Made by a program: the position numbers and the translations under genes
In this document: positions 1-64,000 of the stretch, one piece after another
Numbering within the stretch: the stretch's first letter is position 1
Layout of the letters: each line of letters starts with the position of its first letter
Source: an uncultured bacterium
Lineage (GTDB): Bacteria > Hydrothermota > Hydrothermia > UBA1063 > CAJXJZ01
Length of the DNA: 64,000 nucleotides
Direction of reading: 5' to 3'
Assembly: GCA_913055745.1 (NCBI GenBank)
Contig: CAJXJZ010000003.1
Coordinates: 6,664 to 70,663, forward strand
Notes under the pieces: generated by a model
What the model was told of the DNA's origin: nothing
Database searches by the model: none
Seen by the model: only the letters and a program-made list of their open reading frames with translations

Positions 1-1165
1 TTGCCGAAGCAAGAGGAAGATGCTCGCGTGGGCAATACTCATTGGGTGAATGAGCCAGGGATTCTATACCAGGGCCAAATCCAAAGGCTGGAATATTGTA
101 CATGCCTGAAATAGTTACTCCATTTGTGCTAAAGGTCCATTTGCTAACCCTTGGTTTTTTATTGAAAAGACCCTCATATGCCTTCTTTGCTGTCAAAAGA
201 TATGGATCTCTTTCATCCATAAGCCAAGTGGGATAATACTTTTTCATTGGCAACAGATATCCTTTATAGGATTTCTTCTCATACATGGGTACATTTACGG
301 TTGCATTATATTTTCTGACGGATTTTAAAGATGATATTTCATTTACTGCACTCTCAAGGCTCTCACCAAGGGTGAGTCTCCTGTCTATATAAATATCAGC
401 ATAATCTGCAACAGCACAGAGGGATGGACCATGTCCCCTTATTCTTGATACTGCGAGTGTACCCTTTCCAAGAAAATCGTGTTCTTTTAGCCGGGGTGCA
501 AGTTCTTCTAAATCCTTTACTATATCTGCCGCCTTATAGATGGCATTGTCTCCAAGATGTGGAAATGCTCCATGTGCCGACCTTCCATGCACGACGATTT
601 CTATCTCCATTCTCCCTCTGTGTCCTCTATAAATACCAAGGTCTGTAGGCTCTGTAAGCACAACGATGTCAGGCCTAAAGTTCTCTTTTTCAATAAGATA
701 AATCCATGGGAGCCCATCACTATCCTCTTCCATAATAGAACCTATACCATAAAAAGTGAAATCCCCTTCAATTCCAAGGTCTTTTATGATTTTCCCTGCA
801 TAAACTAATGATGCCATACCTGCCTTTTGGTCTGATGAACCACGTCCTATCACCTTATCATTTAATACTTTGCCTTTGAATGGTTCAAAATCCCATAAAG
901 AAAGGTCTCCACTATCTACAACATCTATGTGTGCATCAAACGCGATCTTTTTCTTTCCATTTCCAATGCGGCCCTTTACATTGCCAAAATCGTCAATACT
1001 CACCTCATCAAAACCAACCTTTTCCATCTCCTCTTTTATGCGTAAGGCCACCTCTTCTTCCTCACCTGAAAGGCTCTTTATGGATACTAAATCACTGAGG
1101 AAACCAGCTATATTCTCCTCTTCTTTCATAGCACGTTTTAATATGTCTTCATACTTCATATTCAT
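1..1165 (-). CDS. ygeY: M20 family metallohydrolase, YgeY-like (3' end truncated by window edge)
   Basis: Not in ORF track. My translation: MNMKYEDILKRA...FDAHIDVV...GRGSSDQKAG...MEEDSDG...HGRSAHGA...AHSPNEYCP (M20 Zn-ligand motifs). SD AGGAGG precedes ATG 1165/1159; frame stays open to position 2. Confidence 0.8.
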   Translation of the reverse strand, partial: MNMKYEDILKRAMKEEENIAGFLSDLVSIKSLSGEEEEVALRIKEEMEKVGFDEVSIDDFGNVKGRIGNGKKKIAFDAHIDVVDSGDLSLWDFEPFKGKVLNDKVIGRGSSDQKAGMASLVYAGKIIKDLGIEGDFTFYGIGSIMEEDSDGLPWIYLIEKENFRPDIVVLTEPTDLGIYRGHRGRMEIEIVVHGRSAHGAFPHLGDNAIYKAADIVKDLEELAPRLKEHDFLGKGTLAVSRIRGHGPSLCAVADYADIYIDRRLTLGESLESAVNEISSLKSVRKYNATVNVPMYEKKSYKGYLLPMKKYYPTWLMDERDPYLLTAKKAYEGLFNKKPRVSKWTFSTNGVTISGMYNIPAFGFGPGIESLAHSPNEYCPREHLPLASA

Positions 1166-1208
1166 ACCTCCTGTTTAAGGAAGAGAATTATACACCCAAA
1201 AAATTGTA

Positions 1209-2783
1209 CTATAAACGACTTAGCACACCTTTTTTAAATAAGTATGCGATGTATTCTCCAAAGGCATCTTTATCTGGTTTTTCACCGCTTTCTTTTTCAA
1301 CAAGATGCAAGATGTCTTTGAAACTCCTTTTTCCATCAATGTAGTATAAAAACTGTGTAAAGTTTATGTAACCTTTTTTGTTTGAGAGGATTTTATACCA
1401 TCTTATGCGTTCTTTTATGTCCTCATCCATCAAGGGTATGAAAACACCCTTTTTCTTTAAACTAAATACATCTCCTATGTGGCCTGCAGTAGTTCTTTTT
1501 TCTATAAAAATACTATCTTTTTTCAAAAGATATGGCATGGAAGCCATTAGTATAACATTTCTCCATATAGCCTTTGGGTCTATATGTGATATTACATCGT
1601 GGTCTGTATGGTAATACTTGCAAGGCCAGTGGATAAGCATTGGCATGGGTATTTTCATATCTATATCCTGAAAAAGGAGATGGTCGCTTCCTCCGTCAAA
1701 TGGCCTTATGTAGACAGCATAAGGATAATCAAGATATTCATGCACCCTATCCACATGTTTTTTGAATTCTTTATGTATATTTGTCTTTAAATTGCCATGA
1801 GGCCTCTCTATTATGACCCTGCCTTCTGTCTTTTGAAGGTCACTTCCTACCATGTCAAAATTAAAGCCAGCAAAGATATCATTCAGGATATCCTTCTCTT
1901 TTTCTATAAATAAGGCACTTCCCCACATCTCTGGTACAAAGAGAAAATATACTGTATAAGGAGGCTTTTTTAAGACTCCCCTGTGCTGCATCTTTTTCAT
2001 GGTTATCAAGGCATATAAAAGGCTTGTTGCACCAGAGCCGTTGTCATTTGCCTCACCACGAGCATGGCATGTGTGTGCAACATAAAGTATGGCATCTTTG
2101 CTCTCCCCTTCTATCTTAGAGAGGAGATAATAATTTGTATTGTCCTCAAACACGCTATGAGTATTTATTTCTATATATGCCTTTTTTCCATGACTTAGAT
2201 GCTCTTTTAATTTGTTTGCCTCATTATTGGTGAGAACAATGCCAACATATTCATCCTCTTTGGGGGCATAATACCAAAATTGGTACTTCTTACGCGCTTT
2301 TTCGTAGGCATTTGGGTCATAAACTACAATGCCTTTAGATTTTTTCGTATATAGATACTCAGAAAGTCCTTTTTTAAAATCAGATACAAGAACAAATTTA
2401 TTCTTTGTATCTTTTGCATCCTCTAATACCACCCTATATCTTCCCTTTATATTACCACTTCTTTGTACAAATGTGAAGGGATTTAAATCAAAATCAACAT
2501 GCAATTGCCTTTTTCCCATAAAAAGGGTTGCTTCAAGCCTAACGGGTCTATATCCTTTAAAATAGGGAAAGCCATAGAGCCTCTCATAGGGCTTCATTGG
2601 ATATGCTACGAATTTATTCCAGATGCCATACATGTCCATCACTTTCTTTATAAACTCCATGCCCTCTCTCATACCAGGGGTTCCCTGTATGCGATGGTAC
2701 GAGATGAAATCAGCGAGCAGGGAGTAATACTCTTCTTCTCGTAAAAACCTCAGAATGTCATCATAAATACTCTCTCTCTTCAT
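1209..2783 (-). CDS. DUF4910 / M28 aminopeptidase-like protein
   Basis: M28-type motifs AHTCH, ANDNGSG, PEMWG, DMVG, GSDH, YYHT. Start moved from 2855 to ATG 2783 (GGAGG SD upstream, overlaps waaA stop). Confidence 0.7.
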   Translation of the reverse strand: MKRESIYDDILRFLREEEYYSLLADFISYHRIQGTPGMREGMEFIKKVMDMYGIWNKFVAYPMKPYERLYGFPYFKGYRPVRLEATLFMGKRQLHVDFDLNPFTFVQRSGNIKGRYRVVLEDAKDTKNKFVLVSDFKKGLSEYLYTKKSKGIVVYDPNAYEKARKKYQFWYYAPKEDEYVGIVLTNNEANKLKEHLSHGKKAYIEINTHSVFEDNTNYYLLSKIEGESKDAILYVAHTCHARGEANDNGSGATSLLYALITMKKMQHRGVLKKPPYTVYFLFVPEMWGSALFIEKEKDILNDIFAGFNFDMVGSDLQKTEGRVIIERPHGNLKTNIHKEFKKHVDRVHEYLDYPYAVYIRPFDGGSDHLLFQDIDMKIPMPMLIHWPCKYYHTDHDVISHIDPKAIWRNVILMASMPYLLKKDSIFIEKRTTAGHIGDVFSLKKKGVFIPLMDEDIKERIRWYKILSNKKGYINFTQFLYYIDGKRSFKDILHLVEKESGEKPDKDAFGEYIAYLFKKGVLSRL

Positions 2784-3960
2784 CCAAATCCTCCCTGATG
2801 CGCTCGTAAACCTTAGATGAAAACTCTTTGAGTTGCTGAACAAACTGTAAGGCATTTTGTCCTGCTAATATGAGCTGTTTTCTCTCTTTGTACAGCATGA
2901 GTATTCTATTTTTAAGTTCTTCACTATCCTTTACCCCAAAGCCACCACCTGCCTTCTTAAGGCCCATCGCCTCATCCATTATGTTATGTACAAAAGGGCC
3001 AAAAAGCACGGGTTTTGCAAAGATTGCAGGCTCAAGCACATTGTGCCCTCCATAGTTTTCAAGGGTTCCCCCCACAAAAACGACATTTGCAAGGTAATAA
3101 AACCTTTTAAGTTCTCCAAGGGTATCAACTATATACACCTTGTCTTTCTTGTATTTACTCTTCGTTCTCTTGGTATATGGGATATTATACTCTTTGAGTT
3201 TTTCTTCTAAAAGGCCCACGCGAGAGAGATGTCGTGGGGCAATTATAATGCCAATACCCATTTCCATGAGTGGACCTGTGATACTTACAATATGAGGTAT
3301 TTCCCTCCCTCGAACACTTCCAAAAACAACGACAAATTCATTCTCTGGTATGCCAATTTCTTCTCTTTTTATAAGTTCTGATGGATCAATACCAAGCCCA
3401 TCTACCTTTGTATTACCCACAAAACTTAACTTGTCCTCAGGCACGCCCAATGCCTTAAATCTATTGTACTGGAAGGTGGACATGGGAAAAATCAGATTAA
3501 ATTTTGAGAGCAAATTTCTATAAAAACCCTTTAAACCTCTCATGCGTTTCATATTCTTGTCTGATAACCGGGCGTTTATAAGGTAGAGTTTGGTATAATT
3601 TGAGGATATATTTATAAGATTGGGCCATAATTCTGTTTCCACAATAATCACTGCCCTTATATGTTTTTTGTCAAAAACTTTTCTAATAAAAGACGGTTTA
3701 TCGTAGGGGAACCTCACAGCCTCTAAGCTTAAGTTATCTTTGTACAATGTTTTTATCCGCTTGTATCCTGAGGATGTGAACACAGTAGCAAATACTAAGT
3801 AACCATTTTCAAGGAATTTATCTATAAGCCCCCCTGCTGCATTTATCTCACCTAAGGACGCAATATGAAACCATACAGAAGGACGAGATGCACCCCCAAC
3901 CTCTGGAGATTTTATGGGCAAAGTAAATATTGTGCTAAGGGCCTTGTAAATCCTGTACAT
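2761..3960 (-). CDS. waaA: 3-deoxy-D-manno-octulosonic acid (Kdo) transferase
   Basis: WFHIASLGE, VETELWPN, INARLS, APRH, DTLGEL, GGHNVLEPA motifs. Confidence 0.92.
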   Translation of the reverse strand: MYRIYKALSTIFTLPIKSPEVGGASRPSVWFHIASLGEINAAGGLIDKFLENGYLVFATVFTSSGYKRIKTLYKDNLSLEAVRFPYDKPSFIRKVFDKKHIRAVIIVETELWPNLINISSNYTKLYLINARLSDKNMKRMRGLKGFYRNLLSKFNLIFPMSTFQYNRFKALGVPEDKLSFVGNTKVDGLGIDPSELIKREEIGIPENEFVVVFGSVRGREIPHIVSITGPLMEMGIGIIIAPRHLSRVGLLEEKLKEYNIPYTKRTKSKYKKDKVYIVDTLGELKRFYYLANVVFVGGTLENYGGHNVLEPAIFAKPVLFGPFVHNIMDEAMGLKKAGGGFGVKDSEELKNRILMLYKERKQLILAGQNALQFVQQLKEFSSKVYERIREDLDEEREYL

Positions 3961-5271
3961 TTACCTTTTTATCTTCCTCTCTCTTGACGATGGGATACCC
4001 AATTTCTTTCTCTTTTGAGTTACAGTCCTTCTCTTTATCTTTATCCCTCTTTGGTTCAAAATGGCCGTAATTTCCTCATCAGAAAGTGGATATGCCTTAT
4101 CCTCACTATCAATAATTTCTTTAATAATATCTAAAAGTTCGTCCTGAGAAAGAGTGAAATTTGTACCCCTTACTCCATGTTTAAAGAAAAAACGCAATGC
4201 GAATACGCCTCTTGGAGTATCTGCATATTTCTCTTTAAGTATGCGATTGAGTGTAGAAGGTGGGATATCAAGTTCTAAGGCGGCATCCTTCTGACTCACA
4301 GGGACAGGAAAGGACACCTTTCCTAAAAGAAAATCCTCCTGCTTTTGTGCTATAAATTCGGCAATCCTCCGTATATATTCCTTCCTTTTAATTAATGCCT
4401 CTCGGAATTTTTGTGCGCTTTTGTATTTTTTAGCAAGGAACCTTTTTATATCCTTAGGCGTCTTATCTGACTTCAACATCTCTTCATACACAGGGTTTAT
4501 ACTTAGACTCGTAAAGGGTGATTCATAGAGTTCAACCTGTATTTTTTGGTTAACTATCCTAAATATTATCTCAGGGATAATATATGATGTGGATGACTGC
4601 TCATAAAGGCTGAAAGGATAAGGCAAGAGACTTATTTTAAGATTATGGGTAATCTCTCTTATTTTATCTTCATCAAGTTTTTTGGAAAAATCTTCAAATT
4701 CTTCTTCAGAAATCAGTTTCCTTGATAAGAGTTGAAAGAGCAAAAACTCTGTTATTGAAAGGCTACCTGAGCCCTTAGGGTCAAACTCCATAAAACACCG
4801 CCTTATCTTTCTTACATATTCTAATTCTTCCTTCGTTTTTTCTGCAAGTTCTTCCTCGCTTATACTAAGAAATCCCTTGCCATCAAGATTGTCTAATATT
4901 GCCATACCTATTTTCCTATCTTTTTCATCTGTAAACTCGGCACTCGCCTGCACCTCAAGCCTATCCCAAACAGAAACAGGAGGACTCTCAAGGACCTCCT
5001 CAAAGGATGGCGTATCCTCCTCATATCCTCCCATAGGATGGGCATTGAGTTCTGGTTCATAGGGAAAGTCTTGTGCCTTCTTTAACATCCTATCAATACT
5101 TTTTTCTAAACTATCTGGAAGATCAAGCATAGGGTTTGCCTCTACTTCATTGATAACAGCCTCTTCAAGTTCAAGCGCAGGAAGTTCAAGTATTTTAGCC
5201 TCCAAAATTAGAAGTGGAATGGGCTGAACTCTTAGTTCAAGCCTTTTTTGCAATCTGTGTTCAAGTTTCAT
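3961..5271 (-). CDS. rpoN: RNA polymerase sigma-54 factor (divergent)
   Basis: Region I/ELEE..NPML, core-binding region, TPRGVF..FF, PLSDE, RpoN-box-like RRTVTQKR; lies downstream of lptB as usual. Confidence 0.9.
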   Translation of the reverse strand: MKLEHRLQKRLELRVQPIPLLILEAKILELPALELEEAVINEVEANPMLDLPDSLEKSIDRMLKKAQDFPYEPELNAHPMGGYEEDTPSFEEVLESPPVSVWDRLEVQASAEFTDEKDRKIGMAILDNLDGKGFLSISEEELAEKTKEELEYVRKIRRCFMEFDPKGSGSLSITEFLLFQLLSRKLISEEEFEDFSKKLDEDKIREITHNLKISLLPYPFSLYEQSSTSYIIPEIIFRIVNQKIQVELYESPFTSLSINPVYEEMLKSDKTPKDIKRFLAKKYKSAQKFREALIKRKEYIRRIAEFIAQKQEDFLLGKVSFPVPVSQKDAALELDIPPSTLNRILKEKYADTPRGVFALRFFFKHGVRGTNFTLSQDELLDIIKEIIDSEDKAYPLSDEEITAILNQRGIKIKRRTVTQKRKKLGIPSSRERKIKR

Positions 5272-5990
5272 AGATTAAACCTCCTACCCAAATAGATTTT
5301 CCTTGCCTCTTCATTGTTTATCAACTCCTCTGCTGTCCCATGCAACAAAATCTTACCGTCATATATTATATAGGCTCTATCACAGACAGCAAGAGTTTCC
5401 CTAACATTATGATCAGTAATGAGGACGCCAATACCCATACCCTTGAGTTGAACGATAATATCCTGTATTTCTTCACGGGTCTTTGGATCTATGCCAGTAA
5501 AGGGTTCATCAAGTAGTAAGATACGAGGTTCTATGGCAAGCGCTCTTGCTACTTCAAGCCTCCTTCTTTCTCCGCCTGATAGGGTAAGGGCAAGTGAATC
5601 CTTTATATGGTAAATTTTGAGCAATTTCAGGAGTTCTTCTGTTTTCTTTCTTCTCTTTTCTTTATCCACTTTTCTCATCTCAAGCACTGCATCAATATTC
5701 TCCCATACTTTGAGCCTTCTAAAAACAGAACTCTCCTGTGGCAAATAACTAATACCAAGACGAGCCCTTTTATACATGGGATAAGAGGATATGTCTATAT
5801 TATCAAAATATACTTTTCCAGCATTAGGCTTTACTGCCCCCATAACCATATAAAATGTAGTGGTTTTTCCTGCACCATTTGGCCCTAACAGCCCTACCAC
5901 CTCACCCTCACTAACGCTTATGTCAATACCTTTTACAACAACCCTTTTCTTGTATATCTTCTTAAGGCCCTCTGCACGAAGTTCACTCAT
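5268..5990 (-). CDS. lptB: LPS export ABC transporter ATP-binding protein
   Basis: GPNGAGKTT, LSGGERRR, LLDEPFTGIDP, TDHNVRET, YLG C-terminus. Confidence 0.95.
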   Translation of the reverse strand: MSELRAEGLKKIYKKRVVVKGIDISVSEGEVVGLLGPNGAGKTTTFYMVMGAVKPNAGKVYFDNIDISSYPMYKRARLGISYLPQESSVFRRLKVWENIDAVLEMRKVDKEKRRKKTEELLKLLKIYHIKDSLALTLSGGERRRLEVARALAIEPRILLLDEPFTGIDPKTREEIQDIIVQLKGMGIGVLITDHNVRETLAVCDRAYIIYDGKILLHGTAEELINNEEARKIYLGRRFNL

Positions 5991-6849
5991 CTTTTTTCCT
6001 CTCTTTTAATACCCCATTAGAATTCTCTGCAATAAGCGCCCTCAGACTATCTTTCTTAAAGAATACCCTGAAAAGTCCTGCATCAAGTTTTATATCATTA
6101 TCTTTTCCATATTTTTCAAGATGACACTTCCCTTTTAAGATAAGACTATCAAGTTTTTCATCTTTTAAATAAAAAAATGCGGTATCGCTCTTTGCCATCC
6201 CCGAATCCCACACAATGCTAACATTCCCCAAAAAACTTCCAAAAGAGTCTGATTTATAATAGAAAAAGGTATCTCCCTTAATGGTGTATTTTCCACTCTC
6301 TATACGAGATGACTTATCTGACATAACTGTATCTTTTGACATTCTTATGTATGTTCCCAAAAACCTGAGCGTATCCTTTCCCATGCTAAATACACGCACA
6401 TCCCTGCCCAGGAGCGTATAGATAGAATCATAAGATTGGAGGGTGTCTGCATAAAAGACAATATTTTTGCTTACAATATTACCATGTACGGCCCAGGTAG
6501 CATAGAGGGTATCTTTGTTTACACGAACCCTCTGTGCCCTCAGCGTATCTTTTTTATTCTGCACTATTTCACATGCACCCATAAAAATGATTATATTACC
6601 ATCTTCCCGTAATATCAAAGAATCACTTTTGGCATCTGTGTTTGGTGTTGAAAGCCTTACATTACCACCAAGGAAAAGTAGATTGCTATCTTCAACAAAA
6701 GTCCCATATAATCCCTCTATATTCATGGTATCATTGTATATACGCACAGAATCCAATAGTTTTGTTATATACATACTATCCTTTTTTTCAAGTTTTAAAA
6801 TGCCTGCTTCAAAATTAAATGCAAAAATTGTTAGCAATACTAACATCAT
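5983..6849 (-). CDS. LptA/OstA-like beta-jellyroll periplasmic protein
   Basis: N-terminal hydrophobic signal, repeated beta-strand pattern (GNV, ADTL), position upstream of lptB. Start set at ATG 6849, 6 nt below a TATAAT box. Confidence 0.65.
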   Translation of the reverse strand: MMLVLLTIFAFNFEAGILKLEKKDSMYITKLLDSVRIYNDTMNIEGLYGTFVEDSNLLFLGGNVRLSTPNTDAKSDSLILREDGNIIIFMGACEIVQNKKDTLRAQRVRVNKDTLYATWAVHGNIVSKNIVFYADTLQSYDSIYTLLGRDVRVFSMGKDTLRFLGTYIRMSKDTVMSDKSSRIESGKYTIKGDTFFYYKSDSFGSFLGNVSIVWDSGMAKSDTAFFYLKDEKLDSLILKGKCHLEKYGKDNDIKLDAGLFRVFFKKDSLRALIAENSNGVLKERKKDE

Positions 6850-6855
6850 TACATT

Positions 6856-6884
6856 ATTATATAATAGTCTCAATGAAAATACAA
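6856..6884 (-). promoter_or_regulatory. sigma70-type promoter, leaderless, for lptA-like/lptB/rpoN/waaA operon
   Basis: TTGTAT-17-TATAAT-6-ATG on minus strand. Confidence 0.6.
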
Positions 6885-6909
6885 AACGATTAAAAGTCCT
6901 TACAATCTT

Positions 6910-6938
6910 TTCTTATTACACATACACCTCAGTATAAT
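6910..6938 (+). promoter_or_regulatory. sigma70-type promoter, leaderless, for epimerase operon
   Basis: TTCTTA-17-TATAAT(6933-6938)-7-ATG(6946); no SD. Confidence 0.5.
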
Positions 6939-6945
6939 ATATGTC

Positions 6946-7917
6946 ATGCGAATACTTTTAGCAGGTGGTGCAGGCTTTGTTGGTTCCCATCTTGTGGATG
7001 TGCTTTTAGAAGGAGGACACGAGATTATTGTTGTTGATACCTTAGAAAAGGGAAGACTTGAAAACATTAAGCATCACATAGGCAAAAAGAATTTCACTTT
7101 CATAAAACAGGATATAAGAACATTCACCTATGATGGGGAACTGGATACAATCGTTAATCTTGTTGCTTCAAAAATTCCACGGTATTCCAGCGGACTTAAA
7201 ACCCTTACGCTCAATGTTGATGTGGGAAGGTACCTCCTCAATATGGCAAGGGAAAAACATGCAAGATACATACTCATTTCAACGTCAGATGTTTATGGAA
7301 AGAGCAAGGATTTTCCCTTTAGAGAAGACGGCGATCTTGTTTTGGGTCCCTCAACTTCAAGAAGATGGACATACGCTGTTTCAAAGATCTACAATGAGCA
7401 CCTTACATTTGCATATATAGACGAGTACAATATTAATGCCACCATCTTAAGGTATTTTGGTATATATGGACCAAGACAGTATCTTAATTGGTGGGGTGGG
7501 CCCATAGGGGTTTTTATTGATGCTATATATAATGATAAAGAGGTTGAAATACACGGAGATGGCAAACAAAAACGAAGTTTTATCTATATTGAAGATGTTA
7601 AAAATGCTACATTAAAGGTTATTGAGCGAGAAGATCTGAATGGTGAAATTATAAATATAGGCACAGAGGAGGAAATATCTATATTAGAACTTGCTGCGCT
7701 CATAGGTGAACTTCTTCGTAAAAAACCTACGCTAAGATTTATACCTTATGAGCATTTTTCACCCAATTATGAAGACCCTAAAAGGCGGATAGGCTCCATA
7801 GAAAAGGCAAAAAGGCTACTTTCATTTGAACCTGGGTTCACCTTAAAAGAAGGGCTTAAAAAAACCATTGAATGGTACGAAAAAACAAGGAGCGATAAAA
7901 AATGGAGCACGGATTGA
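6946..7917 (+). CDS. NAD-dependent epimerase/dehydratase (extended SDR, ArnA-decarboxylase/UXS-like)
   Basis: GGAGFVG, STSDVYG, RWTYAVSK (YxxxK), YGPRQ, GDGKQKRSFIYI. Confidence 0.85.
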   Translation: MRILLAGGAGFVGSHLVDVLLEGGHEIIVVDTLEKGRLENIKHHIGKKNFTFIKQDIRTFTYDGELDTIVNLVASKIPRYSSGLKTLTLNVDVGRYLLNMAREKHARYILISTSDVYGKSKDFPFREDGDLVLGPSTSRRWTYAVSKIYNEHLTFAYIDEYNINATILRYFGIYGPRQYLNWWGGPIGVFIDAIYNDKEVEIHGDGKQKRSFIYIEDVKNATLKVIEREDLNGEIINIGTEEEISILELAALIGELLRKKPTLRFIPYEHFSPNYEDPKRRIGSIEKAKRLLSFEPGFTLKEGLKKTIEWYEKTRSDKKWSTD

Positions 7918-9134
7918 GTGTGTTATTTTACATTGCACTTATGCTTCTTTTGGGTTATCTCGGTGGGTATATAGCAAATAAACTCAAACTTCCAAGGGTT
8001 TCAGGCTATATCATTATGGGTATGCTTCTTTCTCCTTCAATACTAAGGATATTACCCCAATCATTCGTAAATAGTTCTCACATAATAACTGATCTTGCAT
8101 TATCAATAGTTACTTATATGATAGGTGGTTCCTTGGCATATGATAGAATAAAGCGGCTTGGAAAGGTCATAACACTTATAACTGTCTTTGAGGCTGAAAT
8201 GGCGTTTTTATTTATGATAGGTTTCTTTGCCCTACTTTTACCAACCCTCATGCCCAATCTTGGGCCTTATACATCATTTTATCTTCCCTTTGTATTTCTT
8301 CTTGCGGCTATGGCATCACCGACAGACCCTGTGGCTTCATTGGCTGTTATCCATGAATACAATGCCCGTGGGACATTAACCACTACCCTATTGGGCGTTG
8401 CGGCGGCAGACGATGCCTTTGGTATAATAAACTTTAGTATTGCGACAAGCCTCGCACTTGTGTTTTCGCAGGGAGGACATCTTTCTATTGTCTCATTGGT
8501 AATAGAGCCATTAAAGGACATCATACTTTCTATTTTAGTTGGTATTTTGGGCGGGTTTTTAATATTTATACTCACAAAAAAGGTTAATCGTGATAGCGGT
8601 ATTATAGTCCTTGTCTTCGGTTCGCTGTTTTTGACTTATTCTATAGCCGAATATTTTAAACTTGATCCTCTTCTTTCTACCATGAGCGCTGGTGCTACAG
8701 TGGTTAACATGAAAATAGATACAAACAAACTCTTTGTGACGATAGAGAAGTACTATGAAGAACTGATTTTTATCCTATTCTTTGTACTCGGTGGTGCCTT
8801 CTTGCAAATTAAGGCATTCGTGATGGCATTACTCGTGGTAATTTTCTTCATCATTATAAGATTCGCAGGCAAGTTTAGTGGTGTATTTATTGGAAGTAAA
8901 CTCTCTAAGGCGCCTAAGGTAATCTCTAAATATCTTGCATTCGGCCTTTTCCCTCAAGGTGGGATAGTGGTTGGACTTGCCCTAACAGTGGCGAAGTTCC
9001 CACAATTCCACAAGTTCAGTGTGTATCTAATAAACATAATACTTGGAACAACCGCTCTACACGAACTACTGGGTCCTATATCTTCAAGATTTGCCATAAG
9101 TAAGGCAGGTGAATTACCCAGCGAGAAGAAATGA
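7902..9134 (+). CDS. Cation:proton antiporter (CPA2/Kef-type)
   Basis: About 12 TM segments, LPRVSGYI, ASPTDP, AAADD, FFVLGG, R..GK, PQGG..VGL. Confidence 0.85.
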   Translation: MEHGLSVLFYIALMLLLGYLGGYIANKLKLPRVSGYIIMGMLLSPSILRILPQSFVNSSHIITDLALSIVTYMIGGSLAYDRIKRLGKVITLITVFEAEMAFLFMIGFFALLLPTLMPNLGPYTSFYLPFVFLLAAMASPTDPVASLAVIHEYNARGTLTTTLLGVAAADDAFGIINFSIATSLALVFSQGGHLSIVSLVIEPLKDIILSILVGILGGFLIFILTKKVNRDSGIIVLVFGSLFLTYSIAEYFKLDPLLSTMSAGATVVNMKIDTNKLFVTIEKYYEELIFILFFVLGGAFLQIKAFVMALLVVIFFIIIRFAGKFSGVFIGSKLSKAPKVISKYLAFGLFPQGGIVVGLALTVAKFPQFHKFSVYLINIILGTTALHELLGPISSRFAISKAGELPSEKK

Positions 9135-9859
9135 AGGTATTTATTAATGATACGCCTATAAAAGCAAAACTATGGATTTTTGATAAGGATGGAACATTGG
9201 TCTCGCTTGATGGATGGGCCAGGATAATGGATAAAAGGCTAAAACTTATAAAACAAAAGTATGGAGACCATGCAATGGAAATGGTAAAGCCTGTATTGGG
9301 ATTTAAAGGTGGTAAATTTGATATAAAACACATACTCTACACAACAAGGGATGAAACATCAAGAGAATGTGCAAAAATATTAAAAAGGCCACAATCTGAG
9401 ATACTGAGTATCTTCAAGGAGGCAGATAAGATACTAAATCATGGCGTTTTCACACCGATAAAGGGGGCAAAAAGGGTCCTATCCATGCTGTATAAATCTT
9501 TTAATGTCGTGATTTTGACTAATGACCTTGAAAAGAGGACATCTAAGATATTAAATGATATGGACATACCATACCACCAGGTTGTGGGTGCTGATACCTT
9601 CGGGTATCATAAGCCTGACCCACGACTCGTTTTTGAAATTATGAAGGTCTTTGGTATTAAAGATGTAAAGGATGTGGTAATTGTGGGTGATTCTGGGCAC
9701 GATATTGAGACAGGCCGCAAGGCAGGAGCCATCTCAATTGGTGTGCTCTCTGGAGTTGAAGACAAAGATGGTTTAAAAGATGCAGATTTTATTATCGGTA
9801 GTGTGAATGATATAAAAATAAAGGAGGTTATAAATGAAAGTGCCAAGAAATATTTTTAG
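9131..9859 (+). CDS. HAD-family hydrolase (phosphoglycolate phosphatase-like)
   Basis: DKDGTL motif I, TND, KPDP, VGDS..D motif IV. Confidence 0.85.
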   Translation: MKVFINDTPIKAKLWIFDKDGTLVSLDGWARIMDKRLKLIKQKYGDHAMEMVKPVLGFKGGKFDIKHILYTTRDETSRECAKILKRPQSEILSIFKEADKILNHGVFTPIKGAKRVLSMLYKSFNVVILTNDLEKRTSKILNDMDIPYHQVVGADTFGYHKPDPRLVFEIMKVFGIKDVKDVVIVGDSGHDIETGRKAGAISIGVLSGVEDKDGLKDADFIIGSVNDIKIKEVINESAKKYF

Positions 9860-11213
9860 AAAATACGATATTCGTGGTATTGCTGAAAAGGATATTGATA
9901 AAAAACTCGCATATCACATAGGCCGTGCATTTGGCTCAATAATAAAGAGAAATGGCGGCAGGACCGTATCTGTTGGCAGGGATGTAAGGCCATCATCTCC
10001 TGAGTATGCAAAGGCGCTAATAGAAGGTCTGTATGATACAGGGCTTTTGGTATATGACCTTGGTGTTGTGCCGACACCAGTTCAATATTATTCCATATAC
10101 AAACTCAACCTTGATGGAGGCGTTGAGGTCACAGCAAGCCACAATCCAAGAGACTACAACGGCTTTAAACTCTCTTTGGGTAAGCTGCCATACTTTGGAG
10201 ATGATATACAGCATCTTGCTGACATAATAGAAAAAGAGGACTATATAGAAAAGGAAAAAGGCAAGGTCGTAGAGTATGACATACTCTCTGGATACATTGA
10301 GGAGATAACAGCATCCATTGAGATAAAAAGACCATTGAACATTGCCATAGATACAGGAAACGGCGTGGCTGGTCCGGTGATAGAAAAGGTCTTTAAAAAA
10401 CTCGGTATAACATACGAAGGTCTTTTTCTTGAGCCTGATGGAAGGTTTCCCAATCACATTCCAGACCCCATAGTGCCAGAGTATATGGCTCAACTTGCAC
10501 GCGCAGTAAAACAAAAGGGATACGACCTTGGCATCGGTCTTGATGGAGATGCAGACAGGGTAGGTGTCATAACAGATAAGGGCGAGTTGTTATTCGGCGA
10601 TAAGTTCCTCGCTCTATTCGTTCCAGAGGTCCTTAAGGAATATCCAGGTGCTCCCATTATATTTGATGTAAAATGCACAAAAGGTCTCATAGATGTTATA
10701 AAACAACACGGTGGAAAGCCACTTATGTGGAAAACAGGGCATGCATTAATAAAGGCAAAACTCAAGGAAGTGAATGCTCCACTTGCAGGTGAGATGTCAG
10801 GGCACATTGAATTTAATGATAGATATTACGGGTTTGATGATGCCATATACGATGCACTCCGTATGCTTGAACTTGTATCCCATAGCACAAAGCCACTTTC
10901 TCAAATGATTTTGGACATACCTTTTTACTATTCAACACCAGAAATAAGGGTGTATTGCCCTGATGATAAGAAATTTGAAGTAGTGGATACGCTCGTTAAA
11001 ACCTTTAAAGAAAAATACGATGTTGTTGACATAGATGGGGCAAGGGTTGAATTTGAGGATGGATTTGGGCTTGTTAGAGCATCAAATACCCAACCCGTAC
11101 TCGTTTTGAGGTTTGAGGCAAAAACAGAAGAAAGGCTCAATGAAATTAAAGACCTTATAATAAGTGAGATCAAAAAGTTTAAAGAGGTTGATTTTGAGAG
11201 GGGAGAGGCATAA
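9834..11213 (+). CDS. Phosphomannomutase/phosphoglucomutase
   Basis: FRKYDIRG, TASHNP, DGDADR, GEMSGH, RASNTQP. Confidence 0.93.
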   Translation: MKVPRNIFRKYDIRGIAEKDIDKKLAYHIGRAFGSIIKRNGGRTVSVGRDVRPSSPEYAKALIEGLYDTGLLVYDLGVVPTPVQYYSIYKLNLDGGVEVTASHNPRDYNGFKLSLGKLPYFGDDIQHLADIIEKEDYIEKEKGKVVEYDILSGYIEEITASIEIKRPLNIAIDTGNGVAGPVIEKVFKKLGITYEGLFLEPDGRFPNHIPDPIVPEYMAQLARAVKQKGYDLGIGLDGDADRVGVITDKGELLFGDKFLALFVPEVLKEYPGAPIIFDVKCTKGLIDVIKQHGGKPLMWKTGHALIKAKLKEVNAPLAGEMSGHIEFNDRYYGFDDAIYDALRMLELVSHSTKPLSQMILDIPFYYSTPEIRVYCPDDKKFEVVDTLVKTFKEKYDVVDIDGARVEFEDGFGLVRASNTQPVLVLRFEAKTEERLNEIKDLIISEIKKFKEVDFERGEA

Positions 11214-13278
11214 CCCCCTCCCCTTTTTACTTCTTATTATCTTTTTTTTATTCACATCCAGACTTTTGGGCAATGATGTTTACTTTGGTGCAAAACATCT
11301 TAAGTATCTTGCAGATGAGAAACTTGTCATCTTACAGGACAGTGCCTGGATAAGGGATAAAGAAAATAGCCTGCTTGCAGATAGCATCTTATATTTTCAA
11401 GACCTTGATCTTATAAAAGGTTATGGCAATGCTGTTTTAATTACAGGAAAAGATAGTTTCATAGGCGATTCCCTTTACTACAACACAAAACTCAAAACAG
11501 GGCATGCCTTTTCAGGATATACCATAAAGGAAAAAGGCAAAATATGGGGCAGCATGGCTTATAAAGACTCCCTTGACAATATCTATATAAAACATGGATT
11601 TTACACCACATGCCTTAAGGATACCCCAGACTATTTTTTCCAGGCACAGTATATAAAGGTAGTAAAAAGAGAGATGGCTATTGCAAAGCCTGTTATTCTT
11701 AGAGTACACAATGTTCCCATTATGGCTGTCCCATTTTGGATGTTTCCCGTTAAGGAGGGAAGAAAGAGCGGATTTTTAACTCCAAGCGTAGGATTTAACT
11801 CCATAAGTGGCAAATACCTTAGGAACCTCGCCTATTATTTAGTGATAAATAACTATATGGACCTTACCACATCCATGGATATTGTAGAAAATGTAGGTAT
11901 AAGGGGAAATATAGACTTTTTGTATAAACTCTACAAACACTTTAGCGGAGAAGTTAAGTACTCCCGTGCAGAAAACCTATGGCAAAGAAGTTCAGAATGG
12001 TCTCTTGCAGGGTGGCACAGACATAATCTACCGTATCACACAACCCTTCAGGCAAAAATAGACTATGTATCCAATTATAACTATTACAATGAGTATTCTG
12101 AGACAAAAGTAGAATGGCTTAAAAGAGAACTTCACAGTTATCTCACCATCCAACGGTCATCCCTTCCCATACCATTTACTTTCACCATAGACGATAGGAT
12201 ACAACCTGATAAAAAAAATAGACAGAGTTTAATACCATCAATACAATACTCACTCCCTCCTATTTCTTTCTTAAATATGAGGGTAACGGGTGGGATTTTA
12301 AGAAAGCGCAGCGAAGATTCTACAAAAATACTCACAAACACAGGTGCAAGAAACAGTATCTCCTTGGGACTTAATTATACCCTTTTACATTACTTGCGTT
12401 TTAACACAGGGTTAAACTCAAATTTAAACATACTACCAAAAGACACCGCAAATAGTGCCTTTACATTACAAAAAAGTCTCAGGTTATCCCAGGGATTTTC
12501 AACAACGCTTTATGGTTTTTCTATCTTTGGACTTCCTTTTATGGGCATTCAAAAATTTATGCATATATTATCAACGAGTGTATCATTCTCTTTAGTGCCC
12601 TCTGTTAAAAACGATACAGTCATTTTTCAGTATGGTTCATTTTACACGCCAGGAAAATATCTTACATTGAGTCTACAAAATACCTTTTGGGCAAAGGCAT
12701 CATCAAAAAAACTACACCTTCTTTCTCTCAACCTGAGCGCAAACTATAATTTTAAAGAAAAGAAATGGGACAATGTTCCCATAAACTTTACTCTATCAGA
12801 AAAACTCCCGCTTAAAATAAGGGGCAATATACAATACAATACAGAAAATAAGACCCTTGAAAATCCTTCTATTTTTATAACATCATCATTTAAACTCCCA
12901 CTTTTTAGAACAAGTTTTGTAAACAGTTTACCAGGGGATACAGACTCAACAAAAATAAGCAAAGAGAGGAACTTTTTATCTGCCAATTTCAACTATACCA
13001 TTACAAAAAACCAGGTTTTTACATCTCAAACCATTGCCTTAAATGGCAGATATAGGATATCTCCAAGTATTAAAGGGGGATTTTCTATATCCTATGACCT
13101 ATCCCATGGGAAGTATCTTGCAAGGTCTCTTTCCCTGAAAAAAGACCTTCACTGCTGGGAACTTGATTTTTCTTATAACAAATACGGCAACATATGGGAT
13201 TATAACTTCAGGGTATTTATTAAAAAGATACCTGACATTAAATTAGACAAGGGCTTATTAAGAAGCCTTTTACCCTAA
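11164..13278 (+). CDS. lptD: LPS-assembly protein LptD-like outer-membrane protein
   Basis: N-terminal OstA domain, YTTC, P..PFWMFP...RKSGFL.P, beta-barrel with C-terminal DLHCW motif. Start uncertain (GTG 11164 or TTG 11194). Confidence 0.75.
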   Translation: MRSKSLKRLILRGERHNPLPFLLLIIFFLFTSRLLGNDVYFGAKHLKYLADEKLVILQDSAWIRDKENSLLADSILYFQDLDLIKGYGNAVLITGKDSFIGDSLYYNTKLKTGHAFSGYTIKEKGKIWGSMAYKDSLDNIYIKHGFYTTCLKDTPDYFFQAQYIKVVKREMAIAKPVILRVHNVPIMAVPFWMFPVKEGRKSGFLTPSVGFNSISGKYLRNLAYYLVINNYMDLTTSMDIVENVGIRGNIDFLYKLYKHFSGEVKYSRAENLWQRSSEWSLAGWHRHNLPYHTTLQAKIDYVSNYNYYNEYSETKVEWLKRELHSYLTIQRSSLPIPFTFTIDDRIQPDKKNRQSLIPSIQYSLPPISFLNMRVTGGILRKRSEDSTKILTNTGARNSISLGLNYTLLHYLRFNTGLNSNLNILPKDTANSAFTLQKSLRLSQGFSTTLYGFSIFGLPFMGIQKFMHILSTSVSFSLVPSVKNDTVIFQYGSFYTPGKYLTLSLQNTFWAKASSKKLHLLSLNLSANYNFKEKKWDNVPINFTLSEKLPLKIRGNIQYNTENKTLENPSIFITSSFKLPLFRTSFVNSLPGDTDSTKISKERNFLSANFNYTITKNQVFTSQTIALNGRYRISPSIKGGFSISYDLSHGKYLARSLSLKKDLHCWELDFSYNKYGNIWDYNFRVFIKKIPDIKLDKGLLRSLLP

Positions 13279-13366
13279 AAGCATACAAATACACATTATA
13301 ACAAAAACCCGCATGCAAGCATTAACAAGGCTCCCACAAAACTCATTGTATTTTTTACATTAACTA

Positions 13367-13395
13367 TTGACAATACCCAATCTGTGTCTTATAAT
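13367..13395 (+). promoter_or_regulatory. Perfect-consensus sigma70 promoter for kinase operon
   Basis: TTGACA(13367-72)-17-TATAAT(13390-95), ATG 8 nt downstream. Confidence 0.75.
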
Positions 13396-13403
13396 ATTAC
13401 ATA

Positions 13404-16124
13404 ATGCAAATAATAGGAGGCTATAACTATTTGAGAGAGATAGAAGAAACCAATGTTTCGCAAGTCATTCTTGTTGAAAAAAATGGTATAAAATATGTAC
13501 TCAAAAACTCACTTTTGAAAGATTACAACTATTTAATAGATAGGGAGTATATCTTTCTTAAATACCTGCAAGATTTGGGCATTACCCCACGACCTTTTTC
13601 CATTGGGAAAATTGGAAATAGAACATACCTTGTAAGGGAATACCTTGAGGGAAGTATGCTAAAAGACTTTTTAAAGGATAAGTCATCTTGGGAAATTACT
13701 GAATATTTTAGAAAAGTTCTGTATCTAATGTTCAAATTACATACACATGGAATAGTTTTAAGAGATATATCCCCTACCAACTTTTTTATACGGAATGATA
13801 ACCTATATATAATTGATCTGGGTATGGCTACTCATTGCACTGAGAAACCCTCATTAGAGGGTACCCCCTCCTATCTTGCACCAGAGAGTATCGTAGATGA
13901 AACATTTTCCTTTAAAAGTGATCTTTACTCTGTTGGTGTGATGTTTTACGAGTTTTACAAAAAAAGGCCCGCATATAAATTTTCCAATCTTGATGACCTG
14001 TTTATACAGCAAAGCCACGGCCTGCCACCCTTTGACGGTATACCACAAAAACCTGCCCAACTCCTTAAGAGACTACTTTCTTTTGAGCCTGAGAATAGGC
14101 CAACGACATTAGATTCTATTAAAATACTTGACGGGTCTCCACTTTTGGAGCATTTGGTTGTTGATAAGAGTTTTCCTATCATTTTTTCACGGGAAATGGG
14201 CCGTATCATTAATAGAATTAAAAAAACAGAGGCAAAAGTTCTAAACATTTTCAGCGCACGATACCCAGAAGGTTTTTTCTCTGTCATCTTTAAAGAATTG
14301 AGCTTAAGACTTGAACTTGAAGGATTTAAAACATCTTTAAACTCTTTTGAGCCATCAAAAGATATTATCCTTTTGGATTATGAGCATTTAGGAGCGATAA
14401 AAAACTCTGTACATAGATTGAATCAGCATCAAAGAGTCATTATATTCAGTTTAAAGCCCTTAAATATTGGTAACATTAATATAGATTACATGAATTTAAG
14501 TATCACGAACTTAGGCACTTACGAACAAGTAGAAGAGGTAATGCCTATATATCCCAAAATTGATAATTCAGGATCCATTATACCATCTTATGCACAATAT
14601 AATTTAAGTATACTTGCATACATTATACCAGAAGACTTTCCAAGAGAAAAAAATCTACTTAAAACTATAAGTCGCTATTTGAATGCTGAGTATAATGACC
14701 TCATTGATATCTTATCTTCTTTTCGCCTCGCTGTGCCCAAAAGCATTATCTACTATACACTTATTAAAAACAAATCGGACAAACACGCAAAGATAAAGGA
14801 ACATGCATATTTTTCCATACTCTCTTTTATGGATCACTTCGGCTTTATTGACATAAAAGAAAACCATATTATACTTTTACCTGCTTTTCATTCGTTTGTT
14901 AGGAGTAAAAATATGAAACATAAAGCCAATATAGATGTATCAAACAATATCTATGACCATCTTGAATATTTATTGCAAAATACCTCAAAAATAGAACATA
15001 TTACCACGAAACTCAAAGAACTCCTAAAAGGAAACAAGATACCCCCCACACACGCAAGAATTTTCTTAGATGCCCTTTATGATGCAGTAGAGTCACCTTC
15101 TCTTAAAATAGATGTAATAAAGGCAGAGATCTCTCTCGGCCTTTTGAGTAATGTCAGAAAAAAATGGCAAGAACTATTGACAGTGGTCTTACAAGATGCC
15201 AAAAAGATTACATTTGACTATATAAGGCTCTCAATAAGTCTTGGAATATTCCATCAAACTGTAGAGTTCTTACGCGAACGAGAGGACCCTCAATCCAAAA
15301 CCTTATTACTCTATGCATACGCTCTCTATTCAAAGTTTGACCTTTTTTTGGACATACTGAAAAATAACAAGGTGGACAGAGAAAATCCCTATTACCACCT
15401 GGCAATGGGTTTTTACCAAATGGCCTACAAAAAAAAGCCCAATTTAGCAAAACAATATGCAATAACCGCATCAGAACTTGCACATGAAGACCCTCATGTA
15501 ATAATGGTATCAACATACATCTATGGTACATCCGTGCTTGAAACAGGGCAAGTAGAAAAAGGCAAAAACATACTTGAATCAATAAATACACAGGAGAATT
15601 ATGGCATAGAATCCCTACTTGCAAATTTCCAATTAGGCTATATTTACTACACCTCAAAAGAATTTCTCAAAGCCATTTATTACTTTGAATATTCTTACCA
15701 TATGGCCAAAGAATTTCATAGTATATCTTTATCTGTACAGGCTGCATTTTACCTTTCACACATTTATTATCATATGAACAAACTTGATGTTGCAGAATAC
15801 TATATGGATTATGCGTACAAATATCAAAGGCTTTTAACCAAAGAACAAAAGGATTACCTTTTAAAAAACTATGCAGACCTTGCAATTTATCTTAAAAAAC
15901 ATGATAAGATCAAGGCACTCACAGAATTAATGAAAAAAAATCCTGGTATAGAAGGATTACTCAATCCTATCACCCTTGCCAATATATACTATCTTGCAGG
16001 GGAAAAAGAGAAATTGAAAACCCTACTACATAGGATAAAAAATGAGGAGGAAAACATTTTAGTTAAAACATTTTTAGAAATGATAGAAAAAACTGAAAAT
16101 AATAAGGAGGTGCAACATGGGTGA
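13404..16124 (+). CDS. Ser/Thr protein kinase-like domain + degenerate central domain + TPR repeats
   Basis: VLK, LRDISPTN, DLG, GTPSYLAPE, SDLYSVG, R of subdomain XI (PENRP); helical TPR-like C-terminal half. Confidence 0.75.
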   Translation: MQIIGGYNYLREIEETNVSQVILVEKNGIKYVLKNSLLKDYNYLIDREYIFLKYLQDLGITPRPFSIGKIGNRTYLVREYLEGSMLKDFLKDKSSWEITEYFRKVLYLMFKLHTHGIVLRDISPTNFFIRNDNLYIIDLGMATHCTEKPSLEGTPSYLAPESIVDETFSFKSDLYSVGVMFYEFYKKRPAYKFSNLDDLFIQQSHGLPPFDGIPQKPAQLLKRLLSFEPENRPTTLDSIKILDGSPLLEHLVVDKSFPIIFSREMGRIINRIKKTEAKVLNIFSARYPEGFFSVIFKELSLRLELEGFKTSLNSFEPSKDIILLDYEHLGAIKNSVHRLNQHQRVIIFSLKPLNIGNINIDYMNLSITNLGTYEQVEEVMPIYPKIDNSGSIIPSYAQYNLSILAYIIPEDFPREKNLLKTISRYLNAEYNDLIDILSSFRLAVPKSIIYYTLIKNKSDKHAKIKEHAYFSILSFMDHFGFIDIKENHIILLPAFHSFVRSKNMKHKANIDVSNNIYDHLEYLLQNTSKIEHITTKLKELLKGNKIPPTHARIFLDALYDAVESPSLKIDVIKAEISLGLLSNVRKKWQELLTVVLQDAKKITFDYIRLSISLGIFHQTVEFLREREDPQSKTLLLYAYALYSKFDLFLDILKNNKVDRENPYYHLAMGFYQMAYKKKPNLAKQYAITASELAHEDPHVIMVSTYIYGTSVLETGQVEKGKNILESINTQENYGIESLLANFQLGYIYYTSKEFLKAIYYFEYSYHMAKEFHSISLSVQAAFYLSHIYYHMNKLDVAEYYMDYAYKYQRLLTKEQKDYLLKNYADLAIYLKKHDKIKALTELMKKNPGIEGLLNPITLANIYYLAGEKEKLKTLLHRIKNEEENILVKTFLEMIEKTENNKEVQHG

Positions 16125-17967
16125 TATAGAACACCTAAAGAAGTATCCAAAGTTATTCCTTGAATACCTCATAAATGAGGGTGAGTATGCAAAGGCCATT
16201 GAAGTGGCCCGAGAACTCTTTGAGAGTTTGAAGGACAGTCCAAAGGACCTCTTGGATGTATATGTCATGTATCTATCACTGCAAGGGAAAACAGAACTAC
16301 CTAAGGATGAATTTTCAAAGGTCCTTGATGAGGCACTTAGGCTCTCAGAGGAATTAGGACATAAAGAGCACAGAAAAACACTACTAAAAATAAAGAGGAG
16401 TACAGCTATTATAGACATTCCAAAGGACACTTCACAAGAAGATAGATATGCTAAAGCCTTAAAGAAGATAGCAGAACTTCAAGAGTTATCCCTCTCTGAT
16501 ACAAACTACTATAAGAAGATCCTTGAAATAGCCATAGAAACGCTCTCTGCAGAAAGGGGTGCATTATTCATCATGACAAATGGAAGATTGAGAAAAAGGG
16601 CGGCAATAAACATGGAAGACCTTGAAGTGAAAAAGGCAAAATCCATATCAAACTCCATACTCCTTGAGGTAGAGCGAAAAAAATCCACACTCATTTTAGA
16701 AGATGCACAGAAGGACCCAAGGTTCAAAAGGGCACATTCTGTCATGTTTAACAAAATACGCTCAGTTATTGCAACACCACTTATTCATGAGGATAATGTT
16801 GTCGGTGTCCTTTATGTTGATACAACAACAAAGAGCAAGACCTTCCTGGTTCAAGACAAGGAGTTTATAGAAACATTATCTAAGATACTCGCTTCTCATA
16901 TTACCTTTAATCTGAACCATCAGGTACTTTCAACAAACGTCCGATTACTAAAGGCAAGGCTAAAAGAAGAAGAGGACCTTGTCATTGTCTACAAAAGTAA
17001 GGTGATGCAGGATATTATCTCTAAGATTAGACAGGTGGCACCGACTGATACAATAATTCTCATAGAGGGGGAAACAGGCACGGGAAAGGGACTTTTGGCA
17101 AGATACATTCATTCTATAAGCAAAAGGTCATCAAAACCATTTGTTCAAGTTGACCTATCTTCCATACCCTACACGCTCATAGAATCCGAACTCTTTGGCT
17201 ATAAAAAAGGCGCATTCACAGGTGCATTAGAAGATACAAAAGGTCTCTTAGAGGTGGCTGACGGTGGCACAGTGTTCTTTGATGAAATATCAAACACAAC
17301 CCTAACCACACAGGCAAAACTCTTAACCCTGCTTGAGGAGAAAAAATTCAGGAGAATTGGTGGAAAAGATGAACTGAAATTTGCGGCAAGGTCAATTTTT
17401 GCGAGCAATAGACCACTTGAACAACTTGTATCTGAAAACAGGGTAAGAAAGGACTTTTATTACAGGATAAGTGAGTTTGTTGTTCAATTACCACCATTAA
17501 GAGAGAGGCCTGAAGATATTATACCTATTGCCGAGTATTTTGCCAAAAAGTTTGGAGCAGAATTCGGTAAAGAGTTCAAACAAATAGACGAAGAAGCAAA
17601 GGAGTTTCTCCTCTCATACCCATGGCCAGGCAATATCAGAGAACTAAGAAATGTAATAAGACAGGCGATGATATTCAGTCCTGACGGTGAAATAAACATC
17701 CAGACCATTTCTGAAAACCTCCTGGGCAAAAATAAAACCCAGGCAATGAAACTAAAAGGGAAAGACCTTAAAGATTTTCTTCAAGACAAGGAAAGGGAAA
17801 TAATGATTGAGGCTTTGAGAGAGACCCATGGCAATATCCTTGCAACAGCGGAACTACTAAATACCAACAGAATGCGCATTTACAGAATCCTCAAAAAGTA
17901 CAATATAGACCCCAATGAATTTAAAATAAAAGGCAAAATTAAACGCAAACTCAGAACCAAAGAGTAA
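16117..17967 (+). CDS. GAF-domain sigma54-dependent enhancer-binding protein (Fis-family HTH)
   Basis: GAF (AERGALF...SVIATPL...GVLYVD), GETGTGKG, ESELFGYKKGAFTGA, FFDEI, RKDFYYRI, WPGNIREL, C-terminal HTH; own SD AAGGAGG. Confidence 0.92.
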   Translation: MGDIEHLKKYPKLFLEYLINEGEYAKAIEVARELFESLKDSPKDLLDVYVMYLSLQGKTELPKDEFSKVLDEALRLSEELGHKEHRKTLLKIKRSTAIIDIPKDTSQEDRYAKALKKIAELQELSLSDTNYYKKILEIAIETLSAERGALFIMTNGRLRKRAAINMEDLEVKKAKSISNSILLEVERKKSTLILEDAQKDPRFKRAHSVMFNKIRSVIATPLIHEDNVVGVLYVDTTTKSKTFLVQDKEFIETLSKILASHITFNLNHQVLSTNVRLLKARLKEEEDLVIVYKSKVMQDIISKIRQVAPTDTIILIEGETGTGKGLLARYIHSISKRSSKPFVQVDLSSIPYTLIESELFGYKKGAFTGALEDTKGLLEVADGGTVFFDEISNTTLTTQAKLLTLLEEKKFRRIGGKDELKFAARSIFASNRPLEQLVSENRVRKDFYYRISEFVVQLPPLRERPEDIIPIAEYFAKKFGAEFGKEFKQIDEEAKEFLLSYPWPGNIRELRNVIRQAMIFSPDGEINIQTISENLLGKNKTQAMKLKGKDLKDFLQDKEREIMIEALRETHGNILATAELLNTNRMRIYRILKKYNIDPNEFKIKGKIKRKLRTKE

Positions 17968-17985
17968 GTCATCATCTTATCTAAT

Positions 17986-18019
17986 TAAGTGCACGGAATG
18001 TAACAATTCCGTGCACTTA
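17986..18019. repeat. 14-bp perfect inverted repeat (candidate bEBP upstream activator site and/or terminator)
   Basis: TAAGTGCACGGAAT-gtaaca-ATTCCGTGCACTTA. Confidence 0.8.
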
Positions 18020-18083
18020 TAGTTTTGTTACAGAAATAGTACTCCATATTCTAAGAGTTTCAAGGTAATCTATTTACCCACTT

Positions 18084-18100
18084 TTGGCATATTTATTGCA
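18084..18100 (+). promoter_or_regulatory. sigma54 -24/-12 promoter
   Basis: TTGGCATATTTATTGCA: GG 18086-87, N10, GC 18098-99; 30 nt upstream of HD-GYP ATG with SD AGGAGG. Confidence 0.75.
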
Positions 18101-18129
18101 TATTATTTAGTGAAAAAAGGAGGCGTAAA

Positions 18130-19176
18130 ATGTTGGAGGCTAAAGATATAAGAGAAATAACAGACAACAATGCAGAACTTGCAGCAGTGCTAAAACTTGG
18201 TGAGGCAATCGATATCAAAGAGTTTAGTGAAGAGAAGAGAAAAATAAAAATCGCCCTTCTATCAAGTGAAAGCGGAAAAGAACATCTTATACACTACATG
18301 ATAGGCAAGGAAAATATTACTATAAAGAGTTTTCCTGCATCAAGGGATAGTTTAAGTGAAATACTGAAATTCTATCCTGATATACTCATAGTGGATACCG
18401 ATACAGTCAGCGATGCACTTTTGAAGAACTTACTATACAACCTCCACCTTGCTTACGACTATACTCCGATTATATTGGCAGGGCGAAATAAGCAGAGGCT
18501 TTACCACTTCTGGCAGTACGGTGTATTTGATATCATAGACCTAAATCTTCAAGATAAAAAGGCAGACAATATTATAGATACTGCCATACGTCTTAAAAAT
18601 ACCCTAACGGTCAATTTTGAAGAAAACATGCTTGATTACCTCGCACGCATCTCTGACGCCAAAAGCATTGAAGATGTCGGGCACTCCAAAAGAGTGGCAA
18701 TATATGCCCTTAACCTTGCAAGAGCGAGTGGAATAAATGATGAACAGTTTTTAAGAAACCTTTATCTCGGCGCAAAGTATCACGATATAGGTAAAATAGC
18801 CATCCCAGAAAGCATAACAAGAAAAAGAGGGGCTTTGTACAAAAATGAGTATGAAATAGTTAAACGCCATACTATCATAGGTTACTATATAGTAACGCAC
18901 TACGGTATGCTAAGTGAAGAGGTTGGGGAGATAGTGAAGCATCATCACGAATGGTTCAATGGAACAGGGTATCCAGATGAACTTAAGGGGAATGAAATAC
19001 CACTCGGGGCCAGGATTGTAGCCATCGCGGATGCCTTTGATGCAATAACAAGCACAAGGCCTTATAGGGAGAAGAAAACTTTTGATTACGCCATTAATGA
19101 ACTTCTGAAGTTTAAAGGCATACAATTTGATCCTGATCTTGTAGATAACTTTGTAAGGCTTATAACGATGTCATAA
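18130..19176 (+). CDS. HD-GYP cyclic dinucleotide phosphodiesterase with atypical receiver-like N-terminus
   Basis: GHSKRV, YHDIGK, HT..G, HHHEWFNGTGYPDELKG, IVAIADAFDA, RPY, GIQFDP. Confidence 0.88.
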   Translation: MLEAKDIREITDNNAELAAVLKLGEAIDIKEFSEEKRKIKIALLSSESGKEHLIHYMIGKENITIKSFPASRDSLSEILKFYPDILIVDTDTVSDALLKNLLYNLHLAYDYTPIILAGRNKQRLYHFWQYGVFDIIDLNLQDKKADNIIDTAIRLKNTLTVNFEENMLDYLARISDAKSIEDVGHSKRVAIYALNLARASGINDEQFLRNLYLGAKYHDIGKIAIPESITRKRGALYKNEYEIVKRHTIIGYYIVTHYGMLSEEVGEIVKHHHEWFNGTGYPDELKGNEIPLGARIVAIADAFDAITSTRPYREKKTFDYAINELLKFKGIQFDPDLVDNFVRLITMS

Positions 19177-20997
19177 AAGATGAATGAGCTGGCGAAGTTT
19201 TTTGCATGATACTTTACCAAATCTTACGGCATAATATTCTTTTACAAATTGTAGGGCTATTTTATCATTACTTCTTAAGGCAAACTCCATTAAAGTCTCA
19301 CCTTTTTTCATAGAAAACCCGTTTTTCTTCATATATCGCAGGAATTTTTTAATTGCCTTCTTTGGAAAAGGTACAAAAAATACATTGTAAATGAAATATG
19401 CCATTATAATGGCAAAAGCAATACCCAAAAGAAGATAAATGAATAACCTTTTTATACTATTACTTCTAAGCCTTTGGAAATACGGCATTACTTTTAATGC
19501 CATATGCATCTGATCCCTGTAACTATACTCAACTATACGGGTAAACCACAGATACTGGAGAAAATCATAGTATTCTCTTAAATGAGATATAAATTTCTTT
19601 TTCTTATTTATGGGTGGTGTTGGATCGTACCTTATCCATCTTCCATTCTTGAACACCTCTGCCCAGGCATGGGCATGCCTTTCCCTTACAACAAAATATC
19701 CACCCATGGCATTGTACTCATCCGACAAAAAACCTGCGACCATTCTTGCCCTATATCCAAGAAGGCGTGCAAGAAGAACAAACGAAGTCGCAAACTCTGT
19801 ACATTCCCCGCTCCTTTGGTATTTTAAGAATTCCAGGATAGGTAATATCGTATCATGCAAAGGAGTAAACCTACCGTATGAATGATTTTTTCTCAAATAC
19901 CGTATGAGTGAGAAGAGCGTATCATCTGAAATCTTTATTCTTTTAGTTATGTTTTTTAGTTGATTACGAATGTTTTTGGGAACATAAAGGTATTGTGATG
20001 TCACTGTAGTATCAAGGGACATAACAGGCCTTGAGGATGCAAACACCCTGTAGGACATCTTTTTTGGCCATTTTTCTATTTTTACTTCCATTAGATTTTT
20101 ATAAAGCACAAATTGCCCCCCTTCCCATGAAAGGAGCACAGGATAATCTACAAGTGGAATGTATGTAAATCTCAATGTGGGATAGATTATATACATTATA
20201 GAACTGGAATATGGATTCTTAGATATAAGGACCTTGTTTTTTAGGCCCTTACCCCATTTTTCCTCCTCTGTCCACTTCTCTCCATCAAAACGCATAAAAA
20301 CTCTTGAACGCAGGTATAAGGCATTGTGTCTCTTTTCCATGGGTTTTACCCGTAAAACTACCCTATTTGAAAGTTGCTCTTTGCTAAAACTCCCTATGCT
20401 CAGGTATTCAAAGTCTCCACCCACAGGTTTAGCATTTGCACCAAAAAACATGTATGGGTTCCTTGGTAGAAAGAAAAACAACATAAGGGAAAATAAGGTA
20501 ACGGACAATAAACTCGCAAGGATGTATCTTGTAGAATACTTGCTTGGTGTAATGTTTTTAGGAAGGTACCTTAAAAAGAGGTATAAGCCTAACAAAATGG
20601 AAAAAACTACAAATAGAAGGATATACCACATGGAATATAGGAAAACCGCAGACATGGAGAAGGTAAGAAAACTCAAAAGTGCTACATGGTCATAATCCTT
20701 TTCTTCAAAGGATACAAAGAGTTTTATGCATAATAGGCCCAAAAGATAGTATAATGCCATTACAAAAACATCCTGTAAGAAGAAAAGTGGGATAAAAACA
20801 AGGGTCATGAGCCCGGCTATTATATTCCCCTCATACTTTTTCAACACAATCTTTCCCTTTTTTCCAAGAAGATAACTCATAAATACCAAAAAAAGGAAAA
20901 GAACAATAGATACACCCCTTGCAAAAACACCAGATATAACAGCAACTGCACTCAATAGGTATGCTGTATTATAACGAAGTGGATTTGTTTTGTTCAT
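19171..20997 (-). CDS. TgpA-like membrane transglutaminase-domain protein (DUF3488 + transglutaminase)
   Basis: Multi-TM N-terminus, FFFLPR, catalytic triad GECTEFA / HAHAWAE / YDPTP. Confidence 0.85.
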   Translation of the reverse strand: MNKTNPLRYNTAYLLSAVAVISGVFARGVSIVLFLFLVFMSYLLGKKGKIVLKKYEGNIIAGLMTLVFIPLFFLQDVFVMALYYLLGLLCIKLFVSFEEKDYDHVALLSFLTFSMSAVFLYSMWYILLFVVFSILLGLYLFLRYLPKNITPSKYSTRYILASLLSVTLFSLMLFFFLPRNPYMFFGANAKPVGGDFEYLSIGSFSKEQLSNRVVLRVKPMEKRHNALYLRSRVFMRFDGEKWTEEEKWGKGLKNKVLISKNPYSSSIMYIIYPTLRFTYIPLVDYPVLLSWEGGQFVLYKNLMEVKIEKWPKKMSYRVFASSRPVMSLDTTVTSQYLYVPKNIRNQLKNITKRIKISDDTLFSLIRYLRKNHSYGRFTPLHDTILPILEFLKYQRSGECTEFATSFVLLARLLGYRARMVAGFLSDEYNAMGGYFVVRERHAHAWAEVFKNGRWIRYDPTPPINKKKKFISHLREYYDFLQYLWFTRIVEYSYRDQMHMALKVMPYFQRLRSNSIKRLFIYLLLGIAFAIIMAYFIYNVFFVPFPKKAIKKFLRYMKKNGFSMKKGETLMEFALRSNDKIALQFVKEYYAVRFGKVSCKKLRQLIHLL

Positions 20998-21872
20998 AAA
21001 AGCGCAAGTTTTCTTAAAATGCCCAGTTCATGCACACTACCAGTGGATGGAGCCACATAAAACCTGTTATCCACCAAAAGTCCTACACTTTTCCCTTTTT
21101 CTATTTCTCTATGGATTAAAGAGGCAACGATATCAATCTCATCATCATCAGGATGTTCTTTTAAATGGAAAACAACACTATCTTTTTCCATCGTAGAAAA
21201 CTTTTTTACCTGTAATTCCTTATAGGATTTTTTCCAATGAATATGATACAGACTTTCACCACTTCTATACCTTGCAAGTCCAAGGAACTCACCATCAACC
21301 CCCCTCTTTTCAACGCTGTTATCACCGAGTGCAAATTTTTGGTAATACCCATTTTTGTCAACCTTCCTATTTATATCTGGCAATACAAGAACATCCATAT
21401 TTAACCTCATCTCTCTTCCTCTCTTGGCAAAGCCAAATGGATAGAGGGAATAGACAGTGATGTTATCTATTTTCTGAATACCCCTTTTTTTGCCAACATA
21501 CGGAAGTTTGATTGTTATCTCATTATTTTTTATTTCTGGCACAAAAGTGCAGCCATCCTTAGTACAAAAATAGAGAGAAAAACCAGGGATCCTGCTTTTA
21601 GAGACTTTTATCAGTATATAGCCTTCTTTCCTCTTATAAATTATGTCTTGTGTTTCAGGGGCGACCTTGAGGAATAAAATATTCATAGTACTCAATATGC
21701 CAGAGGCAAAGAGCAGCACCAAAAGATAGGCAAGAATCATATAGAGAAGATTATTACCAGAATTTATTGTTGCTATACCAAAAAATAGGGTAAATACTGA
21801 AAAAAACTTGCCTAAGGATGTAATGTTTACCCTATCAAAGGGGCGGTTCAACAGAACTTTTAATCTCATCAA
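20994..21872 (-). CDS. DUF58 domain protein
   Basis: AT.NSGNNLLY, SLYPFGF, EFLGLARYRSGES.YHIHWK; lies between moxR and transglutaminase. Confidence 0.8.
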   Translation of the reverse strand: MMRLKVLLNRPFDRVNITSLGKFFSVFTLFFGIATINSGNNLLYMILAYLLVLLFASGILSTMNILFLKVAPETQDIIYKRKEGYILIKVSKSRIPGFSLYFCTKDGCTFVPEIKNNEITIKLPYVGKKRGIQKIDNITVYSLYPFGFAKRGREMRLNMDVLVLPDINRKVDKNGYYQKFALGDNSVEKRGVDGEFLGLARYRSGESLYHIHWKKSYKELQVKKFSTMEKDSVVFHLKEHPDDDEIDIVASLIHREIEKGKSVGLLVDNRFYVAPSTGSVHELGILRKLALL

Positions 21873-22761
21873 GCAATTTTTCTCTATCCTGCAATATCAT
21901 CTGTAAGCCAATACGATGGATAACAAGGGGCTTAAAAGAGGCCTTTACATCGTCTGGAACAACATAATCCCTTCCCTCTATATACGCAATGGATTTTGCA
22001 ATCTCTACAAGATGCAATAAAGCACGTGTTGAGAGTTCGGAAGAAAACACAGGATGGGATCTTACAGCACGACCCAAAGCAAGGATATAGTCCTCAATAT
22101 CTCTTGAAACTTTCACTTTTTTTGCTTCATCTATCATCTTAAATAGTTCTTCTTTATTAAAAACAGGAGAAAGGCTATCTATCTTTTTTCTAATATCACC
22201 TTCTCTCAATAGTTGCCTCTCTATTTCCTCAGGAACACGGTTTATCTGTATCCTGAGCATGAACCTATCTAATTGTGAAGCAGGTAGAGGGAATGTGCCA
22301 TAGGATTCTACAGGATTCTGCGTTGCTATTACAAAAAACAATGGACTTAAAGGGTATGTGTGTCCTTCAACAGTTACATGCCTTTCTTCCATTGCCTCTA
22401 ATAGTGCACTTTGCGTCCTGGGATTCATCCTATTTATCTCATCCACCAATAGCACATCACAAAATACAGGACCTTTTAAGAACACCATTTCACCATTTTC
22501 ACCTTGTGGTATAAATGCGCCTATGATATCAGCAGGAAGCATATCGCTTGTACCTTGAATCCTTTTAAATTCAAGGCCCAAAAGCTTTGCAAAGGCAAGT
22601 GAAAGGGTTGTCTTCCCCATCCCTGGCAATCCCTCCAAAAGCACATGTCCCCTTGAGAGGAATGCAGCAAAGAGGAGTTTTATATTGCCCTCATGTCCCT
22701 TTATTACTTTTGAAATAGATTTAAAAAAAAGCTCTATCTTAGATTTATACACAGTTCTCAC
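21835..22761 (-). CDS. moxR: MoxR-family AAA+ ATPase
   Basis: GHVLLEGLPGMGKT, DEINR..P.TQSALLEAMEE, ATQNP.E..GTFPLP..QLDRF. Confidence 0.92.
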   Translation of the reverse strand: MRTVYKSKIELFFKSISKVIKGHEGNIKLLFAAFLSRGHVLLEGLPGMGKTTLSLAFAKLLGLEFKRIQGTSDMLPADIIGAFIPQGENGEMVFLKGPVFCDVLLVDEINRMNPRTQSALLEAMEERHVTVEGHTYPLSPLFFVIATQNPVESYGTFPLPASQLDRFMLRIQINRVPEEIERQLLREGDIRKKIDSLSPVFNKEELFKMIDEAKKVKVSRDIEDYILALGRAVRSHPVFSSELSTRALLHLVEIAKSIAYIEGRDYVVPDDVKASFKPLVIHRIGLQMILQDREKLLDEIKSSVEPPL

Positions 22762-23714
22762 TGCTTTATGAGAACAGTTCTATTCCCACCTTCCTCTTTT
22801 GCCTCTTTTATTCCTTCAAGTAATTTTTCAACGAGTGCATCAGGCTCTAAATAAACAGTGGGATAGCAAATTGCAGAAACTGATACAGTTATATTGAGAC
22901 GAGGTCCAAACTCAATCTCAAAAGTACCAGACATAACGCGCAATCTAAACCCCTCTGCAACCTGATAGATATTCTGCATGCCCGTTTCTGGCAAAATAAC
23001 AGCAAATTCATCGCCCCCAAACCTGGCAACTATATCTGTTCTTCTAAAATGACTTCTTGCAAGTTCCGCAAACTTGCGAAGGAGCATATCGCAGGTTCTG
23101 TGACCATAAGTTTCATTTACTTTTTTCAAATCGTCAATATCAATCAGCATAAGAGAGAACTTTCTTGAGTACCTCTTTGCCCTTTTAAACTCCTCATCCA
23201 ACCTCTGCCAGAAATAAGTGGAAGAAGGGAGATTCGTAAGTTTATCCAAAAGTGCACTATCTGATAATTCTAATTCTTTTAGGCGATATGCTACAATAAG
23301 ACCCAAAAAAGGCAAAATCTCTTCTATCTTTACTTTAAGTTCCTCTACTTTATCATGGGAATAAAAGACCATATACATAATACCTATAACTCTACCGGAA
23401 AAAACAATGGGTACAACCTCTATACCTTTTACACCATCATCAATAATATCACTATGACTAAAAATATCTTTTTTAAAATTTGCAATAAAAAGAGGCTTAT
23501 CATAAGAAAGATAATAGGCAGAGAGTACATCCCTTTTTTCTTCAAGTACTGGGCCTTTGCCCTCACTATCATATATGGTTTTAAAAATCTCACTTTCTTC
23601 ATGAACAGGGACCCTTAAAATGAGCCGCCTTGCCCCAAAACTCTCCATGAGAAAGGTCATAATATCCCCAAAGTCGTACCTTTCTAATACCTTTTTACCC
23701 AAACCCTCTATCAT
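22758..23714 (-). CDS. GAF-like + GGDEF diguanylate cyclase
   Basis: D.LT.L, DIDDLK.VN..YGH, RRTD I-site, RFGGDEF. Start moved to ATG 23714 (GGAGG SD). Confidence 0.88.
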   Translation of the reverse strand: MIEGLGKKVLERYDFGDIMTFLMESFGARRLILRVPVHEESEIFKTIYDSEGKGPVLEEKRDVLSAYYLSYDKPLFIANFKKDIFSHSDIIDDGVKGIEVVPIVFSGRVIGIMYMVFYSHDKVEELKVKIEEILPFLGLIVAYRLKELELSDSALLDKLTNLPSSTYFWQRLDEEFKRAKRYSRKFSLMLIDIDDLKKVNETYGHRTCDMLLRKFAELARSHFRRTDIVARFGGDEFAVILPETGMQNIYQVAEGFRLRVMSGTFEIEFGPRLNITVSVSAICYPTVYLEPDALVEKLLEGIKEAKEEGGNRTVLIKQ

Positions 23715-23715
23715 A

Positions 23716-25143
23716 TTACCCCTCCTCCAAATACCTCTCAAGTAGTGCTTTTACCTCTTTGGGATTTGCTCTTCCCTTTGTTTTCTTCATGACAAGACCA
23801 ATAAGAGCTCCAAGCACTCCCTTTTTCCCACTTCTGTACTTTTGGACAAGGTCTTGACCCTCTGAAAGTACCTCTTTTATTACATCTTCAAGAACAAATT
23901 CTACTTCATCTTTACTGAATGCATCTATGAGTTGAGACAACTTCCCTTTGCCTTCAAGATACCTCTTTATTATTAGTATCATCTGATTCCTATTGATCTT
24001 ACCTTCAGATTTTAAGTTCAAAAGTCTTCCAAACTCTTCTGGTTTTAATGGAAGATGCTCAAAATCATAATCCGTTTTCCTTACAATACCTGAAAGTTCA
24101 TTTATAAGAACCTTTGCCACATCATGGGGTCTATTAAACACAGAAACCACGTGGTCAAAATAATCAGCCAAATGTCTATCCCTCATTATTGTTAAAATAT
24201 CTGATTCAGATATTCCCATCTTGCGATATCTTCTTTCTCTTTCTTCAGGCATTTCAGGAAGATTGCTTTCAACTTCTTTTATAAAATCTGAAGTTAATAC
24301 AAGTTCTGGAAGATCTGGCTCTGGGAAAAACCGATAGTCATGAGAGGCCTCTTTTTTCCTCATACTTCTAGTCTCTTTTTTAAATTCATCAAAGAGGCGT
24401 GTTTCCATTTCTATCGGAATACCTTTTTGAATACAATCTATGTGTCTTTTAAACTCAACCTCAAGGCCATCCTCAACTGCCCTTATGGAATTTAGGTTTT
24501 TGAGTTCAACCCTTACACCGTATTCTTTATCTCCTTTTCTTCTAACTGAGATATTGGCATCCACCCTCATTTCTCCCTTCTCCATATCACATCCAGATGC
24601 GCCAATGTATGAAACCATATTCCTTAGTTTTTCAAGGAACAACCTCGCCTCCTTAGGTGAGCGGATATCAGGATAGGTGGTAACCTCCAAAAGTGGAATC
24701 CCACTCCTATTATAATCAAGCAATACATCACCCGTCTTGACATGTATAGATCGGGCTGCCTCTTCTTCAATATTCATTCTTTCTATACGAATACGCCTTT
24801 TTATGCCAGAAGTTTCTATATCTACATAACCATCTGTCCCAAGTGATGCCTCATATTGGGTGATCTGGTATCCCTTTGGCAAATCAGGATAAAAATAGTT
24901 TTTTCTATAAAACCTTGAATGATGATGGATTTTACCGTTTAATATCTTTATTATTGCAATGCCCTTTTTTATCGCCTCCATGTTCAATGAAGGAAGGGCT
25001 CCTGGCAAACCCAGACACACAGGACAGACATTGGTATTAGGAACTGCGTCATGCTCTGACTTGCATCTACAAAAGAGTTTTGTCCTGGTATTCAGTTGAA
25101 AATGTATTTCAAGCCCTATAACAGGCTCAAACATATCACTCAT
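23716..25143 (-). CDS. gatB: Asp/Glu-tRNA amidotransferase subunit B
   Basis: VIGLEIH.QL.T.TKLFC, RKNYFYPDLPKGYQITQ, DYNRSGIPLLE, R.DANIS, YRFFPEPDL. Confidence 0.96.
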   Translation of the reverse strand: MSDMFEPVIGLEIHFQLNTRTKLFCRCKSEHDAVPNTNVCPVCLGLPGALPSLNMEAIKKGIAIIKILNGKIHHHSRFYRKNYFYPDLPKGYQITQYEASLGTDGYVDIETSGIKRRIRIERMNIEEEAARSIHVKTGDVLLDYNRSGIPLLEVTTYPDIRSPKEARLFLEKLRNMVSYIGASGCDMEKGEMRVDANISVRRKGDKEYGVRVELKNLNSIRAVEDGLEVEFKRHIDCIQKGIPIEMETRLFDEFKKETRSMRKKEASHDYRFFPEPDLPELVLTSDFIKEVESNLPEMPEERERRYRKMGISESDILTIMRDRHLADYFDHVVSVFNRPHDVAKVLINELSGIVRKTDYDFEHLPLKPEEFGRLLNLKSEGKINRNQMILIIKRYLEGKGKLSQLIDAFSKDEVEFVLEDVIKEVLSEGQDLVQKYRSGKKGVLGALIGLVMKKTKGRANPKEVKALLERYLEEG

Positions 25144-25907
25144 AATCCAGTATCCTCCCCAACAAATACATATTCAATGCCAAATTTTTCCTTTAGATGC
25201 TCTCCAAGGAGCCTGACTCCTACTGTCTCTGACCTATAGTGTCCCAAAAGTATGACATTACACTCCATATCCTTTGCGTTGGTATAATATGCATGCGAGG
25301 TCTCACCTGTTATGAAAAGGTCCATACCTTCTCTCTTCACCTGGTCAAGTATGGAAAGGCAACCACCTGAGCAGTATACACCAAAGTCTACCTCTTCTCT
25401 ACCAAAATGCCATACATCCTTGGGCTTAAATAATCTTTGAGATATAATATTTACAAGTTCACCTATTGTACTTATACCATCTTTCACCTTGAATTTCAAC
25501 CCTATAGGAATGCCATGATAATCACCAAAGGGCTCTATTGCATCAAAACCGAGTATTTTTATGGCACCATAATTATTTCCAACCTCATTATGTATATCAA
25601 GGGGAAGATGGGCAACATACAAAGCCATATCAGCATCAAACAAATACTTCAACCTTTTTCTAAGCCATAGATCAATATATAGAGGCGAACCCCAGTAAAA
25701 GCCATGGTGGACTATGAGTAGATCTACCCCCTTGTCCTTTGCCTCTTTTATTGCATCAAGACTTGCATCTGTGGCAACACCGATCATACCAACAGTTTCC
25801 CTTTCATTATCCACAACAAGACCATTTAAGGATATATCCCTAATTTCCTTAATTCTAAGGTATGCATTCAAATAATCAACAATCTCTCTTTTTCTAACCT
25901 TACCCAT
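25140..25907 (-). CDS. Nif3-like dinuclear metal center protein (YbgI family)
   Basis: D...NGL.V, DLLIVHHG, HLPLD.H..VGNN, FITGE..H, GHY.SET.G. Confidence 0.9.
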   Translation of the reverse strand: MGKVRKREIVDYLNAYLRIKEIRDISLNGLVVDNERETVGMIGVATDASLDAIKEAKDKGVDLLIVHHGFYWGSPLYIDLWLRKRLKYLFDADMALYVAHLPLDIHNEVGNNYGAIKILGFDAIEPFGDYHGIPIGLKFKVKDGISTIGELVNIISQRLFKPKDVWHFGREEVDFGVYCSGGCLSILDQVKREGMDLFITGETSHAYYTNAKDMECNVILLGHYRSETVGVRLLGEHLKEKFGIEYVFVGEDTGL

Positions 25908-25918
25908 TACTTCCCTTT

Positions 25919-25992
25919 CGCGCCCGGAGGGAATTGAACCCCCAGCCCCGAGATCCGGAATCTCGTGCTCTATCCTTTTGAGCTACGGGCGC
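25919..25992 (-). tRNA. tRNA-Arg(CCG), CCA not encoded
   Basis: GCGCCCG/CGGGCGC acceptor stem, CGAGA-TT-CCG-GA-TCTCG anticodon arm, GGTTCAATTCC T-arm. Confidence 0.95.
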
Positions 25993-25997
25993 AAAAA

Positions 25998-26501
25998 TCA
26001 CCGAAGTTCTATATGTTCAATGCTGAATGTACCATTATCAAGTGTTAGCAAACCAAAGGTATTTCTTCTTGCAAAGATCCTATCTGTTGGACTACCTGGA
26101 TTAAACATCAATGTATTATTGATGTATTTTTTTAAAGGTATGTGGGAGTGTCCGAATATTATGATATCCGGTAAGTCATCACGAAATTTTTTAATCACCC
26201 TATTTTCTATCCCAATAGGTGCCCCTATGCCGTGATAAACGCCAATTTTTACCCCTTCTTTTTCAACTATCAACTTCTCTGGAAGTTCTTTAAATAGGTC
26301 TTCATCATCCATATTTCCCCATACTGCATATACCCTATCCTTTCCTCCTGCTCTTGCGCAGAGTTCCAGGTAAAAATCGTAAGAGGAGAAATCACCTGCA
26401 TGAATCACACCATCACTTTGCTCTATATACCTCCATACCTCATCAGGCAAACCACTTGCCCGATGAGGTATATGGGTATCAGATAGTACAACCAGTTGCA
26501 T
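25998..26501 (-). CDS. YfcE/MJ0936-family metallophosphoesterase
   Basis: SDTH, HAGD, GNMD, HG, FGHSH, NPGS. Confidence 0.9.
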   Translation of the reverse strand: MQLVVLSDTHIPHRASGLPDEVWRYIEQSDGVIHAGDFSSYDFYLELCARAGGKDRVYAVWGNMDDEDLFKELPEKLIVEKEGVKIGVYHGIGAPIGIENRVIKKFRDDLPDIIIFGHSHIPLKKYINNTLMFNPGSPTDRIFARRNTFGLLTLDNGTFSIEHIELR

Positions 26502-26503
26502 AT

Positions 26504-26596
26504 CTATTTCTTCTTTTTATGCCTATCTCTTTTCCTTCTTTTCTTGAGTTTGTGTGTTTTTATCTTCTTTCTTTTTCTCTTTCTTCCACAAGGCAT
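26504..26596 (-). CDS. Small basic ribosomal protein, bS22/mS38 (AURKAIP1/COX24)-like, 30 aa
   Basis: Not in ORF track. My translation: MPCGRKRKRKKIKTHKLKKRRKRDRHKKKK*. ATG overlaps upstream stop (TAATG) and has an AGGAGG SD. Confidence 0.8.
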   Translation of the reverse strand: MPCGRKRKRKKIKTHKLKKRRKRDRHKKKK

Positions 26597-26874
26597 TACC
26601 TTTCCTCCTTAATAACTTTAAATAATTTAGAAGGTTTAAATGTTACAACCTTTCTCTTTGGAATCTCTACCTTCTCCCTTGTTCTCGGGTTCCTTCCTAT
26701 TCTTGGCTTACGTGTCTTTACCTCAAAAACCCCAAACCCTCTAAGATCAACCCTATCTTCATTTAAAAGGGCTTGTTTTATCTGATCAATAAACTCATTT
26801 ATTACCATATACACATCCTTCTTAGTAAGTCCCGTCTCCTCTGCAATTTTATTTACCAAATCCGCCTTCTTCAT
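26596..26874 (-). CDS. HU/IHF family DNA-binding protein (IHF-like)
   Basis: M.K..L, LRGFG.F, GRNPRT, FKPSK. Start moved to ATG 26874. Confidence 0.9.
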   Translation of the reverse strand: MKKADLVNKIAEETGLTKKDVYMVINEFIDQIKQALLNEDRVDLRGFGVFEVKTRKPRIGRNPRTREKVEIPKRKVVTFKPSKLFKVIKEER

Positions 26875-26908
26875 AAATCCTTCCTCCTTGCCTTTCAAAA
26901 GTGCTTAA

Positions 26909-26937
26909 ATTATAAGAACTTAATAAAGAACAGTCAA
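26909..26937 (-). promoter_or_regulatory. sigma70 promoter for IHF-like/bS22 operon
   Basis: TTGACT-17-TATAAT. Confidence 0.7.
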
Positions 26938-26951
26938 GACAAGTAGCCAAG

Positions 26952-26987
26952 ATGTATAAACTTAAATGTCGTGTTTTGTTTATACAT
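26952..26987. repeat. 10-bp inverted repeat with 16-nt spacer in divergent promoter region
   Basis: ATGTATAAAC(26952-61)...GTTTATACAT(26978-87). Confidence 0.6.
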
Positions 26988-27004
26988 TTTGGGTGTGTTA
27001 TAAT
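26976..27004 (+). promoter_or_regulatory. Extended -10 sigma70 promoter for TPR-argF operon
   Basis: TTGTTT-17-TATAAT with TGn extension (TGTTATAAT 26996-27004). Confidence 0.6.
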
Positions 27005-27027
27005 ATGTGCCAAAAGGAGGTATTGTC

Positions 27028-28110
27028 TTGAAAAGGATTTTTGGTATAGGGATAATAGCAATGATAGCTGCAGGATGTGCAAGTACACCGCATAAAACAA
27101 GCGTAAAAATATACATACAGCAGAGAAACTGGGCAAAGGCCTTGAATGAGGGTAAGGCCTGGGTAAAAGAATCTCCCAATGACCCTGAGGCTTATTATTG
27201 GGTTGCCATGGCATATACTGGAATGCAAAAATATATAGAGGCAGCGGATAATCTTATAAAGGCAATAGATTTAGATACACAAGGCACACTTAAAGATAAG
27301 ATAGGAGAAAATGAGGTAAATATCCTGCTTACCGCAGGGAAAAATACATACAACCAGGATAAAGACAAGGCCTTAAAGTACTTTGAATATGCCTTAAAAC
27401 TTTCACCAAACAATAAGGCAGCCCTTTTATCTGTATCCACTATATACTTACAGGAAGGCAAATTTGATACGGCAGAGGTTTATGTTAACAAAGCAAGAGA
27501 CATTGCTCCAAAGAATCCTTTGGTGTATATCTATCTTGCCAATATATATGATTCCCTTGCAACCAGGAATAAGGATAAAAAGCCTGAATACCTATCAAAG
27601 GCAGAGGAAAATCTTAAAAAGGCCACAGAACTTAAACCAAGCAAAGATAATTATGCCAAACTGGCAACCTTCTATTTCAATAATGCCAAGGAGAACAAGG
27701 ATTATCCAAAACTTGCAGAAGAGTATTATAAGAAGGCATTGGAAAAGGACTCAACAGATGTCAATATTTTATTTAATTATGGCTTATCTGCATTTAACAA
27801 CAAACACTATGATGTAGCCATTTCAGCATTTTCTAAGTATCTTGATGAGCAGCCAGAAGACGAGGCAGCATTACAGAACTTAGGCCTCGCATCTTACCTG
27901 TATGCACAGAAATTAGAAAACAAAAAAATGAAACAAGAGGCGATGGACTATTACAGAAAGGCAAAAGATGCCTATGAAAAACTCACTAAACTCAATCCAG
28001 AAAATGGAAATTATTATGAGATGCTCTATATATTCTACGCAAAACTTGGAGATAAACAGAAGGCAAAAGAGGCTATGAAAAAGTATCAGGAACTTAAAGG
28101 AAAAAATTAA
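27028..28110 (+). CDS. TPR-repeat lipoprotein
   Basis: Lipobox IAAG-C, multiple TPR repeats; TTG start 27028 after AAGGAGG SD. Confidence 0.8.
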   Translation: MKRIFGIGIIAMIAAGCASTPHKTSVKIYIQQRNWAKALNEGKAWVKESPNDPEAYYWVAMAYTGMQKYIEAADNLIKAIDLDTQGTLKDKIGENEVNILLTAGKNTYNQDKDKALKYFEYALKLSPNNKAALLSVSTIYLQEGKFDTAEVYVNKARDIAPKNPLVYIYLANIYDSLATRNKDKKPEYLSKAEENLKKATELKPSKDNYAKLATFYFNNAKENKDYPKLAEEYYKKALEKDSTDVNILFNYGLSAFNNKHYDVAISAFSKYLDEQPEDEAALQNLGLASYLYAQKLENKKMKQEAMDYYRKAKDAYEKLTKLNPENGNYYEMLYIFYAKLGDKQKAKEAMKKYQELKGKN

Positions 28111-28120
28111 GGAGGCTACT

Positions 28121-29017
28121 ATGAAAAAGGATTTTCTCTCTATATACGATTTGACACCAGAAGAATTTAAGGAACTTATTGAGATTTCTATCAAGTTTAA
28201 GAAAGGTGAAATAAAGGAAAAGCCCTTAGAGGGTAAAATGATACCCCTGGTTTTCCAGAAACCTTCTCTTAGAACAAGGGTCACTTTTGAAAGAGCCATA
28301 TACGACCTTGGAGGAAAAGGTGTATATCTTTCTCCACAAGATATTCAACTTGGGAAAAGGGAACAGGTAAAAGATGTAGCAAAGAACCTTGACAACTGGA
28401 CAGATGGTATAGTAGCGAGGGTTTTTTACCATGGTACCTTAATTGAACTTGCAACGTACTCAAAGCACCCAGTGATAAATGCCCTCTCAGACCTTGAGCA
28501 CCCATGTCAAATACTCGCTGACTATATGACTATGTACGAAATAAGTGGTAAATACAGTCTCAACCTTACTTACATTGGTGATGGGAACAATGTGGCAAAT
28601 TCATTACTTGCCGCTACAGCCTTACTTGGCGGTAAGTTCACCATTGCAACCCCTCATGAATATGAACCAAATGGATACATCGTGCAGAAAGCTCTTGAAC
28701 TCGGTGTTAAATTTGAGATAAAACGCAATCCAAAAGAAGCAGTCAAAGATGCTGATTTCATCTATACGGATGTTTGGGCTTCCATGGGACAGGAAGCAGA
28801 AAGAGAAAAGAGGTTAAAACTATTTAAACCCTATCAAGTAAACGCTGAACTTATGAAATACGCCCCTCAACACGCAAAGGTCCTGCACTGCCTGCCTGCA
28901 CATAGAGGTGAAGAGATAACAGATGAGGTATTAGACGGTCCAAGGTCAGTTGTTTTGCAGGAATCTGAAAACAGGCTCCACACAGAAAAAGCCCTGCTCT
29001 ACAAATTATTTACTTAG
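28121..29017 (+). CDS. argF: Ornithine carbamoyltransferase
   Basis: KPSLRTR, HPCQ, GDGNNVA, TDVWASMG, HCLPAHRG. Confidence 0.92.
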   Translation: MKKDFLSIYDLTPEEFKELIEISIKFKKGEIKEKPLEGKMIPLVFQKPSLRTRVTFERAIYDLGGKGVYLSPQDIQLGKREQVKDVAKNLDNWTDGIVARVFYHGTLIELATYSKHPVINALSDLEHPCQILADYMTMYEISGKYSLNLTYIGDGNNVANSLLAATALLGGKFTIATPHEYEPNGYIVQKALELGVKFEIKRNPKEAVKDADFIYTDVWASMGQEAEREKRLKLFKPYQVNAELMKYAPQHAKVLHCLPAHRGEEITDEVLDGPRSVVLQESENRLHTEKALLYKLFT

Positions 29018-29620
29018 GAATTTAACCTTTATGTCTGATAGGCAGGTAGAGCCATCCTGTGCATAGTCATGGATGGAGTCTACCTGCCAATATTCAAGAT
29101 TTTTAACACCAATAATATCCAAAAAACCTTTTGCTGTATCTATCTCCCCAGATGATAATATAAAAGAGACAAAATATGAGACTTTAGCGAACTGCGTATC
29201 TCTTGATGTTGTATCTAAGACTACAATATTGTATTCATCAAAAAACACAGGATAACTTTCTCCTCTTGCAAGGGCAAGAAATAGGTTTTGCATATCTCTT
29301 TTCTCTGTCTCCTTGCCCCACTTGCCATAAAGTTCCAAATTTGTGTAATAAATGCGATCACATACCCTGAAATTAAAACTATCACTAAGAAGCGCTCCAT
29401 ATTGATTTATATTTCGAGATACAATACTCTCTTTGTAACTCTGTACAAGTTCTATAAAGGAGCGGGGCATACCAATAATGTTTTCTCCATCTGTATCTGG
29501 GGTCCTTAGTGAAAAGAGATTACAGCCTACGAATAATAGAAAAATTAATAAAACTAATACAACAGCTAAAGTATGAATACTACGGGAGACTCTCCATTTA
29601 TAGAGTCTCCCTTTACGCAT
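29006..29620 (-). CDS. Hypothetical lipoprotein
   Basis: Hydrophobic stretch ending in lipobox FVG-C; directly downstream of hup; no recognised domain. Confidence 0.6.
   Translation of the reverse strand: MRKGRLYKWRVSRSIHTLAVVLVLLIFLLFVGCNLFSLRTPDTDGENIIGMPRSFIELVQSYKESIVSRNINQYGALLSDSFNFRVCDRIYYTNLELYGKWGKETEKRDMQNLFLALARGESYPVFFDEYNIVVLDTTSRDTQFAKVSYFVSFILSSGEIDTAKGFLDIIGVKNLEYWQVDSIHDYAQDGSTCLSDIKVKFLSK
29584..29611. repeat. 10-bp perfect hairpin just after hup stop
   Basis: GGGAGACTCT-ccatttat-AGAGTCTCCC; no clear U-tract on the minus strand. Confidence 0.65.
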
Positions 29621-29635
29621 AGTTAATATACGCTG

Positions 29636-29911
29636 TTACTTATTCACTATTTCTTTCAAGGCATTTGCAGGTCTGAAGACAACAGCAGATCTTTCAGGTA
29701 TTTCAATTTCATCACCTGTTCTGGGATTTCTGCCTTTTCTTGCAGCTCTTTCCTTCACATCAAATGTGCCAAAACCTATTAGTCTTACTGCTTCTTTTCT
29801 ACTGAGCGAGTCTTTGATGGCTTCCAGCATAGCGAACACTGCCATGGACGCATCCTTCTTTGTGAGACCTGCCCTTTGGGCTACCTCAGCAATTAATTCT
29901 TGCTTATTCAT
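29636..29911 (-). CDS. hup: DNA-binding protein HU
   Basis: MNKQELI, LIGFGTF, ARKGRNPRTG, FRP...LK. Confidence 0.93.
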   Translation of the reverse strand: MNKQELIAEVAQRAGLTKKDASMAVFAMLEAIKDSLSRKEAVRLIGFGTFDVKERAARKGRNPRTGDEIEIPERSAVVFRPANALKEIVNK

Positions 29912-29944
29912 ACTTCATCCTCCTTTTTGTTCTGAAGTAACATA

Positions 29945-29973
29945 TTTTTAAAGCATAAGTCACATTTTGTCAA
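29945..29973 (-). promoter_or_regulatory. sigma70 promoter for hup
   Basis: TTGACA-17-TAAAAA; perfect -35, imperfect -10. Confidence 0.45.
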
Positions 29974-30037
29974 GTATTTTGTCTTATTATTCCTTGTATA
30001 GCAGTATCTTTTGCATAAAACCCTATCAATCAACGAC

Positions 30038-31948
30038 TTAAACATCCAGATTTTGCACATTCTTTGCATTTCTTTCTATGAATTCTCTCCTGGGTTCTAC
30101 CTTATCACCCATTAAAATAGAAAATAATCTGTCTGCTTCAGCAGCATCCTCCACTGTTACCCTTTTTAATACCCTATTTTCTGGATTCATGGTAGTTTCC
30201 CATAGTTGCTCAGGATTCATTTCTCCAAGACCTTTATAGCGCTGAATATGTGAAACATCTCCAAGTTCTCCTATTTTTCTTTTTAACTCATCATCAGAAT
30301 ATACGTAGTAAACTCTTTTGCCTTTCTGTATCCTGTAAAGAGGCGGTTGTGCAATATATATATAACCGGCCTCAACAAGAGGTTTCATGAACCTATAGAA
30401 AAAAGTGAGTAAAAGGGTTCTTATATGCGCACCATCAACATCAGCATCTGTCATAATGATAATTTTATGATACCTTGCCTTTCGGGGATCACACTCATCT
30501 TTTAAGCCTGCATCAATTGCAGAAAGTAGGACCTTTATCTCTTCGTTGGAAAGTGCTTTATTGATAGCAGATTTTTCAACATTTAAAATCTTTCCTCTTA
30601 GTGGAAGAACTGCCTGAAAATACCTATCTCGCCCCTGCTTTGCAGAGCCTCCAGCAGATTCACCCTCAACTATAAATATTTCAGTCTCTTCTGGATTTCG
30701 GGAAGTACAATCCGATAATTTACCTGGGAGGGAATCTGTTTCAATAAAACTCTTTCTTCTAATGAGTTCTCTTGCCCTCTTTGCCGCTTCCCTTGACCTT
30801 GCAGCTGTTTTGGCTTTTTGTATTATCTTTTCTGCTTCCTTGGGGTTCTCTTCAAGCCATCTTGTAAAGTATTCATAAAAAGCGGACTCAACAAGCCCTT
30901 TTATATATCCATTGCCCAATTTCGTCTTGGTTTGTCCCTCAAACTGTGGATGAGGGAGTTTCACATGAATAACTGCTGTAAGGCCCTCTCTTGTATCATC
31001 ACCTTGGAAGGAAAAATTGCCTTTCACAAGATTATATCTTTTCGCTATATCGTTTATTGCCCGGGTAAGACCGCTCTTAAATCCAATAAGATGCGTGCCC
31101 CCTTCATGCGTATTGATAGTATTCACAAAACTCAGTATGGTCTCAACATATCCCGCATTATAAGAAAGTGAGATTTCTACTTCAGTGTCACCCTTCTTAG
31201 TTCTCATGTAAAAGGGGCCGGCTATGCGATCTTTTGCTTCATCAAGAAAGTTTACGAACTCCACAAGCCCACCTTCATAGTAAAATTCATCCCTACGCCC
31301 CGTGTTCCTATCCTCTAGACGAAACCTAAGTCCACCTATTAAAAGCGCTATTTCTCTAATCCTGTCCTTTAATACATCATAATCAAAGGAAGTCACCTTA
31401 AATATTTTTGCATCTGGTTTAAAGGTTACTCTTGTGCCAGTTTTATCAGTATTACCCACAACCTCCAATGGTGAGAGGACATCGCCCCTTGAATATCTCT
31501 GCCTGTAGATCTTGCCATCCCTCATAACTTCAACTACAAGCCACTCTGAAAGAGCATTAACCACTGAAGCACCAACACCATGTAATCCACCTGAGATTTG
31601 ATATGCCTTTGAGCCGAACTTGCCACCTGCATGAAGCACAGTAAATACCACCTGTACTGCAGGTATACCCTTTTCAGGGTGTATATCAACAGGGATCCCT
31701 CTTCCATTATCTTCTATTGTAACGCTGCCATCTGGGTTGAGTGTTATACTAATCTCAGAACAGTACCCCGCAAGAGCCTCATCCACTGCATTATCAACGA
31801 TCTCATAGATAAGGTGATGGAGTCCTCTTTTGCCCACATCACCAATATACATTGCAGGTCTTAATCTAACCCCTTCAAGCCCCTTTAGTACCTTTATATC
31901 TGAAGCAGTATAACTTCTTTTGTTTTCTTTCTTTTCTTCCTCCATCAT
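30038..31948 (-). CDS. gyrB: DNA gyrase subunit B (short form)
   Basis: RPAMYIG, EIVDNAVDE, DNGRGIP, GGLHGVGASVVNALS, EGESAGG, PLRGK, DADVDG, RYKGLGEM. Confidence 0.95.
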   Translation of the reverse strand: MMEEEKKENKRSYTASDIKVLKGLEGVRLRPAMYIGDVGKRGLHHLIYEIVDNAVDEALAGYCSEISITLNPDGSVTIEDNGRGIPVDIHPEKGIPAVQVVFTVLHAGGKFGSKAYQISGGLHGVGASVVNALSEWLVVEVMRDGKIYRQRYSRGDVLSPLEVVGNTDKTGTRVTFKPDAKIFKVTSFDYDVLKDRIREIALLIGGLRFRLEDRNTGRRDEFYYEGGLVEFVNFLDEAKDRIAGPFYMRTKKGDTEVEISLSYNAGYVETILSFVNTINTHEGGTHLIGFKSGLTRAINDIAKRYNLVKGNFSFQGDDTREGLTAVIHVKLPHPQFEGQTKTKLGNGYIKGLVESAFYEYFTRWLEENPKEAEKIIQKAKTAARSREAAKRARELIRRKSFIETDSLPGKLSDCTSRNPEETEIFIVEGESAGGSAKQGRDRYFQAVLPLRGKILNVEKSAINKALSNEEIKVLLSAIDAGLKDECDPRKARYHKIIIMTDADVDGAHIRTLLLTFFYRFMKPLVEAGYIYIAQPPLYRIQKGKRVYYVYSDDELKRKIGELGDVSHIQRYKGLGEMNPEQLWETTMNPENRVLKRVTVEDAAEADRLFSILMGDKVEPRREFIERNAKNVQNLDV

Positions 31949-32238
31949 ATCCTCCCAGTAAACCTTATTTTATACTCAAAATTTTTGAATTCTTTTTTTA
32001 AATACTCCACAAGTTCATAGGACATAAGTGACATCTCATGTCTTATATAAGTGTTTTTTACTCGTATATAAATGTATTTTCTTTTAATATCCACATCAAA
32101 CTCTCCCCCACTTATGCCTCTTTTTAAAAAAAACTCCTTAATACGTTGAGAGAGTTCTATTTTAATTGCCTTCTCCCCTAATACTTTCTTTAATACCTTA
32201 TTAATTGTTTCTTTAAACTCTTCCATACTCTTTTTCAA
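31945..32238 (-). CDS. DUF721/DciA-like protein
   Basis: 97 aa ORF in the canonical position between recF and gyrB; weak motif support. Confidence 0.55.
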   Translation of the reverse strand: MKKSMEEFKETINKVLKKVLGEKAIKIELSQRIKEFFLKRGISGGEFDVDIKRKYIYIRVKNTYIRHEMSLMSYELVEYLKKEFKNFEYKIRFTGRI

Positions 32239-33229
32239 GGTAGATATGAAAATGTTTTTTCCCTATTTCTCTTTGGGAGGTAAAAAAGTACATGACATTA
32301 CCCTTATCATTTTGGATGCTCTCAATTAACCTATTCGTCTTCTCATCGTCAAGGACTGAAAAGACTTCATCCATTAACATTAAGATGCCCTGCCCACTTT
32401 CTTCTGAAAATTCTTGAATAAACCTAAAAAATAGGACAAGCCACAAAAATTGTTTTTCTCCATGCGAGAGGTATGTTCTTGCATCAAGCCCTTCTAATTT
32501 TACAAAGATAGTATCAAAATTCGCTCCCTTCAGAGCCTTTCCTTCCTTTACTTCAAGGTCAAGTGCATTGTCAAGGTCATAAAAATCATATATGGATGGC
32601 TCTATATTAAATTCAATATTGTAAAAACCAAGTTTTTGGGCAAGACAGGATAACCTATTCAAAACTTTTCTCCTTCCTTTATGTATTATGGAGTATAGTT
32701 CAAACAACTTCTCATTTATAGCCCTCAAAGTTAACAGATCACCGAGTAAAATAGATTCCTTTTTATTTTTTGAAACTCTCTCGTACTTATAAAGTGCATT
32801 TCTAAAACCATTTATACTTAAAGAGGCAAGTTTGTCTACTACTTTTCTCTTATCAGAAAAAGAACCATCTATCAAATTTTCTCTGCCTATGGAATAAACA
32901 GGGATAAAGTATTTTTTTAAAATGCTCCTATTTGCATTTTCACCATTTAAAGATACCTTTTTGTTCCCAAAAGCATCAAGAAAAGTAAATAATTCCAATG
33001 ACCCTAAGTTAAAACTTATTTTAAAGTAATTAGAGTTTTTATTGATAAGTGTATATACATCCCTAACTCTAAAAGATGTACCATGAAATAAATAGAAAAT
33101 TGCTTCTAAAATGGATGTTTTTCCAGTTCCATTGCCTCCTTGAACTACTATTATCTTCTCACATGGGAAATCTACATAAAAATCTCTGAAATTCCTAAAA
33201 TTTTCAAGGGAGATTGAACATTTATACAT
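32213..33229 (-). CDS. recF: DNA replication/repair protein RecF (divergent)
   Basis: NFRN, GGNGTGKTSILEAI, LSHGEKQ, LMDEVFSVLD. Confidence 0.85.
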   Translation of the reverse strand: MYKCSISLENFRNFRDFYVDFPCEKIIVVQGGNGTGKTSILEAIFYLFHGTSFRVRDVYTLINKNSNYFKISFNLGSLELFTFLDAFGNKKVSLNGENANRSILKKYFIPVYSIGRENLIDGSFSDKRKVVDKLASLSINGFRNALYKYERVSKNKKESILLGDLLTLRAINEKLFELYSIIHKGRRKVLNRLSCLAQKLGFYNIEFNIEPSIYDFYDLDNALDLEVKEGKALKGANFDTIFVKLEGLDARTYLSHGEKQFLWLVLFFRFIQEFSEESGQGILMLMDEVFSVLDDEKTNRLIESIQNDKGNVMYFFTSQREIGKKHFHIYLEKEYGRV

Positions 33230-33235
33230 ATAATA

Positions 33236-33264
33236 ATTATAAAGCCCACCCCCCGTTTATTCAA
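33236..33264 (-). promoter_or_regulatory. sigma70 promoter, leaderless, for recF-dciA-gyrB
   Basis: TTGAAT-17-TATAAT-6-ATG. Confidence 0.65.
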
Positions 33265-33278
33265 TTAGAGGAATGGGC
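33241..33278 (-). terminator. Putative intrinsic terminator of the alpha operon
   Basis: GCCCAUUCCUC / GGGGGGUGGGC 11-bp stem with G-U pairs, 13-nt loop, followed by UUUAUAAUU, 30 nt after rplQ stop. Confidence 0.55.
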
Positions 33279-33308
33279 ATAAGATATTGACTTTCTGTAT
33301 GTTAAATA

Positions 33309-33743
33309 CTATTTAAGTCCAAAAAATTTTTTCTTCTTTTTCTTTTTATCTTCCTCTGACTTTTCTGATTCTTCTTTCTTTTCCGAAGGAAATGCTAAAA
33401 GTTCTAAGAGAGCCATCTGGGCATCATCACCCCGTCGGCGCCATAGTTTGTAAATACGGGTATATCCACCATTCCTATCCTTAAAAAGCGGTGATATCTC
33501 ATCAAATACCCGATTAACCATCTTCCTGTCAACAAGGAATCTAAACGCCTCCCTCCTCGCCGGAACTGTGCCTACTTTTCCAAGGGTTATCATCTTCTCT
33601 GCCCATCTTCTTGTTTCTTTAGCCTTTTGAAGTGTAGTTTTAATTTTACCATGTGTAAAAAGCGAGATAACCTGATTCCTAAGTAATGCCCTTCTATGTT
33701 CTGTATCTCTCCCTAATTTCTTAACCTTTTTAAGATGTCTCAT
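33309..33743 (-). CDS. rplQ: 50S ribosomal protein L17
   Basis: MRH....KLGR...HRRALLRN, R.GGYTRI. Confidence 0.97.
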   Translation of the reverse strand: MRHLKKVKKLGRDTEHRRALLRNQVISLFTHGKIKTTLQKAKETRRWAEKMITLGKVGTVPARREAFRFLVDRKMVNRVFDEISPLFKDRNGGYTRIYKLWRRRGDDAQMALLELLAFPSEKKEESEKSEEDKKKKKKKFFGLK

Positions 33744-34719
33744 TTTCAATCTCCTCCTCTTTTAAATACTTCGTAATATCCAGTCCAAGTGAATAGTTAA
33801 ATCTGGAAAGTTTCTCCTTTATCTCCTCTAAGGATTTATTGCCAAAGTTTTTGAGACTTAGCAACTCGTCTTCATTTTTTGATACAAGTTGATAAATTTT
33901 ATTTATCCCTGCATCCCTAAGACAGTTCAGCGTGCGTCTGGATAACTCAAGTGTGGCTATATCATTGAGTATGAAATTCCTAATCCTTTCTCTCTCTTCA
34001 AACCTGATACCCTCTTCTTCACTCTCTTCCTTCTCAACTGGTTGAGATATCTTCTCACAATGGTCTAACAAAATCTTTGAAGACTCCTTTATTGCATTAA
34101 ATGGCGTAATTGAACCATCTGTCCAAATTTCAAGGATGAGTTTTTCGTAATCTGTTCTTGAACCGACACGCATATTTTCTACGGTATAGTTGACTTTTTG
34201 AACTGGGCTATAAATTGCATCCATAAGAATGAATCCTTCGGGTAAATCTACCCTTAAATCCTCACTTGGCACAAATCCCCTACCTCTATTGGCCCTTATC
34301 TCCATCTCTAATACCGTATCCGTAGTGATAGTACATATTAGATGGTCGGGATTCATCACACTCACAAATTCTGGTAAATCTAAATCACTTGCCCTCACCT
34401 CTTTTGGACCCTGAATTTTTAGTCGTATTATTGCCTCCTCAGGGGCACCATCATCAAATTTGAGCCTTATCCTCTTTAAGTTTAATACAATCAGTGGAAC
34501 ATCTTCAATAACACCTTTTATAGTAGAAAACTCGTGAAGCACACCCTCTATTTTTACCGCATATATTGCCTGACCTCGTATTGAAGAGAGCAATACTCTC
34601 CTCATACTGTTGCCAACGGTAATTCCAAACCCCCTCTCTAAGGGTGCAAATACATACTTTCCATAAGATTCCGACTCTTCTAAAACTTCTATGCCTTTTG
34701 GTATAATTAGATCCTTCAT
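33730..34719 (-). CDS. rpoA: RNA polymerase alpha subunit
   Basis: PLERGFG.T.GN.MRRVLLSS, GVLHEFSTI.GV.ED, NFG.KSLEEI. Confidence 0.98.
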   Translation of the reverse strand: MKDLIIPKGIEVLEESESYGKYVFAPLERGFGITVGNSMRRVLLSSIRGQAIYAVKIEGVLHEFSTIKGVIEDVPLIVLNLKRIRLKFDDGAPEEAIIRLKIQGPKEVRASDLDLPEFVSVMNPDHLICTITTDTVLEMEIRANRGRGFVPSEDLRVDLPEGFILMDAIYSPVQKVNYTVENMRVGSRTDYEKLILEIWTDGSITPFNAIKESSKILLDHCEKISQPVEKEESEEEGIRFEERERIRNFILNDIATLELSRRTLNCLRDAGINKIYQLVSKNEDELLSLKNFGNKSLEEIKEKLSRFNYSLGLDITKYLKEEEIENETS

Positions 34720-34728
34720 AACCTTTTC

Positions 34729-35358
34729 CTACTTGGAGTATAACTCAATAATTAATGTCTCATTAACAGGATAGGTAATATCTGTTCTAATTGGATTCCT
34801 AACGACTTTGCCCTCCATCTTATTCTTGTCAATGGTAAGCCATGTAGGTACGGCAGAAACATCCAACGATTCAATATTTTCTTGAATGAACGGGATCTTC
34901 TTAGCTTTATCCCTTATTGTAATGATATCTCCTGGCTTTACAAGGTAAGAAGGAATACTAACCCTTTTGCCATTAACTTCAACATGCCCATGATTTACAA
35001 GTTGTCGTGCCTGAGATCTGCTGGATGCTAATCCAAGCCTGAACACGACATTATCCAATCTCCGTTCAAGTAAGGAAAGAAGATTTTCACCTGTATTGCC
35101 CGGCATTTTTCTCGCCCATTCAAAAAACTTCCTGAACTGTGTCTCTAAGACCCCGTAAATTCTCTTTACTTTCTGTTTTTCACGTAATTGTAGTCCATAA
35201 ATAGAGAGCTTCTTTCTCCTGCGAGAGCCATGGGCACCAGGTGGATATCTCTTATTCCCATCTAAAGGACACTTTGTAAAACATCTCTCCCCTTTAAGAA
35301 AGAGTTTTTCTCCTTCCCTTCTGCATAATCTGCATTTAGGACCTGTATAACGTGCCAT
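34729..35358 (-). CDS. rpsD: 30S ribosomal protein S4
   Basis: [25 protein letters not shown]. Confidence 0.98.
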
Positions 35359-35360
35359 AT

Positions 35361-35765
35361 TTAGACTCTCCTCCTTTTAGGTGGCCTGCAACCATTATGA
35401 GGTATTGGAGTAACATCTTTAATAGCATAAACTTCCAGTCCTGCAGCCTGAATGGATCTAATTGCTGATTCTCTACCAGGCCCTGGTCCTTTAACCCAGA
35501 CCTCCACCTTGCGAACACCAAGGGACTTCGCTTCTTTTGCAGCCCTCTCAGCCGCCTTCATTGCAGCAAAAGGGGTACCTTTTCTCGTACCAGAAAACCC
35601 CACAGAGCCACCACTCGCCCAAGATATGGCATTACCCTTTAAATCAGTTATAGTGACTATGGTGTTATTAAATGTTGACTGAATGTGAGCTATTCCAACA
35701 GGCTCTATACCTTTTGCCTTCTTTTTCTTTCTCTTCAAGGTCTCAGAACTTGTTCTTCGGGCCAT
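35361..35765 (-). CDS. rpsK: 30S ribosomal protein S11
   Basis: [31 protein letters not shown]. Confidence 0.98.
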
Positions 35766-35768
35766 TAA

Positions 35769-36143
35769 TTACCTCCCCTTTTTACTTTTTTTAAGCATGT
35801 TACCCCGAGGTCCTTTTCTCGTCCTTGCATTGGTCTTTGTTCTCTGCCCGCGAACAGGAAGACCCATTTTATGTCTCAGTCCTCTATAGCATCCAATATC
35901 AATAAGCCTTTTAATGTTTCTTGCAATCTCTGCCCTCAATGCTCCCTCTACTTTATACTTATCTACCTCTTCTCTCAATTTTGCAACCTCTTCAGCGGTA
36001 AGATTCTTCACTCTTGTGTCTGGATTAACACCAGTTGCAGAAAGTATCTTACGTGAAGTAGAAAGTCCTATCCCAAAAATATATGTAAGAGCAACTTCAA
36101 TCCTCTTATTCTTTGGAAGATCAACTCCTGCAATTCTCGCCAT
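35769..36143 (-). CDS. rpsM: 30S ribosomal protein S13
   Basis: [34 protein letters not shown]. Confidence 0.98.
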
Positions 36144-36153
36144 AGATTACCTC

Positions 36154-36267
36154 CTATCCCTGCCTTTGCTTGTGTTTGGGGTTTTCACAAATCACCCAAA
36201 CTCTTCCCTTCCTTCTAATTACTTTACACTTATTACATATCTTCTTTACCGATGACCTAACTTTCAT
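36154..36267 (-). CDS. rpmJ: 50S ribosomal protein L36 (Zn-binding C+ form)
   Basis: Not in ORF track. My translation: [37 protein letters not shown]. Confidence 0.97.
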
Positions 36268-36306
36268 AAAAATAATACCCTCCTCTTTCTCTGTATAAGT
36301 CCTTAT

Positions 36307-36335
36307 ATTTTATAGCACAACTTATAGCGTGTCAA
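36307..36335 (-). promoter_or_regulatory. sigma70 promoter for rpmJ-alpha operon
   Basis: TTGACA-17-TAAAAT. Confidence 0.7.
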
Positions 36336-36344
36336 ACCCAACAC

Positions 36345-36563
36345 CTATTTATGCCTGTATACTATTCTGCCTCTTGTAAGATCGTAAGGAGAGAGCTCTA
36401 CCACAACCCTATCACCTGGAAGAATACGAATAAAATGCATTCTCATTTTGCCAGCAACATGCGCAAGAACTAAAAGTCCGTTGTCAAGTTCCACCCTAAA
36501 CATGGCGTTGGGTAGTACCTCTTTAACCGTTCCTTCCATTTTTATTACACTTTTCTTTGCCAT
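36345..36563 (-). CDS. infA: Translation initiation factor IF-1
   Basis: [34 protein letters not shown]. Confidence 0.98.
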
Positions 36564-36566
36564 ATA

Positions 36567-37325
36567 TTATAACTCCGTTAAAATTTCCACACCATCCTTT
36601 GTAATAAGTATGGTATTCTCATAATGTGCGGCAAAAGCACCATCTCTTGTCGCTATAGTCCACCCATCTTTTTTTGTATAAATCGCCCCACTTCCTGCAG
36701 AAAACATGGGCTCTATAGCAAGCACCATCCCTGCTTTTAAAACAGGACCACGACCAGGAGGACCATAGTTAGGAACAAAAGGATCCTCATGAAGTCTTAA
36801 TCCAACCCCGTGACCGCCAAGTTCTTTTATGACACTAACACCATATTTCTTTGCAGTCTCCTCTATGGCATGAGATATATCAGATAGTTTCTTACCATCT
36901 TTAGCCTCTGAAATCCCATTGTAAAACGCCGCACGAACAGATGCCATCAAATTTTTAATGAGATTTGGGGGATTATCGCCCACATAATATGTCCTTGCTG
37001 CATCTGAAATAAAGCCATCAAGGTTAATACCAGAATCAATTTTTATAACATCTCCCTTCTTAATTTTTCTCTTTTCTGTCGGAATGCCGTGTACAACTTC
37101 ATCATTAAGCGATACACAAGTGGCAGCTGGATAGCCCATATAACCAAGAAAGGCGGGCCTTGCCCCGCGCTCTTTTATAAAACTCTCTACAAAGCGATCA
37201 ACTTCTTTTGTGGAAACACCTTCTTTTATTATCCCTTCTTCTTCAAGTTTCAAGAATAATTCTGCAAGTAATTTACAGGATTTTTTAATTCCTTCTATTT
37301 CCTTTGGTGTCTTTATATGAATCAT
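36567..37325 (-). CDS. map: Type I methionine aminopeptidase
   Basis: CVS.NDEVVHGIP, D.A.T, GHGVG..LHEDP, AIEPM, AHYE.T. Confidence 0.96.
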   Translation of the reverse strand: MIHIKTPKEIEGIKKSCKLLAELFLKLEEEGIIKEGVSTKEVDRFVESFIKERGARPAFLGYMGYPAATCVSLNDEVVHGIPTEKRKIKKGDVIKIDSGINLDGFISDAARTYYVGDNPPNLIKNLMASVRAAFYNGISEAKDGKKLSDISHAIEETAKKYGVSVIKELGGHGVGLRLHEDPFVPNYGPPGRGPVLKAGMVLAIEPMFSAGSGAIYTKKDGWTIATRDGAFAAHYENTILITKDGVEILTEL

Positions 37326-37975
37326 TGAAAGTTGCCTCCTAAGATTTCCGCTATTTTTGCGAAAACTCTGTCCACAGAAGAAGAGGCACTAACCTCCTTC
37401 AAGATTTTTTTCTTCCTGTAATAGTCTATGAGAGGAGCAGTTTCTTCCCTATAGACTTTTAATCTGTTTCTTATAGTCTCTTCATTATCATCTTCCCTCT
37501 TAACAAGCGGAACACCACAATCATCACAGAGATTGTCATTCTTTGGTGGTGAGGTTAAAAGATTATATACCCTACCACAAACAGGGCAAACCCTTCTTGC
37601 AAGGAGCCTGTGAACGATCTCATCATCACTCACAGAAAGTAATATAACATACTGCAACCTTGCATGTATTTCTGAGAGAAGACCTTCAAGCATATTTGCT
37701 TGACTAATGTTTCTCGGAAAGCCATCTAAGATAAACCGCTCATGTTGCAAAATGGCAGCTTTTACGAGTTTTATGATTATATCATCAGGAACAAGAGCAC
37801 CTTTTTTCATATAACCTTCTGCCACCCGGCCTATCTGCGTACCATCTTGCACTGCTTTGCGAAGGAGGTCTCCTGTGGATATCTGTTTGTATCCAAATTC
37901 TAACTCAAGTTTCTTTGCCTGGGTACCCTTCCCAGCCCCAGGAGGGCCCAGAAGGATTAGGCCTAACCTCTCCAA
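37322..37975 (-). CDS. adk: Adenylate kinase (Zn-LID)
   Basis: GPPGAGKGTQA, STGDLLR, LDGFPR, CxxC...CxxC LID. Confidence 0.97.
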   Translation of the reverse strand: MERLGLILLGPPGAGKGTQAKKLELEFGYKQISTGDLLRKAVQDGTQIGRVAEGYMKKGALVPDDIIIKLVKAAILQHERFILDGFPRNISQANMLEGLLSEIHARLQYVILLSVSDDEIVHRLLARRVCPVCGRVYNLLTSPPKNDNLCDDCGVPLVKREDDNEETIRNRLKVYREETAPLIDYYRKKKILKEVSASSSVDRVFAKIAEILGGNFQ

Positions 37976-39276
37976 CCGCTGATCCTTCCTTTTTTCAAAA
38001 GTCCATCGTACTGCCGCATAATTAAATGCGCATTTATCTGTTGCATTAGTTCAAGAGCAACACCCACAACTATAAGGATTCTCGTACCGCCAAAATAAAA
38101 GTGTATATTTGTCATACGGATAACATGATAAGGAAGTATAGCAATAATAGCAAAGAAAATAGCACCTGGCAAAAGTATCCTTGACATAATCTTATCTATG
38201 TATTCTGCAGTCTGCGGCCCTGGCCTTACGCCGGGAATAAAACCTGAGTATCTCTGAAGATTATCAGCCATATCCTTAGGATTTAGCACTATAGCAGTAT
38301 AATAATACGCAAAAAATACAATTAAGGCCGCATATGAGATATCATAGATCACAGTCCCTGGTCTAAAAAGGTTAATGATGTAAGTCAAAGTATCAGATGT
38401 GAAAAATGTACCTAAGGTCTGAGGGAACATTAATATACTCTGTGCGAATATTATGGGGATAACACCAGCAGTATTGAGCGTTAGGGGAAGATAGGTTGTT
38501 TGCCCACCATACACCTTTCTCCCTACGACTCTTTTTGCATACTGTATGGGTATTCTTCTTTGAGCCTCAGTAATAGCAACAACTGCCACTGTTGTAGCCA
38601 ACACAACTACTATAACAAATAAGAAAGCAAAAAGTGATGTCCCACCTGTTTTTAATAACTGAACCGACTGTGCAAACTCATACGGTATACTATCCAAAGT
38701 GCCTGCAAAAATTAGAACAGAGATACCATTGCCTATACCCCTCTCTGTCATTTGCTCTCCAATCCACATTAAAAATAATGTTCCTCCAACAAGGGCCAAC
38801 ACTGTGGTAAACATAAACATAGGCCCGGGATTGGGTACTACAGGAACACCACTCGGTGACTTAATATTTTCAAGAAACATCGCCATGCCTATGGACTGTA
38901 TTCCCGCAACAATTACTGTAAGATAACGAGAATATCTTGTTATAAGCCTCTGCCCATGTTCTCCTTCTTTCTTAAGTCTTTCAAGATAGGGCCATGTGGC
39001 AACAAGAAGTTCCATTATAATTGAAGCAGATATATAAGGCATTATACCAGCACCGAAAATTGCTGCTCTTGAAAGCGCTCCCCCCACAAAGACATCATAT
39101 AAGCCAAAAGCCGTACCCGCGAGATTTTGTCTGAAGAACTCTGCAAGCGCATGACCGTTCACGCCGGGAACCGGTATATGGGTTCCCAGCCTGTAAACGG
39201 CTATCATCGCAAGGACAAACAATATTTTATTTCTTAGTTCTTCTATCTTTGGTATATTATTGAGGTTATTCAGCAT
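37963..39276 (-). CDS. secY: Preprotein translocase SecY
   Basis: GIMPYISASII, GIGNGIS, GVIPIIFA, FIPGVRPG, FGGT. Confidence 0.98.
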   Translation of the reverse strand: MLNNLNNIPKIEELRNKILFVLAMIAVYRLGTHIPVPGVNGHALAEFFRQNLAGTAFGLYDVFVGGALSRAAIFGAGIMPYISASIIMELLVATWPYLERLKKEGEHGQRLITRYSRYLTVIVAGIQSIGMAMFLENIKSPSGVPVVPNPGPMFMFTTVLALVGGTLFLMWIGEQMTERGIGNGISVLIFAGTLDSIPYEFAQSVQLLKTGGTSLFAFLFVIVVVLATTVAVVAITEAQRRIPIQYAKRVVGRKVYGGQTTYLPLTLNTAGVIPIIFAQSILMFPQTLGTFFTSDTLTYIINLFRPGTVIYDISYAALIVFFAYYYTAIVLNPKDMADNLQRYSGFIPGVRPGPQTAEYIDKIMSRILLPGAIFFAIIAILPYHVIRMTNIHFYFGGTRILIVVGVALELMQQINAHLIMRQYDGLLKKGRISGWRG

Positions 39277-39709
39277 TTGTTTTACCGCCTGAGTTTTCTA
39301 TTTTTTCCCTCGCACTTTTTGAAAAAACGACCCCCTCAAAAGTTACCTTTTTTGTTAGGTTTCCATCTCCAAGAATTTTTATAGGTCCATTACCTTTGAT
39401 GATATTCTTCTCTTTAAGCGTTTGGGGATTAACTATTTCACCATCTGTATACTTTTGATCAATCTGCTTAAGATTCACAACTTCAAATCTCACTTTCCAT
39501 ATATTCTTGAAACCTCTTTTGGGTAATCTTCTATAAAGGGGCATTTGACCACCTTCAAAGTATCTTGGCTTTGCACCACCACTTCTAGATTTTTGTCCCT
39601 TTTCCCCACGTCCTGCTGTTTTACCTAAGCCAGATCCTGAGCCTCTTGCAACACGTTTCTTCTTCTTTACACCACCCTTTCCGTAGGTTAAATTACTCAA
39701 ATTGTACAT
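39266..39709 (-). CDS. rplO: 50S ribosomal protein L15
   Basis: RG.GSG.GKTAGRG.KGQKSRSG, FEGGQMPL.RRLPKRGF. Confidence 0.97.
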   Translation of the reverse strand: MYNLSNLTYGKGGVKKKKRVARGSGSGLGKTAGRGEKGQKSRSGGAKPRYFEGGQMPLYRRLPKRGFKNIWKVRFEVVNLKQIDQKYTDGEIVNPQTLKEKNIIKGNGPIKILGDGNLTKKVTFEGVVFSKSAREKIENSGGKTNAE

Positions 39710-39719
39710 ATCTTCCTCC

Positions 39720-39914
39720 TTATTCTTCTAATTCTTCAACCTTTAAGAGATATTGGACCTGTTCTATCATACCCCTTATCTGTGGTGTATCATTATGTAT
39801 TCTCTCTTTACCAATCCTACCAAGTCCAAGGGCTAATACCGTACGCTTATGTTTTTTGTTAACCCCTATAAGACTTTTAACTTGCCTCACTTTGATTTTC
39901 TTCTTTCCTTGCAC
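39720..39914 (-). CDS. rpmD: 50S ribosomal protein L30
   Basis: [20 protein letters not shown]; GTG 39914 fits SD spacing better than TTG 39920. Confidence 0.93.
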
Positions 39915-40419
39915 TGCCAAACCTCCTGTAAATTACATCCAGGGGTAGTCCCCTGTTCTTTGCAACTTTTTGAGGATCTTTAAGCGACCTTATGGCATTG
40001 ATTGTTGCTTTCATTAGGTTAATTGCATTATTTGAGCCAAGAGACTTTGTTAAAGCATTCTTGTAACCGGCTGCCTCAAGTACCAGACGAACGGGCTGGG
40101 ATGCAATAATACCAGTACCAGGACCTGCTGGCTTTAGAAGTACCTTTGATGCACCTTCCCTTCCTATAATCTCATGAGGTAATGTTCCATTTATTATTAT
40201 AGCATCAAACATTGACTTTCTCGCTCTTTTTAAAGCCTTCTGAATTGCTTCGGGTGTTTCAAGAGCCTTACCATGCCCTATGCCTACTCTTCCTCTTCCA
40301 TCACCTACCACAACCCATACAGAAAGTTTGAAGTTCTTTCCGCCTTTTGTTACCTTGGTAACCCTCTTAATTGTAACAACCCTTTCAATGAGTTCAGTTA
40401 CGCCCATTTCTTCTGCCAT
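39877..40419 (-). CDS. rpsE: 30S ribosomal protein S5
   Basis: [26 protein letters not shown]. Confidence 0.97.
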
Positions 40420-40433
40420 AAATAAACCTCCAA

Positions 40434-40811
40434 TTAAAATTCAAGTCCGCTTTCTCTGGCCGCATCTGCCAGAGATTTTACCCTACCTATGTATTTGTAT
40501 CCCGCTCTGTCAAAAGATACTTTTGTAATCCCTATTTTTTTTGCTCTCTCTGCAATCAACTTTCCCACCAGTTTTGCTCTTTCTGTTTTCCCTTTAACCT
40601 CTTTCACTTTTTCTCTAATCTCTGGAGAAAGCGTTGAAGCACCGGTTAGAACCTTTGCAGGCCCAATGGGTGGGTCAATTACCAATTGGGCATATATATG
40701 TTTTGCACTCTTATATACCACAAGCCGAGGTCTTTCCTCTGTTCCAATAACTTTTTTCCTTATTCTCTTGTGCCTATTTAATCTCCTCAAAACCTTTTCT
40801 TTTCTATTCAT
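40434..40811 (-). CDS. rplR: 50S ribosomal protein L18
   Basis: GT.ERPRL.VYKS, FDR.GY.Y.GRVK.LADAARE.GL.F. Confidence 0.97.
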
Positions 40812-40822
40812 CTTAAGCCTCC

Positions 40823-41392
40823 TTATGCGCCCTTGGCACCGGCTTTACCAGCCTTTCTTCTTATATGTTCTCCAACATATTTGATACCCTTAGCCTTATA
40901 CGGATCCTGAGGTCTTATCCTTCTGATTTTTGCTGCAGTTTCGCCCACAAGGTATTTGTCTGCTCCCAACACCTCAATGATATACTTATCAGCGCCTGTC
41001 GTCTTAATGGGTCCACTTACCTTAAATTCTATACCATCTGGTGGTGTAACCTTAACTTCATGTGAAAATCCTACATTAAGTACCAACGCATTACCTTGTT
41101 TACTTACCTTATATCCAGCGCCTTGAACCTCCAACTCCTTTTTAAATCCATCCTTCACTCCAATTACAGCGTTATAGATAAGTTGTCTCGTGGTCCCATG
41201 AAGAGACTTGTGAAACTTTGTATCTGTTGGTCTCTTAACAATAATCTCCTTACCATTAATTTCCACAATCATATCCCTGTGTGGGGAAAAAGTAAGTTCT
41301 CCTTTTGGGCCCTTAAAATACATGGTCCCATTCTCTATTTTTACCTGAACACCGTCCGGGATGGGAACAGGTTTTTTCCCTATCCTTGACAT
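40823..41392 (-). CDS. rplF: 50S ribosomal protein L6
   Basis: [25 protein letters not shown]. Confidence 0.97.
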
Positions 41393-41405
41393 ATCCAGCC
41401 TCCTT

Positions 41406-41804
41406 TTACCATACTATAAGGAGTAGTTCTCCACCAACTCCTTTTCTTCTTGCTTCTCTATCTGTCATGAGTCCTTGTGAAGTTGAAACAATTGCTATTC
41501 CAAGACCATTTTTTACCCATGGTATCTTATCCTTACCTACATATACCCTTCTTGAAGGCTTTGATACCCTTTGTAGGTCTGAAATTAAAGGTGTTCCACC
41601 CTCATCATACTTTAGAACGACTTCGCACTTTCCACCACGCTCTTTTGAAATAACCTTATAGTCTTCTATAAACCCCTCTTTTTTCAGAATCTCTAATATC
41701 CCAAGTTTAATCTTTGAGAGTGGCTCTATTATAACACGATTGTGCTTTGCCCTTACTCCGTTTCTTAATCTTGTTAAAAGGTCTGCAATAGGATCATAAA
41801 TCAT
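41406..41804 (-). CDS. rpsH: 30S ribosomal protein S8
   Basis: DPIADLLTR.RN, SKPSRRVY, GLGIAIVSTSQG. Confidence 0.97.
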   Translation of the reverse strand: MIYDPIADLLTRLRNGVRAKHNRVIIEPLSKIKLGILEILKKEGFIEDYKVISKERGGKCEVVLKYDEGGTPLISDLQRVSKPSRRVYVGKDKIPWVKNGLGIAIVSTSQGLMTDREARRKGVGGELLLIVW

Positions 41805-41817
41805 ATTCTACCTCCAC

Positions 41818-42000
41818 CTACCAACTGGCTTTTTTAACACCTGGGAGTTCCCCTTTTAGTGCCAATTCTCTAAAACAAACCCTACAGAGCCCAAATTTTC
41901 TGATATAACCGTGAGTTCTCCCACAGCGTTTGCATCTATTATACTTTCTAACAGCAAATTTGGGTTCCTGGTTCCTTGTTCTTTTAGCCTTCCTTGACAT
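41818..42000 (-). CDS. rpsN: 30S ribosomal protein S14, type Z (C+)
   Basis: RCKRCGR...[18 protein letters not shown]. Confidence 0.97.
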
Positions 42001-42555
42001 TTAATCTTCCCTCCTTTCAAAAGGAAAACCAAAGGCTGAAAGCAGTGCCCTTGCCTCATCGTCTCTTTTAGCGGTCGTCACTATTGTTATATTCATACCA
42101 AAAACCTTTTTAACTTTATCAATTTCTACTTCAGGAAAAACCGTGTGCTCGCTAAGGCCAAAATTGTAATTGCCTCTACCATCAAATGAATTAAGTGGCA
42201 ATCCGCTAAAATCTCTAACCCTTGGTAAAGCAAAGTTAATCAATCTGTCTAAGAAATCATACATGTACCTCTTCCTTAATGTAACGCGAAGCCCAATAGG
42301 CATCCCTTTTCTCAGATGAAACTGTGCTATGGATTTCCTTGCCCTTCTGACTTCTGGCCTTTGACCCGTTATCATGGCAAGGTCATTGCTTATTATATCT
42401 ATCACCTTTGGGTCTTGAACGGCTTCCCCGACACCTACATTAACCACGATCTTTTCAAGTTTGGGTACCTCATTCACATTCTTGTACCCAAGTTCTTTCA
42501 TTAATGTCGGTCTGATATTATCTATATATTCCTTTTGAAGTCTTGCCTGTTCCAT
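42001..42555 (-). CDS. rplE: 50S ribosomal protein L5
   Basis: [33 protein letters not shown]. Confidence 0.97.
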
Positions 42556-42869
42556 CAGTCTATCACCTCATTACACTTTTTGCAGTATCTTACCTTCTTG
42601 CCATCTTCAAACCTGAAACCTACCCTTGTAGGCTCACCGCAAGATGGACAAATAAGTCTTACATTACTCCACGAAATGGGAGACTCCATTTCTACTATAC
42701 CAGAAGGTCTCTCAGGTCCCATAGCTCTCATATGCCTCTTAACTATATTAACTTCTTCAACTATAAGCCTTTTCTTTTCTATAAGAACCTTTTTAACCTT
42801 CCCAATTTTCCCCTTATCTTTGCCTTTTACAACTTTAACTGTATCTCCTCTTTTAATTTTAAGAGCCAT
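42555..42869 (-). CDS. rplX: 50S ribosomal protein L24
   Basis: IK.GD.V.V..GKDKGK.G, E.PI..SNV. Confidence 0.97.
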
Positions 42870-43237
42870 TACACCACCTCCGGAGCAAGCGAAACAATTT
42901 TCATGAATCTTTTTTCCCTGAGTTCCCTGGCGACTGGACCAAATACCCTTGTACCCTTTGGATCTCCACTTTCTCCTATGATCACTGCAGCATTATCATC
43001 AAACTTTACATATGTTCCATCAGGCCTACGTATTTCTTTTTTCGTTCTGACTATAACCGCCTTAGCAACAGAGCCTTTCTTAATGGAGGAATTGGGGACA
43101 GCATTCTTTATCGTAACGACTACGACATCCCCAACTCTCGCATATTTTTTTCTCGAACCGCCCAACACCTTAATGACCTGGGCCTCTTGAGCACCAGTGT
43201 TATCCGCAATCTTTAATCTAGATATATCTTGTATCAT
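42869..43237 (-). CDS. rplN: 50S ribosomal protein L14
   Basis: [32 protein letters not shown]. Confidence 0.98.
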
Positions 43238-43238
43238 T

Positions 43239-43505
43239 TTAAGCCTCCCCGTGTGCCTTTCTTATAATACTTACCACTCTCCATCTCTTAAGATGTGAAA
43301 GAGGCCGTGTTTCCATAATCTTCACGACATCACCAACATGCGTCTCATTATTCTCATCATGCACATAGAATTTTTTTCTCCTTTTGACATATTTCTTGTA
43401 AAGGGGATGCTGAACATGAGTCTCCACAAGCACAACCCTCGTTTTATCCATTTTATCACTAACAACAACACCCACTCTCTCCTTTCTACTACCCCTTATT
43501 TCCAT
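43239..43505 (-). CDS. rpsQ: 30S ribosomal protein S17
   Basis: [28 protein letters not shown]. Confidence 0.97.
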
Positions 43506-43695
43506 TATTCAACCTCCTCTCTCTTAGAATGGTATTTATCCTCGCAATATCCTTTTTTATCTCCCTGAACCTGTGTGGCTGTGAGAGTTTTGCCATGGCC
43601 TTCTCCATCCTCAAAGTAAAAAGTTCCTCCTTTAAAGATTTGAGTTTAGATTTAAGTTCCTCATTTGATAGTTCTCTGAGTTCATAGGGTTTCAT
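43489..43695 (-). CDS. rpmC: 50S ribosomal protein L29
   Basis: [20 protein letters not shown]. Confidence 0.95.
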
Positions 43696-44111
43696 ACTCC
43701 ACCCTCCTTCAAAGAGACAAATCTTGTTTTTACAGGAAGTTTTGAGGACGCCCTACGGAATGCCTCCTTAGCCTGTTCCTCTGTAACACCACCTAGTTCA
43801 AAAAGGATTCTTCCTGGTTTAACAACAGCAACCCATCTATCAACATTGCCTTTACCCTTTCCCATTCTCGTTTCTGCTGGTTTTTTCGTAACAGGCTTGT
43901 CAGGAAATATCCTTATCCAGAGTTTGCCCCCTTTCTTAAGGTATCTTGTAATTGCTATTCTGGCTGCTTCTATCTGGTTCCCTGTTATCCAATACGCTTC
44001 AAGGGTTTTAAGAGCATACTCACCAAAGGCTATGTAGTTGCCTGCCATAGCCTTGCCTTTCATCCTACCCCTTTGTTGTTTTCTATATTTTGTTCTTGAT
44101 GGCATCAACAT
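43692..44111 (-). CDS. rplP: 50S ribosomal protein L16
   Basis: [26 protein letters not shown]. Confidence 0.98.
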
Positions 44112-44114
44112 GAC

Positions 44115-44765
44115 CTATTCCTCCTCAGTTGGACGTTCAAATATGTCACCCCTATATATCCATACCTTAACACCCACTGTGCCATACCGTGTAAATGCAG
44201 TAGATTCACCATAATCAATATCTGCTCTTATTGTCTGAAGGGGCACTCGTCCTTTAAGATACCATTCTTTACGTGCAATCTCCGCACCAGAGAGTCTTCC
44301 TTTAGCATATATTTTAATTCCCTTTACTCCCATCTTCAAAGCCGTTTCTACAGCCCTTTTCATTGCACGCCTATGAGATACTCTCTGCTCAATCTTCCTC
44401 GCTATATTATCTGCAACAAGTTGAGCATCAACCTCAGGAACTTTGACCTCAACTACATTAACATTAAGGTCTCTGTAGTTGAACATCTTTGAGATTGTTT
44501 TCCGTAAGCCTTCAACCTCGGCGCCCTTCCTTCCTATAACAAGCCCTGGTCTTGCAGAATATATGCTTATGCTTAATCTATCAGAGGCTCTCTCTATAAC
44601 AACCTTAGATATCATTGCGTCCTTGAACTTATTCTTTATATAATCTCTTATCTTGAGGTCTTCTTGAAGGTACCTATCATAATCTTTTCCCTTAGCGAAC
44701 CAATGGGATTTCCAATCTTTATTAACCCCTAATCTAAACCCAATAGGATGTACTTTCTGTCCCAT
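44115..44765 (-). CDS. rpsC: 30S ribosomal protein S3
   Basis: MGQKVHP.GFRLG, RPG.VIG.KG, GRL.GAEIAR.E, PLQT.RADIDY. Confidence 0.98.
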
Positions 44766-45112
44766 TATTCCTCTCCTCCCTCTACTATAATGGTAATGTG
44801 TGAAGTCCTTTTTCTTATAAGAGTTGCCATTCCCCTCCAGAAGGGTCTTACTCTTTTCATTGTGAGTCCCTTATCTACCTTTGCAACTTTAACTCTTATT
44901 TCCTCTGGTGCCAATTCTCTACCCACCTTCTCGTTTAACGAAGATACAGCCGATTTAAGAACCTTACGCGTAATGCGTGCACCTTTTTTATTCATGAGAT
45001 ATAAAATAGCATCCGCCTCTTTGACTGTCTTACCTCTTATTTCACTAAGTAGTGGTTTCATCTTCTTTGGTGATATCCTTGCAAATTTATATACTGCTCT
45101 TCCCATCATCAT
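44765..45112 (-). CDS. rplV: 50S ribosomal protein L22
   Basis: [22 protein letters not shown]. Confidence 0.95.
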
Positions 45113-45393
45113 CTCAACCTCACAGTTTCTGCTTTTTTATTCTTATGTCCCCTGTATGTTCTTGTGGGTGCGAACTCTCCGAGCTTATGGCCCACCATAT
45201 CCTGCACTACATACACTGGAATAAATTTCCTACCATTATGAACTGCAATTGTATGCCCTATAAATTCAGGTACAATGGTTGACCTACGGGAATAGGTTTT
45301 TATAACAGACTTCTTCCCAGATTTATTCATTTCAACTATTCTTTTATAAAGTTTCGGATCTACATAAGGTCCTTTCTTCCTAGACCTACTCAT
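45109..45393 (-). CDS. rpsS: 30S ribosomal protein S19
   Basis: [29 protein letters not shown]. Confidence 0.98.
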
Positions 45394-46217
45394 TTCTTCC
45401 TCCGAGGCTTAATAATAAACTTATTAGAAGGGTTATGCTTTTTTCTTGTCTTCTTGCCATCAAGCAGACCCCATGGACTTGAAGGTGGACGACCTGATTT
45501 AGATCTGCCTTCTCCTCCACCAAGAGGATGGTCAACCGGGTTCATTATAATACCCCTTACATGGGGCCTCCTGCCCATCCACCTTTTTCTGCCGGCTTTT
45601 CCTATAACTATATTTTCATGGTCAATATTAGAAACCTGTCCTATTGTAGCAAGTGCATTCTGATCAATTAACCTAACTTCTCCGGATGGGAGTTGCACAT
45701 GCGCATACTTCCCTTCTTTTGAAAGAATAACAGCATTGCTCCCTGCTGCCCTAACAAGTTTTGCACCTCTACCTGGTATAATCTCAATATTGTGAATAGG
45801 CACACCTTCTGGTATCTCCTTTATCGGAACTGCATTACCAACCTTGATCTCAGAACCTGGGCCTGAAACAACTTCATCCCCTACCTTCAATCCATGTGGT
45901 GCGATTATATATCTTTTCTCACCATCTTTATATGCAAGAAGTGCTATTCTTGCAGACCTATTGGGATCATATTCAATAGATTTAACCTTGGCTGGAATAC
46001 CAAACTTTTCTCTTCTAAAATCAATTATTCTATAAAATCTTTTATGACCGCCACCTCTAAAACGGACAGTTACACGACCATGATTATTTCTACCACCGGT
46101 CTTTTTCTTTGGTTCAATAAGGGATTTCTCTGGCCTTTTCTTTGTTATATCCGAGAAATCCGAAGATGTCATGAATCTTCTTGATGGTGTGTATGGTTTA
46201 TACCTTTTTATACCCAT
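45390..46217 (-). CDS. rplB: 50S ribosomal protein L2
   Basis: [37 protein letters not shown]. Confidence 0.98.
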
Positions 46218-46219
46218 TT

Positions 46220-46510
46220 TTATACTCCTTCAAGCATCGGTATGTTTTCGCCTTTTTTCAGAACAACTATCGCCTTTTTCCATCTTCTCGTTTTGCCTTG
46301 TGCCAATCTCACTCTCTTATTCTTCGGCTTCATATTTATGACGCGTACCCTCTCTACATGCACTTTAAAGAGTTCTTCAACCGCCTTTTTTATTTCTGGC
46401 TTTGGCGCATCGGGATGGACCTCAAAAACATACTGGCTTTTTTTCTGACCCAGGTCCATTGCTTTCTCTGTGATTATTGGCCTTATAACAATATCTCTCG
46501 GATCTTTCAT
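46220..46510 (-). CDS. rplW: 50S ribosomal protein L23
   Basis: [25 protein letters not shown]. Confidence 0.96.
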
Positions 46511-47139
46511 TTTTCTAACCTCTTATTTAATATCTCCACACCTTTTTTATCTATAAGGACATATTTCTTTTTAAGCACATCGTAGGCATTAATATCCTGG
46601 GCCCTCTTCACCTCTACACCACTTATATTCCGTGAAGCAAGGTATATGTTGTTGTTATCTTCTCCATAAACTACGAGTATCTTCTCACCATAAAGTCCAT
46701 GATTTTTGAGTACCTCAACCATCTCTTTTGTCTTAGGCTTTGGGATGTCGTAACTGTCTAAAATTATAAACCTGTCATCTCTAACCCTATCACTTAACGC
46801 TTGAGCGAGTGCTTTTCTCTTTAGATTTTTAGGAATGACAAGGTTCCAATCCTTTGGCTTTGGAGGAAAAGCCTTACCTCCACCCACAAAAATAGGCGCT
46901 GAAATACTCCCATGTCTTGCGCGTCCCAGTCCCTTCTGTCTATAAATCTTACGGGTTGATGCCTTAACTTCGCTTCTTGTTTTTGCGCTCGCTGTACCCT
47001 GTCTTTTATTTAATTGGTATATTCTGACAGCCTGATAAAGAAGATGCGTATTCACAGGAACATTGTAAATACCCTCAGAAAGTTCCATCTCTCCTATTTT
47101 TTCTGCAGCCTTGTTTTTAATTTCCACTTTTACACTCAT
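46507..47139 (-). CDS. rplD: 50S ribosomal protein L4
   Basis: RQGT...KTRSEV, QKG.GRARHGS, GGG.AF.PKP. Confidence 0.97.
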   Translation of the reverse strand: MSVKVEIKNKAAEKIGEMELSEGIYNVPVNTHLLYQAVRIYQLNKRQGTASAKTRSEVKASTRKIYRQKGLGRARHGSISAPIFVGGGKAFPPKPKDWNLVIPKNLKRKALAQALSDRVRDDRFIILDSYDIPKPKTKEMVEVLKNHGLYGEKILVVYGEDNNNIYLASRNISGVEVKRAQDINAYDVLKKKYVLIDKKGVEILNKRLEK

Positions 47140-47780
47140 TTTCCATACCCCTTTGCTTTAGTTATATACACTATGCTACCATTACTTCCAGGAACAGCAC
47201 CTTTCACAAATAGAACATTCCTTTCTTTATCCACACCAACTACCTTCAAGTTCTTCACAGTAACCCTTTTACTGCCTGCATGCCCTGCCATCTTCTTACC
47301 TTTCCATATCTTTGCCGGTTCTGAATGTTGCCCTATTGACCCTGGATGTCTGTGGAATTTGGAACCATGTGCCTTCGGCCCTCCAGAAAATCCCCATCTC
47401 TTCATAACACCCTGATATCCTTTGCCAATAGTAATACCACTTACATCTACCTTTTCTCCCTCTTCAAAGAGTTCTACCGTAAGTTCATCACCTTGTTTAT
47501 ACTGTGGCGGCTCATTAAGACGAAATTCTTTTATCACCCTTATGGGATATACATCCCTATCCCCAAATACCTTTTTCGCCTCTCCCAAAAGAGGCTTGTT
47601 GAGTTTTTTGCTTTTTACTTCTCCATAACCTACCTTTATGGCATTGTACCCGTCCTTCTCTATTATCTTCCCCTGAAGGACGTAGCAGGGGCCGGCCTCA
47701 ATGATCGTGACTGGGATCATCGTGCCGTCTTTGGTAGGTATCTGGGTCATTCCCAGTTTTCTACCTACTAGTCCTATCAT
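47136..47780 (-). CDS. rplC: 50S ribosomal protein L3
   Basis: K.GMTQ, PVT.IEAGP, GKG.QG..KRWGF, HG, PGSIG, GAVPG. Confidence 0.97.
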   Translation of the reverse strand: MIGLVGRKLGMTQIPTKDGTMIPVTIIEAGPCYVLQGKIIEKDGYNAIKVGYGEVKSKKLNKPLLGEAKKVFGDRDVYPIRVIKEFRLNEPPQYKQGDELTVELFEEGEKVDVSGITIGKGYQGVMKRWGFSGGPKAHGSKFHRHPGSIGQHSEPAKIWKGKKMAGHAGSKRVTVKNLKVVGVDKERNVLFVKGAVPGSNGSIVYITKAKGYGK

Positions 47781-47792
47781 GTTTTACTCCTT

Positions 47793-48101
47793 TTATATCA
47801 TTTTTATTTCTACATCAACTCCAGCCGGAAGATCCAGCTTAGAAAGTTTATCTATTGTTTCTTGGTTTGGATTACGAATTTCTACGAGTCTTTTATGAAC
47901 CTTTAATTCAAACTGTTCTTGAGATTTTTTATGTACATGTGGTGACCTTATTACGGAAAAGAGTGTTCTTTTAGTAGGCAGAGGTATGGGCCCTGCCACC
48001 TCTGCCTGTGTCATCCTTGCTGTTACCACGATCCTCTTGGCAGACCTGTCCACAAGAACAGGATCATAGGACCTTAGTTTTATTCTTATTTTCGCTTCCA
48101 T
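47793..48101 (-). CDS. rpsJ: 30S ribosomal protein S10
   Basis: IRI.L..YD, GPIPLPT, RSPHV.KKS.EQFE, LP.GVDVEI. Confidence 0.98.
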
Positions 48102-48103
48102 AA

Positions 48104-49312
48104 TTACTCAACTATGTCTGTTACAATACCTGCACCAACTGTTTTTCCACCTTCACGAATAGCAAATCTTAGTTCTTTCTCAATAGCAACTGGTGCTATA
48201 AGTTCTACCTCAAGATTTACATGGTCACCAGGCATAACCATCTCTGTTCCTTCTGGCAATTTAATGCTACCCGTAACATCTGTTGTTCTGAAATAAAATT
48301 GTGGCCTATAATTATTGAAAAATGGTGTGTGTCTTCCACCTTCCTCTTTTGTAAGAACATAGACCTGAGCCCTAAATTTACGATGAGGGTTAATACTACC
48401 TGGCTTTGCAACAACCATGCCCCTCTCTACCTCATCCTTCTTCACACCACGAAGAAGAAGACCAACATTATCTCCAGGTAGCGCCTCATCAAGAACCTTT
48501 CTAAACATTTCTATAGAAGTCACTGTTGTTTTGAGTGGCCTCTCCCTGAATCCAATAATTTCAACCTCTTCTCCTGGCCTAAGCACTCCGCGCTCAACCC
48601 TACCAGTTACAACAGTACCACGACCTGTAATGGAGAATACATCTTCGATCGCCATGAGGAAAGGCTTGTCAACTTCCCTCTCTGGGTCAGGTATATAATT
48701 ATCCATTGCATCAAGAAGTTCAAATATAGGCTTTGTGGCTTCTTCATCATTTGGATTCTGTAGTGCCAAAAGGGCAGAACCCTTAATAATAGGTACATCA
48801 TCCCCAGGGAATTCATACTTATTAAGAAGGTCTCTTACCTCCATTTCAACAAGTTCAATGAGTTCCGGATCGTCCACAAGGTCTACCTTGTTTATAAAGA
48901 CCACTATGTAAGGCACATTAACCTGTCTTGCAAGGAGAACATGTTCTCTCGTCTGTGGCATAACACTATCAGGGGCAGAAACCACCAATATGGCACCATC
49001 CATCTGCGCTGCCCCTGAAATCATATTCTTGATATAATCGTGATGCCCTGGGCAGTCTATATGTGCATAATGCCTTTTCTCTGTTTCATACTCCACATGA
49101 GCAATATTCACTGTCAATATCTTTGTAGCATCCCTTCTGAATAGTTTTGCATCAGCCTTCGCCACCTGGTCATAGTCCATTTCCTCTGCAAGACCCTTTT
49201 GTGCAAGCACTTTAGTAATTGCTGCTGTAAGGGTCGTCTTACCATGGTCTACATGTCCTATGGTACCCACGTTTAGGTGTGGCTTTGTTCTTTCAAATTT
49301 TTGCTTTGCCAT
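48104..49312 (-). CDS. tuf: Elongation factor Tu (variant switch I)
   Basis: [35 protein letters not shown]. Confidence 0.98.
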
Positions 49313-49324
49313 GATTTACCTCCA

Positions 49325-51376
49325 TCATATTTTGCTTATTTTTTCCTTTACTCTTTCAAAGTATGCAACCTTCATCCAAAAGTTTCCTCTCCCCTGAGTA
49401 AGCGACCTCAGGGTATTTGCATACCCTATCATTTTCTTTAAAGGGGCATACGCTCTTATATGGCTTATATATTCATTAACAGGAACCACTTCCTGCACCT
49501 CTCCACCTCTACTTGTTAAATCACCTATAACATTCCCGATAAACTCCTTGGGTGATATAATTTCAACAAAAACATAAGGCTCAAGCAAAACGGGCTCACC
49601 CTCTTTAAGGCCTCTTTCAATGCCACTTCTCAATGCAAGTTCATTTCCAAGCGGCGTAGTTTCATTGCCTCCAACAGAAACAATCTTAACTTCTATATCT
49701 ATTACTGGATAACCCATAACGGGTCCAAAAGCGAGGGACTCATTAACAACTTTTCTTAAATATTCTCGCTCTTCTACCTCTATATTTACATTAGAATCAT
49801 CTACCACTACACCGCTGCCTCTTTCAAGAGGAACCAGTTTAACTCTTGCAATACCAAACTCTCTACCTGTTGATAACTCTTTTTCAAAACGCTCCTCTAA
49901 TTCTACTTCCTTCGTTATTGTTTCCCTGTAAGACACCTGAGGTCTACCTGTTCTAACCTCCACACCAAAATCTTTTTTTAGTCTATCCTCAACAATTTCA
50001 AGGTGTAATTCTCCCATGCCGGTCATAACTAATTGACCTGTATCTTCGTCCTTCTTAACACCGAGCGTCGGGTCTTCTATTTCCAATAACCTTAGTGTTT
50101 GTTCCAGTTTGTCCAATTCACGCACATACCTGGGTTCAATATACTTTGAGACCACAGGCTCTGGGAACTGCATTCCCTTAAAAACTATAGGCTTTTTTAT
50201 GGAAGAAAGCGTATCACCAGTCTTTACATCTTTAATGCCTACAACACCTACAATTTCTCCTGCACGGGCCTCATAAATAGTTTTCTTTCTATTTGCATAC
50301 ATCTCATAAAGTCTCATAACGCGCTCTTCCTTCATCGTCCTTGTATTTAAAACCTTCTCATTCACACGGACACTTCCTGAGTAAACACGCATATAGGCAA
50401 GTGTTCCTGTATGTTTGTCCACTTGTATCTTGAATATCACAGCAGAGAAAGGCTCATTCTCCTCTCTTCTTCTTACCTCTACTTCTCCTGTAATAGGATT
50501 CTTCCCTTCAACTGGTGGCAAATCAAGCGGTGATGGTAAATATTCAACAATGGCATCCATAAGTGGTTGTATTCCAATATTTTTTTTAGCAGAACCAAGA
50601 AAAACAGGAAACATCTCCCCTTTTATAACGGCCTCTCTTACGGCTTTCTTTAGTCTTTTAGGCTCCACAAACCCTTTATCTGAATATTCATCCAGAATTT
50701 CTTCATCTTGTTCTGATGCCGCAAATACTATCTCCTCATATTTTTGCAACATTCCTTTGTCAAAATCTACATCCTCCACCTTGAAGGTTTCACCCGTCTG
50801 GTCTTCCTCTGTCCAAATGTATTTCTTTTTTTCTATTAAATCTACTACACCACGAAAAGCGCTCTCAGAACCAATAGGTACTTCAAAAAGTATAGCTCGT
50901 GTGCTAAGTCTTTTGTGGACAGATTCAAGAGATTTTTGGGCGTCGGCTGCTGTTTTATCCATTTTGTTAAAGAAAATCAAACGAGGTATCTTGTACCGTT
51001 CTGCCTGGTGCCAAACTGTTTCAGACTGAGGCTCAACTCCACTTGAGGCATCAAAGATAACTATAAGACCATCAAGTATCCGAAGGGACCTTTCAACTTC
51101 AGCAGTAAAATCAACATGACCAGGTGTATCTATTATATTAAACTGATGTCCTTTCCAGAAAGTTGTAACAGCAGCACTTACTATAGTAATACCTCTCTCC
51201 TTTTCCTGCTCCATCCAATCTGTTGTTGCAGAGCCCTCATCAACTTCACCAATCCTGTGAATCTTTTTAGAATAAAAAAGTACCCTCTCTGTTGTTGTAG
51301 TTTTTCCAGCATCAATATGTGCTGCAAAACCTATATTCCTTATTTTTTCTATATCCAGAGAGGGGCTGTTCTTCAT
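49325..51376 (-). CDS. fusA: Elongation factor G (divergent domain IV)
   Basis: [46 protein letters not shown]; str-operon position. Confidence 0.92.
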
Positions 51377-51379
51377 TTT

Positions 51380-51850
<471 letters not shown>

Positions 51851-51858
51851 CTACCTCC

Positions 51859-52233
51859 TCAACCCTTTGGTTTTTTGGTTCCGTAAAGTGACCTTGAATT
51901 CCTTCTACCTTCAACACCCGCTGTATCAAGTGCACCTCTTATGATATGGTACTTCACACCTGGAAGGTCTTTTACCCTACCACCTCTTACTAAAACATTA
52001 GAGTGCTCTTGAAGATTGTGTCCCTCTCCTGGTATGTATGCAACCACTTCTTTTCCATTAGAAAGTCTAACTTTAGCAACTTTTCTTAACGCAGAATTCG
52101 GCTTCTTAGGTGTAGTAGTATACACCCTTATACAAACTCCCCTTTTTTGAGGATTGCCCATAAGGGCAGGAGACTTCGATTTTTTAACCTTCTCTTTCCT
52201 TGGCTTACGTACCAATTGATTTATAGTTGGCAT
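51859..52233 (-). CDS. rpsL: 30S ribosomal protein S12
   Basis: [29 protein letters not shown]. Confidence 0.99.
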
Positions 52234-52264
52234 ATACTCCTCCTCTCTGCTTTACAGGAACAAT

Positions 52265-52293
52265 ATGATAAACCAAAACTCTTGTTATGTCAA
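52265..52293 (-). promoter_or_regulatory. sigma70 promoter for str/S10/spc
   Basis: TTGACA-17-TATCAT. Confidence 0.7.
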
Positions 52294-52330
52294 ACAGTTA
52301 GAACTATTTAAGAAAAACCTTATACAACCT

Positions 52331-55300
52331 TTAAAGATTCTCCTCCATATCTTCCTGTGTTTTCCTTCTCTCTTCTTCTTCCATTATCTCCTCAACGAGT
52401 TTAAGGTCTCTGTACTCCTTCAACCCCGTGCCAGCAGGAATCAGGTTACCTATTATAACATTTTCTTTTAATCCACGGAGCTTATCTTTTCTCCCTTCTA
52501 TAGCAGACATCGCAAGAACCTTGGTAGTCTCCTGGAATGAAGCGGCTGCAAGAAAACTGTCTGTTTTTAAAGATGCTCTTGTGATACCTAAAAGTACAGG
52601 CTTGTACTTCGCAGGCTCACCACCTCTTCTCTCTGTCTCAGTGTTAATTTCTTTAATAACAGAAAGGTCAACTATGTCTCCTACAATAAGTCTGGTATCT
52701 CCAGGGTTTTGAACCTGTACTTTATTCATCATCTGTTTCACAATAATCTCAATATGTCTATCATCAATCTTGACACCAGAAAGCCTGTAAACTTCTTGTA
52801 TCTTATCAAGTAAAAACTCTTGGACATGTTCTTTCCCCTTTACCTTTAGGAGATCATGCGGATCAATAGGCCCTGTTGTTATGGGATCACCCGCTTCAAC
52901 ATATTCTCCGTCATTTACAAGGAAATACTTACCAAAAGGTACATTGTAAGCTCTTGTCTCACCACTTTCAGATGAAATTGTAACTCTCAACAGACCTCTT
53001 TTTCCTCTACTTATAGAAACCCTTCCACTAATTTCGGCAATAAGCGCCTTCTCCTTTGGGGACCTTGCTTCAAACAACTGTTCAACCCGTGGAAGACCAC
53101 CTGTAATATCCCTCGTTTTTCCTGCTTCCCTTGGCACTCTAGCCACGATATCACCTGGCTCAACTATATCTCCATCATTTACTGCAAGACGAGCCTCCCT
53201 TACGAGATTTATCTCTTCAAGAATCTCTTCTTCGTTGTCAGGATTTACAATATGCAGTCTTGGGTAGTATCTCTTATACCTGTCCAATTCTATCATGCTT
53301 TCTACTTTATCCTCTTCCATAAGTTCCTTTACAGTAACGCCCTGTACAATATCCACGAATTTAACCTTTCCTTTCTTTGTTGCTAAGATGAGTAAACTAT
53401 ATGGCTCCCATTCAAAGATAATATCACCTTTCTTAACCCTATCACCTTCGCCAAAATATATGATTGAACCATACTCCACATTATAAATCTTTTTTCTCTT
53501 TCCATCTTGGGAGATAAGAACAATTTTTCCACGTTTTGAAAGTGCTACATATTCTTTTTTATCTTTTTCATTCTTTTGAGCCACATCAAGAGCATGATAC
53601 TCAATTTTACCATCAAAAGGCGCCCTAACCCTTGATTCCTCTGCGATTCTCTCTGCAGCTCCACCAGTGTGGAATGTTCTAAGTGTAAGCTGGGTCCCAG
53701 GTTCTCCAATAGACTGTGCTGCAACTACACCAACGGCTTCGCCAATTTCGACCATTTTACCAGTTGCAAGGTTTCTTCCATAGCACTTTGCACATACTCC
53801 ATTTTTTGCCTCACAGTACAAAACTGACCGTACATAAACCTCTTCAATGCCCGCCTCTTCTATTTTCTTTGCGGCATCTTCTGTAATCTCCTCTCCTTCT
53901 CGAACAATAATTTCACCTGTTTCAGGATGTTCAATGTCGTCAAGAGCAACGCGTCCTACTATTCTTTCACTGAGTGGCTCTACTATTGCCTCTCCATCCT
54001 TTAGTGCCGTTATCTTTCTACCTGTTATTGTACCACAATCATCCTCTGTCACTACTACAGATTGCGCTACATCAACAAGCCTCCTCGTAAGATGCCCTGC
54101 ATTTGCAGTTTTAAGTGCTGTATCCGAGAGACCTTTTCTTGCACCGTGAGTTGAGATAAAGTATTCTAACACTTTAAGACCATCCTTAAAGTTGGAAATT
54201 ACCGGCGTCTCAATGAGTTCTCCAAGACTCTCACCAGATTTTTTGGGCCTTGCCATAAGCCCTCTCATACCTGCAAGCTGTTTCACCTGGTCCACATTAC
54301 CTCTAGCTCCAGAGTTCACCATCATATAAATAGGATTAAATCCTTGTTTGTCCTTCGCCATTTCTTCCATCATTCTATCTTTTATATCATCAGCCGCCCT
54401 TGTCCAAACATCAAGTATCTTCTGGTACCTCTCTACGCGGGAAATCATCTGTCTGTTAAAAGCCCTCTCCACTTTTGCAATCTCTTGTAACGCTTCATCT
54501 ATTATTTCCTTTTTATCCTCTGGAACTATGAGGTCATCAATACCAAAGGTAACTCCAGAAAGGGTTGAATACAAAAACCCTAAGTTTTTCATATCATCAA
54601 GGAAAATGGCTGTCCTTTTGATACCAAAGCGTTTAAAGGATTCTGCTGTAATAGCCTGTAAAGACTTCTTCTCAAGTTCCTTATTATAAAAGCGCATCTC
54701 CTCTGGAACTATTTCATTAAACACAACACGGCCAGGTGTAGTATCAATGATCTCCCCATTCCAATATAGTTTAATTTTCGCATGAAGATCCACAGTTTTT
54801 TCATTCAATGCCATAAAGACTTCTTCTGCAGAGGAAAAATACCGCCCCTCTCCCTTGGCTCCATCTTTGGCCTTTGTTAGATAATTGAGTCCTATAACCA
54901 TGTCTTTTGTAGGAGAAGCAAGAGGTCTGCCATTGGCTGGGGATAGGATATTATTAGGAGCAAGCATTAGAGTCTGTGCCTCTGTTTGGGCTTCTAAGGA
55001 TGTTGGAACATATACTGCCATCTGGTCCCCATCAAAGTCCGCATTATAGGCATTACACACAAGTGGGTGCAGTCTTATCGCCTTCCCCTCGACGAGAACT
55101 GGCTCAAAGGCTTGAATTGAAACCCTGTGAAGGGTTGGAGCCCTGTTCAAAAGCACAGGGTACTGCCGCGTTATCTCTTCAAGCAATCTCCATACACGCT
55201 CGTCTTTCTCCTGAAGCAGTTTCCTCGCCTGCCTGATAGAATCTGCAACACCTGATTCTTCAAGTTTGTGCTCTACCATGGGCTTAAATAGTTCTATAAC

Positions 55301-56416
55301 CATCTCTTTGGGAAGACCGACTTGATTGAGTTTTAGTTCTGGCCCAACAACGATAACAGAACGGCCCGAATAGTCAACACGCTTACCTAAAAGATTTCTC
55401 CTCAAAAGTCCTTTTTTACCCCTTAAAGCGTCGGAAAGAGATTTAAGTTTTCTTCCACCTCTCCCTACAACAGGCCTACGCCTTCTTGAATTATCAAGTA
55501 ACGCATCAACAGCCTCTTGCAGCATTCTCATCTCGTTTCTGAGTATGATCTGTGGTGCATTAAGCGCCTTAAGGTTCTTTAATCTATTATTCCTTGTTAT
55601 AACCCTTCTATAGAGATTATTAAGATCACTTGTAGCAAACCTCCCCCCCTCCAAAGGAACAAGAGGTCTTAAATCTGGTGGAATTACAGGAATTACATTT
55701 AGAATCATCCACTCAGGTCTATTCCCAGAATTCAAAAACGCCTCAACTATGCGTATCTTCTTAAGCAGTTTACTCTTAATAAATAAGGATTTTTCTGTTT
55801 TTATCTTCGCCTTTAATTCTGCTGAAAGTTTTTCAAGATTCAGTGATTTTAAAATCTTTTCGATGGGTCTTGCGCCCATTTCAGCCTCAAAATAGAGATT
55901 TTTGCCCTCTTTGACCCTTCTTGTATATTCTTCATACTCTCTCTCTGTAAGGACCTGTCCCACTACAAGTTCATCCTGGAACGTTCCTGGATCTGTAACT
56001 ATATATGCGTCATAATAGAGTACCTGCTCAAGTTCTCTTATACTAAGGTCCAATAGTGTGCCCATAATAGAAGGCGGTACCTTATAATACCATATATGAG
56101 CAACCGGTACCTCAAGTTCAATATGCCCCATCCGCTCTCTTCTTACATGCGATGTAGTTACTTCTACTCCACATCTATCACAGATAATACCCTTGTATCT
56201 CTTTCCTTTGTATTTACCACAAGCACACTCGTAGTCCTTTACAGGTCCAAAAATCCTCTCACAGAAAAGACCATCACTCTCAGGTTTCTGGGTTCTATAA
56301 TTGATGGTTTCTGCCTTCTTGACTTCCCCATAAGACCAACTTCTTATAACCTCAGGGGAAGCCAGTTTGAGTTGTATAGCAACAATATCCTTTGGCCCAG
56401 TTTTAATCTTTGCCAT
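52331..56416 (-). CDS. rpoC: RNA polymerase beta' subunit
   Basis: GLFCERIFGP, GKRVDYSGR, NADFDGDQM, GEPGTQLTLRTFH. Confidence 0.99.
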   Translation of the reverse strand: MAKIKTGPKDIVAIQLKLASPEVIRSWSYGEVKKAETINYRTQKPESDGLFCERIFGPVKDYECACGKYKGKRYKGIICDRCGVEVTTSHVRRERMGHIELEVPVAHIWYYKVPPSIMGTLLDLSIRELEQVLYYDAYIVTDPGTFQDELVVGQVLTEREYEEYTRRVKEGKNLYFEAEMGARPIEKILKSLNLEKLSAELKAKIKTEKSLFIKSKLLKKIRIVEAFLNSGNRPEWMILNVIPVIPPDLRPLVPLEGGRFATSDLNNLYRRVITRNNRLKNLKALNAPQIILRNEMRMLQEAVDALLDNSRRRRPVVGRGGRKLKSLSDALRGKKGLLRRNLLGKRVDYSGRSVIVVGPELKLNQVGLPKEMVIELFKPMVEHKLEESGVADSIRQARKLLQEKDERVWRLLEEITRQYPVLLNRAPTLHRVSIQAFEPVLVEGKAIRLHPLVCNAYNADFDGDQMAVYVPTSLEAQTEAQTLMLAPNNILSPANGRPLASPTKDMVIGLNYLTKAKDGAKGEGRYFSSAEEVFMALNEKTVDLHAKIKLYWNGEIIDTTPGRVVFNEIVPEEMRFYNKELEKKSLQAITAESFKRFGIKRTAIFLDDMKNLGFLYSTLSGVTFGIDDLIVPEDKKEIIDEALQEIAKVERAFNRQMISRVERYQKILDVWTRAADDIKDRMMEEMAKDKQGFNPIYMMVNSGARGNVDQVKQLAGMRGLMARPKKSGESLGELIETPVISNFKDGLKVLEYFISTHGARKGLSDTALKTANAGHLTRRLVDVAQSVVVTEDDCGTITGRKITALKDGEAIVEPLSERIVGRVALDDIEHPETGEIIVREGEEITEDAAKKIEEAGIEEVYVRSVLYCEAKNGVCAKCYGRNLATGKMVEIGEAVGVVAAQSIGEPGTQLTLRTFHTGGAAERIAEESRVRAPFDGKIEYHALDVAQKNEKDKKEYVALSKRGKIVLISQDGKRKKIYNVEYGSIIYFGEGDRVKKGDIIFEWEPYSLLILATKKGKVKFVDIVQGVTVKELMEEDKVESMIELDRYKRYYPRLHIVNPDNEEEILEEINLVREARLAVNDGDIVEPGDIVARVPREAGKTRDITGGLPRVEQLFEARSPKEKALIAEISGRVSISRGKRGLLRVTISSESGETRAYNVPFGKYFLVNDGEYVEAGDPITTGPIDPHDLLKVKGKEHVQEFLLDKIQEVYRLSGVKIDDRHIEIIVKQMMNKVQVQNPGDTRLIVGDIVDLSVIKEINTETERRGGEPAKYKPVLLGITRASLKTDSFLAAASFQETTKVLAMSAIEGRKDKLRGLKENVIIGNLIPAGTGLKEYRDLKLVEEIMEEEERRKTQEDMEENL

Positions 56417-56420
56417 TAAA

Positions 56421-59400
56421 TTACCCCTCTGTTTCTAAAATTACATCAAGTCCAAGTCCCCTCAAATGCTTTAAAAGAACCTCAAATGATGCTGGTATTC
56501 CAGGCTCTGGGGGCTCTTCTCCTTTAATTAGGGCTTGATAGAGTTTATTCCTTCCTCTTTCATCATCAGACTTATAGGTTAGCATCTCCTGCAAGGTGTA
56601 TGCTGCACCATAACCCTCAAGGGCCCATACTTCCATTTCTCCGAACCTCTGCCCACCAAAATGGGCTTTACCACCCACTGGTTGCTGAGTTATAAGCGAA
56701 TACGGTCCTATCGCCCTTGCATGCACCTTGTCCTCAACCATATGAATAAGTTTTAGCATATACATATAGCCAACAGTTACATCTGAATCAAAATACTCAC
56801 CAGTCTTACCATCTCTTAAACGTGTTTTACCGTTTTCAGGCAAGCCAGCCTTCAAAAGTTCTTTTCTAACATCTTCTATTGTATATCCCTCAAACACAGG
56901 AACCGCGTAATAAATCCCTTGCTCTTTTCCTGCCCAACCAAGAATGGTCTCCAAAATCTGCCCCACATTCATACGGGATGGCACGCCGAGAGGATTAAGT
57001 ACTATGTCAACAGGGGTTCCATCATCAAGAAACGGCATATCTTCCCGGGGTGCTATCTTTGCAACAATGCCTTTATTTCCATGCCTTCCAGAGAGTTTAT
57101 CCCCCACCTGAAGTTTCCTCTTTTGTGCTACGTAAACCTTTATGAGTTGCCTCACTCCAAGCGGAAGTTCATCGCCTCTTTCAATCTCCTCAAGTTCATA
57201 ATCCAGTTTTTCTTCTATTTGATTGACAACCTTACGAGCCTCTTCCATATAAAATCTTACTTTTTCCTCCTTCTCCTCATCTTCCACTATTCTCTTACCG
57301 AAGTGAAGCCTAAGGGGGTCATGTTTGTAGAACTCTTCACCCTTTATAGTTTCACCCTTCTTGAATATAACCTTGTTGGCTTTCCCTGTAATATCAGACT
57401 GTGCAACCTCCCCATCAAGGAGTTTAGAGAGCACCTCCCTTAACCTTGATTTTAGGACTCTCTTGAGAGTATCGGCACTTTCTTCTGCTCGCCTTTTTCG
57501 CTCCCTCAGCATTCTAAGAGAAAGGGGGTCATCCTTCTTTCGCGAAAGGACAACAACATCAACTACAACACCCTCAACACTCGGGGGTACCCTCTTTGAT
57601 GTATCTCTAACCTCTTTAGCCTGTTCAGAAAATATTGCGTAAATCAATCTCTCTTCAGGAGAAAGTTCTTTCTCTCCCTTTGGACTGACTTTACCTACAA
57701 GTATATCATCTGGTTTTACATATGTGCCTATGCGGACTATACCATTTACATCAAGATTCTTAAGTGCCTCCTGCGGCACATTTGGCAAGTCTCTTGTAAC
57801 CTCTTCAGGACCTAATTTGGTCTCTCTTACTTCAACCTCAAATTCCAATATATGAATTGATGTAAAAGTGTCCCTCTTTAAAAGATCCTCAGAAAGGATA
57901 ATAGCATCTTCGTAGTTATAGCCATACCAAGGTAAAAATGCGACAAGCAAATTCTTGCCAAGAGATAATTCTCCCATCCGTGTGGAAGAACTATCTGCAA
58001 TTACTTCACCTTTTTTAACTTTTTGACCAGGTTTAACAATGGGCCTTTGGTGAATAACAGTGTTTTGATTTGATTTTTTAAAGTTGATAAGTTCGTAAAT
58101 GTCTACCCCTTCCTCAAGCAAATGCTTTCTCTTTCTCGTTTTTGGCTCTATAACAATCCTCGTTGCATCAACTTCTTTCACTACTCCAGCGTTCTTGGCT
58201 ACTACAACAGCGCCTGAATCATAGGCTATCTTTGTCTCCATACCAGTTCCAACAATTGGTGGTTCTGGCTCAAGAAGAGGAACAGCTTGTCTCTGCATGT
58301 TACACCCCATAAGCGCCCTGTTCGCGTCATCGTGAGCAAGGAATGGGATCAAAGAGGCTGATGGCGAAACAAGTTGTCTTGGGGAAACATCTATAAAGTC
58401 CACCTCATTTGCCTTTACCAGAGGATATTGCCCTTGATACCTTACCCATACATCTTCTACAAGTATTTTCCCTGTTTTAGGGTCTACTGGGGTATCAGCA
58501 GGAGCAATCTTATAGTCCCGCTCCTTGCTGGAGGTCATCTCAAGAACTTCATCCCAAATAACATATCCATCCTTGACTCTTCTCAGAGGTGTGGTTATAA
58601 AACCATATTTATCTATTTTTGCATAGGTGGTAAGTGAAGTTATAAGACCGATATTTTGACCTTCTGGTGTTTCTATTGGACAAAGACGACCAAAATGGGA
58701 GGGGTGTACATCTCTAACCTCAAACCCTGCAGTTTCCCTCGTTAAACCACCTTTTCCAAGAGCTGATAACCTCCTCTTATGCGTGAGTTCAGATAAGGGA
58801 TTATTCTGATCAAGGAACTGTGAAAGTCTTTCACTGGTGAAATAAGCGATTAAACTGGATGTGACAAGTCTTGGGTTTACCAACTTCTTAGGTGTAAGAT
58901 TTTGATCCCTATCAAGTAGCATCCTTTCACGAACAACCCTTACAAGCCTCCCGAATGCTATTTTAAACTGTTCGTATAGTAATTCTCCAACACGCCTTAC
59001 CCTTCTATTTGAAAGGTCATCAAGATCATCTTCTTTCTCTTTTCCCCTATAAAAGTCTATGAGATGTTTTACAATGGCAATAAGATCGTCTTCAGTAAGC
59101 GTATCAACATCTGCATCTATTTTAAGATCAAGGCGAGTGTTGATCTTAAATCTTCCCACTTCACCAAGCAAGAATCTCTTAGGATCAAAGAAAACGCTCT
59201 TTACATATTCAACTGCTTCCTTTCTATCTTCAGGGGGTGGGGTATATCTCAATGTTCTATAAACATTTCCTATAGCACCATCCTCATCCTTTATTCTATC
59301 CTGTTTATATGTTGAGTAAATAATATCACAGGATTCCTCCTTTAAATCACCTATAGCAACCTTTTCATAACCAAGTTCCATAAGACGGGAAGGTGTAATT

Positions 59401-60221
59401 TCAGAAATCTCAAATGGTGCTTCCTTTTCTACTATACCCGTACTTTTATCTATTATATCATCAAGAACAATATACCTTGGTTTGCCATCTTCAAGTTTAT
59501 CTTCTATAAACTTATCCAGTTCTTTAACACTAACTTCTTTATAATCAATAAGTTTTTTGAATACTTCTGACATTGAAACATCACGGAGATTACCCTTGTC
59601 ATCAAGTTTTTCAAGGACACGTATGAGCCTAGTTATAGGAATCTTTCTTCGTTTTGATACAGTTACAGTAAAATTCTTTGCACCATCTATAGTAAATTCA
59701 ACCCAAGGCCCTCTATAGGGTACAAGCAACGCTTTATAAGCAGGAACACCCTTAGTATCAATTGTCAAATACACCCCAGGAGAACGGTGCAATTGGCTTA
59801 CAATAACTCTTTCTACACCATTAATAATAAAAGTCCCCCTTTCTGTCATGTAAGGGACTTCACACATATAAACCTTCTGTGTTATCTGTTCCTTAAACTC
59901 TCCAGACTCTTCATCCTTTTTCAGTAGCCGCAAGTTAGCCCAAAGAGGAACAGAATAAGTTAAACTTTTTTCTATAGCCTCCTTAACACTAAATTTTGGT
60001 CTGCCAACTTCATAATCCACATATTCCAGTATGTATCTTTTATTAACATCCTCTACAGGAAAACTCTCCTTAAATACACCATGAAGACTCCTTTTTCCCC
60101 TCTTATCAGGTTCTACGTCCTCGGCTAAGAACTCCCTAAAGGACTCAAATTGAACAATGAGGAGATTAGGCATCTCATAAGTCTCAGGTTTATAACCTTT
60201 TCGTTTAATTTTACCTACCAA
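56421..60221 (-). CDS. rpoB: RNA polymerase beta subunit
   Basis: INGVERVIVSQ, DQNNPLSELTHKRR, GDKLSGRHGNKG, GQRFGEMEVWA. Confidence 0.99.
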   Translation of the reverse strand: MVGKIKRKGYKPETYEMPNLLIVQFESFREFLAEDVEPDKRGKRSLHGVFKESFPVEDVNKRYILEYVDYEVGRPKFSVKEAIEKSLTYSVPLWANLRLLKKDEESGEFKEQITQKVYMCEVPYMTERGTFIINGVERVIVSQLHRSPGVYLTIDTKGVPAYKALLVPYRGPWVEFTIDGAKNFTVTVSKRRKIPITRLIRVLEKLDDKGNLRDVSMSEVFKKLIDYKEVSVKELDKFIEDKLEDGKPRYIVLDDIIDKSTGIVEKEAPFEISEITPSRLMELGYEKVAIGDLKEESCDIIYSTYKQDRIKDEDGAIGNVYRTLRYTPPPEDRKEAVEYVKSVFFDPKRFLLGEVGRFKINTRLDLKIDADVDTLTEDDLIAIVKHLIDFYRGKEKEDDLDDLSNRRVRRVGELLYEQFKIAFGRLVRVVRERMLLDRDQNLTPKKLVNPRLVTSSLIAYFTSERLSQFLDQNNPLSELTHKRRLSALGKGGLTRETAGFEVRDVHPSHFGRLCPIETPEGQNIGLITSLTTYAKIDKYGFITTPLRRVKDGYVIWDEVLEMTSSKERDYKIAPADTPVDPKTGKILVEDVWVRYQGQYPLVKANEVDFIDVSPRQLVSPSASLIPFLAHDDANRALMGCNMQRQAVPLLEPEPPIVGTGMETKIAYDSGAVVVAKNAGVVKEVDATRIVIEPKTRKRKHLLEEGVDIYELINFKKSNQNTVIHQRPIVKPGQKVKKGEVIADSSSTRMGELSLGKNLLVAFLPWYGYNYEDAIILSEDLLKRDTFTSIHILEFEVEVRETKLGPEEVTRDLPNVPQEALKNLDVNGIVRIGTYVKPDDILVGKVSPKGEKELSPEERLIYAIFSEQAKEVRDTSKRVPPSVEGVVVDVVVLSRKKDDPLSLRMLRERKRRAEESADTLKRVLKSRLREVLSKLLDGEVAQSDITGKANKVIFKKGETIKGEEFYKHDPLRLHFGKRIVEDEEKEEKVRFYMEEARKVVNQIEEKLDYELEEIERGDELPLGVRQLIKVYVAQKRKLQVGDKLSGRHGNKGIVAKIAPREDMPFLDDGTPVDIVLNPLGVPSRMNVGQILETILGWAGKEQGIYYAVPVFEGYTIEDVRKELLKAGLPENGKTRLRDGKTGEYFDSDVTVGYMYMLKLIHMVEDKVHARAIGPYSLITQQPVGGKAHFGGQRFGEMEVWALEGYGAAYTLQEMLTYKSDDERGRNKLYQALIKGEEPPEPGIPASFEVLLKHLRGLGLDVILETEG

Positions 60222-60266
60222 AATTACACCTCCTTGCGGTGTATCAACTTAATAAAATAGAATACA

Positions 60267-60296
60267 CCCACAGTTAAATAAACTGTGGGCTTTTTT
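60267..60296. terminator. Hairpin between rplL and rpoB (possible attenuator)
   Basis: CCCACAGTT-aaata-AACTGTGGG; T6 tract is on the plus strand, weaker U-rich tail on the transcribed minus strand. Confidence 0.5.
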
Positions 60297-60325
60297 CTAT
60301 ATTTTGATATCAAATGTGGCTTTTT

Positions 60326-60715
60326 TTATTTTATTTCTACTTTAGCGCCGAGGTCTTCCAAGGTCTTTTTAATTTTCTCTGCTTCCTCCTTGGACACTCC
60401 TTCCTTTACAGGCTTTGGAAGACTATCTATAAGGCTTTTCGCCTCTTTTAGCCCAAGACTCGTGATCGTTCTTATTTCTTTAAGGACTTTAATTCTCTGT
60501 GGACCGGCATCGGTTAGTATAACATCAAACTCTGTCTTTTCTTCTCCACCTTGTGCCTCTGCGCCTTGAGCTACAGGTTGAGCCACAGCTGCAACCGGAG
60601 CTGAAGCCTTCACACCAAACTTTTCCTCGAGTTCCTTGATGAGTTCTGAGAGTTCAAGGACCGTGAGTGATTCTATCATGGAGACTATTTCGGCAACATT
60701 ATTTTTCTCTGACAT
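60326..60715 (-). CDS. rplL: 50S ribosomal protein L7/L12
   Basis: EL...[22 protein letters not shown].. Confidence 0.98.
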
Positions 60716-60716
60716 T

Positions 60717-61250
60717 TTATGCCTCCTCTTTTTCTTTTCTTATTTGTTCTAAAACATTCACAAATGAATATATTGGCCAATTTATTGCAAAAACAAGTCT
60801 ATATAGGAGGGAATTCAATCCTCCAACTACCATTGCTTGAAGCTCTTTCTTTGAGGGGAGTGCCGCTATTTTTTCAAGGTCTTCTCCTTCAACAATCTCT
60901 CCATCTACTTCTCCTGCTTTTACTTTTCCCTTCTTCACCTCTTTAAAATAATTATGCACACTCTTAAGAGCCTCTATTGGATCCCCATATGCATACACTA
61001 CAGCACTTGGTCCCTTAAGATGTTTAATTAAAGATTCTTTTTTGAGGTCCTTAAAAGCAATGGCAGCCATAGTATTTTTTGTGACTACAATTTTTGACTC
61101 CGTTTCACGCAACTTTTTCCTAAGTTCAGAAAACTCCGCCACAGTAAGCCCTGCATAATCCGCAAGATAAAAGGCAGACGCTTTTTCAACCTTTTCCTTT
61201 ATATCTTTAACAGCATCTATTTTATATTGTTTAACCATCTTGCCCCTCAC
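60717..61250 (-). CDS. rplJ: 50S ribosomal protein L10
   Basis: DY.GLTV....LRK.LR, V.KNT, A.LPSK.EL; start GTG 61250 or ATG 61238. Confidence 0.96.
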
Positions 61251-61954
61251 TTTTTAGTAATTTCGTTCAATACGCTGTTTATATTAACTTTAACAGATGG
61301 ACCCATTGTCGGAGAAAGATGAATACTTTTAATATATGTTCCTTTGTGGGTTTTAGGCCTCAAGTTTATAAGCTCTTCCAACAGTGCGAGCAGATTCTCT
61401 TTAAGATGCTCCTCTGGAAAACTAATTTTTCCTATAGGCACATGTATGTTTCCTGTTTTATCCACCCTAAACTCAACTCTACCCTTTTTGAGCTCTTTTA
61501 CAACCTTAGCAACATTTTTTGTAACAGTTCCTGTTTTAGGACTGGGCATAAGACCACGCGGTCCTAAAATCCTACCCAATTTAGCAACATCCGGCATAGC
61601 ATCAGGGGTAGCTACAACAGCATCAAAATCAAGCCACCCGCCCTTAATCTTTTCAATAAGGTCTTTGTATCCAACATAATCCGCACCAGCCTCCTTAGCC
61701 TCTTTCTCTTGCTCTCCTCTCGTTATAACTAAAACCTTAACCTTTCTACCTGTCCCATGCGGCAGCACAACAGCACCCCTCACCATTTGGTCAGCCTTTC
61801 TCGGATCAACCCCAAGCCTAACAGCACATTCAACTGTCTCATCGAATTTTGCGCTCTTAAGTTCCTTCACCTTTTTTACCGCCTCTTCAAGCGGATAATC
61901 TTTCTTTTCTACTTTTTCAAGTAATGCAACATATCTCTTACCATGCTTAGCCAT
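61247..61954 (-). CDS. rplA: 50S ribosomal protein L1
   Basis: [36 protein letters not shown]. Confidence 0.98.
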
Positions 61955-61955
61955 T

Positions 61956-62399
61956 TTAATCCTCCACCACTTCTATTCCCATACTTCTTGCAGTGCCTTC
62001 AATTATTCTCATAGCAGCTTCAATATCATAGGCGTTTAGGTCTTGCATTTTCGTCTTTGCAATTTCTTCAACCTGCTTCTTTGTAACCTTACCAACCTTA
62101 ACCTTATTGGGCTCGCCCGAGCCCTTAGCTATTTTTGCTGCCTTTCTTAAAAGGTCTGCGGCTGGTGGCGTTTTAGTAATAAAATCAAAACTTCTGTCTT
62201 TATAAATAGATATCACGACAGGAATCTTAAGATCAGGGTCCATACCTTTTGTCTTAGCATTAAATTGTTGAACAAACTGCATAATGTTTACACCATGCTG
62301 ACCTAAGGCTGGACCTACAGGTGGAGCAGGATTTGCCTGACCTGCAGGTATCTGCAACTTAACAACTGCCATTACTTCCTTTTTCTTAGGGGGCATCAC
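61956..62399 (-). CDS. rplK: 50S ribosomal protein L11
   Basis: [30 protein letters not shown]. Confidence 0.98.
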
Positions 62400-62408
62400 T
62401 TCCTCCTT

Positions 62409-62975
62409 TTAAATCTTTTCAACCTCTAAAAAATCAAGGACCACTGGCGTGGTTCTCCCAAAGATATCAACAAGAACCTTTAATTTAAGTTTGTCAGGAT
62501 AGATCTCAGCAACCTTACCCTGAAAATCAGCAAAAGGCCCATTAACTATCCTTACAACTTCTCCTTCAAGGAAAGGTATTTCTTTTTCTTTCTTTTCACG
62601 CTCTTTCGCTTCCATATTCTTAATGGTATTGACTTCTTCTTCTGTAAGGGAAACAATTGCATCCTTGCCAATTAACGCCTTAACAAGATTTGTTGACGTA
62701 ACCACCTTTAAGACCCTCTGAATGATTTCCTCATTATTGTCAATACCTATTATAATATAACCTCCATATATAGGCTTTTCTAAGAGTACCCTCTTACCCT
62801 TTTTGATCTTTGGTAATACCTGCATAGGTAAAAGTATTTCAACATATTCAATCAAACCGCTTTCGGAAAGCACCCTTTCAAGAGCCTTCTTCGCACGCCG
62901 CTCCCTTCCACCGGACGTCCAAAAAACCAGCCATTTCTTACTATTCGCCTCTTCACGCTTTACATTTTCACTCAT
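62409..62975 (-). CDS. nusG: Transcription termination/antitermination factor NusG
   Basis: NGN domain (divergent), KOW GE.VRI..GPFADF.G, V.IFGR.TPV. Confidence 0.95.
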   Translation of the reverse strand: MSENVKREEANSKKWLVFWTSGGRERRAKKALERVLSESGLIEYVEILLPMQVLPKIKKGKRVLLEKPIYGGYIIIGIDNNEEIIQRVLKVVTSTNLVKALIGKDAIVSLTEEEVNTIKNMEAKEREKKEKEIPFLEGEVVRIVNGPFADFQGKVAEIYPDKLKLKVLVDIFGRTTPVVLDFLEVEKI

Positions 62976-62986
62976 AACTTCACCAC

Positions 62987-63169
62987 CTACCCCAACATCA
63001 ATTGTAATAACTTAGAAATAATTATATCCAAAATCCACATATAGAGAACAAAAAATGTAGAAATAAGAATCACACCCAAGGTTCCACCCCAGAGAGCCTC
63101 CTTAGTAGGCCATGTCATCTTCTTAAACTCGCTAATGGACTCTTTTATAAAATCACCAAACCTTGCCAT
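62987..63169 (-). CDS. secE: Preprotein translocase SecE
   Basis: E.KKMTWPT..E motif, single TM, upstream of nusG. Confidence 0.93.
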   Translation of the reverse strand: MARFGDFIKESISEFKKMTWPTKEALWGGTLGVILISTFFVLYMWILDIIISKLLQLMLG

Positions 63170-63176
63170 ATTTCAC

Positions 63177-63329
63177 CTACAATTTCACCTCTTTATGAAC
63201 GGTATGTTTTCTGCAGTATGGGCAGTACTTCTTAAGTTCAATTTTACCCTTACTCTTCTTCTTATTTTTAGTCGTTACATAATTCTTCCTTTTACATTCA
63301 GTACATTGCAAAGACACCTTTATTCTCAT
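63177..63329 (-). CDS. rpmG: 50S ribosomal protein L33 (Zn-binding C+ form)
   Basis: Not in ORF track. My translation: [50 protein letters not shown]. Confidence 0.97.
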
Positions 63330-63347
63330 ATTAGTCCTCCTCCTCTA

Positions 63348-63421
63348 CAGGCCTGGAGGGATTTGAACCCCCAACCGCCGGATTTGGAGTCCGGTGCTCT
63401 TCCAAATTGAGCTACAGGCCT
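63348..63421 (-). tRNA. tRNA-Trp(CCA), CCA end not encoded
   Basis: AGGCCTG/CAGGCCT acceptor stem, CCGGA-CT-CCA-AA-TCCGG anticodon arm. Confidence 0.95.
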
Positions 63422-63435
63422 CTGTAAGTTTAAAC

Positions 63436-63464
63436 AGAATAAAGCCCACATAATGTTTAGTCAA
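63436..63464 (-). promoter_or_regulatory. sigma70 promoter for tRNA-Trp-rpmG-secE-nusG
   Basis: TTGACT-17-TATTCT. Confidence 0.5.
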
Positions 63465-63478
63465 GTAATAATAAAAAA

Positions 63479-63552
<74 letters not shown>

Positions 63553-63566
63553 TTGTAAGTTTTATA

Positions 63567-63595
63567 ATTATAATCCTTACTTGAAAAACTGTCAA
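63567..63595 (-). promoter_or_regulatory. Perfect-consensus sigma70 promoter for tRNA-fMet
   Basis: TTGACA-17-TATAAT. Confidence 0.8.
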
Positions 63596-63623
63596 GTCCT
63601 CGGGATTCCTCTTGATAAAACTC

Positions 63624-63651
63624 TTGACTTTTCCAGCATTTGCCTTAAAAT
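63624..63651 (+). promoter_or_regulatory. sigma70 promoter for pilB-like gene
   Basis: TTGACT-16-TAAAAT. Confidence 0.5.
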
Positions 63652-63678
63652 TATAAAGTTAGCAGAATAGGAGAGAAA

Positions 63679-64000
63679 ATGGATAGTGCAAAATTAGTAA
63701 ATATGCTATTGAAATACAAAGCAATCAAGCCTGAACAGGCAAAGAAGGCACTTGAGGTATCAAGGCAAAATGGGAAAGATGTCATACAATCCTTAGTTGA
63801 CTTAGGATTTATTTCAGAAGAGCGACTTTTGAGAATAATCTCACAGGCATTTCATGTCCAAATAGCGGAATTTCCTGAAGAAGACCTCCCAGAGCAACTT
63901 ATTAAAACTATTCCCCCAGACATCGCAAGAAAATACAATGTATTTCCCTATAAAAAGAAAGGCAGACTACTAATAGTAGCTACTACAGATCCAACTAATA
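63679..64000 (+). CDS. PilB/GspE-family secretion ATPase N-terminus (truncated by window edge)
   Basis: Not in ORF track. My translation: MDSAKLVNMLLKYKAIKPEQAKKAL...LVDLGFISEERL...IPPDIARKYNVFP...LIVATTDPTN, matching the MshEN/T2SSE_N pattern (A..DP.N). ATPase domain not visible. Confidence 0.7.
   Translation, partial: MDSAKLVNMLLKYKAIKPEQAKKALEVSRQNGKDVIQSLVDLGFISEERLLRIISQAFHVQIAEFPEEDLPEQLIKTIPPDIARKYNVFPYKKKGRLLIVATTDPTN

Follow-up and report, generated by a model that had tools for sequence, protein, structure and literature searches.

NifL, a PAS/histidine-kinase-like flavoprotein, is a kinase-like protein that controls the GAF-containing sigma-54 activator (bEBP) NifA by complex formation, and GAF domains of bEBPs such as NorR, FhlA and NifA itself bind ligands or metals. 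In Mycobacterium tuberculosis, a transcription factor is under the trans control of PknK, in which a Hanks kinase is followed by a NOD and a TPR sensor of the MalT type. A third relevant group consists of giant single chains with the order Pkinase-AAA_16(STAND)-TPR-GAF-Sigma54-HTH (1,620–1,880 aa), found in WOR-3 (L001, 1,623 aa), Myxococcales (L027, 1,673 aa), Bacteroidota (L019, 1,683 aa) and Planctomycetota (L005, 1,876 aa), for which the literature searched yielded no experimental study. The locus described here belongs to an uncultured candidate-division WOR-3 bacterium and lies within a 64-kb stretch of DNA (the window). Its kinase and bEBP genes are, on profile homology, a split, two-gene form of these fusions, and the unit to which they belong is a real, conserved and uncharacterised variant of trans-regulated sigma-54 activation, likened also to the PspA-PspF, HrpV-HrpS and FleN-FleQ systems. 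All elements listed in an earlier note on this DNA were found in place (Table 1), and its remark that histidine kinase and REC domains are missing agrees with the Pfam search, in which none of the three proteins (kinase, bEBP, HD-GYP) matched HisKA, HATPase_c or Response_reg.

Table 1. Features of the locus and of related genes in the window
Feature	Position	Strand	Details
rpoN (sigma-54)	3961..5271	-	Sigma54_CBD 88.9 bits, Sigma54_DBD 132.5 bits
Sigma-70 promoter, TTGACA-17-TATAAT	13367..13395	+	12/12 consensus; drives kinase-bEBP operon
Hanks-type Ser/Thr kinase-STAND-TPR protein, 906 aa	13404..16124	+	Pfam Pkinase 96 bits
Shine-Dalgarno (SD) of bEBP, AAGGAGGTG	16104..16112	+	embedded in last codons of kinase gene
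GAF-AAA+-HTH bEBP, 616 aa	16117..17967	+	Pfam and motifs
Intrinsic terminator of kinase-bEBP operon	17986..18029	+	14-bp stem, 6-nt loop, T-rich tail
Candidate enhancer (UAS), tentative, TGTAAC-N22-GTTACA	17999..18032	+	overlaps terminator
Sigma-54 promoter TGGCAT-N5-TTGCA, TGGCATATTTATTGCA	18085..18100	+	GG 18086-7, GC 18098-9
Strong SD of HD-GYP gene, GGAGG	18119-18123	+	
HD-GYP phosphodiesterase, 348 aa	18130..19176	+	HD_5 121 bits
GGDEF diguanylate cyclase	22758..23741	-	GGDEF 115.6 bits; RRTD-x5-GGDEF intact

Domain order in the fusions is the same as in the window pair, and both halves are homologous in profile-profile comparison. In the fusions, the first ~1,000 columns of the profile correspond to the window kinase protein (hhalign 99.95%, E 4.5e-38 against the N-halves of the fused proteins) and their last ~500 residues to the window bEBP (E 1e-95), whose best GTDB match is the WOR-3 fusion L001. 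The earlier note had mentioned such kinase-ATPase-TPR-GAF-sigma54 proteins and proposed a two-protein version with a Hanks-type kinase/TPR partner. Both points are borne out, the fusions being real homologues and the two genes lying side by side and closely coupled in all relatives found (bEBP identity 53–99%). Several features nonetheless separate the window system from the fusions: it consists of two polypeptides instead of one chain, its kinase lacks the Gly-rich loop, the STAND Walker A motif GxxGxGKT, invariant in the fusions, is replaced by SARYPEGF, and the bEBP carries its own N-domain of ~100 aa, with no alignable counterpart in the fusions. In the partner, the STAND module that corresponds to the 'ATPase' part of the fusions is without its P-loop.

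The 8-nt overlap of the two ORFs and the existence of fused homologues might also suggest one fused gene split by a frameshift, a sequencing error or pseudogenisation, a reading effectively refuted by the comparative data. The bEBP measures 613–617 aa in at least eight independent assemblies, an SD precedes its ATG, and the junction differs between lineages (-16, -8, +2, +3, +10 and +11 nt), with separate stop and start codons in each case, a range indicating two genes rather than a frameshift. The kinase C-terminal (K/R)EV, which encodes this SD, is conserved, and the bEBP is, as judged from this arrangement, translated by coupling from within the kinase gene. Upstream, the operon promoter is the sole 12/12 sigma-70 consensus match within 13000–19600, and the pattern TTGAC-N17-(T/C)ATA(A/C)T and its distance to the ATG are common to six lineages. 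Since the -10 element ends 8 nt before the kinase ATG, the bicistronic mRNA is probably leaderless; no SD was seen upstream of this ATG. The pairing of the kinase/TPR gene with that of the REC-less GAF-bEBP is real and conserved.

The 906-aa protein comprises a kinase domain (~1–245), a P-loop-less STAND NOD/winged-helix region (~260–500) and a TPR array (~516–902), and also gives a weak match to Pfam TPR_MalT. Foldseek ranks the STAND-TPR protein 6mfv (PH0952) first (E 3.5e-9), and no structure fits the region outside the kinase domain better; PknB, ULK1 and Aurora come next. These matches recall the PknK and MalT/PH0952 class, from which the window protein differs in its presumed client, a sigma-54 activator instead of an AraC/LuxR-type factor, and in the missing P-loop, which implies that there is no nucleotide-driven switch. 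The partner could be a non-catalytic scaffold, since the Gly-rich loop is absent, the N-lobe is poorly modelled by AF2 (mean pLDDT of the whole protein 70.6) and the NOD P-loop is gone. In this rival reading the partner would be an anti- or co-activator in the style of NifL-NifA or PspA-PspF, its kinase fold being a pseudokinase or a sensor of nucleotides or ligands, with no phosphotransfer. NifL offers the precedent, the NifL-NifA complex 9qq6 is among the Foldseek matches, and translational coupling would suit a stoichiometric complex. Set against this, K34, E48, D121, N126 and D138, the residues required for catalysis, are invariant across five orthologues, and conservation extends to the C-lobe and the GT-x-x-Y-x-APE activation segment, with the remaining protein drifting to 24–47% identity (no gene of the neighbourhood evolves faster than that of the partner, which changes at 2–3 times the bEBP rate); in the alignment, moreover, the active kinase PLK4 likewise lacks the catalytic-loop Lys. 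On balance, a partner devoid of catalysis appears possible, if rather doubtful.

In the bEBP, the sigma-54-activator motifs reported earlier as intact were confirmed in translation (GETGTGKG, GAFTGA, VFFDE, FRRIGG, GNIRELRN), so that ATPase and sigma-54 contact motifs are all present. Pfam identifies GAF (43.5 bits), Sigma54_activat (197), AAA_lid_14 (87) and HTH_8 (29), and the domains run from a helical TPR-like N-domain (1–96) through GAF (~133–262), AAA+ (290–456) and lid to a Fis-type HTH (556–595) that is invariant among orthologues of 53–99% identity, all within the same narrow length range. Foldseek returned the AAA+ domain of NtrC1 and the GAF domains of NifA, the top GAF match, and Nlh1, and the best-scoring NCBIfam model is nifA, at 308.7, below its cutoff of 528.85. 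As in NifL-NifA, a REC-less GAF-AAA+-HTH activator is preceded directly, in the same operon, by the gene for a separate regulator; here, however, the regulator is a Hanks kinase-STAND-TPR protein, and the target is a phosphodiesterase gene instead of nif. The AF2 model of the N-domain shows six helices (pLDDT 81–90), and its helical hairpins and a weak TPR_14 match are the sole source of the idea that the split point may lie within the TPR array.

Kinases accompany activators of this type well beyond the window. A fused or adjacent kinase was found for 22 of the 27 assessable GAF-type bEBP relatives vs none of 50 non-GAF relatives, and such links span at least six phyla, with fusions in four and, in three (Ignavibacteriota, Calditrichota and Bacteroidota, the last having both), a PEGA-kinase gene downstream of that of the bEBP. 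The PEGA operons, of which no description was found in the literature searched, resemble the window in that a Hanks kinase is tightly coupled to a GAF-bEBP, one of those most closely related to that of the window, but their gene order is reversed and their kinases (~510–550 aa) carry a C-terminal PEGA and no STAND/TPR. This bears on the view that kinase and bEBP are co-expressed yet independent, the kinase having other targets, a GAF ligand alone controlling the bEBP, and adjacency being a relic of fusion. Ligand or metal binding by the GAF domains of NorR, FhlA and NifA, the strongly unequal rates at which the two genes evolve and the lack of an aligned docking domain would fit; a relic, on the other hand, would be expected to break up, whereas tight adjacency persists in all lineages, and independent arrangements join kinases with GAF-bEBPs in these phyla, with the skewed distribution given above. 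Independence of the two proteins is therefore quite improbable.

Between the bEBP and HD-GYP genes lies the inverted repeat pointed out in the earlier note (17986–18019, 14 pairs and a 6-nt loop in the terminator scan), which is present but now reads primarily as an RNA terminator that may still overlap an enhancer. The corresponding hairpins fold at -16 to -27.5 kcal/mol in nine of ten orthologous loci (L221 being weaker, ~-12), with compensated, co-varying changes in the stems followed by a U tract; no Rfam family matched. As the stem varies while the bEBP HTH is invariant, recognition of the stem by the bEBP is unlikely. Upstream of -24, the ten loci share just two unchanging stretches, TGT(A/C)AC within the loop and TTACA beyond the T tract. 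The start is predicted at ~18111, and these half-sites, whose centres lie ~109 and ~81 nt before it, make up the candidate UAS, a pattern occurring once in the window vs 0.08 expected. Even so, the terminator explains the conserved DNA upstream of -24 well enough, and no clear enhancer is defined. Some 55 nt past the T tract stands the sigma-54 promoter, which alone in the 64 kb matches TGGCAY-N5-TTGCW exactly (0.10 expected; at least one match in 9 of 100 shuffled windows), all eight one-mismatch matches falling within coding regions. A strong terminator followed by a -24/-12 promoter implies that the HD-GYP gene is transcribable only by sigma-54 holoenzyme.

Comparison with related genomes, all of them MAGs of uncultured organisms, places these elements beyond single-window chance. 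Ten sequence-distinct loci share the order kinase, bEBP, hairpin with T tract, TGGCA-N6-TTGC, strong SD and HD-GYP, and the -24/-12 element, hairpin and SD are kept although the surrounding intergenic DNA has diverged. In all ten, TGGCA-N6-TTG(C/T) lies 44–46 nt before the HD-GYP ATG and ~120–140 nt from the bEBP stop codon, which supports the claimed -24/-12 promoter before this gene. An outer, more distant lineage (53% bEBP identity) retains the kinase-bEBP pair alone; HD-GYP linkage is not kept in L083–L085, and in L083 the HD-GYP gene and the sigma-54 site are both absent within 8 kb. The proposed co-occurrence of kinase, bEBP, promoter and HD-GYP thus holds in the inner clade and fails in the outer one, making the pair the conserved core and the HD-GYP gene a clade-specific output.

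The HD-GYP protein combines an HD_5 catalytic domain with a conserved N-terminal domain (~165 aa) for which neither Pfam nor PDB gave a sequence match. It resembles the active, structurally solved enzymes PmGH (4mcw, E 3.5e-33) and V-cGAP3 (5z7c, E 6e-31) as well as RpfG-type REC-HD-GYP proteins in its HD and GYP motifs (HDIGK and HHEWFNGTGYP, with HD and H-H-E-x-x-N-G-x-G-Y-P invariant), but the HHExxDGxGYP of known HD-GYPs reads HHEW(F/Y)NGTGYP throughout the window clade; c-di-GMP and cGAMP are candidate substrates. Most likely, the bEBP turns on this adjoining cyclic-dinucleotide phosphodiesterase gene. Were the promoter served by another bEBP and the neighbouring one directed to genes elsewhere, the outer lineage L083, with its pair and no HD-GYP, would be readily understood, several bEBPs are encoded in WOR-3 genomes, and the enhancer at the locus is only a candidate. 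Such a division of labour is nevertheless unlikely given the constant distance from bEBP stop to promoter, the confinement of full-length HD-GYP orthologues to this WOR-3 clade, always in kinase-bEBP context and in no other, and the habit of bEBPs to adjoin their targets, as do 10 of 13 one-component bEBPs of D. vulgaris with respect to their sigma-54 promoter (PMC4641369).

The reading preferred here, which we hold with slightly better than even confidence, is that of a self-contained sigma-54 regulatory unit, derived from a split STAND-kinase/activator, that gates the HD-GYP gene. The kinase protein and bEBP would still operate as one machine, in which the TPR/STAND part senses a cue and docks onto the bEBP, possibly via its TPR-like N-domain. 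The kinase would then phosphorylate Ser/Thr in the N-terminal or GAF region of the bEBP or, alternatively, the partner would act through binding alone, either route relieving GAF-mediated repression of AAA+ ring assembly. Of these routes, we purely infer gating by phosphorylation, and the data fit a non-catalytic partner of the NifL type just as well. The active ring would bind an enhancer overlapping the terminator, 80–110 nt upstream of the start, the sigma-54 promoter would open, and the HD-GYP would lower c-di-GMP (or cGAMP), for instance the product of the GGDEF cyclase. This cyclase, 3.6 kb away in a convergent MoxR/DUF58-like/TgpA cluster and kept in synteny at all HD-GYP-bearing loci with sufficient flank, is a possible source of substrate. 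The window also holds rpoN (TIGR02395 258.5 bits, full length, slightly under the cutoff of 277), ~9 kb away, encoding the factor needed by both promoter and bEBP.

Three co-directional genes, for a 906-aa kinase protein, a 616-aa sigma-54 activator (enhancer-binding protein, bEBP) and an HD-GYP protein, lie in the ORF map where the earlier note had placed them (see table). Control of sigma-54 activators classically runs through phosphorylation of a REC domain, through ligand-binding domains, or through partners acting in trans, such as NifL and PspA. Two-component (His–Asp) control of the bEBP finds no parts here: the three proteins and their annotated neighbours gave no match to HisKA, HATPase_c or Response_reg, so that neither a histidine-kinase nor a receiver domain was detected, in keeping with the earlier statement that no histidine kinase is present and that the activator lacks REC. 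The consensus sigma-70 promoter described for the unit, TTGACA-17-TATAAT, is the single perfect match in the promoter scan, and the sequence TATA(A/C)TATTACA(T/C)(A/T)ATG is kept in six lineages (the window and the upstream regions of related loci L081, L082, L086, L083 and L091); transcription of the kinase gene probably yields a leaderless mRNA. Only 8 nt separate the end of the -10 hexamer from the ATG, and no Shine–Dalgarno (SD) sequence is present (window 13390-13406).

Coordinates of features in the window
Feature	Position	Strand	Description
rpoN (sigma-54)	3961-5271	-	436 aa, short; Sigma54_CBD and Sigma54_DBD matches
Sigma-70 promoter	13367-13395		TTGACA-17-TATAAT
Kinase gene	13404-16124	+	906 aa; Pkinase (PF00069) 96.1 bits (cutoff 31.7), sub-threshold TPR_MalT (ORF map, Pfam)
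bEBP gene	16117-17967	+	616 aa, 8-nt overlap with kinase gene; GAF, Sigma54_activat, AAA_lid_14, HTH_8 (Pfam)
Terminator-like hairpin	17986-18019	+	14 pairs (6 GC), 6-nt loop, then T-rich tail (scan)
Candidate enhancer	17999-18032		TGT(A/C)AC and (G/A)TTACA
Sigma-54 promoter	18085-18100	+	TGGCATATTTATTGCA; only exact TGGCAY-N5-TTGCW match in the 64-kb window, against 0.10 expected
HD-GYP gene	18130-19176	+	348 aa; HD_5 and HD (Pfam)
Convergent cluster	19171-23741	-	TgpA transglutaminase, DUF58-like, MoxR AAA+ ATPase, GGDEF

Within the last kinase codons lies an SD sequence, AAGGAGGTG, whose GGAGG core stands 6 nt before the bEBP ATG of the window, and across related loci the kinase–bEBP junction measures -16, -8, +2, +3, +10 or +11 nt. 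This varying junction, together with an SD inside the kinase 3' end, argues for two real, translationally coupled genes rather than a broken fusion. A frameshift or pseudogene of a fused gene was ruled out on the same grounds, junction geometry varying by lineage with an SD and start of its own in each. The closest genomes are metagenome-assembled genomes of candidate division WOR-3. A Na/H exchanger, HAD, PGM and LptD_2 lie upstream of the locus, and TgpA, a DUF58-like gene, MoxR, GGDEF, GatB and NIF3 downstream on the other strand, followed farther on by gyrB, the ribosomal-protein/rpoA cluster, EF-Tu/EF-G and rpoBC; the locus is situated in the core chromosome, within conserved core synteny running from PGM-LptD to GatB. 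An anti-phage defence system was considered and rejected, PADLOC returning generic kinase-domain, AAA+ and HD matches only and no system-specific model. The sigma factor needed by promoter and activator is present, since rpoN itself lies in the window; its product scores 258.5 bits against TIGR02395, just below the cutoff of 277. The rpoN gene is found directly downstream of an lptB-like ABC ATPase gene (5268-5990, minus strand), 9 kb from the bEBP.

The kinase gene is the fastest-evolving of its neighbourhood, outpacing the bEBP and all other neighbours 2- to 3-fold. Comparing the window with L082, L081 and L086, respectively, identity is 47%, 32% and 33% for the kinase protein, 80%, 77% and 77% for the bEBP, 84%, 82% and 80% for PGM, and 68%, 59% and 60% for LptD_2; the NOD-like part of the kinase protein shows 26-41% identity where the bEBP has 77-80%. 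A full-HMMER search of 1.84 billion representatives with the non-kinase part found three homologues only at E < 1e-10; the partner family is confined to this WOR-3 clade. Despite this divergence, five orthologues with identities of 24-47% share K34, E48, D121, N126, D138 and A159-P160 without exception, along with a GT-x-x-Y-x-APE segment. The catalytic loop reads (L/V/I/N)-D-(I/L)-S-P-x-N, with the Lys position vacant also in the active kinase PLK4 in the alignment, and the DFG position reads D-(L/A/I)-G. The Gly-rich loop GxGxxG is absent, the corresponding stretch being I-x-x-T-N-I-S-Q-I-I-L-V with no glycine in any orthologue, and the N-lobe is modelled by AF2 at a pLDDT below 50. The domain can be aligned with ULK, PLK4, Aurora and PknB, and Foldseek matches its fold to PknB, ULK1 and Aurora (TMt 0.55-0.62). 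By fold and catalytic residues the protein is a Hanks-type kinase, with phosphotransfer putative.

The family profile aligns with the N-terminal halves of single-chain kinase–activator fusions (discussed below) over 807 columns (99.95%, E 4.5e-38; hhalign), and the AF2 model (mean pLDDT 70.6) combines an alpha/beta (beta-alpha-beta) core with a winged helix and an extended array of TPRs, its best PDB match being the STAND-TPR protein 6mfv (E 3.5e-9). By fusion alignment, model and structural match the protein is a Hanks kinase joined to a P-loop-less STAND module and a TPR sensor. The architecture is that of STAND proteins of the MalT/PH0952 type, namely a NOD alpha/beta domain, a winged helix and C-terminal TPRs, but the STAND Walker A motif (GxxxxGK[ST]) is missing, its Lys occurring in no orthologue and AAA_16 giving no Pfam match; SARYPEGF is aligned with the invariant GxxGxGKT of the fusions. 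The profile and structure searches that the earlier note had proposed for this protein thus agree with its reading of a kinase with TPRs, through the Pkinase score, the Foldseek kinase matches and 6mfv. The kinase/TPR and bEBP genes for which it proposed a partnership form a conserved, coupled pair homologous to the two halves of the fusions, with the qualification that the NOD is degenerate.

The sigma-54-activator motifs said to be intact are all read from the bEBP translation (GETGTGKG, GAFTGA, VFFDE, FRRIGG and GNIRELRN), the first three being invariant in eight orthologues. The Sigma54_activat domain (PF00158) scores 197 bits against a cutoff of 20.2 and HTH_8 28.9 against 22. With an AAA+ domain carrying Walker A/B and GAFTGA, a Fis-type HTH, and sigma-54 in the same genome, the protein is classed as an enhancer-binding protein whose enhancer binding and activation are putative. 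Structure comparison, also called for in the earlier note, agrees with the Pfam order GAF-Sigma54_activat-HTH_8, Foldseek matching the GAF domain to the NifA and Nlh1 GAF structures and the AAA+ domain to NtrC1. The bEBP resembles the NifA-type GAF activators, although it scores 308.7 against the TIGR01817 equivalog cutoff of 528.85, and no nif genes occur in the window. Residues 1-96 are confidently modelled as three helical hairpins with a weak TPR_14 match, and a profile comparison of residues 1-100 with the fusions gave no alignment. Within the GAF domain an invariant DTTTKSK (V/L-D-T-T-T-K/R-S-K) occupies residues 235-242 (window 16819-16842), LDxRxxxxxF standing there in the fused relatives. 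The Thr/Ser cluster that it forms is peculiar to the split clade and may accept phosphate.

Four of the bEBP's best 80 relatives in GTDB each consist of one ORF, 1,623-1,876 aa long, from WOR-3 (L001), Planctomycetota (L005), Bacteroidota (L019) and Myxococcales (L027), and L001 is the best match overall. Their Pfam content comprises Pkinase, AAA_16, TPR/TPR_MalT, GAF, Sigma54_activat, AAA_lid_14 and HTH_8 (the last sub-threshold in L027), and the bEBP family aligns with their C-terminal ~500 residues at E 1e-95. The fused kinase-ATPase-TPR-GAF-sigma54 proteins that the earlier note had mentioned from some lineages therefore exist and are homologous to both halves of the window pair, which is the two-gene version of this unstudied family of fusions. 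A further 18 of the best 80, from eighteen species of Ignavibacteriota, Calditrichota and Bacteroidota (L002, L003, L007-L010, L012-L017, L021, L029, L030, L039, L042 and L044), encode a ~500-aa GAF-bEBP with a kinase gene (504-551 aa) immediately downstream in the same orientation; all three of the downstream kinases scanned are Pkinase-PEGA, and this bEBP-then-kinase arrangement is a second, differently built kinase–bEBP operon. The kinase-linked loci, 22 in number, all fall among the 30 relatives of the 80 whose similarity reaches into the GAF domain, the other eight comprising five without a kinase and three unassessable at contig ends, while of the 50 relatives matching the AAA+/HTH part only, none lies within 6 kb of a kinase. 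Such genomic context is strong evidence of a GAF-bEBP subfamily working with Hanks kinases. No description of a kinase–bEBP fusion or pair, the bEBP-PEGA-kinase operons included, was found in the literature searched.

Full-length bEBP orthologues (613-617 aa) are 99, 85, 80, 78, 77, 77, 75 and 53% identical to that of the window. Comparison of the contigs of bEBP and HD-GYP orthologues gave ten sequence-distinct loci of the same order (the window, L092, L082, L222, L221, L093, L088, L219, L081 and L086), namely LptD_2, kinase, bEBP and HD-GYP, then the convergent TgpA/DUF58-like/MoxR/GGDEF/GatB genes. The 53%-identity lineage, L083-L085, retains PGM, LptD_2, kinase and bEBP, next to which comes a convergent LTD-domain gene; a TGTAAC-bearing hairpin, a -24/-12 site and an HD-GYP gene were all looked for within 8 kb and not found, and a target search in L083 found neither a -24/-12 site nor TGTAAC..GTTACA in the 17.8 kb examined. 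Full-length HD-GYP orthologues (63-100% identity) are found in the inner clade of ten loci only, beyond which identity drops to 34-51% and covers the catalytic half only. A metagenome scan with the bEBP N-domain recovered two loci only, both from already known lineages. The co-occurrence of kinase, bEBP, -24/-12 site and HD-GYP that the earlier note had wished to see in related genomes is thus present in all ten inner-clade loci, but the linkage of bEBP to HD-GYP is clade-restricted, the outer lineage having the pair only. By these distributions the kinase–bEBP pair is the older conserved core, to which the HD-GYP gene, together with the GGDEF block, would be the output in one subclade.

How that output may be controlled is indicated by the bEBP/HD-GYP spacers (150-175 nt), which were aligned and then inspected singly. 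While surrounding bases are scrambled, four features are retained in ten of ten loci: a hairpin directly 3' of the stop codon, a T-rich tract, TGGCA-N6-TTG(C/T) 44-46 nt before the ATG, and a strong SD. The hairpin of L221 is the weakest at about -12 kcal/mol, the other nine ranging from -16 to -27.5 kcal/mol, and compensated stem changes are seen in L081, L088, L219 and L221, examples of paired arms being GCACGGAAT/ATTCCGTGC, GCACTGAAG/CTTCAGTGC, GACCCGATG/CATCGGGTC and GCACCGGG/CCCGGTGC. A stable GC-containing hairpin with compensatory change and a U tract, directly after the stop, identifies a predicted intrinsic terminator of the kinase–bEBP transcript; it would insulate the HD-GYP gene, which would then depend on the sigma-54 promoter. 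The bEBP HTH, HGNILA(T/A)AELLNTNRMR(I/M)YRI, is invariant across the clade while the stem varies, so the stem is unlikely to be what the bEBP reads. The inverted repeat of the earlier note is therefore present, but as a putative terminator, and its interpretation as a simple protein-binding palindrome was downgraded.

Two short elements never vary in the ten loci, TGT(A/C)AC, which lies in the hairpin loop, and (G/A)TTACA, which follows the T tract. Their centres in the window stand ~109 and ~81 nt before the start predicted near 18111, and they fall within 17970-18060, the stretch that the activator had been proposed to bind, and they are tentatively the sole candidate enhancer. TTTTGTTACA shows no enrichment, the window having 14 matches where 10.5 are expected, and in a genome-wide scan for TGTAAC..TTACA..TGGCAY-N5-TTGC chance matches swamped the list. 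The -24/-12 promoter described previously is intergenic, with GG-N10-GC inside an exact consensus match in the window, and as TGGCA-N6-TTG(C/T) it recurs at each of the ten loci. Further sigma-54 promoters within the window were set aside, the remaining candidates being eight 1-mismatch matches, all inside ORFs, and a regulatory RNA was likewise rejected, as 13200-19400 gave no Rfam match.

The HD-GYP protein scores 121 bits for HD_5 (cutoff 27.2) and carries HDIGK and HHEWFNGTGYP, in which Asn replaces the Asp of HHExxDGxGYP throughout the clade; by domain and motifs it belongs with the cyclic-dinucleotide phosphodiesterases, its hydrolysis being putative. Its closest characterized likenesses are PmGH (E 3.5e-33), acting on c-di-GMP, and V-cGAP3, acting on cGAMP, so that either could be the substrate. 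The N-terminal 165 aa (window 18130-18630) are strongly conserved with a receiver-like beta-alpha pattern (KIALLS, DILIVDTDT, PIILAG), and found no sequence match in Pfam or the PDB. The last gene of the convergent cluster overlaps the HD-GYP stop by 6 nt. At a distance of 3.6 kb is a GGDEF cyclase with a GAF-like N-terminus, its I-site and active-site motifs (RRTD-x5-GGDEF) intact, and the TgpA-GGDEF block accompanies HD-GYP in every locus with enough flank and is absent beside the L083 pair.

Taken together, sequence evidence directly supports the layout of the operon with its translational coupling and terminator, the presence of the sigma-54 promoter and of rpoN, and also the homology to the fusions, the conservation of kinase catalytic residues and the loss of the STAND P-loop. 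The finding is real and better supported than a reading of the sequence alone allowed, with corrections as to the terminator nature of the inverted repeat, the degenerate NOD and the clade-restricted HD-GYP link. The locus represents a new form of trans-regulated sigma-54 activation, in which the partner would dock on the bEBP and relay a signal to it, and the activated bEBP would drive the HD-GYP promoter from an enhancer overlapping the terminator. Among one-component bEBPs of D. vulgaris co-localization with their own promoters is the rule, holding for 10 of 13 (PMC4641369). The relay could take either of two forms. Signalling by phosphorylation is possible but somewhat doubtful; signalling by binding alone, with no phosphotransfer, is slightly less likely, and were the kinase merely a scaffold it would still be a new type of bEBP anti- or co-activator. 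No experimentally studied case of a eukaryote-like Ser/Thr kinase as dedicated bEBP partner was found in the literature searched.

Returning to phosphorylation, a broader and equally tentative proposal is that Hanks kinases are a widespread, unrecognised sigma-54 input, in which a kinase fused to or coupled with the GAF-bEBP subfamily (in WOR-3, Ignavibacteriota, Calditrichota, Bacteroidota, Myxococcota and Planctomycetota) would directly switch the activator by Ser/Thr phosphorylation, replacing the His–Asp phosphorelay. The WOR-3 locus would then be a minimal natural circuit of one kinase partner, activator, promoter and second-messenger phosphodiesterase. It is compact (two regulators, one terminator, one promoter, one output gene), conserved, and clearly related to giant fusions in four phyla and kinase–bEBP operons in three, and thus offers a tractable model for the function of the fusions. 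For a phylum that has been seen in metagenomes only, it further hints at a direct connection leading from Ser/Thr signalling to cyclic-dinucleotide levels.

In three lineages a further repeat, TGTA(A/T)-N15-TTACA, closely precedes the -35 element of the kinase promoter (L081 5207-5232; L086 5235-5260; L091 3214-3238), with a degenerate counterpart in the window at 13345-13366. It echoes the TGTAAC..GTTACA behind the bEBP gene and may reflect autoregulation, or chance in AT-rich DNA.

Follow-up and report, generated by a model that had tools for sequence, protein, structure and literature searches.

A str-operon elongation factor G with a degenerate domain IV tip, paired only with EFG II, in an uncultured WOR-3 bacterium

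The str operon and its elongation factor

The window, i.e. the whole stretch of 64,000 nucleotides that was analysed, belongs to the genome of an uncultured WOR-3 bacterium (G000; 1.79 Mb in 63 contigs, 95% complete). Between 47.8 and 56.4 kb, its minus strand carries the classical block rpoC-rpsL-rpsG-fusA-tuf-rpsJ (Table 1). The fusA gene of this block encodes an elongation factor G (EF-G), here called copy A, and Pfam finds in it the domains GTP_EFTU, EF-G_D2, EFG_III, EFG_IV, and EFG_C. Copy A scores 718.1 bits against the NCBIfam EF-G model TIGR00484, above the cut-off of 659.4, and HMMER aligns it to T. thermophilus EF-G with 633 bits. The initial annotation described the protein as short; its length is in fact unremarkable, as the T. 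thermophilus EF-G has 691 aa. The same annotation took the GTPase motifs to be intact, and this holds: G1 to G5 are all canonical (G5 is SAKK), and the catalytic His is present.

Most of the features by which an EFG I is recognized are found in copy A. It has five domains, canonical G1–G5, a place within its own phylum in the trees (see below), and a location in the str operon, which is used as an EFG I criterion by Margus et al. 2011 (PMC3150367). The one feature that copy A lacks is the conserved domain IV tip, defined here as (K/R)Q(S/T)GG.GQ(Y/F)(G/A) in loop I and DG(S/K)(Y/F)H.VDS in loop II.

Table 1. Features of the str-operon locus, in positions of the window.
Feature	Position	Strand	Remarks
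fusA (str-operon EF-G, copy A)	49325-51376	-	ORF and translation, 683 aa; domains G, II, III, IV, V
GTPase core, intact	50957-51322	-	G1-G4 motifs read in the translation
G1, AHIDAGKT	51299-51322	-	copy A
G2, RGITI	51182-51196	-	copy A
G3, DTPGH	51116-51130	-	copy A; includes the catalytic His
G4, NKMD	50957-50968	-	copy A
Domain IV of copy A	49592-49942	-	aa 479-595; folded; fastest-evolving domain of the protein
Loop I, rewritten	49853-49885	-	aa 498-508; aligns to T. thermophilus RQTGGRGQYG
Loop II, rewritten	49646-49678	-	aa 567-577; aligns to T. thermophilus DGSYHEVDSS
Third conserved domain IV element, lost	49748-49801	-	aa 526-543; canonical form GGxIPxE[FY]IP
rpsG	51380-51847	-	directly upstream of fusA, 3-nt gap
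rpsL	51859-52233	-	upstream of fusA, beyond rpsG
tuf	48104-49312	-	directly downstream of fusA, 12-nt gap
rpsJ	47793-48101	-	downstream, after tuf

Two observations concern the neighbourhood of fusA. In the product of tuf, the sole EF-Tu of the genome, switch I departs from the canonical form: it has a 5-aa insertion and reads KILTV for RGITI, with the Thr kept. This variant is strictly conserved in the families f1, f4, f9, and f11 of the class, and switch I is canonical in f2, f5, f6, f7, f8, f10, and f12; thus, two EF-Tu types occur in a patchy manner within one class. In some lineages, rpsG and tuf flank neither a tip-degenerate nor a canonical EF-G gene (L093, L094, and L102 in f9; L212-L214 and other loci outside the class). 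Therefore, linkage of fusA to the str operon is not universal in WOR-3.

The domain IV tip of copy A

Both tip loops of copy A are rewritten, as had been claimed from the sequence of positions 49600-49920; the HMMER alignment confirms this, and both stretches lie inside that range. In E. coli numbering, loop I carries the changes Q507E, S508L, G509S, G510T, R511G, G512R, and Q513E. In loop II, H583 is replaced by N, S587/S588 are replaced by T/T, and a V-D pair that includes D586 is deleted. Loop II is 1–2 residues shorter in proteins of the copy A type, and two residues shorter in the protein of the window. A new loop II motif, T-[PH]-L-G, is found class-wide and is conserved across the class. 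Most copy A orthologues of the class keep the two glycines of loop I, which read S-T in the window protein. Among the EF-Gs of other phyla fetched with copy A as the query, 78 of 80 keep both canonical loops, and the tip change in copy A is thus not a matter of chance.

The Pfam EFG_IV profile matches copy A over positions 1–97 of 121 only, with 46 bits. An AlphaFold2 model nevertheless gives domain IV a pLDDT of 91.7 and a TM-score of 0.85 to domain IV of T. thermophilus EF-G; as modelled, the domain is not decaying into disorder.

A second EF-G-like gene encodes an EFG II

The initial annotation predicted a second EF-G with intact loops elsewhere in the genome. Such a gene exists on another contig (L002:943-2928 on C38, 661 aa), and its product is here called copy C. 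Its tip loops are canonical (KQTGGHGQYG and GKYHPVDSS). The predicted partner was, however, a translocase EF-G, whereas copy C is not a translocase of the usual kind but an EFG II in which the catalytic His, the G4 Asp, and G5 are missing. Its P-loop reads GHASSGKTTL, KRKITI stands where RGITI is expected, switch II is DTPGF, and G4 is TKMK instead of NKxD. Domains II–V are near those of canonical EF-G, with 446 bits to T. thermophilus EF-G. The assignment to EFG II agrees in all respects: copy C scores 786 bits against NF009381 (cut-off 583), falls inside the EFG II clade with a support of 100 in both the FastTree and the quick IQ-TREE trees, and shows the features given by Margus et al. (PMC3150367), i.e. 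a P-loop with Gly first and Leu last, no RGITI, a divergent G domain, and a conserved basic loop I. Copies A and C are about 31% identical and belong to different subfamilies.

The gene for copy C follows leuS at a distance of 20 nt and is itself followed by proS after 3 nt. EFG II lies directly downstream of leuS in the families f1, to which the host genus belongs, and f2 (L002, L150-L157, L161, L173, L174), and in f1 it is followed by proS; the context differs elsewhere in the class. This position fits housekeeping expression. Codon usage was dropped as a proxy of expression, since it does not separate A and C: codon adaptation is 0.708 for copy A and 0.706 for copy C against a genome median of 0.682, a bias too weak to inform on expression.

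The G4 Asp and the G5 SAx motif are lost in EFG II phylum-wide in WOR-3, where G4 reads NKx[KTSN], TKMK, or SKVE (L002, L140-L174, L238-L242, L252-L265). EFG II of Bacillota, Omnitrophota, Acidobacteriota, and others retains N[KR][LM]D. These sequences suggest that the guanine-nucleotide specificity of WOR-3 EFG II has been altered or lost. A tie between the loss of the G4 Asp and the tip loss in copy A was considered and rejected, as the Asp is lost throughout the phylum, including lineages with a canonical EF-G.

Distribution of EF-G genes in the genus, class, and phylum

The translational GTPases of the host genome are only copy A, copy C, EF-Tu, and IF2. Canonical WOR-3 EF-Gs used as tblastn queries against the whole assembly returned nothing beyond these four, and no EF-G that combines a canonical tip with a canonical GTPase centre was found in the genome. 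The ribosome recycling factor (RRF) is encoded, and A1492/A1493 of the 16S rRNA are unchanged. In the four genomes of the genus (G000-G003), no LepA (EF4) or TypA/BipA scored above the cut-off, and there was no RF3-sized match.

A comparison of 41 genomes from the 12 families of the class distinguishes three groups of EF-G genes (Table 2).

Table 2. EF-G gene groups in the class.
Group	Location	GTPase centre	Domain IV tip	Families
A	str operon in most families	canonical	degenerate in every sequence	all 12
B	outside the operon	canonical	canonical	only f3, f6, f8, f9, f12
C (EFG II)	elsewhere	DTPG[YF], no NKxD Asp	intact	all 12 (f3 copies not fetched)

Only A and C are present in f1, f2, f4, f5, f7, f10, and f11. 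The canonical third copy, B, was found neither in the four genomes of the genus nor in eight genomes of the sister family f2, which are 93–100% complete and two of which are in 3–4 contigs. In one genome, G015, the B gene (L130, on C107) is found as two frames, 541 and 432 aa long, that overlap; a frameshift or an assembly error may be the cause.

Of 63 class genomes, 59 have the A type according to an HMM of the copy A domain IV, and the features of this type occur in an intact ORF in 39 sequences from the 12 families. Run over 201 genomes of the phylum, this HMM separates the class at 96–162 bits. In the rest of the phylum, the scores of canonical and degenerate tips overlap (75–101 bits), and the tip state was therefore read directly from the sequences. 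Every one of the approximately 60 WOR-3 genomes read has an EFG II with an intact tip.

Conservation of the two proteins by domain

Between families, the identity of copy A is 0.59–0.65 in the G domain and 0.37–0.40 in domain IV, and that of copy C is 0.42–0.44 in the G domain and 0.74–0.78 in domain IV. The canonical B is flat at about 0.6. The domain-wise conservation of the two proteins is thus complementary: of all domains, domain IV ranks lowest in conservation in A and highest in C. Domain IV of copy A has an identity of 0.37 where B is absent and 0.40 where B is present.

The same pattern is seen at shorter distance. Within the genus, the identity of domain IV is 0.71 in A and 0.96 in C, and the other domains of A are at 0.81–0.88; the tip-bearing domain of copy C is nearly frozen. 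Between the host genome and its relative G001, copy A is 80.5% identical, compared to 94–97% for S7, S12, EF-Tu, and S10 and 88.6% for copy C; the aminoacyl-tRNA synthetases that flank copy C are at 81–85%. On these figures, copy A evolves like an average enzyme, unlike a core translation factor, and the domain that bears the tip is its fastest. The initial annotation proposed that EF-G function is split in this lineage. Complementary conservation is what a division of labour predicts, and this part of the proposal is strengthened, although the partner is of another type than the one expected.

Origin of copy A and recurrence of tip loss

Copy A was at first sight a member of the spirochaete/mitochondrial EF-G2 class, which the initial annotation brought up for comparison. 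In sparse trees (FastTree and a quick IQ-TREE), A is sister to L206, a tip-degenerate paralogue from Spirochaetota, and a universally conserved glycine of loop 1, the substitution of which marks spdEFG2/mtEFG2 (PMC8203779), is replaced in the window protein (S-T for G-G). The phylogeny nevertheless does not bear out this assignment. A tree that holds A with the canonical WOR-3 B is better than the free tree by 11.8 lnL units. With denser sampling of WOR-3, A nests in the native WOR-3 EF-G clade, which has many members with canonical tips (FastTree, support 95). Constraining this native clade improves lnL by 47.7 with a p-AU of 0.90, the AU p-values being rough because the quick tree searches were poor and constrained trees scored above free ones. 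B lies outside the native clade (FastTree, support 98). A placement of copy A in spdEFG2 is thus rejected, in trees that held no characterised spdEFG2 sequence, and the pairing with L206, lost both in the AU test and upon denser sampling, is a sampling or long-branch effect. No partner of the spdEFG1/mtEFG1 type was found either, the only other EF-G in the genome being the EFG II. Scores against human EF-G2mt and EF-G1mt are 464 and 410 bits for A and 505 and 472 bits for L206, from which no evidence was drawn as the comparison had no canonical control.

Tip-degenerate EF-Gs also occur outside the class, in f13, f18, f19, f22, f30, f33, and f37, and families with canonical tips (f15, f21, f24, f26, f31, f35, f38, f40) are interleaved with these. 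Five such non-class genomes were checked, and in four of them an EFG II is the only partner of the degenerate copy. Forcing all tip-degenerate WOR-3 EF-Gs into one clade lowers lnL by 136 and is rejected (p-AU 0.003, on the same rough scale). As this constraint fails and A nests in the native clade, the tip has been lost in place, and more than once. Wherever the tip was lost, the genome also encodes an EFG II whose tip is intact; throughout WOR-3, the G4 Asp and G5 of EFG II were already gone by the time EF-G lost its tip.

Outside WOR-3, tip-degenerate EF-G paralogues were seen in a Spirochaetota MAG (L206, G044) and in a 4.6-Mb uncultured bacterium (L245, G206). Their loop I contains ..IAGK.. 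or ..QAGK.., and they are always accompanied by a canonical EF-G and an EFG II, like in the classical spd-type arrangement.

Comparison with known EF-G systems

Recycling-only EF-G paralogues are known from Borrelia burgdorferi (EF-G2) and from human mitochondria (EF-G2mt) (Suematsu 2010 and Tsuboi 2009, as related in PMC3150367 and PMC4342817; structure in PMC8203779). Copy A resembles them in that its GTPase motifs are intact, loop 1 is altered, RRF is present, and two genes share the functions of EF-G, the latter being a proposal in the case of A and C. Copy A differs from spdEFG2/mtEFG2 in its native WOR-3 lineage and str-operon location, in that loop II and the third domain IV motif are also rewritten, and in its partner, which is an EFG II without the catalytic His and not a translocase of the spdEFG1/mtEFG1 type.

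A parallel for the proposed roles of A and C is found in P. aeruginosa, where EF-G1A, encoded in the str operon, translocates poorly (75-fold less active) and seems to cooperate with RRF, and EF-G1B, encoded elsewhere, translocates (PMC3832671). The P. aeruginosa proteins are, however, EFG I duplicates with 84% identity, both of them active GTPases, whereas A and C are far more distant and each lacks different conserved residues.

Copy C has its kin in T. thermophilus EF-G-2 (PDB 1WDT), B. thetaiotaomicron EF-G2, and M. smegmatis EF-G2 (PDB 9K10), with which it shares the EFG II signatures listed above, DTPG[YF] among them (PMC3150367). Bacteroides EF-G2 is reported to enable GTP-independent translation (Han et al. 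2023, as cited in PMC12172202 and PMC10294740). In these three species EFG II plays an accessory part beside a complete canonical EF-G, whereas the present genome and many other WOR-3 lineages have no complete EF-G. In addition, WOR-3 EFG II is without the NKxD Asp and G5 that EFG II of other phyla keeps.

Loss of a conserved domain IV tip residue in particular lineages is also known from archaeal and parabasalid EF-2 paralogues, in which the diphthamide His of the tip is lost (PMC6143161). These belong to another domain of life and to another factor, and the abstract of that study mentions no complementary partner with a degenerate GTPase.

Comparative work has held that a lone EF-G is always an EFG I and that only the spdEFG1/spdEFG2 pair can replace EFG I (PMC3150367). 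A tip-degenerate str-operon EF-G paired only with an EFG II is undescribed in the EF-G literature considered here (Margus 2011, Atkinson 2015, Palmer 2013, the recycling papers, the 2026 mycobacterial preprint, and a 2025 AlphaFold study).

How the work of EF-G may be divided

The two jobs of EF-G, moving ribosomes and recycling them, are probably divided in this bacterium in a way that has not been described: the activities that a canonical EF-G unites would be spread over two proteins that have degenerated in opposite halves. Copy A would be a ribosome-dependent GTPase, the domain IV of which is without the residues that contact the codon-anticodon helix. It would most likely serve the GTP-dependent step that relies least on a canonical tip, i.e. 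post-termination splitting with RRF. Copy C, with its strongly conserved canonical tip, would most likely drive translocation without canonical GTP hydrolysis, comparable to Bacteroides EF-G2. Support for the division comes from the gene content, from the complementary motifs and constraint of A and C, from the fast evolution of A next to its operon neighbours, and from the repeated loss of the tip alongside a tip-intact EFG II; the presence of RRF, the unchanged A1492/A1493, and the place of C after leuS agree with it. That A is a GTPase kept for RRF-dependent splitting and that C translocates is, as an assignment read from sequence, an even call.

Several findings in other systems bear on this assignment. 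In E. coli, the substitutions Q507D/E, H583K/R, D586V, and S587P/S588P make translocation slower and lead to -1 frameshifting (PMC7749637). Deletion of loop I in the E. coli protein kills translocation but not recycling (PMC4666400), and loop 1 is altered in the recycling-only factors EF-G2mt and Borrelia EF-G2 (PMC8203779). That copy A does the recycling is what we infer, and in E. coli neither recycling nor translocation survives deletions in loop II (PMC4666400). Loop II of A is both shorter and rewritten, so A would need a different action on bridge B2a, which counts against a splitting role. The fact that most A orthologues keep the loop I glycines also counts against the split, and the loss of the G4 Asp in EFG II, being phylum-wide, is not specifically tied to it. 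With only 3 nt to rpsG and 12 nt to tuf, A should be expressed as strongly as the ribosomal proteins, a level more in keeping with a translocase than with a recycling factor. As for copy C, the EFG II proteins studied so far are accessory, which counts against C as the main translocase: the Bacteroides EFG II is non-essential (PMC10294740), and the mycobacterial one traps ribosomes and has neither GTPase nor recycling activity (bioRxiv 10.64898/2026.05.25.727771).

We put forward only tentatively a stronger form of this division. In WOR-3 lineages without B, the host genome included, all translocation might be performed by an EFG II incapable of canonical GTP hydrolysis. Elongation would then constantly cost one GTP per residue instead of two, the sole GTPase-competent EF-G would serve splitting only, and this state would have evolved repeatedly in the phylum.

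Alternatively, copy A may still be the main translocase and recycling factor, with a rewired tip. The T-P-L-G motif of loop II and the acidic loop I would contact the decoding centre differently, or slow growers would tolerate slower and less accurate translocation, and C would be an accessory or stress EFG II. The tight coupling to rpsG and tuf speaks for this alternative, as do the presence of A in nearly all class genomes, its score above the TIGR00484 cut-off, its vertical inheritance as the native EF-G, the well-folded domain IV of the model, and the class-wide conservation of the new loop II motif; characterised EFG II proteins are, moreover, non-essential or weak translocases (PMC10294740, PMC12172202). 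We nevertheless consider it unlikely, if still a serious contender. Copy A combines changes each of which is deleterious or dominant-lethal in E. coli (PMC7749637), and all three conserved elements of domain IV are gone. A tip rewired for translocation is also at odds with domain IV being the least constrained domain of A and no better kept in families without B, with the evolution of A at a rate much above that of its operon neighbours and above that of C, and with unchanged bases in the decoding centre.

It is improbable that copy A has taken a third GTPase role (ribosome rescue, quality control, or back-translocation) in place of LepA/BipA, with C doing both translocation and a hydrolysis-independent splitting. 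Without LepA and TypA, A and C are indeed the only EF-G-family factors of the genus, and recycling in mitochondria and mycobacteria has been reported to be independent of GTP hydrolysis (PMC8203779; bioRxiv 10.64898/2026.05.25.727771). Nothing positive points to such a role, however. The same A is found in other families of the class that have retained LepA-like genes, and the mycobacterial EFG II cannot cooperate with RRF (bioRxiv 10.64898/2026.05.25.727771).

That the tip reflects the decay of a pseudogene, or an artefact of misassembly or chimeric binning, is hardly credible even though the genomes are metagenome-assembled and that of the host is fragmented and incomplete, as this reading is already contradicted by the recurrence of the same features in intact ORFs across all 12 families and in nearly all class genomes, by the conserved operon context and new tip motifs, by the confident model of domain IV, and by the same two-gene set in nearly closed genomes of relatives.

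Implications

EF-G is treated as a universal and indispensable factor with two functions. In many families of this class, and in several lineages elsewhere in this free-living phylum, no EF-G brings together a canonical tip and a canonical GTPase centre. It is noteworthy that these genomes are without a 'complete' EF-G under the division of labour between A and C and under a rewired tip alike. In these cells, therefore, either the tip residues or GTP hydrolysis by the translocase must be dispensable for translocation, and either outcome bears on the roles of GTP hydrolysis and of the domain IV tip in translocation and in keeping the reading frame. The repeated, independent loss of the tip provides natural replicates. 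If the division between A and C is true, EFG II, a widespread paralogue of uncertain role, would gain an essential job.
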